A stretch of 55,769 nucleotides of DNA from Macrostomum lignano (GCA_002269645.1 NIVC01004196.1:1-55769); one strand, 5' to 3'. Positions 1-55,769 are shown, counted from the first letter of the stretch. Program-made: numbers and translations. The notes: generated by a model from the letters alone, not told the origin.

Positions 1-99
1 CCTCCCCCCTTTAAATCTGCCACTGGTCCAACGGAGTAGGGACAACCGTGTCAAAGGCAATCAACCATATAAGTTGACGTAGTTTACGTGATGGGGGGG

Positions 100-660
100 G
101 TTTCACAAACTCGAAATTTCACAATGTTGAAAGCACACTCTTTCATAAGGTTGAAATTTCACAAGGTCAAAATTTCATAACATCAAAACTCGAAAAGCAG
201 CCACTTTCATAAGGTCGAAATTTCACAAGGTCAAAATTTCACAACATTGAAAACTTTAGCAAGAGACTTCATAAGGTCGAAATTTCACAAGGTCAAAATT
301 TCACAACATTGAAAACTCGAAAAGCAGCCACTTTCACAAGGTAGAAATTTCACAAGGTCAAAATTTCACAACATCGAAAACTCGAAAGCAGCCACTTTCA
401 TAAGGTCGAAATTTCACAAGGTCGAAATTTCACAACATTGAAAACTTGAAAAGCAGCCACTTTCATAAGGTAGAAATTTCACAACATTGAAAACTTTAGC
501 AAGAGACTTCATAAGGTCGAAATTTCACAAGATCGAAATTTCACAACATTGAAAACTTTAGCAAGAGACTTCATAAGGTCGAAATTTCACAAGGTCAAAA
601 ACTCAAATAGCAGCACTTTCATAAGATCAAAATTTTACAATGTAAAAACTGAGAATTTAA
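100..660 (+). repeat. Complex tandem array of ~20-nt modules (aaatttcacaaggtc / aaatttcacaacattgaaaact)
   Basis: Modules repeat directly throughout 100-660. Confidence 0.9.
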
Positions 661-1122
661 CAGCTTCAAGTATGAAAATATCAAAATTTTACAATGTAGA
701 AAAATAAAGTCTTTATTGTGTTAATGTTTATATTATTATTTTTTTGTTTTAATAGCTTTGTTTCAGATGTTTTTAATCACCTCTTCTTTAAGTAGTTCAA
801 CGTCAAGGAGTGCTGAGTGCTCTGCTAAGTGTCTTATGACTACTGGGACGATGGGTTAGTTTACATAAGCTGTAAGTTTAGCTATATAGTTGAGAAGCAT
901 TTTGGAATTAGAGCAGTAAAAAGCACCTAAAATTTGGTATCAGAAGTAGGATAAATTTAGGGAAAAGAGAAAAACTTTGAAAAGAAAAAAAAGCCCTATA
1001 ACTTTGGCAATGACTGGTTAGGATAAATTAGACTAAGTGACAAACAGAAAAACACCTACAACATATATAGGCCTACTAAACAACAATAGGATATAGAAAA
1101 GCCTTGAAGGCTTACAATTATT

Positions 1123-1217
1123 AAGTCTTCTGCTAGAGTTTTTGATGTTGTGAAATTTCGACCTTATGAAGTCTTCTGCTAGAGTTTTCAATGTTGTGAA
1201 ATTTCGACCTTGTGAAA
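1123..1217 (-). repeat. Inverted copy of the 100-660 array modules
   Basis: Reverse complement reads ...ctttcacaaggtcgaaatttcacaacattgaaaactctagcagaagacttcataaggtcg..., matching the forward array. Confidence 0.85.
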
Positions 1218-1602
1218 GCACCTCTACGTGATTAGAGAAGTACATGTACACATGTATATGTAATTCACGATCATTACAAAATACACAATTCAACCAGGAT
1301 TTTTGATAGTCTGTTCAACAATTGTTCTTAGGGTCTCAACATTTGTTTTACTATAAGCATATGTAACACACCAGGAAAAGCATAGTATATGTACGAGCTA
1401 TATGTGTGGTATGTGAGGCTTACCACTTTGGCTTATTTAACATGAAAACACAACACAATGGATGACAACTTAACTGCCCCTCTGTTTTAACCACTCCTTG
1501 GTTGTATGTGGCCAAACTGACTGTTGCTGAATTGACTTGTTGCTGAATTGCCTGTCGCCAAGTCAACCTGTCGCCAAATTACCTGGTTCCTGTCTCAAAG
1601 AT

Positions 1603-1964
1603 TTTTATTAGAGGCAGGGGGTTGTGTGCACCCTGGCGCAATTTAAGCGTCATTGGCACACAACCGGCGAGAGGCATTACTGCCCATTCCGCCGACTCCC
1701 TTGAGCAGGCATACAAGCGCGCGGATACGTTACGCAGGCACACACTCACACAGGAGTGTACAGCGGCCCTAACTTTATCAATTGTTAGGCATGTACACTT
1801 CACTGCGCCTTGGGGGGGGGGGGTTGGCTCTCAAGGCCGTTAATTGCACAAGCGAGCCAAGCCAAGATTCCAATCCAGCCCCAAATTAATGTGGCTGCAC
1901 TTGGAATCGAGCCTGGGTTACGGCACACCAGAGCAGCTGCGCTACCCCTGGGCTACGGCCCCCC
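1603..1964 (-). mobile_element. tRNA-derived SINE with target-site duplication
   Basis: Minus-strand head GGGGCCGTAGCCCAGGGGTAGCG...GGCTCGATTCCAAGTGCAGCCAC has A-box and B-box-like motifs; tail is A-rich; flanked by a 14-bp direct repeat cctgtctcaaagat (1589-1602 and 1965-1978). Confidence 0.8.
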
Positions 1965-2053
1965 CCTGTCTCAAAGATACATATATACCAGTGAAGAAGT
2001 AGGCCTATAGGCCTATTAATAAAATAGTCAATTTATCATAGTTTACACTTGAA

Positions 2054-2647
2054 CCAGCATGGAATTCTTGCATCTGGCATATAAAACAGAAAATTGCAAC
2101 TTTTTTTGGTGCGCAATTCCATATTAAACCAAACGCAATTTTACAATCCTAAACAAAATTTAGTCGCACAATTTTTAGCATTACCAATTGTCAAAATAAT
2201 GTTTTGCGATAGTCTTATTCTTGCATTTTTTGATGACTTGTTACAATAAATATTAAACTGATTATCTTTGTTTTTTAAGTAGAGAATTTTAAATTTGAAC
2301 AGTTCATAAATAATGAACTATAAATGTTACATTTTTGTAGTAATTCTAGATTAAAAATAGTAAAGTCAGTAATTTAAACTGTGCAAACAATCGCAAAAAA
2401 TTCACAATTTTTGTTGCATTTTTTGCAGCCTGTACAGGTGCACATTTTTTTTGCGTTGCACAATTTTTTGCAATTTTTTTTCCCGAATGCAAAAATGTGT
2501 TGCAATTTTTGTGCAAGAATTCCAGGCAATCTTCAAGTTTCGTTCGTTTAATTATTTCCGGAATTATTTCGCCCTCTATTCAAGGGTGGTGGGGGGGGTG
2601 TTGGAATTAAACGAACGAAACTTGAAGATAACCGAATTCCATCCTGG
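2054..2647. mobile_element. MITE-like element with short terminal inverted repeats and an internal perfect hairpin
   Basis: ccagcatggaattc (2054) versus gaattccatcctgg (ends 2647); internal tgca/ttttt-rich subterminal motifs; 25-bp perfect inverted repeat at 2529-2553 and 2605-2629. Confidence 0.5.
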
Positions 2648-4874
2648 CACTTGAACAATATAGATAACCTAGACACTACTTAGACACTACCGCACTATTT
2701 TAGTGTCTAAAATTTGGGGGCTACACAGAGCTTGGTAATTAGAAAGTGAAGTAGAATGAAGTCTGAAGAATCTAGAATTAGATATATCAACACAGTAGCT
2801 TAATGTAATTATGACTAGGGTCTAGGCCTGTATGTGTTTCAAATAATTTTTATGTTCTCTTTCCTATCTAACATTACAAACGATAGATAGGCCATTTGAA
2901 ACTTGATGAACGATCTAGCAGCAGGGATTATGAAAATAAAATACTTACACGAGGCACTTCGAGCAACTACAGTTGGAGAAACAAGTCGCAGAATCTTGTG
3001 CTTAAAAAGTCCAGAGCTAAAGCATGGGCCTTTTGCAAGAACTTTCAAGCTAGCAGACATTTTAAGCAATTGTTTTATTTTTTATTGATAATATTGTATA
3101 ATAAACTGAGGAACTTCAGACTTCGTATTTCGTGAATGTAAAAATATATTTTCAGGTGTAGATATCGTTTATGCGAAGGAAGAGGTGTTTAAAGTTTTTC
3201 CAGGAAAGTAGCATGAACCTTTGTCCATTTTAACAAATCAAATTACTTAAACCGAATGCCACAAGAACTTCTAGAACATTTATTTCAGATATATCAAAAG
3301 AAAATAAACAGCTGTTTTTATACAGCAGCAGTTTACATATATTTGTCATAAATTTTCTTTGCTATTTTCTTAGCGTTGCGTTTAAAGATATATGTACTAG
3401 TATATTTCCATCTTCAATCAATTAGACATTAATAAGAAGCCAGTGATACGGCATTGGAACCTAATACGGCATTGGAGCTTCTTAAGCAATCTCTAAGGAG
3501 CAAAGGTGAAGTAACGCTTATTATAATTGGGTTTATAAAGCACAATATAGTTCTGCTGCTAAAGTAATTATTCGTTTCTTTTTATACTACCATCTGATCG
3601 AGATTCTTGGCAATTTATGTATGAAATAAAACTATCTGACATGCATGTTTACATTTTCCATGTTCCACTACAATTATACATGTCCATAATGTACTTTAAA
3701 ATAATGGACAGAGTACACCCGGATCACAGGGAGGAAGCTGGGGAGGTGTGCAAAAATAATATTAGTGCTGGGGAGGCCCAGGGCGTGCCTACATCAAACA
3801 CATGTGATTTTACTGCAAGCATGTCCAAAACTTGACATACATGTGCGCTTGCAGCCATGACAATCTGCATGGTGGCGCGGCCGTGTATACGAGCTATATT
3901 ACCCTGCAATTAAAGATCGCGAAGTCGCAATGATGAAGCCTTCGGTGCAATTACGATCAACAATCAAGCAAGGAGAGACCCTTGGCATTGGACATTAGTT
4001 AGCATGGAGCATGTACGTATAATCTTCTACATGTATTTGAATATGATTGTTGCATCTTTGCAGCATTTTTGCCTATGTTGATTGGCCTTCTCCTTAAGAA
4101 GCAAAACGTACACAGTTTACTGAGTCTATAGTAAGTGAACATGATAACTGATTCAAATATGATTACACCTCGTGCGTCAGCCATGCATCTTCAATCTTGT
4201 AACAAAGGACCACTGGAACACTTCGTTATATAGTCTAGTAGTCCTTGTCTTGTAAGCGCACTATCGTTACGCAGTACATATACATGTAGTGCTGTACGTC
4301 ATATGCTGGTACATGTACATTTACACGTCAGAATTTCTCTATAAAAACAAAATGAATAGCAGAGAGAAAATCTTCAATTAAAAGTATAAAGCCTTTTGAA
4401 ACTGTGATATAGTGACACGATGGACTTTCAAATAGTTTGTGTGTACTCATACTCGTTGACTCACTAGCAGTGGCGTTTGTTATTTACCGACTTAGTGAAT
4501 TCTATTCAACCCCACCCCATGCGCCCGTGCATCTGTCTGCACCCACCACCTCATTGCTATAACTAATAAATATTGTCAGCCTAGCTCTCAAGCGAGCACC
4601 TACAATTCAACACTGTTGCCTCAGTTAATAAAGTTATCACAGAAACAAACAAAAGGTATAATATTTTTACAAAATGACACAAAAAGGACGGATAAAATTT
4701 AGGCGTATGCTGCACGTACACACTTATATTTTTGGGTTGCTCATTTTCACAGATAATTCAGGCATACATGAAGATTCGCACACGAGCGTCAGTAGTCTGT
4801 CGCATATTTTCCAAACTGACACCTGAACCAGCCTGAGTTGGCTCAAGGGGAAATATCCCTTACAATTTTTTGGT

Positions 4875-5316
4875 GCAGGCACACGAAATTCGAAAGTACA
4901 CATGCTAAAGTTCTGTTGCGCACCTTCTCAAACAATAATGAAATCGTCAGCGAGCCAGAACATTCGAGATATTCAACAATTCTGCCAGAAGGTCCCAGTC
5001 CCAGCCCTGCCAAGCCTCCAAATCTCATCAGCACGTCGATCACATGTACTCGTATCTCAGCTCTGATGAAGGCACTTGTTGATGACCCAGAAGTTCCTCC
5101 TGGGTGAAGGCCAGTGACCAACGAAGGCAGAGCTGATGCAGACACATGTGGTCGACTTGCTGATGAAATTTGGAGGCCTGGCAAGGCCGCAACCTGATCT
5201 TCTGGTAGAATTGTTGAATATCTCGACGCCCCCCAGAGGGCTGGCGACTTGATTCTTGTTGGAGAAAAGGAGCACAACAAAAAATTAGCACGTGCTCATG
5301 AATTTCGTGTGCCTGC
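4875..5316. other. Long imperfect inverted repeat (~215-bp arms, ~9-nt loop near 5095)
   Basis: Paired blocks: gcaggcacacgaaattc/gaatttcgtgtgcctgc; gagatattcaacaattctgccagaag/cttctggtagaattgttgaatatctc; gcctccaaatctcatcagcacgtcgatcacatgt/acatgtggtcgacttgctgatgaaatttggaggc; tcagctctg/cagagctga; acccag/ctgggt. Confidence 0.85.
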
Positions 5317-5847
5317 GCGTCTTAGTTCCGGCAGAATCCCCACTTGGTAGTTCGACGTGCGGAAAAATGATCAACTTGGTGTTCCCACTGTTACGCAATC
5401 AATCGAATCCAGTCTCAATTGCAAAATTCACCTGCGACTAGCTGAAAGCTGCCGATGAACAATTAATTGACTTTTTATCAACAATAAATGATACTTTGCG
5501 AATCCTGCATTTTCGTTTAAAAAATTCTACTTTTAAATTCAAATTCGCGCCGAATGGATGGCCGCATTGTTAAACGCGTTTAACCACTAAAAATTAATCT
5601 TTTAACACACAAAATGCTTGGTTTTAGCTTTAAAACTAAGATTTACAGTTGCTAAGACGAATGTTATAATGTGTTTAAGTCATTTTATGGTGGATTAACA
5701 AAGTCTTAACTTATTGGCGCCAATTTAAATTAGAATTAAACAACGAAAACGCAGGATCATCAAAATATTTTGCCTGTATTCCTTGTGGAAATTTTTAGAT
5801 TCCCTTCAATCCCTAGACTTTGAGAACAGGTGTGTTACCCAATTAGT

Positions 5848-6258
5848 TTAGGCTCGACCCTCAACTTTCACTTTTTGCACGGCAACAAAATGATCGCTAG
5901 CCGAGGTGATTAGAAACCGCAGGTGCCAGACGTTAATTTTCTTTTTCAAAGGAATGCTGGCCGTGTTGAAGCTGCCCTCAGCCTGGTCAAGATCCTCCTC
6001 GCACAGGGGATCAAAGTTCTCGCCGTCCTGATTGGGGCACATGAACACTTCCATGTGTTGGATATTCACGTGCGACAGACTAATGCTGCTGATCTCCATC
6101 TGCGAGTTGAAGCTGATGACGAACTCCTGCGGGAAGAGGCCCGTTGACATCCAGAATTCTTTGGGATCGTCGGTTAAAATAAAGTCCGGCCGATGGTTGG
6201 GATCGGATGAGGTTGCCACGGTAACCATGGCGCTCTCTGGATTAGCGACATCAAACAT
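5848..6258 (-). CDS. IFT25: Intraflagellar transport protein 25 (HSPB11), intronless, 136 aa
   Basis: MFDVA...VATSSDPNHRP...FWMSTGLFPQEFVISF...HLRFLITSASDHFVAV matches the IFT25 family. The true ATG is at 6258; the 23 upstream codons of the track ORF cross a splice acceptor. Confidence 0.9.
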   Translation of the reverse strand: MFDVANPESAMVTVATSSDPNHRPDFILTDDPKEFWMSTGLFPQEFVISFNSQMEISSISLSHVNIQHMEVFMCPNQDGENFDPLCEEDLDQAEGSFNTASIPLKKKINVWHLRFLITSASDHFVAVQKVKVEGRA

Positions 6259-6265
6259 TAGTCGG

Positions 6266-6280
6266 CTGCAGAGGAGGCAT
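6266..6280 (-). promoter_or_regulatory. Splice acceptor (cctcctctgcag) 7 nt before the IFT25 ATG
   Basis: Pyrimidine tract plus CAG followed by ccgactaATG; may be a cis 5'UTR intron acceptor or a trans-splice site. Confidence 0.55.
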
Positions 6281-8774
6281 GCATCAATTTTGATGAGGAA
6301 TACAGTTGTTACGAAAATGTTATGCATGCTATATTGAGGCAGGCCCTATTTTGATCGTACTCTTGAACCGCCATAGATGTTTTGGTAACAATTTGTGTTT
6401 AAATGGTTAAAAATGAAATGGTTATATCATTTTTCTGAACTGAAGCATATACCTTAACTTCTGAGGTGTCTAGGAATCGTAAATTTGAGTATGATAGATG
6501 AAACCAGAAGTATCTAAATATATTTCATTAAAGGAAAAAAGTAAAAACAAATTAAATCTGTAAATTAGCTTATACAAGTATGTGTATTGCACTATTGCAA
6601 TATTGCACTAGAATGCATAATTTTGCTACCTGCTACCATGCTACCTGCTACCAAAATCTGCTACCATTTTTGCTACCAAGCGAATTTTTGCCAAAAACAG
6701 AGCCACCCATCTGCCCCCTTCCCAGGGTTTACCTTCCAGAATCTGCCCACCCCTCCCTCAACAAATTTCTGGTTGCACTAAAACTGCTGAGTTGTCATTA
6801 TCCTTGACCTTGTATTGAAAAATATATCTAAGAGTATTATATACTAAATAAACTAAACTCCATTTGAAGATCTGATGCTAAATATTTCTAGACCTAATTA
6901 TGTCACAAAGCATTCTCATCAAAACAATATATAAAATGTTGAATGCCATTGCCAAACAAAGGCATGCACAGTCACAGATAAACAAAATTACTGCTTAAGT
7001 ATCCCAACCCCTAATTGTCAAAAATAGTGCTTAAAATTGTTCAAAATGTTAATTAAAAAATCATTTTTATGCAAAGCAAATTAATAATTAGGATACCTCT
7101 GCAGTATTTAGCAATTAAAGTAACCCTTTTCAACCAGAATAAGTTTTAGTTTGGTTTGGTAGACTGTATAGCTAGAGACTGGTAGACTGGTAAGGTAAAT
7201 AAAGACAGGTAGACTTTGTTCCTCAACCTAAGGTAAACATATTGTACATGGTAAAACGAGTCACATATGCTTAAACTTATCTAAAAAAATACAATGCGTT
7301 TTAAAAATACTGCATAAGGTAATTTTCTGTCCCATATAAAAAATAGGAAATCAAACTCAAAGCAGATTCTATCAGAAAGTATCAAGTAATATACTTAAGT
7401 GAAAAGGCTAATTGGTTAATTTTATTTTCTAACATGGAGATCAATCGTTGCTAAATAATTTTTTGTGGTTAAAATCCTGAAATTTGTTGCGTTTTTTACA
7501 CACAACGATTGTAATTTCGTTAAAAAGAATTCGGAATGTAAAATCAAAATCGTGTGTTGAAGCTGGAAGCATGTATTTTAACAAAAGACATTAAAAACTT
7601 AAATCTATTTAGAAACAAATATTTTTTTAAATATACAAGTGAGTTTTTGTTAAATATAGGTTGAAAGTAATTGAGACTTCACTTAAAACTATACCCAAAG
7701 CCCCGTCAAATCTTTTTATGTCTTGATCCAGTTTAAGTATTTGCACAATAGTCAAATAAATGTATTGCAATATAAAAACGACTTATGAGCGCTATTGATT
7801 TGATAAAAAAATACATAACTTTTTTCATACGCATGATAAAAAGTAATTCCAAGACTCATGGATTTTATTTGAGAAAATGGGCTAATTAACGTACACACCC
7901 AAGTTCGAAAATAGAGTTGAGAGTATATTTTTTTACATTTACGAACAAAAAGGTATGGTTTTGCATTGCGCAGTTTGCATGCATTGAAGTTTCTCTACTC
8001 GAGTGCTACTCTTAATATACAATCAACAAATTTCGCATGGGTTTCCAAATACATATATATGAATAGAATGAGCTGAACTTCCGGAGCAAAAATTTGTTGT
8101 AGAATCTCTAATCCTATGTTTATACAAGAGTAATGATATTACAACACGCCTATTCAAACAAAGCAAATTTAAGTTAAGAACGTGATATTTCATAAACTGA
8201 CATATATACATGTCATTTATGTTACATGTAATACCTGTACTGTATTATTACGAAAGCAAGAGATTAAACACGACCGGGACTTGGGCTTTCCGTGAACCGG
8301 ATCGAGTTACGAAAAACCCAGTAAAGACTGAGACATGCGAGCAACCATTAATTATAATAAACATATAGTAAATGACTAAACTATTTTCAATAAACGCACG
8401 TGTATTTCTGTTAGTCTAGCAGGAAGCTAAAATCCTAAGAGAAACGACACAGCAATGGACATGACACATACTGAAGTACCTTGCGCAACGGACACCAACT
8501 GTATTGAGAATTAATTGGACCTTGCTAACATAAAAAACTCTCACAGAACTGCTGTTTATAAAAACAAATGTCAAGAGTTTACACATAAAATGAGTAGACT
8601 GTAACAACAAGCGAACATGAAATTATTAAGCTATGGAGGCAAGCCAAGTGTTTTAGAGTTTAGTATATAAAAATTAGTAGATAAAATACAGCTGTACCGT
8701 CGCATTACGAACTATAATTCTAAAATTATCGCAGGAAGTCAATGTCTCTATAGTTACTACTCAATAGTTTAGCA

Positions 8775-17533
<8,759 letters not shown>

Positions 17534-20500
17534 AGCAAAGCCAATTTAAGGGTGTTTATTAATATGTAGATTCAGATGTAATCCTAATAGACTTATCTAG
17601 TGAAGGCTTTTAGTGTTAAACCCGATAATAGTAGAAATGTATCTCACGATAATTAGTTCTTGTTGTTACTTGTGTTCCTAGAAAACATTATTTTAAAAAG
17701 TATTTCTAAGACAAAATCGGAACTCCCTAAATCAAATAATTTAATAAACTTTATACACTTAAAAAATTTTTGCATTTTTTATCTCAAACAAATGCGTTGC
17801 CTGTAATGTAAACAAACGTTTTTGTTTTTACGCTATTATATTATTTTGTTTAATTTAAAAAAAACTGTTAAAATTTCGCTATAAAAAACACTCGACGACG
17901 ACGCCTCGTCGATATTATACTGCGCTGCACCACCACCGTGAATAATGGGTTGAATTGCAATTTACGTGGGATTTTTTGTATAGGGGAACATTTTCCTAGA
18001 TATTTTCTTGCAATTTTTCGCACAAATATTTACTTTTACTGTGTATACAAGTATATATAATTTGCGAAGTGTACCTTAAAAAAATTGCCAAGTTGATCTG
18101 CTTATATTGTTGCAGAGTAGCAATTTGATGCAAATTAGTCCTATACGCTATATATAAGTTAAGTAACAGTAAAGGTGCAATGCCTTTAATACGATTATTT
18201 GCATCAAAAAATAGATTTTGATAAACTAGTTAGGCCACCTAGCAAATACAATTAGTTGGAACTTTAAAAGGGAGGGGACTGACTTCTGTTCTGAGAGACA
18301 AAAGCTTGATTTGGGCCTAGAATTAGAGAATTAGACAAGTTGAATCTCTAAGCATGTATTTAATCCTAGGTAAATTTTACATTTTACATTTTACTGAATA
18401 TTTTATTAAGTAGGCCTAGGCCTAACAATTGATCACAATAACATTTGAATAGGCCTATTACAGTACTAGGCCTATAGCCAAGCCTTGCAAAATCTGATGA
18501 CAAAGGAATTATAGTTAATTTAGTGATAGTCAGTTTGGTGACAGTCACTTTGGTGATATCCATTTCAGTAATAATTTACTTTGGTGCCAAATATATGTGT
18601 ACATATTTTGTAAACATAGAGTAGGCCCTATTTACTTCACTGTCCATAATTATTTATATATATTTATTTGTTTTTAAAGAATAAAGGTGATTAAAAATAT
18701 ATGCAAATTTCTATAGGCCTCTATAGGCCCTACTCATTATCACTCAAAAACATTCTCATATATATGCATCTCAAAGTGGACTACACAAAAGATTGTATCG
18801 CATCCTTTGTGCAACTCAAATGCCAATTCCAATTATGGTTCTGGCCAAAGTTGTTATGTTCAAGATTGTCATCTGTGGCTTACAAGAAAAACAACTAAAT
18901 TATTTGAATTGTCATTATCTCAGTATTAGGCCTAGACAATGCTGCATTCACTAAATCGTCATACGTGTTACATTGGTTGCACAAGGATCTTAGCTCATGG
19001 CGACAGCATGTTCTTGTTTGCCAACAAATTAAAATGATTTACAGTGTATAACTTAAGGTTTATTCAAACTACCATCAAATGAGCCATCAAAATCATACAG
19101 TCAAATTCAAAGGAATCAAATTAAAATTATTAAATGAGCCTCTATAGGCCAGGGAAAATAATCTTGATTATGCATATACATGCATGAAATGAAAATATGC
19201 AAGTATGAAATATAAAAATATGCATGAAAATCCTAAATTAATACACCCTTGCCTTTGGTCAAAGTCATCATATTTAAATGTTTAAGTCTTCCAGATTTGT
19301 TCAAGTCGTCATTATCATATGACAATTTTGAATATGATGATTTTGGCTACACCCTCCAATTATATATATCAAGTGAACTACATATGTATTAAATATAACT
19401 TTATGATCAAATCTCAACTAGGGGTCTAGCAAATTAAAATAAATATAAAATAAAACCTTAGATCAAATCCAGGCTATTAATAAACTATAAATGATAAATA
19501 AATAATAAATATAAAGATATAAAGTCACGTGATTGCTCTCAGCCAATAGCAACTTACATGTATGTGTTGCCAATAGAAATGGCTAGGTGATTCCCAAGGT
19601 TGCACCCAAGCATGCTCTCTTAACCAATTGATTTATCATTCACTTATTCACTTATGCAGCATTGCAAACTGCAGTACTAAATTGCACTATAGCCTGTACC
19701 CTGTAGGCTACACTCTACATACTGTACTTTATATGTCTGACAAACTAACTTCTATATGTACACTTGTGCACTCATATATATATGATGATCATCTTTAGTT
19801 TTTTCTATGGAACAAAAGACTTTCCAAAATTAAAAGCACATTTTGCTTAACAAAATATATTCCTTAATTATCTAAAAAAATAATGTAGAGACTTTATTTT
19901 TAGATAAAAACATATTTTCTATTTAGTATTTTGCATTTAATTCTAGTAGAGTAGCTCACTTAATAAATAGGAATAAAATGAATGAGAGAACAAACATTAA
20001 CTTGTTTTTATTTACTTTAATTCAATTGCCAATGCATTTCGACCCTTGTAGGTCATCGTCAAGGCTGTAGTGAAATTAAAAATTCTAATAAGCAGTTGAA
20101 TAAATATACCTGTGATAAGTTGAATAAACAATATAAATTATTGTATATAGTTTTCAATCGAAACAAGTTAACACACGGTGCAGTAGTGTACACTCCAAGC
20201 TAAAACACACTGAGTTGGCGGCTGGCACCCCATTGGCATCTAATTCTAATTTTAAATTTAGTTTTAGGCACCAAAAAACTAACTAAGATACCAAAATGTC
20301 AGGTACCAAAAAGCACAGGCACCAAAACATGTAGATACTATTTAGAGAACTAAATATAGCAATGAAATTGTCTTGAGTTGAAAGTAAAATTGATAATAAT
20401 TGATTATTATATATAAACTATTGACAATAAATTCTAAACAAGAAAATAAAAGCAAAGTTTTAATGAACAAAATTATGACAAAGTCTAAATTTGATTTTAT

Positions 20501-21283
20501 ATTCAAACTTTTGTATTATAATCAGTCTTAAGTCATAAAGGTATACAAGTTAAATACCAAATATATTCTTTGAATTGTCAACCCAATTTACAAAATATTA
20601 ATACAACTAAACAAGGTTTATTTAACCAATTTTAATTTTGTAAATGCTGTTTTTAAATGAATTTGTAGCTGCATTTATTAAATTTCAGATGGCTTAAGCA
20701 TTTGTATGAAAAATGATAATCTTATCTTAGAAACTTTTGTGATATCCATTGTACTAACAATTAAAACTATGAATTAAAAATAGATCAAAATTAGTTTCAT
20801 TAAATAAATATATAAAACAAATATAAAGGAACAATTTGTTACAGAAAAATATTTTTATAAACTAAGACTGGTTCTTTATCTTTCTATTAAAAATGACTAA
20901 GAAATTTAAAAAGTGTTCACATGTATCAATAAGAATCTTATCATAATGTTCATATTTCCCTCCTATCTAGACAATAAGAGAATATTATAAGTAGTTATAA
21001 TGTTAATGTTCTATGTGTAAAAATTAACCTCTAATACCAAGTTGTCTTAAAATTTTATCACTAAGTAGGAATCTAGCAAAAATGCATAAACATCAAAGGA
21101 AATACCAACTATTTCATAGACAGGCACCTTAATTTCTAACAAGGAAGAAGCATAAATTATAGCAATTTAATTATAACAAAAATTTAATCTACCTTAAACC
21201 ACAATTGATTTACAATTGCAATTTTTTTAAAGCTTTCATTTGAATTTCAAGTAATCCCTTTTACTATGCCTTTTCATTTGCAG

Positions 21284-24200
21284 CATTTGACAGGCACAGG
21301 ACAGTCTCAGGGGTCTTGCATACCTGGTAAATATGGTTTTGTGCCTAATTTACCTGAATGTATAATTGCGTATTAAATTTTCTATTGGAATAGTTGCCAA
21401 TAGTTTATTTATATCATTTTTATAGATTGTACAGACCAGCAAGATTGTTCAGAAAGCCAGTGCAGTATTCCTAATGATGTGATTTCCCAGCCAGAGGTAA
21501 TCATCTGTGTATTCATAACTTCTTGAGTTCAAGTTTTCATTTAATATAAATACATCAAATTTGGAATGCATTCCAGAAAAGGTTAAAGAAAAGCGATATT
21601 AATGGTGAGTTAGGCAATAGGAATAATTAGCCTACTTATGAATTGGTATTTGTGCATGGAATGTTGAAGCCAATATTTTCCTACCTTTTGCAGACTCCCG
21701 CTACCTACTGTGGGTCAGCAATCTCACCGACGAGGTCAAAGCTGCTCATCTCAAGGAACTCTTTAGCCAGTATGGCCGCGTTGTGTCTACAAAAATTGTT
21801 GCCAGGGCGGTGTCGGCCCAGACCGCTGATGGTATCTCTAGCAGGCAAGAGCGCTGCGGTTTAGTGCAGCTGGCCTCAGCAGAGGAAGTTGATAGGTGAG
21901 CAAAAATGAGACTCAAAGTTTTCTTTTAAAACTTTAAACTTGAACCAAATCTGTTAAACTGCAGGTGCCAACAGCAGCTCAACCAGTTGGAGTTTCATGG
22001 CCAGCAAATCAGTGTAGCCAGATCACCGCCCGTGGCGCCAAGACAGAAGAATGCTGACAAGGCCTGTAAAAATGACAAAGTGGCAACAGGGACAGCATCA
22101 ACTGTTTCTGAATCATTACCAGATTCTTCCTCTGATAAACGGCCGGACCCATTAACTGAGAGCAAAAAGGTGAGATGAATTATGTGCGTGTGTCAGGTGT
22201 GCATGGCCGCATGGGTCAGCTGTGCGTGGGTCAGATGTGTATATGTCAGGTGTGCGTGTGTGCGTGTGTCAGATGTGTATGTCAGGTGTGCGTGTGTCAG
22301 ATGTATATGTCAGATGTGTATATGTCAAGTGTGCGTGTGTCAGATGTATATGTCAGGTGTGCGTGTGTCAGATGTGTATACATGTATGTCAGGTGTGCGT
22401 GTGTCAGATGTGTATGTCAGGTGTGCGTGTGTCAGATGTGTATATGTCAGGTGTGCGTGTGTCAGATGTGCATGTGTCAGGTGTGCGTGGGTCAGATGTG
22501 TGTCAGATGTGCGTGTGTCAGATGTGTGTATGTCAGGTGTGCGTGTGTCAGGTGTGCGTGGGTCAGATGTGTGTATGTCAGGTGTGCGTGTGTCAGATGT
22601 GCATGTGTCAGGTGTGCGTGGGTCAGATGTATGTCAGATGTGCGTGTGTCAGATGTGTATATGTCAGGTGTGCGTGTGTCAGGTGTGCGTGGGTCAGGTG
22701 TGCGTGTGTCAGATGTGTGTCAGGTGTGCATATGTCAGATGTGCATGGGTCAGGTGTGCGTGGGTCAGGTGTGCGTGTGTCAGATGTATGTGTGTCAGGT
22801 TATCGCGTCTGACCCTCCCGCTAAGTTATCCACGTTTGAATCCGCTCGCGGCCACAATGCCACATTCATTTGGGTCCTGTGCATAAAAATTGGCCTGGGG
22901 CTTTGTGCGATTTGCACCCATGAGGCCCAATCCCCAAGACAGAGTGTACATGCCCTGCCGATTAGAAAGTCATGACTGCTTTTACATCCTGTGTATTGGC
23001 TTTAGTGCGTTTGACTACTTGCTTTTCCTTAATTCCTTTGCTTCCCTATCTAAGTAGTATGAAACGCGTGTTTACTTAGATTTATTATTTGCCATTCCAG
23101 CAAAGTCCAGCTGTTAACAAGCCGCCAGCCCCAGGAAAATCTGGGCTCCCGAAATCGCCGAACAAGTCGCAGCAATCGAAAGCCTCGTCGGAAAAAAGTA
23201 ATGCAGCCTACACAAAGAAGAAGCCTAGCTCGTCTTCTTCCGCCAAGTCTGCTTCTGCTTCTAAACCGGAAAAGGCTCGTCCTACACTGCTAATGTCCTA
23301 TTCGAAACAGCCAATTCCCGAGGAAGCAGCTTCTTCTAGTAGCGGCAGCAGGTCCACTAAAAGATACAGTAGTCATTCCGCAGCCCTGTCCCGCACGTCT
23401 GGCGCAGCGGCTAGGCGTCACAGAAAAAGCCGACTTCTGCGACAAGAACAACAGCAACAACAAAGCCAGGCGCCATATCCGGACTCGCCGCTTCCGAATC
23501 CGCCAGCCGAGTTGGATCATCCAATTCAGTGTCCTACGCTGCTGCATTCGGCTGCTTCCGTTCGTTCCGACGATCTGCGACATCTTCTCGAGTCGGCCAG
23601 ATGCGCTCGAGGCGGCGCTACCCAGCAGCCTTCGCCGTTGATGTCGCTGGGCGTTGCCGACTCCGCCCAGACCGCGCCTATCGGAGCCTGGCACAGGCAG
23701 CAGCATCACCATCATCAGTCGCCAAGCATTACTCAGCAACAAGAATTATTGCTAATGCAGCGGGAGATTCAGCGTGAGCATGAGCAACTGGAAGCCGAGC
23801 GTAGACAGCTCCAATGGGAGCGAGAGCGGGCGCTATCCGAGGAGCGCAGAGTGATGCGAGAACAGGAGGATTTTCGGCGAATGCGCGAGCAAATGGAACG
23901 CGAGTTGCGCGACAAATGGGAGCGCAAAAAATGGGAACGGGATCAGCGGTCGCGTAAAGATAGAAACCCCAGGTCTCGGTCCCGTTCGCGGTCCGGGCGG
24001 CGGGCCAGCCACTCTACGGCTCGCAGCAGGTGAGCGACAATTATCCCCAATTCCCAGACTGTCCATTAGAACTATCCCCAATTCCCAGACTGTCCATTAG
24101 AACTATCCCCAATTCCCAGACTGTCCATTAGAACTATCCCCAATTCCCAGACTGTCCATTAGAACTATCCCCAATTCCCAGAATGTCCATTAGAACTATC

Positions 24201-25685
24201 CCCAATTCCCAGACTGTCCATTAGAACTATCCCCAATTCCCAGACTGTCCATTAGAACTATTCCCAATTCCCAGACTGTCCATTAGAACTATCCCCAATT
24301 CCCAGACTGTCCATTAGAACTATTCCCAATTCCCAGACTGTCCATTAGTATTATCCTCAATCACCAGACTGTCCATTAGAACTATCCCCAATTCCCAGAA
24401 TGTCCATTAGAATTATCCCCAATCGTTGACTGTCCATTAGAACTATCCCCAATTCCCAGAATGTCCATTAAAATTATCCCCAATCGTTGACTGTCCATTA
24501 GAACTATCCCCAATTCCCAGACTGTCCATTAGTATTATCCCCAATCCCCAGACTGTCCATTAGAATTATCCCAAATCCCCAGACTATCCATTAGTATTAT
24601 CCCCAATCCCCAGACTGTCCATTAGTATTATCCTCAATCACCAGACTGTCCATTAGAATTATCCCAAATCCCCAGACTGTCCATTAGTATTATCCCCAAT
24701 CCCCAGACTGTCCATTAGAATTATCCCCAATCCCCAGACTGTCCAGTAGAATTATCCCAAATCCCCAGACTGTCCATTAGTATTATCCCCAATCCCCAAA
24801 CTGTCCATTAGTATTATCCCCAGACTGTCCTTAAGAATTATCCCTAATTCCCATACTGTCCGTTAGAAGTCCCCAAACTGTTGATTAAGATTATTCCCAA
24901 CCGATCGCCTATCAGAATCCCTGAAAAAATAGTAATACAGCAGTATACAACAGTTCTATTCGGAAGCTGAACCCCATCAATTGGTATCGATTGGTGACAA
25001 AGAGCGCCAATCGATATCAACTTCCGTCGGCCGCAAACCCTGTTGGCGGTCATTGGCCAAGCCAAACAGGACAAAAAACATTGCAGCTGGCGGTCACGAG
25101 GGGAGGGAATTAAACATTCTTGATTGACAGCTTCCAACAGTAAAAGTTTAATAAAAAACGCGTAAGCCTCTTAATATCTGGTCGCATCCAGGCGAGTGCT
25201 ATTTTCTCTGAACAGCGATTCGTACTAAGAGGCACAATTATTGTTTTGTGATTTTATTTAGTTATACTACTGATAGTAAGTTAGCTAAACTCGCGCATTT
25301 TGTTATTATTTTTTTATCAAGTTGGGATCCCTCGTCTTCATCGCGAGACCGTCGCCGGAGCAGCCGTCGGCGAAGTCGCAGCCGCAGTCGCAGCAGCCGT
25401 CATCGCTACGAGCACCGTCGCAGTCCGTCGGGTCCAACACAGCCCTGGCCTAGCGGATCGGCGGCTTCCACTACTAATTATTCCGGCCAGCATCAGCCAG
25501 ACGCTTACTATAGGCACGTCAATGCGCAGGAGCTTCTGCAACAACAACAGCAGCAGCAACAGCGGCCTCCGCCCATGTTTCTAGGGGCTGGTCATTCTGC
25601 TATTGGCACTGGTCAACAGTCAGTCAATCAGTCGTCATTATCTTCTAATAGCTTCTATAATGTCGCTCGGGGCCACTTTTATTGA
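21284..25685 (+). CDS. SAFB: SAFB/SLTM-like RRM protein with Arg/Glu- and RS-rich C-terminus; exons 21284-21326, 21426-21496, 21577-21604, 21694-21895, 21965-22169, 23101-24029, 25322-25685; no start ATG found
   Basis: RRM LWVSNLTDEVKAAHLKELFSQYGRVVSTKIV...CQQQLNQLEFHGQQISV resembles the SAFB RRM, followed by the ERERALSEERR...REQMERE coiled coil. All seven exons chain in phase with GT-AG sites. Confidence 0.75.
22180..22800 (+). repeat. ~14-16-bp TG-rich minisatellite (tgtcagatgtgcgtg) in a SAFB-like intron
   Basis: Starts about 10 nt after the donor at 22170; explains the Cys/Val-rich ORFs. Confidence 0.95.
24038..24850 (+). repeat. 31-bp minisatellite (attagaactatccccaattcccagactgtcc) in the last SAFB-like intron
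   Basis: 31-nt period; starts about 10 nt after the donor at 24030. Confidence 0.95.
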
Positions 25686-25799
25686 TTAATATTTAGTTGC
25701 TATGATATCTATGGATTGAACCCGTTTTCTCCACTTTATGGAACTCTCCGCCCTTTTCTAAAAGTCTGTCCCTTCGTAAAATTACTCCACACTTCATGG

Positions 25800-27118
25800 A
25801 ATTCCTCGCCTCATAGAATTCTCCGTCTCTTTGTAGAATTCTCCTCCCCTTCATAGAATTCTCCGTCTCTTTTTAGAATTCTCCACCGCCTCAAAGAATT
25901 CTCCACCGCCTCATAGAATTCTCCACCGCCTCATAGAATTCTCCACCGCCTCATAGAATTCTCCGTCTCTTTGTAGAATTCTCCTCCCCTTCATAGAATT
26001 CTCCGTCTCTTTTTAGAATTCTCCACCGCCTCAAAGAATTCTCCACCGCCTCATAGAATTCTCCACCGCCTCATAGAATTCTCCACCGCCTCATAGAATT
26101 CTCCGTCTCTTTGTAGAATTCTCCTCCCCTTCATAGAATTCTCCGTCTCTTTTTAGAATTCTCTACCACTTTATAGAATTCTCCGTCTCTTTGTAGAATT
26201 CTCTACTGCTTCATAGAATTCTCTACTGCTTCATAGAATTCTCCGTCTCTTTGTAGAATTCTCCTCCCCTTCATAGAATTCTCCGTCTCTTTTTAGAATT
26301 CTCCACCGCCTCATAGAATTCTCCACCGCCTCATAGAATTCTCCACCGCCTCATAGAATTCTCCACCGCCTCATAGAACTCTCCGTCTCTTTGTAGAATT
26401 CTCCTCCCCTTCATAGAATTCTCCGTCTCTTTTTAGAATTCTCTACCACTTTATAGAATTCTCCGTCTCTTTGTAGAATTCTCTACTGCTTCATAGAATT
26501 CTCTACTGCTTCATAGAATTCTCCGTCTCTTTGTAGAATTCTCCTCCCCTTCATAGAATTCTCCGTCTCTTTGTAGAATTCTCCTCCCCTTCATAGAATT
26601 CTCCGTCTCTTTGTAGAATTCTCCTCCCCTTCATAGAATTCTCCGTCTCTTTGTAGAATTCTCTACTGCTTCATAGAATTCTCCGTCTCTTTGTAGAATT
26701 CTCCTCCCCTTCATAGAATTCTCCGTCTCTTTTTAGAATTCTCCGTCTCTTTGTAGAATTCTCCTCCCCTTCATAGAATTCTCCGTCTCTTTGTAGAATT
26801 CTCCTCCCCTTCATAGAATTCTCCGTCTCTTTTTAGAATTCTCCGTCTCTTTGTAGAATTCTCCTCCCCTTCATAGAATTCTCCGTCTCTTTGTAGAATT
26901 CTCCTCCCCTTCATAGAATTCTCCGTCTCTTTTTAGAATTCTCCGTCTCTTTGTAGAATTCTCCTCCCCTTCATAGAATTCTCCGTCTCTTTTTAGAATT
27001 CTCCGTCTCTTTGTAGAATTCTCCTCCCCTTCATAGAATTCTCCGTCTCTTTGTAGAATTCTCCTCCCCTTCATAGAATTCTCCGTCTCTTTGTAGAATT
27101 CTCCTCCCCTTCATAGAA
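25800..27118 (+). repeat. 20-bp minisatellite with a GAATTC in every unit, downstream of the SAFB-like stop
   Basis: Unit variants agaattctccgtctctttgt / agaattctcctccccttcat / agaattctccaccgcctcat keep a 20-nt register. Confidence 0.95.
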
Positions 27119-27569
27119 GTCTTGGTTCTCTTGGTATCTTGCTAAGTAATATGTTTTTTTACTCGAATAGTTGCCCTAACAACGCAATAATGTCAACAAT
27201 TACAACTTTTCACACTTTTAATTTTTGGGACAAAAATTGCCGCCTCTATTCTATCTGTATTGTTTTGTTATTACTGCGAACTGTGACCCAATTTGGGTCA
27301 ATAGGTTTTGTTTGTTTTTCTGTGACAATTTCACTCGCCAAGTATATAATTAAATTGAGTATCTCGCATTTATAATTCCGCTACAGATTGATTGAATATG
27401 AAAAACTGCAGGGTTTCAAATCGAGATGTAGATGGTACAGGTCTTGCTATCAAGTTGTATTTTTATATATTATATTCGTCTATCGTTCTCAATACGAAAT
27501 TATAGCATCAAATGCTGATCCATAATGTATATGTGGAAAAGTAGTTCATTCCTACAGCAGTTAACGATA

Positions 27570-27575
27570 AATAAA
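27570..27575 (+). terminator. Candidate polyadenylation signal for the SAFB-like gene
   Basis: AATAAA in AT-rich sequence after the 20-bp array. Confidence 0.35.
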
Positions 27576-27885
27576 TATAATTTTATCAGTAGTAGTCTTA
27601 GGTAATAGTATTCTTAATTACAACCGTCTATTGTACTTTATCATCTGTTTATCCTTATTGCTATTGTCGTCATTGGTCTGATTAATTTGATTAACAATGT
27701 GAAAGCGAGTCGATTCTGGAATTGAAAACATTCATATTTTTCACCTATAAATTTATTATGCGTTTGTTAGAAAACTCAAAGTAAAAACATTTTGTTGATA
27801 AAGTATTGCCCTGTCTCTTTGCTTCATCTATTTCTGTTTAGTGTCTAGGATTGTGTTTGGCTTTAATATTTGAAATGCCTTGTAG

Positions 27886-29560
27886 CTGTCTGGTAGATAG
27901 TGAGGCTAATTATAGGTGAACTGTCTGGTAGATAGTGAGGCTCATCATGGATGAACTGTCTGGTAGATAGTGAGGCTCATTATGGATGAACTGTCTGGTA
28001 GATAGTGAGGCTAATTATAGGTGAACTGTCTGGTAGATAGTGAGGCTCATTATGGATAAACTGTCTGGTAGATAGTGAGGCTAATTATAGGTGAACTGTC
28101 TGGTAGATAGTGAGGCTCATCATGGATGAACTGTCTGGTAGATAGTGAGGCTCATTATGGATGAACTGTCTGGTAGATAGTGAGGCTAATTATAGGTGAA
28201 CTGTCTGGTAGATAGTGAGGCTCATTATGGATAAACTGTCTGGTAGATAGTGAGGCTAATTATAGGTGAACTGTCTGGTAGATAGTGAGGCTCATCATGG
28301 ATGAACTGTCTGGTAGATAGTGAGGCTAATTATAGGTGAACTGTCTGGTAGATAGTGAGGCTCATCATGGATGAACTGTCTGGTGGATAGTGAGGCTAAT
28401 TATAGGTGAACTGTCTGGTAGATAGTGAGGCTAATTATAGGTGAACTGTCTGGTAGATAGTGAGGCTCATCATGGATGAACTGTCTGGTAGATAGTGAGG
28501 CTAATTATGGTGAACTGTCTGGTAGATAGTGAGGCTCATCATGGATGAACTGTCTGGTAGATAGTGAGGCTAATTATAGGTGAACTGTCTGGTAGATAGT
28601 GAGGCTCATTATGGATGAACTGTCTGGTAGATAGTGAGGCTAATTATAGGTGAACTGTCTGGTAGATAGTGAGGCTCATCATGGATGAACTGTCTGGTAG
28701 ATAGTGAGGCTCATCATGGATGAACTGTCTGGTAGATAGTGAGGCTAATTATAGGTGAACTGTCTGTTAGATAGTGAGGCTCATCATGGATGAACTGTCT
28801 GGTGGATAGTGAGGCTAATTATAGGTGAACTGTCTGGTAGATAGTGAGGCTCATTATGGATGAACTGTCTGGTAGATAGTGAGGCTCATCATGGAAGAAC
28901 TGTCTGGTAGATAGTGAGGCTCATTGTGGATAAACTGTCTGGTAGATAGTGAGGCTCATCATGGATAAACTGTCTGGTAGATAGTGAGGCTAATTATAGG
29001 TGAACTGTCTGGTAGATAGTGAGGCTCATCATGGATAAACTGTCTGGTAGATAGTGAGGCTAATTATAGGTGAACTGTCTGGTAGATAGTGAGGCTCATT
29101 ATGGATAAACTGTCTGGTAGATAGTGAGGCTAATTATAGGTGAACTGTCTGGTAGATAGTGAGGCTCATTATGGATGAACTGTCTGGTAGATAGTGAGGC
29201 TCATTATGGATGAACTGTCTGGTAGATAGTGAGGCTCATCATGGATGAACTGTCTGGTAGATAGTGAGGCTCATCATGGATGAACTGTCTGGTAGATAGT
29301 GAGGCTAATTATAGGTGAACTGTCTGTTAGATAGTGAGGCTCATTATAGGTGAACTGTCTGGTAGATAGTGAGGCTCATCATGGATGAACTGTCTGGTAG
29401 ATGGTGAGGCTCATTGTGGATGAACTGTCTGGTAGATAGTGAGGCTCATCATGGATAAACTGTCTGGTAGATAGTGAGGCTCACTATGGATGAACTGTCT
29501 GGTAGATAGTGAGGCTCACTATGGGTGAACTGTCGCTCATCAGTAGATAGTGAGGCTCAT
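27886..29560 (+). repeat. 35-bp minisatellite (ctgtctggtagatagtgaggctcatcatggatgaa) upstream of SRSF7
   Basis: About 47 units with two main variants (ctaattataggtgaa / ctcatcatggatgaa). Confidence 0.95.
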
Positions 29561-29637
29561 CATGAATGAGCTTTCTATTCCTTATGAATATTATAATCAA
29601 CCAAAATCTGTCCTAAACTGCAGCTCTAACAGCCACC

Positions 29638-30132
29638 ATGTCCAAAAGTGAAATGGGACGCCGTGTTTACGTCGGCGACTTGCCTGACGGGACTGCTGAA
29701 AGCGACATCAAGCGCTCGCTGCGCCGCTACGGCAGCCTGGAGTCGGTCTGGGTGCACGGCAAAGGCACCTACGCTTTCGCCACCTTTGCTGATCGACGCG
29801 ACGCCGAAGACGCTGTGCGCGACGCGCCGCGCGTCAATGGGCGCCGAGTCCGGATGGAATTGGCGCGCAACGAGCGCCGGGCAGCTGGCGCCGGGCCGCG
29901 CAACGATCGCTGCTACCAGTGCGACCGGGTCGGCCACTATGCCTACGAGTGCCCTGAGCGCGGTGGTAGCGGTGGCGGCGGCGGCGGCGGCCGTGGCGGC
30001 GGTGGCGGCGGCGGAGGCGGACGTCGTCGCAGCCGCAGCTTCAGCCGGAGCCGCAGCGACAGCCGGGGCCGGAGCTACAGTCGCAGCCGGAGCCGCAGCC
30101 GCAGCCCGAGGCGTCGCGATGGTCACCGCTAA
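29638..30132 (+). CDS. SRSF7: SR splicing factor of the SRSF3/7 (9G8) family, intronless, 164 aa
   Basis: RRM (RVYVGDL...YAFATFADRRDAEDAV), CCHC zinc knuckle CYQCDRVGHYAYEC, Gly linker, RS domain; Kozak gccaccATG. Confidence 0.9.
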   Translation: MSKSEMGRRVYVGDLPDGTAESDIKRSLRRYGSLESVWVHGKGTYAFATFADRRDAEDAVRDAPRVNGRRVRMELARNERRAAGAGPRNDRCYQCDRVGHYAYECPERGGSGGGGGGGRGGGGGGGGGRRRSRSFSRSRSDSRGRSYSRSRSRSRSPRRRDGHR

Positions 30133-30689
30133 ATAGTCGCGAGTAATTAATTAATTAATTAAAGCAAGTGGGTGTTTACATTAGTGTTGTCTTACCCATT
30201 TTTTTAAAACCCCGTCTGTCCATCCTTCAAGTAGCACGAGGCTCTGCTGCATGTGGCTTTTGCTGTTGTAATTGCTATGATTAGTTACTATAGTATTGTG
30301 GTGTTTAGCTATCCCTTTGAAAAATACTGCTTACTGTTGTGAGTTTTCCTTCTATCCATTCTACTATTGCTATTATTAATACCGTTTTTAGCGCTGCTGT
30401 GGGTCAGTAGTCTGGTTGGACTATTATTTTCCTAATATTTTCAATAGCAACATATTCATTTTCTTTTGTTTGCGTTACTTTTTCTAATCCGTAACAGCCA
30501 GTGTTGTTCGCAATGAAAAGTTTAGGAGATAATTTGGTAACTGATTTGCGAATTGCAGAGTGTGCTCCATCTCCTGGGGCGAGTCTGCGCCCGGAGAGAG
30601 CGGTTTAGAGTTCCGAGTTCGAATCGAATCGAAAAGCCAATTCGAACGAGTCGAAATTTGTGTTCGAGTTCGATTGAGAGTCGGAACAA

Positions 30690-31090
30690 CCGAGAATAGG
30701 TTTTGCTCCGAGCCGGGGTTGAGTTCGAGTCGAACAGCCTGAGAACAGGTTCGAACGATTGGGATCTGAACTCGAGTCGAGCAGCCTGAGAGCAGGTTCG
30801 AGCGAGTCAGGGCTGGGTTCGAGTCGAGCAGCCTGAGAACAGGTTCGAACGATTGGGATCTGAACTCGAGTCGAGCAGCCTGAGAGCAGGTTCGAGCGAG
30901 TCAGGGCTGGGTTCGAGTCGAGCAGCCTGAGAACAGGTTCGAGCGAGTCGGGGGTTGAGTTCGAGTCGAGCAGCCTGAGAACAGGTTTGAGCGAGTCGGG
31001 GGTTGAGTTCGAGTCGAGCAGCCTGAGAACAGGATCGAAAGAGTCGAAATTTAGAGGTTCGAATGCAGACCTGAGAACAAATTCGAACCG
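30690..31090 (+). repeat. 47-bp minisatellite (gagtcgagcagcctgagaacaggttcg...)
   Basis: Period 47 at 30727, 30774 and 30821. Confidence 0.85.
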
Positions 31091-31387
31091 ATTAAAGTTC
31101 GAGAGTTCGGTTGCTAGTCGAACGGTCGAGTTAATGTGAGTCAGTGGCTCAAGATGTGATGAAAATTATTATTTATTGGGATAATTGGTTCCTTGGATTT
31201 AGGCTCCTACTCGGAACCGCTCCCCAGTTCGGGTGGCAAGATCGAACTGTTGTGCCTCGGTGAGAATTCATTCATTAATCGCTTTTCTCTGACCCACCCC
31301 TTTTGACTTATAATTCTGTGAATCATCTCCCCCCGTTTAGCAGCAGCGAACGCAGTGTGTTATTCATTGTTTGTATTGTTTTTATGT

Positions 31388-31393
31388 AATAAA
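31388..31393 (+). terminator. Candidate polyadenylation signal for SRSF7
   Basis: AATAAA after a U-rich stretch, about 490 nt before the FTSJ1 acceptor. Confidence 0.4.
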
Positions 31394-31892
31394 ATTAACG
31401 TCACTGTCTACTATAAGTAGGCTGAATCGGCTAATTCAACTACGGGTTTCTACGGGTTTATATGAAAAAATATAAACAAAATTCAACTTACGCGCGGCAA
31501 TTCGCTGCCAAGCTAATATTGGACTCGACTTGAGGATTGACAGTTGGTCTGGCTTATTTCATTGGATTTTTTGTATTATAGTTGGATTATGACATCGCGT
31601 AATACCCTTGTAGCTGGGGTTGAGTTCGTTTATGGTAATTTATAATTGGTAACTAGGCGTACTAGATTAACTATAACTTAGTTTATGTTGGCTTAATAGA
31701 TATGGATTAATAACATTACCATTATCCAATGTGCATGCATTAATTGCATAATCGGGTCACTTTAATCAGAAGTACATCGTGTTCTGTAACTCCATTTTAT
31801 GCGCTAATATTCGCAAAATCAGCGATATTATAAAGTCTTACATCTGTGCTTAGTACGTGACCTTATTTGACCTGAACCGTTCAGGCAGAACT

Positions 31893-34800
31893 ATGGGCAA
31901 GTCTAGCAAAGACAGGCGCGACATCTATTATCGCCTGGCCAAAGAGGAGGGCTGGCGCGCTAGAAGCGCTTTCAAACTGCTGCAGTTGGATCAGGAGTTT
32001 GGCCTGCTGGATCCGGCTAAGGTTAAACGGGTTGTGGACCTGTGCGCTGCGCCTGGAAGCTGGAGTCAGGTGTGTGCCGCTGAAAATACCCCTTGATGGT
32101 TGTTTGCCAGAGGGGGGCGGGTCGTTTGGATGATTTAGAACAGATGCTGAGAGCAAGACTAGATGCAGAATGATGCCAAATAGAAACTGAGACTGTAGAC
32201 TCTCAGGATGATGAAGAATAGAAGCTGAGACTGTAGACTATAAGGATGATGAAGAATAGAAGCTGAGACTGTAGACTATAAGGATGATGTAGAATAGAGG
32301 CTGAGACTGTAGACTCAGGATGATGTAGAATAGAGGCTGAGACTGTAGACTCAGGATTATGTAGAATAAAAGCTGAGACTGTAGACTCAGGATTATGTAG
32401 AATAGAGGCTGCGACTGTCGACTCTAAGGATGATGTAGAATAGAGGCTGAGACTGTCGACTCTAAGGATGATGTAGAATAGAGGCTGAGACTGTCGACTC
32501 AGGATGATGTAGAATAGAGGCTGAGACTACTCGTAGATTCTCAGAATGATGTAGTAGAAAGTAGAGGCTAAGGATGGATTCTTAGGATGATGTAGAATAG
32601 AGGCTGAGACTGTAGACTCTCTGGATGATGTAGAATAGAGGCTGCGACTGTCGACTCTAAGGATGATGTAGAATAGAGGCTGAGACTGTCGACTCTAAGG
32701 ATGATGTAGAATAGAGGCTGAGACTACTCGTAGATTCTCAGAATGATGTAGTAGAAAGTACAGGCTAAGGATGGATTCTTAGGATGATGTAGAATAGAGG
32801 CTGAGACTGTAGACTCTCAGGGTGATGTAGAATAGAGGCTGTGACTGTAGACTCTCAGGGTGATGTAGAATAGAGGCTGTGAGTGAAGCCGAAGATCATC
32901 AAAGGTGCATCCGTATCACTCCCACCGCAGGTGCTGGTCAGCCGGCTGAACCCGACCGGCGCTGAAGGTCCCGACGCTCCGGCGCACATAGTCGCCGTCG
33001 ACTTGCAGGCGATGGCGCCGATAGCAGGAGTGGCTCAGCTTCAGGGCGACATCACCAAGACGGCCACCGCCCGCGGCATCATCGACCTGCTTGGCGGCAA
33101 GCCGGCCGATCTGGTCGTCTGCGACGGCGCGCCGGATGTCACCGGGCTGCACGACATTGACGAATACGTGCAGAGCCAGCTGCTCATTGCCGCCCTCAAC
33201 ATCGCCACCTTCGTGCTGGGGCCCGGAGCAACTTTTGTTGCTAAAATCTTCCGCGGGCGCGACGTGTCTCTGCTGCATGCCCAGTTGAAAATCTTCTTCC
33301 AGTCCGTGTCCATCGCCAAGCCGCGATCGTCACGAAATTCCAGCCTGGAAGCCTTCGCCGTGTGCCAGTGCTACCGGCCTCCCATTGGCTACGAGCCAAA
33401 TCTGTCTAATCCCCTGCTAACCGGCTATTACGATTTTGACTTGAGCCAGCTGCGCGGCTCCAACCGGGTTGTTGTGCCGTTTGTAGCCTGCGGCGATCTC
33501 AGCGCCTACGACGCTGATAGGAACTATCCTTTGTCCGATGCGCACCAGCACTCAGAGCCAGCCCAGCCGCCTATCAGTCCGCCATATCTGGAGGCCGCCG
33601 AATTGAAACGCTCCGATCGTCTGGCTAAGCCTTCGTCTGAATCTGCTGCCGCTGACGCTGCCGCCGCCGCTGACTCAGCTGCCACGGCCGCTGCAGCAGT
33701 TGCCGCCGCCGACGCCGCTGCGGCCGCTGTCCGTTGCACGGCCGGCTCGGTGACGCTGGCTTTTCCTGAGCTGCCGCCCCGTACGAGCTGCGGCTACACA
33801 ATGTCCTCCTTCCTGCGGCCACAGGTACCGATTGGGGGATAGCGGCACCTTGCCTGTAGCCTGTAGAATCAACTGTAACAGACCCATTGATAGTCTGTCA
33901 AAAAGCCTGTAAAATCAACTGTTACAGGCCCATAAACAGCCTGTCAAAAAGCCTGTAGTATCAACTGTAACAAACCGATAGACAGCCTGTCAAGAGTCTG
34001 TAGAATCAACTGTAACAGACCCATTGATAGTCTGTCAAAAAGCCTGTAAAATCAACTGTTACAGGCCCATAGACAGCCTGTCAAAAAGCCTGTAAAATCA
34101 ACTGCAACAGGCCCATAGACAGCCTGTCAAAAAGCCTGTAGAATCAACTGTAACAAACCGATAGACAGCCTGTCAAGAGTCTGTAAAATCAACTGCAACA
34201 GACCCATTGATAGTCTGTCAAAAAGCCTGTAAAATCAACTGTTACAGGCCCATAGACAGCCTGTCAAAAAGCCTGTAAAATCAACTGCAACAGACCCATT
34301 GATAGTCTGTCAAAAAGCCTGTAAAATCAACTGTTACAGGCCCATAAACAGCCTGTCAAAAAGCCTGTAGTATCAACTGTAACAAACCGATAGACAGCCT
34401 GTCAAGAGTCTGTAGAATCAACTGTAACAGACCCATTGATAGTCTGTCAAAAAGCCTGTAAAATCAACTGTTACAGGCCCATAGACAGCCTGTCAAAAAG
34501 CCTGTAAAATCAACTGCAACAGGCCCATAGACAGCCTGTCAAAAAGCCTGTAGAATCAACTGTAACAAACCGATAGACAGCCTGTCAAGAGTCTGTAAAA
34601 TCAACTGCAACAGACCCATTGATAGTCTGTCAAAAAGCCTGTAAAATCAACTGTTACAGGCCCATAGACAGCCTGTCAAAAAGCCTGTAAAATCAACTGC
34701 AACAGACCCATTGATAGTCTGTCAAAAAGCCTGTAAAATCAACTGTTACAGGCCCATAAACAGCCTGTCAAAAAGCCTGTAGTATCAACTGTAACAAACC

Positions 34801-35614
34801 GATAGACAGCCTGTCAAGAGTCTGTAGAATCAACTGTAACAGACCCATTGATAGTCTGTCAAAAAGCCTGTAAAATCAACTGTTACAGGCCCATAGACAG
34901 CCTGTCAAAAAGCCTGTAAAATCAACTGCAACAGGCCCATAGACAGCCTGTCAAAAAGCCTGTAGAATCAACTGTAACAAACCGATAGACAGCCTGTCAA
35001 GAGTCTGTAAAATCAACTGCAACAGACCCATTGATAGTCTGTCAAAAAGCCTGTAAAATCAACTGTTACAGGCCCATAGACAGCCTGTCAAAAAGCCTGT
35101 AAAATCAACTGCAACAGACCCATTGATAGTCTGTCAAAAAGCCTGTAAAATCAACTGTTACAGGCCCATAAACAGCCTGTCAAAAAGCCTGTAGTATCAA
35201 CTGTAACAGACTCATAGACAGCCTGTCAAGAGTCTGTCAAAAAAGCCTGTAGAGTAACTGTAACAGACCCACAGACAGCCTGTCAAGAGTCCGTAGTCTG
35301 TACCCTTGCAGCCCGCATCATCTCGTCCCCACCCCCACTCGCCCATCCAAACGGAGCGGCAGGGCGGTCCAACCTACGCGTTCACCTACGGCTTCACGGC
35401 CACGACCTTGACTAGCAGCAGCACAGCCGCGGCCATCGCCTCGCAGATCAGCTTAACCAGCTGCGACATTGACAAGCTCAGACTGGAGGAGGCCCGGGCC
35501 GACATGCCAGAGACTCTGCATTCCAAAGAGGACTTGCTGGCCGGGCTGGCTCAGGCCCGGGCTCTGGCCGTGTCCGCCGACCTGCCTCTGCCCAAGACTG
35601 CTGGCGCTGATTGA
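31893..35614 (+). CDS. FTSJ1: tRNA (C32/G34) 2'-O-methyltransferase FTSJ1/Trm7; exons 31893-32069, 32931-33824, 35312-35614; 457 aa
   Basis: [66 protein letters not shown] give the complete K-D-K-E tetrad. Junctions CAG|gtgtgt, gcag|GTG, CAG|gtaccg, gcag|CCC are all phase 0. Confidence 0.92.
32127..32883 (+). repeat. ~36-38-bp minisatellite in FTSJ1 intron 1 carrying box C-like and box D-like motifs
   Basis: About 20 units of aggATGATG(a/t)agaatagaggCTGAgactgtagactc. Confidence 0.9.
33857..35290 (+). repeat. 45-46-bp minisatellite with a 412-bp (9-mer) higher-order repeat in FTSJ1 intron 2
   Basis: Variant cccataaac recurs at 33929, 34341, 34753 and 35165 (spacing 412). Confidence 0.92.
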
Positions 35615-35689
35615 TTTGATTTATGACATGCGTACTCGATGCATTCATTGATTGACTAGTTGATGTTTTCTACTCCGGCTTAGCGTGTT

Positions 35690-35980
35690 TATCTATCATG
35701 AGACGCGAATAGGGGTTCTCGGCTTGATCGGCTTAGTATACCAACTTCACTGAGCCCTTATTGGCTGCGTACAGCTGTTCAGTCCAAGGACTGGGGGGTC
35801 GCCACACAGCCTCAGTTACCCCAGCTAAAGCTGGCACCCATTTTACAGTTGGGTGAACTGAAGCAATGCGCAGAGTTAAGTGTCTTGCTCAAGGACACCA
35901 AATTGTTCCGATTGGGATCGGGAATCGAACCCCCGACCTTCAAGTTGTAAGTCCGACACTCTAATCACTAGGCTACAAGG
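35690..35980 (-). mobile_element. tRNA-derived SINE with CORE-like domain
   Basis: Head TGTAGCCTAGTG...GGTTCGATTCC followed by gtccttgagcaagacacttaactctg...ctgtaaaatggg, resembling the MIR/CORE domain; sister copy at 54442. Confidence 0.8.
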
Positions 35981-36749
35981 AATATAACGCCTAACAAATG
36001 AGCAATATTTCCAGCTCCATGTTGAGAGTGGGGGTTTCAACTGTTGAATGTAGAAAAATAGATACTTAAAAAGTTTTCTTTTTACTTTTTTTGCAATAGC
36101 ATTATATTTCATATACTTTACTTGATACTCTACTGACAGTAGAAAGATAACGTAATCTATATACGCTACTATTAGTAAAAATATTAGTTTTTTTAGACAC
36201 GACAAATCAATGAAAGACAGAACGTAATTCTAAAACGCTGTAATATTCTTTGCAATCCGAAAGTCTGCACTGTTAACTGTAACTGATAAAACCATTGGTC
36301 GGTGTATAAAACCAGAATTTTGTTTGGTTTTAAATATAAATTGCATGTAAATCGACACTCAAACTCGCGCATTCAAAGTTTAATGTATAACTTGTGTCGT
36401 AGGATTGTAATATTATTTAATCAGGTTTTTAGAGCAAATTTATGGTTAAGGAAATATTAGTGTTTATTATTTATGCGCTGCTTAAACTTCTGTCATTTAT
36501 GCTTGACCCTTAGGTGGTAAATATCAAGAACTACCTATTATTATTTAGTTTTCTTGCATATATACTAGTAGAATAAATAACTTGATATCTCACGAGCAAA
36601 AAATACTCTCATCTACTCTTTTTTCAAAGACTAAAGGCTGCAGCAAAATTTGAATGCCTCAAATCTTAGTACGTGTGCATGGCAAAGCAAAAGAGAAAAG
36701 GCCGCGCCCCAGCCGAGCAGATAAACAGTTGGCCTTCCTCTTGCCCGCT

Positions 36750-37030
36750 TGTGTTCGACTTTGGCCTCTCTCCTTATTGCTCTTTCATTGGCTGAGCTAG
36801 ACTGGGCCTGCCCCCTAGGCTGAGTTTCGTCCGTCTGGCTTTGACTTCTCTCCTTGCTGCTCTCTCATTGGCTGAGTTTCGTCCGTTTGGCTTTGACTTC
36901 TCTCCTTGCTGCGCTCTCATTGGCTGAGCTAGATTGGGCCTGCCCCAAGGCTGAGTTTCGTCCGTCTCGCTTTGACTTCTCTCCTTGCTGCTCTCTCATT
37001 GGTTGAGCTAGATTGGGCCTGTCTTCTAGG
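36750..37030 (+). repeat. ~3.5 degenerate copies of a ~80-bp unit (ttggctgagctagactgggcc...ctttgacttctctccttgct)
   Basis: Direct repeats visible. Confidence 0.7.
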
Positions 37031-37964
37031 CTGAACTTCGTTCGTCTTGCGTTCACTAGTGCACATCGTGTTAAATTCTTGTTCATTCTTAACCCCATAT
37101 GCTCCTGAGGCCGCAAACCCCTCTCCGCAAAAAGAAACAAAATTTCAGCTGCCACGTTAAATTTAAGCGACACTGCGCAAGGCAACTACTGAAAAAAGAG
37201 TAGATCGACGCTCGACTTTTCACAAAAGTCGAATTGTAGTTATTCTAGTAGCTGTGGTTTATTGTCGTCTTTTTGTTGTTTATACGCTGAGGTTATGGCG
37301 CAAGTCAATCGCGCAAAGTCAATATAATAAATACGAACCTATTCTACGAGTATATTAGTGTTGCTCTCATCTTGTTGTTTTCATGCAAAATATTGCTTCT
37401 AAATATCTACTGCCTTTGTTATTTTATAAATAGTGCAGTTTGTAGACAAAAGTTGTAATTGAAAGGATTAGCATTCATTTTCTACGCTCGCGTGTCACTT
37501 GCAACCGGCTTTCAATTAATCTCAAAATTATTAGACAGATAAATCATGGTCAGCATCTACTTCTACTGGCCAAATCTGATTGGCTACGCTCGCATCTGTC
37601 TACTGTTAGTAGCTATCTGGCATTCGCGCGTTAACCTTAGTCCAGCTTTATCCAGACTATACCTTAATTCTATCATAATTGGACGTTATGCTTGACCTGA
37701 CCGGTCATTGGATGTACACCTGGATGTCGTAATTAGTCGGGGCCGGAATTGTTCTGCATGGGCCAGCCGTGTACGCGTGTTATTTTAACCCTGGCCCCTG
37801 TTGCACAGGGATTGGGCCGGTGACAACTGGCAAAATTATCATCACCCTGATGCACGTCACCAATGCGGTCAGGTGAATCGTTGCTACGGACGCCGCTGCC
37901 AAGAGTTAGATAACTATTTAGCTAACGGTTTTCATTGTAGGTCTTTAAAGTGATGTTCATGCAT

Positions 37965-38160
37965 CTGTGTCTTCGGAGTGACGATACCGTATCGTCGCTT
38001 TGTTCTCCAGTGTCTTCGGAGTGACAATCCCCGCGTATTTTAGTGTCTTCAGAGTGACAGTACCGTATTTTATAGTGTCTTCAGAGTGAGAGTATCGTAT
38101 TTTAGTGTCTTCAGATTGAAAATCCCGTATTTTAGAGTCTTCAGATTCACAATACCGTCT
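37965..38160 (+). repeat. Degenerate ~30-bp repeat (gtgtcttcrgagtgac...)
   Basis: About 6 copies. Confidence 0.65.
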
Positions 38161-38301
38161 TTCATCGTTTATTTTCTACTGCATGGGTTTGCTTGCCTGG
38201 CCACCTTTCTTAGATTTAAAATCATATTAATGCTGTAAACACTTCTTTATTTTAGCTATGTCAGCTGGTTCTGCTTAATGATATCTTTAAGAATCTGTGT
38301 A

Positions 38302-39255
38302 CGAGGGGCATTCAAAAAGTTTTGGCAACTGCATATGCAGATATACTTTGGCTCAAGCAAAATGCACTAAATTTTAGGAATGTCTTTAGTAACATGCCTG
38401 ATACCAACGTATAAACTTTCAGCTCAATAGCTTCACCCGTTATTGCACAATTCACAGCTAACCATAACTAAGTTTCAGCTTCTGACATAATATGGAAAAT
38501 ATCAGCTCAGAAAATGCGCGCTTCTACATCTTCATGCGCGTACAACTTGGAGAAAACGCCACCAAAATTCATGCCGACTTAGCACAGGTGATAGGGGATC
38601 AAGCTCCATCTTATAGAACTGTTGCGCAATGGATTGAGGCTTTTGGCGCCGGCAGGAGCAGCCTCAGTGACAACCCTCGATCTGGGAGGCCGAGCACAGC
38701 CGTGACCAAGAGCAACATTGACGCTGTGCAATCGCTGGTGGCTGAGGACCCAAACATTTCTGTTGCCATACTGAGCCAGACACTTGGCATATCTGATAGC
38801 AGCGTTTTCACCATCCTGCATGATCAGCTGGGTCTCAGAAAAATCACAGCTCGTTGGGTGCCGCATCAGCTCACTGAGGAGCAGCGCCAGGAGCGGGTTC
38901 GCTGCAGTCAGGAGTTCTTGCGCTGCTTTGGTTCTGGCGGCACCAAGCGCCTCTCTGACATCGTCACATCGGACTTAGCTCCGTGCGACTTCTGGGCCTT
39001 CCCGAAATTGACGGAGAGGCTGGCTGGGCGCCGATTTCAGAGGCCGCAAGACCTGGCCCGCGCTATCAATTCAGAGTTGAGGGCATTCACTGAATCGGAG
39101 TACCGTGGCGCCTTTGATTCGTGGATACGGAGGCATCAGAAGTGCATAGAGCGCGGCGGAGACTACATAGAAGGACTGTAAACCCTTACTTTTAGAATAA
39201 TAAGCTTCCACTAGATTTTAGTTGCCTGTTGCCAAAACTTTTTGAATGCCCCTCG
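38302..39255 (+). mobile_element. Mariner DNA transposon, 954 bp, internally deleted
   Basis: Perfect 28-bp TIRs cgaggggcattcaaaaagttttggcaac (38302-38329 and 39228-39255); TA target duplication on both sides. Confidence 0.95.
38492..39181 (+). CDS. Mariner transposase lacking most of the catalytic domain, 229 aa, open frame
   Basis: Two HTH regions, RSGRP, and WVPHQL linker are present; IVT is then joined directly to SDLAPCDF, so the first two Asp motifs are missing. Confidence 0.85.
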   Translation: MENISSENARFYIFMRVQLGENATKIHADLAQVIGDQAPSYRTVAQWIEAFGAGRSSLSDNPRSGRPSTAVTKSNIDAVQSLVAEDPNISVAILSQTLGISDSSVFTILHDQLGLRKITARWVPHQLTEEQRQERVRCSQEFLRCFGSGGTKRLSDIVTSDLAPCDFWAFPKLTERLAGRRFQRPQDLARAINSELRAFTESEYRGAFDSWIRRHQKCIERGGDYIEGL

Positions 39256-39268
39256 TATAATATATTTA

Positions 39269-40765
39269 TCTCTAACTATAAAAATCAAAACTCTGTGTGT
39301 GTGTGTGTGTGTGTCTGTCTGTGTGTGGACAATTTTGATCGCTATGGACTCCCAAACCGCTCAACCAAATGACACCAAATTTTACACTATAGATTATAGA
39401 GTAAAGGGAAGAGGTGGAGAGAGGAAAGAGATGAGATTGTAGAGATGAGTGAGATGAAAGGAAATATGAGAGAGTAGAGTAGAGATGAGAGATGAAGGAA
39501 GAGAGAGCAGAGTGCGGAGAGACGAGAAAAGAGAATAGAGGGGGAAGAGTATAGAAGAGGGAAGAGAAGAGAGGAGTAAGGAAAGAGAGGAGTCAGACAA
39601 GGGGAAAGAGAAGAGTACACAGTAGAGAGGAGAGTAGAGATGACAGAAGAGAGAGGGAAATGAGAGAGCAAAGATGAGAGTGAACAGACGATAAGAGAGG
39701 AGAGAGGAGAGTGAGAGAGAAGAGAGAAGACAAGAGAGGGAGAGAGTATAGAAGAGAGAAGAGAAGAGACGAGAAGAAAGAAGAAAGGATCGAGTCCTCC
39801 TGAGTCAAAAAGGGGAAAGAGAGGAGTACAAGGGGAGAGAGGGGAGAGAACATATGAGAGTAAAGATGACAGATAAGAGAGGGGAGATGAGAGAGCGGAA
39901 ACGAGAGTGAACAGACGAGAGATGGGAGAGTAGAGAGAAAAGAGGAGAGATAAGAAATAAGGGATGAGAGGTGGAGACAAGGGAGAATGAGAAGTGAATG
40001 AGGAGAGAGGAGGGGAAGGGAGAGAATCGAGAGGACAGGGGAAATTGGTGAAAAGGACGAGAGAGGAGAGGAAAGAGGGGAGAGAAGAGAGAGAAGAGAG
40101 ATAGGATAGGAGAGAGCAGAGAGATGAGAGGAGAGAGTGGACAGAGGAGAGGAAAGAGTTGAGAGAAGAGAGGAAAAAGGAGAGAGTAGAGATAAGGAAA
40201 GTGTTGAGAGAGGGTAGAGTAAGGAGTGAGAAGAGAGGTGAGGGAAGAGAGAGCAGAGAGCAGAGGGAAGAGAGAGTAGAGAGCAGAGAGAAATGAGAAA
40301 AGATAAAACAGGAGAAAGGAGATATGAGAGACCAGAGACCAGAGCGAAGAGAGGAGAAGAGAGAGAAAAGAATAGAGGGGAGAGGGAAGAGACGAGAGAG
40401 GAGACGAGAGAGGAGAGAAGAAAGAAGAGATAAGAGGGAAGAGAGAGAAGAGACGAGAGAAGATAGGAAACAGAAAAGAAGATGGAAGTTTCAAAGGATG
40501 CAAAGGACATAGGGAGAGGCAGAGGTACGTAGAGGCCAGAGTTTGCCTGACATTCTGCGCAGCACCCCAGCCAACAATATCAATGTTTGCCTCAAATCCT
40601 AATTTTACATGAATGTACACACTATTTTATGTTTAACTCTATCCTAACTATTAACAAGGGAACAAGTTTTTGTTTGAGTTTTACCTCAGATTTTAGAATA
40701 CATGCAAAAATAATTCCGGGGAATGGAGTACCCCGGGTTCAAAATCCGCGGGTTTCAACAGCTTG
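39269..40765 (+). mobile_element. Non-autonomous Helitron-like element, copy 1
   Basis: 5' TC (a|tctctaactataaaa) with (TG)n; 3' GC-rich hairpin ccccgggttcaaaatccgcggg then CTTG; internal GA-rich tract. Confidence 0.75.
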
Positions 40766-43489
<2,724 letters not shown>

Positions 43490-43834
43490 TAATATATATA
43501 TAACAATAGTGTGTATATTCAGCTATATTATAAATTTTGTTGATGATTACATCAACCTGTTTTACTTGTGCTGTAAACCATTTATTTTAGCTCATCTTTT
43601 CAGGGGTGTCGAAACCGGGGGGGGCATGGGGGGGGCATGGGGGGTGGAGCCCCGGCCCCCCCACTTTTTAGCATGATCCTGCAAGTGCCATTTTTGAATT
43701 TTAAGCAAGTGTCGGCCGGTTTTTGGCTTTGGCTTTTCTGAGTCTTGGAAGCTAAGGGTACCAGCTGATATAATAGTTCATGTTGTTCTCAATCCCATTC
43801 CACTACAGTTTTTATCTAATGTGCCTAAGCCTAG

Positions 43835-44504
43835 TAGTGCTTTTAGAGGTCAGCAAACTTTTTACCTCAAGGGCCAGATTGAGAACAGTGCATGACTGCC
43901 CTTCTGCATGGGTCCGCTTCGCTGAGCCCCCTAAGCGAAACGCGCGCCCAGGAGTCCCTGATGACTGCGGGCTATAGGGAGAGAGGATTATAGGGAATAG
44001 AGAAGAGAAATATACGAGCGCAGGAGAAAGGAGAGGCGAAGGAATAAAGGCGAAGAGAGTAGACGAGAAAAGAGAGATAAAATAGGAGAGGAGAGAGGAG
44101 AGGAGAGATAAATGAGGAGAGGAGAGTCTAAATAAGAAGGAGGAGAGAGGAGTGAAGGGAGAAGAGAATGGAGAGGAAACGGGAGATGAGAGGAGAGGAG
44201 AGAGGTGAGGAGATGAGAGGAGAGGGGAGAGGTGAGATGAGAGGAGAGGAGAGAGGTGAGATGAGAGGAGAGAGGTGAGGAGAGGAGAGGAGAGAGGTAA
44301 TGAGAGGAGAGGAAAGGAGAGAGCTAGGAGAGGAGAGGAGAGGAGGGGAGAGGACAGGAGAGAGGTGAGGGAAGAGAGCTGAGAAGAGACACAAACATCG
44401 AGCGGGCCGGATTGCTATTGTGAAGATTCAAAGGACCCAAGGGCCGGATAGAGAGGCTTTGCGGCCAACATTTGGCCCTCAGGGTACTGCAACTAAAAGC
44501 ACTA
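43835..44504. mobile_element. hAT-type MITE carrying a GA-rich tract
   Basis: Terminal inverted 12-mers tagtgcttttag/ctaaaagcacta; gtcagcaaact and gggccggat subterminal motifs; no TSD recovered. Confidence 0.5.
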
Positions 44505-45322
44505 AAATGCCGTCAGATAAAAGAATAAAGAGACAGCGTCAAGAGGCAGGCAGCCAGGTAGAAGGCAGGCAAGAGATCCAGAAAACTACTGGTCTTGCCC
44601 TGACAATTTTCATTCATTTGAGATATTTGCTAAATAAATTGATAGTGCAAGTGCAGTTGCGCAATGTTTGAATTAGTTTTAGAATTCAAACATTTTTCAG
44701 AATTTTGGCCACTTCCAACAAAGAATCGAATATTGGCCTGGTTTTCACAACTAATGTCACAAACTGACATACCAGCAGGAGTAAGGGTGCCCTTAGATTT
44801 ATAAAAAATCATGTGCAATGTGCCCTCCCACCCAATAGCTCCCACCCACTTTGTTCCGACAAATATATGTTCCAACACCGCTGCGTCTAGTTGACAATGT
44901 TTATTCGTATGCCTTATACCTGAAAAACATTGCACCTATACTCGATTGTACGAGTTTTGGACACTCGTAATACTGTGACATTAATAAAAAGCACACGATA
45001 ATAAAAAACTGTGTACACACGTAAAAATATTGTACAATGTTAAACAAAAAAGTTTTTGTATTTTAACAGATTTATACTTGTTACTACTGGCCGTTGAAAA
45101 AATCTTTTTTAAAGCACGATATAAACGCTTCTATTTTTATTTGGAAGGGTTATTTGGTTAGTGCTAATGTAAAGTTTTTGTTACATTCAACATTAAGATC
45201 ATCTTACATTTCTTAAAAGGCTAGGTCTACTTGCTGGTGTATAGCCTGTTATTCACTACTCACGCGAAAACGACTTCTACGTTACTAATCTTGTCGAGTA
45301 TTTTGTCTTCGCGTTGCTGGGC

Positions 45323-55769: not shown

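What the first reader, a model, noticed from the sequence alone, without database searches (positions are those of the whole stretch)
21284..35614. Candidate trans-spliced RNA-processing operon: SAFB-like, SRSF7, FTSJ1
Seen: three co-oriented RNA-processing genes in a row. SRSF7 and FTSJ1 each have a splice acceptor 5-8 nt before the ATG (taacag|ccaccATG at 29632; ttcag|gcagaactATG at 31884), and no upstream donor or 5' exon was found. Each acceptor lies a few hundred non-repeat nt after a candidate AATAAA of the previous gene (27570, 31388). Established: spliced-leader trans-splicing resolves polycistrons in flatworms, nematodes and tunicates; SAFB proteins bind SR proteins. Inference: one promoter co-expresses a chromatin/splicing scaffold, its SR partner and a tRNA anticodon methyltransferase.
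Basis: partly seen in the sequence, partly recalled or inferred. Interest (0 to 1): 0.7.

Follow-up and report, generated by a model that had tools for sequence, protein, structure and literature searches.

The report
Flatworm spliced-leader gene cluster, already annotated
Three same-strand RNA-related genes on a scaffold of the flatworm Macrostomum lignano fit that species' well-documented spliced-leader operon pattern, and the middle gene is already published as trans-spliced, so this is an ordinary, largely known case.

Summary
The window is the whole Macrostomum lignano scaffold NIVC01004196.1 (Mlig_3_7). This species is published to trans-splice about 30% of its genes to one 35-nt spliced leader and to keep about 15% of its genes in operons whose spacers are inflated by repeats.

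The three co-oriented genes are real:
- an RRM/RS-rich protein (619 aa, 7 exons, no SAP domain, so "SAFB-like" is not supported);
- a single-exon SRSF7-like gene;
- an FTSJ1/TRM7 orthologue.

The SRSF7-like copy in this window (Mlig003447.g2) is flagged TRANSSPLICED in a published table. Its deposited 5'-partial ORF puts the transcript 5' end at 29624-29626, right after CTGCAG. SRSF7-like and FTSJ1 share a transcriptional-unit prefix in all three paralogous loci. Repeat-adjusted spacers (384-958 and 474-530 nt) meet the published <1 kb operon criterion.

Not shown:
- co-transcription with the RRM gene, which has a different unit prefix in one paralogue;
- any functional coupling.

An AG 5-8 nt before an ATG occurs at 29% of ATGs here, so that observation alone is chance-level. 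Verdict: a plausible 2-3 gene SL-resolved operon of a known kind, of low novelty.

The parts
21266..25685 (+). Gene 1: RRM plus R/E-rich plus RS-rich protein, 619 aa. Exons 21266-21326, 21426-21496, 21577-21604, 21694-21895 (RRM), 21965-22169, 23101-24029, 25322-25685. The deposited annotation of this scaffold covers only 23293-25685 (366 aa).
   Evidence: All introns of the gene model are GT-AG, and the product is 98% identical to P0125 (BOX15_Mlig024401g1). RRM_1 is the only domain and there is no SAP domain.
25792..27122 (.). Tandem repeat (20/40/100/140-bp periods, about 1.3 kb) just after the gene 1 stop codon. It lies in the presumed 3' UTR or spacer.
   Evidence: TRF.
27570..27575 (+). 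The only AATAAA between the gene 1 stop and SRSF7. Candidate poly(A) signal of gene 1.
   Evidence: Pattern scan. Its use is not shown.
27886..29534 (.). 35-bp tandem repeat, 47 copies. Each unit carries GTGAG, the species' consensus 5' splice-donor motif. It inflates the spacer before SRSF7.
   Evidence: TRF. 48 GT[AG]AG motifs counted.
29618..29623 (+). CTGCAG, matching the published trans-acceptor motif [T/C]TNCAG; the exon would start at 29624. This is the best-supported SL acceptor for this copy. In both paralogues the CAG is ATG.
   Evidence: Motif match. The deposited 5'-partial ORF 'LTATM...' (P0122) starts at 29626, so the transcript 5' end is 29624-29626. TRANSSPLICED flag for Mlig003447.g2. 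Paralogue difference.
29627..29632 (+). It is conserved in all three paralogues but does not match [T/C]TNCAG.
29638..30132 (+). Gene 2: SRSF7-like, single exon, 164 aa (RRM, CCHC zinc knuckle, Gly run, RS tail). Published as trans-spliced and as a stringent neoblast gene.
   Evidence: Pfam. Best named relatives are SRSF7/7a at 44-45% identity. Published table.
30133..31393 (+). SRSF7-like 3' UTR, about 1.2 kb, containing a 47/94-bp tandem repeat (30709-31046) and the only AATAAA of the spacer (31388-31393).
   Evidence: TRF. PAS scan. An annotated transcript length of 1730 nt puts the 3' end near 31.35 kb if the transcript is unspliced from 29624 (arithmetic).
31355..31892 (+). Spacer between SRSF7-like and FTSJ1, 474-530 nt, with no tandem repeat and no GT[AG]AG.
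   Evidence: It is 99.6-99.8% identical in the paralogues.
31893..35614 (+). Gene 3: FTSJ1/TRM7 tRNA 2'-O-methyltransferase. Exons 31893-32069, 32931-33824 and 35312-35614 (the deposited model starts exon 3 at 35354). Its introns are filled with tandem repeats.
   Evidence: Pfam FtsJ. 66-69% full-length identity to named FTSJ1 proteins and 100% to the M. lignano protein. Gene model. Deposited as BOX15_Mlig003447g3.

Best explanation
This is an ordinary Macrostomum lignano spliced-leader gene cluster of the operon type already described genome-wide for this species.

Shown:
- The middle gene (SRSF7-like) receives the 35-nt spliced leader according to the published annotation.
- SRSF7-like and FTSJ1 were assembled into one transcriptional unit.
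- The spacers meet the published repeat-adjusted criterion for an operon.

Inferred:
- RNA polymerase II starts upstream of the RRM gene (about 21.2 kb) or, at the least, upstream of SRSF7-like. It reads through kilobase spacers that are mostly tandem repeats.
- Each upstream mRNA is released by cleavage and polyadenylation, near 27.6 kb and near 31.35-31.41 kb.
- Each downstream mRNA gets its cap by SL trans-splicing at an AG a few to some tens of nt before its ATG. For SRSF7-like in this copy that is 29624. For FTSJ1 the site is unknown, probably upstream of 31851.
- The grouping is positional, not a functional RNA-processing module.
For: - Organism and scaffold identified.
- Published background. 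[quoted passage not shown] Repeats inflate operon spacers. The criterion is a repeat-adjusted distance <1 kb with the downstream gene trans-spliced. The acceptor motif is [T/C]TNCAG (PMC8629364).
- Mlig003447.g2 (this scaffold's SRSF7-like) and Mlig014652.g3 are flagged {TRANSSPLICED} (PMC5816591 Suppl. Table 2).
- The deposited 5'-partial ORF LTATM... places the 5' end at 29624-29626, directly after CTGCAG. That matches the motif and is identical to the cis-acceptor of exon 5 of gene 1.
- SRSF7-like and FTSJ1 share a prefix in three loci: Mlig003447.g2/.g3, Mlig014652.g3/.g4 and Mlig009963.g1/.g2. Prefixes denote transcriptional units that TBONE cuts at SL and poly(A) evidence (PMC5730564).
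- Gene order and orientation are the same in all three paralogous loci, with nothing annotated in between.
- Repeat-adjusted spacers are 384-958 nt and 474-530 nt.
- No RNA genes or SL RNA gene interrupt the region.
Against: - No SL read, polycistronic RNA or promoter datum could be examined directly here. No RNA-derived contigs were found.
- FTSJ1's trans-splicing status is unknown. That is also what would be seen if the unit had been cut only at the SRSF7 poly(A) site.
- The RRM gene has a different unit prefix (Mlig024401.g1) in one paralogue.
- The spacer before SRSF7 holds 48 donor-consensus motifs, which by the classical outron rule should favour cis-splicing.
- TATA-like hexamers sit 32 nt before 29624 and 64 nt before the FTSJ1 ATG.
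- Spacers of about 400-500 nt are far from the 100-nt mode of M. lignano operons.
- FTSJ1 and the RRM gene do not appear with SRSF7-like in the stored part of the stringent-neoblast list. That file is truncated, so this is weak evidence.
Confidence: 0.55

Rival explanations
1. Three independently transcribed neighbouring genes. SRSF7-like is trans-spliced as a monocistronic gene with its own promoter and outron, as about 60% of trans-spliced M. lignano genes are. FTSJ1 has its own promoter in the 0.5-kb spacer. The shared 'transcriptional unit' reflects read-through or merged RNA-seq coverage across close neighbours.
For: [quoted passage not shown]
- Raw spacers are 3.9 kb and 1.8 kb from stop codon to ATG.
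- TATAAT at 29592 and TATAAA at 31829.
- 48 donor-like motifs upstream of the SRSF7 acceptor.
- FTSJ1's annotated 5' end is not at an ATG-proximal acceptor.
- The RRM gene is in a different unit in one paralogue.
- FTSJ1 is absent from the stored stringent-neoblast rows, while both SRSF7-like clusters are present.
Against: - The same unit prefix for SRSF7-like and FTSJ1 appears independently in three loci.
- Repeat-adjusted distances are below the published 1-kb threshold.
- A TATA box 32 nt before 29624 would leave no room for an outron, yet the gene is flagged trans-spliced.
- TATA-like hexamers occur 1.3-1.7 times per kb anyway.
- The authors note that units tend to split at repeats, which would explain the separate prefix of gene 1.
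Confidence: 0.35
2. A dedicated RNA-processing operon in which one promoter co-expresses a SAFB-type scaffold, its SR-protein partner and a tRNA methyltransferase because they work together.
For: All three products are RNA-related. SRSF7-like is neoblast-enriched, and neoblast genes are often trans-spliced and in operons.
Against: - Gene 1 has no SAP domain and no detectable relatives outside Macrostomum for its C-terminal two thirds, so it is not a supported SAFB.
- The window's SRSF7-like gene is a divergent paralogue. The best human hit is E=1e-9, and a closer SRSF7 homologue exists elsewhere in the species at e=5e-40.
- FTSJ1 acts on tRNA, not on mRNA splicing (established knowledge of TRM7/FTSJ1).
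- The published analysis reports enrichment for conserved genes, not functional modules.
Confidence: 0.07

Closest known systems
Macrostomum lignano SL trans-spliced operons (Wudarski et al. 2017; Grudniewska et al. 2018; Ustyantsev & Berezikov 2021)
   Same: Same organism and same scaffold set. Same-strand adjacent genes, with the downstream gene flagged TRANSSPLICED. Spacers inflated by tandem repeats but <1 kb after subtraction. A YTNCAG acceptor. A shared transcriptional-unit prefix.
   Different: Nothing differs in kind. Spacers of about 400-500 nt non-repeat are longer than the roughly 100-nt mode. SL use by FTSJ1 and inclusion of gene 1 were not verified here.
Caenorhabditis elegans operons (SL2-resolved polycistrons)
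   Same: Polycistronic pre-mRNA resolved by 3' end formation plus SL trans-splicing. Mostly 2-3 genes, and often housekeeping or germline/proliferation genes.
   Different: C. elegans uses a specialised SL2 and spacers of about 100 nt without repeats. M. lignano has a single SL that ends in AUG, and its spacers can be kilobases of repeats.
Parasitic flatworm operons (Schistosoma, cestodes; PMC12582326)
   Same: [quoted passage not shown] Intercistronic regions of tens to hundreds of nt, with chimeric models spanning up to several kb.
   Different: Candidate operons there are defined at <=300 bp. No SRSF7/FTSJ1 pair is mentioned in that paper's main text.

Membership tests
M. lignano SL-resolved operon (criteria of Ustyantsev & Berezikov 2021) | Immediately adjacent genes in the same orientation, not interrupted by an opposite-strand gene | tested here: met
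   Only these genes are annotated on the + strand between 21.2 and 35.6 kb. Nothing lies between them in the window or in either paralogous locus. ORFs in the spacers are repeat-derived. No Rfam or tRNA hits.
M. lignano SL-resolved operon (criteria of Ustyantsev & Berezikov 2021) | Downstream gene is SL trans-spliced (SL-containing reads at its 5' end) | tested here: inconclusive
   SRSF7-like meets this according to the published flag {TRANSSPLICED} for Mlig003447.g2 and Mlig014652.g3, and its 5'-partial ORF begins right after CTGCAG. FTSJ1 has no flag retrievable. Its complete deposited ORF argues against the acceptor at 31885. Reads themselves could not be examined.
M. lignano SL-resolved operon (criteria of Ustyantsev & Berezikov 2021) | Repeat-adjusted intergenic distance below 1 kb | tested here: met
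   Gene 1 to SRSF7-like: 958 nt from the stop codon, or 384 nt from about 20 nt after AATAAA 27570. SRSF7-like to FTSJ1: 474-530 nt. Only TRF repeats were subtracted.
M. lignano SL-resolved operon (criteria of Ustyantsev & Berezikov 2021) | One polycistronic precursor from a single upstream promoter | tested here: inconclusive
   The shared unit prefix for SRSF7-like and FTSJ1 in three loci supports a common assembled precursor. Gene 1 has another prefix in one locus. Promoter use is not testable with these tools.
SRSF7 (9G8) type SR proteins | N-terminal RRM, one CCHC zinc knuckle, C-terminal RS domain | tested here: met
   RRM_1 at residues 10-65, zf-CCHC at 91-107, and an RS-rich tail seen directly. 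Best named relatives are SRSF7/7a at 44-45% identity. One-to-one orthology is doubtful, because a closer SRSF7 homologue exists in the species.
FTSJ1 / TRM7 tRNA (Cm32/Nm34) 2'-O-methyltransferase | FtsJ methyltransferase domain with full-length similarity to FTSJ1 rather than to other FtsJ paralogues | tested here: met
   FtsJ domain across exons 1-2. 66-69% identity over 99-100% of the query to many proteins named tRNA (cytidine32/guanosine34)-2'-O-methyltransferase.
SAFB / SLTM scaffold attachment factors | N-terminal SAP domain plus central RRM plus R/E-rich region | tested here: not met
   Only RRM_1 (E=7.5e-8) was found in the full-length protein, and no SAP even at E<=1. PDB matches are generic RRMs. 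The C-terminal 366 aa finds only Macrostomum proteins. An R/E-rich stretch and RS repeats are visible, but they are not specific.

The most novel reading that the evidence does not exclude
The cluster might be a conserved, co-regulated neoblast RNA-processing unit. In it an RRM/RS protein, a divergent SRSF7 paralogue and FTSJ1 would be kept together by selection. The homeologous copies would have diverged in which trans-splice acceptor they use: CAG in this copy against ATG in the other two, at 29621-29623. That would make it a tractable case of acceptor turnover, and of how kilobase tandem repeats carrying donor motifs are tolerated inside an operon spacer.
Probability: 0.1. Interest if true: 0.35.

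Novelty: already known. Interest (0 to 1): 0.15.

Why it matters
It matters little beyond annotation. It confirms that raw-sequence reading can spot SL-operon architecture, but SL trans-splicing, repeat-inflated operons and the trans-spliced status of this very gene are already published for M. lignano.

Three modest points of value remain:
- A corrected full-length model for gene 1, which is truncated in the deposited annotation of this scaffold.
- A copy-specific difference at the likely SRSF7 acceptor.
- A spacer packed with donor-consensus motifs, which could serve as a test case for how trans-splicing outcompetes cis-splicing in this species.

Tried and rejected
- Exact look-up of the 164-aa SRSF7-like protein found nothing, because the deposited product is the 5'-partial 168-aa form.
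No such contigs exist for these proteins.
- Exact look-ups of my reconstructed 366-aa and 363-aa C-terminal products of gene 1 failed. I therefore could not confirm that the window's gene 1 is Mlig003447.g1.
- Supplement searches for FTSJ1 and for the gene IDs in four other papers gave nothing usable. The SRSF7 found in the 2016 eLife tables is a different, more canonical paralogue.
- I tried to place the transcript ends from the published lengths (1730 and 1674 nt). The window copy fits 29624 to about 31353. The paralogues fit only after assuming collapsed repeat units, which I rejected as numerology.
- Paralogue conservation of the spacers was uninformative. Exons, introns and spacers are all 94-100% identical.
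- A search for the SL sequence or an SL RNA gene in the window found none. Rfam and tRNA scans were empty.
- I looked for SAP-coding exons upstream of 21266. The region is AT-rich with no coding-like ORFs.


Full report
**Identity of the sequence.**
- The window has GC-rich exons in AT-rich, tandem-repeat-filled non-coding DNA.
- The FTSJ1 protein assembled from three exons is 100% identical over 296 aa to [quoted passage not shown].
- Contig look-ups show that the window is the entire 55,769-bp scaffold NIVC01004196.1 of assembly GCA_002269645.1 (Mlig_3_7), in + orientation.
- Two paralogous loci, on NIVC01000628.1 and NIVC01000768.1, carry the same four genes in the same order and orientation: RRM protein, SRSF7-like, FTSJ1, PDE6D. 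They are 93-100% identical outside the repeats.

**The three genes.**
- Gene 1 can be rebuilt as seven GT-AG exons, 21266-25685, giving 619 aa. It is 98% identical to the deposited 610-aa partial paralogue P0125.
  - The deposited annotation of this scaffold holds only the last 366 aa (23293-25685). The likely reason is that the transcript assembly broke at the tandem repeat in intron 5.
  - Its only Pfam domain is an RRM, and no SAP domain appears even at E<=1. PDB matches are generic RRMs. The C-terminal 366 aa finds only Macrostomum proteins. "SAFB-like" is therefore not supported.
- Gene 2 (29638-30132) has an RRM, a CCHC knuckle and an RS tail. Its best named relatives are SRSF7/7a at 44-45% identity. 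A closer SRSF7 homologue exists elsewhere in the species.
- Gene 3 is a clear FTSJ1/TRM7 orthologue.

- The quoted acceptor-like strings and both AATAAA are where stated.
- Such an AG is not remarkable. 29% of all + strand ATGs in the window have an AG placing an exon start 5-8 nt upstream, and 7.6% have a CAG.
- "No upstream donor" is wrong for SRSF7. The 35-bp repeat at 27886-29534 carries 48 copies of GT[AG]AG, the species' donor consensus, the nearest 74 nt before the acceptor.
- The spacer before FTSJ1 has none.

**What is known for this organism.**
- M. lignano attaches one 35-nt spliced leader, which ends in ATG, to about 30% of its genes. About 15% of genes are assigned to operons.
- Repeats inflate operon spacers. 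The published operational definition is adjacent same-strand genes, a trans-spliced downstream gene, and a repeat-adjusted distance below 1 kb.
- The enriched acceptor motif is [T/C]TNCAG (PMC8629364).
- In the genome paper, assembled "transcriptional units" were often precursor RNAs holding several genes. They were cut into genes at SL and poly(A) evidence. Units at least 95% identical share a name prefix (PMC5730564).

**Evidence specific to this locus.**
1. Supplementary Table 2 of PMC5816591 lists "Mlig003447.g2 {Length: 1730} {TRANSSPLICED} ... SRSF7" and "Mlig014652.g3 {Length: 1674} {TRANSSPLICED}". Both are in the stringent neoblast class. The window's FTSJ1 is BOX15_Mlig003447g3, so Mlig003447.g2 is this scaffold's SRSF7-like gene.
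2. The deposited SRSF7-like product of this scaffold is a 5'-partial ORF, "LTATMSKSE...", that starts at 29626.
   - With an in-frame TAA at 29614, this fixes the annotated transcript 5' end at 29624-29626, directly after CTGCAG.
   - CTGCAG matches the published motif and equals the cis-acceptor of exon 5 of gene 1.
3. SRSF7-like and FTSJ1 bear the same unit prefix in all three loci: Mlig003447.g2/.g3, Mlig014652.g3/.g4 and Mlig009963.g1/.g2.
4. Repeat-adjusted spacers are 384 nt (from about 20 nt after AATAAA 27570) to 958 nt (from the stop codon) before SRSF7-like. They are 474-530 nt before FTSJ1. Both are under 1 kb.

**What remains open or argues the other way.**
- I could not see any reads, and no RNA-derived contigs exist in the searchable collections.
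- FTSJ1's SL status could not be retrieved.
  - Its deposited ORF is complete. By the same logic as for SRSF7-like, the annotated 5' end must include the in-frame TAG at 31851-31853.
  - So it is not at 31885.
  - This fits a more upstream acceptor (exon start 31823 or 31836) or a unit cut only at the upstream poly(A) site.
- Gene 1 has a different prefix (Mlig024401.g1) on NIVC01000768.1. The authors warn that units split at repeats.
- In the two paralogues the window's CAG at 29621-23 reads ATG. Those copies must use another acceptor, and their complete ORFs imply 5' ends upstream of the TAA.
- TATA-like hexamers lie 32 nt before 29624 and 64 nt before the FTSJ1 ATG, against a background of 1.3-1.7 per kb.
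- FTSJ1 and gene 1 are not in the stored, truncated part of the stringent neoblast list.

**Mechanism judged most likely (0.55).**
- A polycistronic precursor covers at least SRSF7-like and FTSJ1, and probably starts upstream of gene 1.
- It is resolved by polyadenylation near 27.6 kb and near 31.35-31.41 kb, and by SL trans-splicing of the downstream genes.
- Shown: the SL status of SRSF7-like, the shared unit, and the spacing.
- Inferred: co-transcription, the single promoter, and SL use by FTSJ1.
- The main rival (0.35) is independent promoters, with SRSF7-like trans-spliced as a monocistronic gene.

**Comparison and novelty.**
- This is a case of the published M. lignano operon class, not a variant of it.
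- The trans-spliced status of the middle gene and the unit relationship are already in the public annotation.
- It works like C. elegans and parasitic-flatworm operons, but with one SL and repeat-inflated spacers.
- Interest is low.

Noticed in passing
window 29621-29623 vs L001 7589-7591 and L002 7630-7632: The CAG of the best acceptor (CTGCAG|) in this copy reads ATG in both paralogous loci (CTGATG|CTCTAACAG). The homeologous copies cannot share this trans-splice site. The variant also recreates the last three bases of the spliced leader in the genome.
   Followed up: partly
window 27886-29534: Each unit of the 35-bp tandem repeat (47 copies) contains GTGAG, the species' consensus 5' splice donor. 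That puts 48 donor-like sites in the presumed outron or spacer of a gene published as trans-spliced.
   Followed up: partly
window 21266-23292: The deposited annotation of this scaffold omits the first five exons of gene 1, including the RRM. It starts the protein at an internal Met (23293). A full 619-aa model is recoverable.
   Followed up: yes
window 35309-35356: The deposited FTSJ1 product (443 aa) implies an exon 3 start at 35354, preceded by CG and not AG. A canonical CAG acceptor at 35309-35311 keeps the frame and adds 14 aa. The paralogues' products use yet another acceptor ('PQ|GGPTY').
   Followed up: partly
window 22212-22800, 24039-24868, 32179-32879, 33858-35237: Nearly every intron of the three genes is filled with its own kb-scale tandem repeat (periods 15/30, 31, 38/121/197 and 183/229/412 bp). 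Copy numbers differ between paralogous loci.
   Followed up: no
window about 38140-43490: A stretch of about 5.3 kb is absent from the paralogous locus L001. It contains a mariner/Tc1-type transposase remnant (ORF 38492-39181; HTH_48, HTH_Tnp_Tc3_2) and long Ser/Leu-coding low-complexity repeats.
   Followed up: partly
window 10068-14177 (-), 45323-50000 (+), 52212-53210 (-), 5848-6327 (-): Other genes on the scaffold:
- 6-phosphofructo-2-kinase/fructose-2,6-bisphosphatase on the - strand, divergent from gene 1 across a 7-kb AT-rich region.
- PDE6D (GMP_PDE_delta), about 9.7 kb downstream of FTSJ1 on the + strand.
- A cytoplasmic actin on the - strand.
- A weak F5/8 type C domain ORF, below Pfam's gathering score.
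   Followed up: partly
window 35740-35985 and 54437-54718: Sequences that look like tRNA-derived SINE fragments by eye (a 'gggatcgggaatcgaaccc...' T-arm-like stretch). ARAGORN calls no tRNA. The first lies just after the FTSJ1 stop and is poorly conserved in L002 (83%).
   Followed up: no
window 21284: If the spliced leader (which ends in ATG) were joined at 21284, its ATG would be in frame with gene 1. The genomic ATG at 21266 is in the same frame, and the deposited paralogue transcript starts at the equivalent of 21291-21293, not after an AG.
   Followed up: partly
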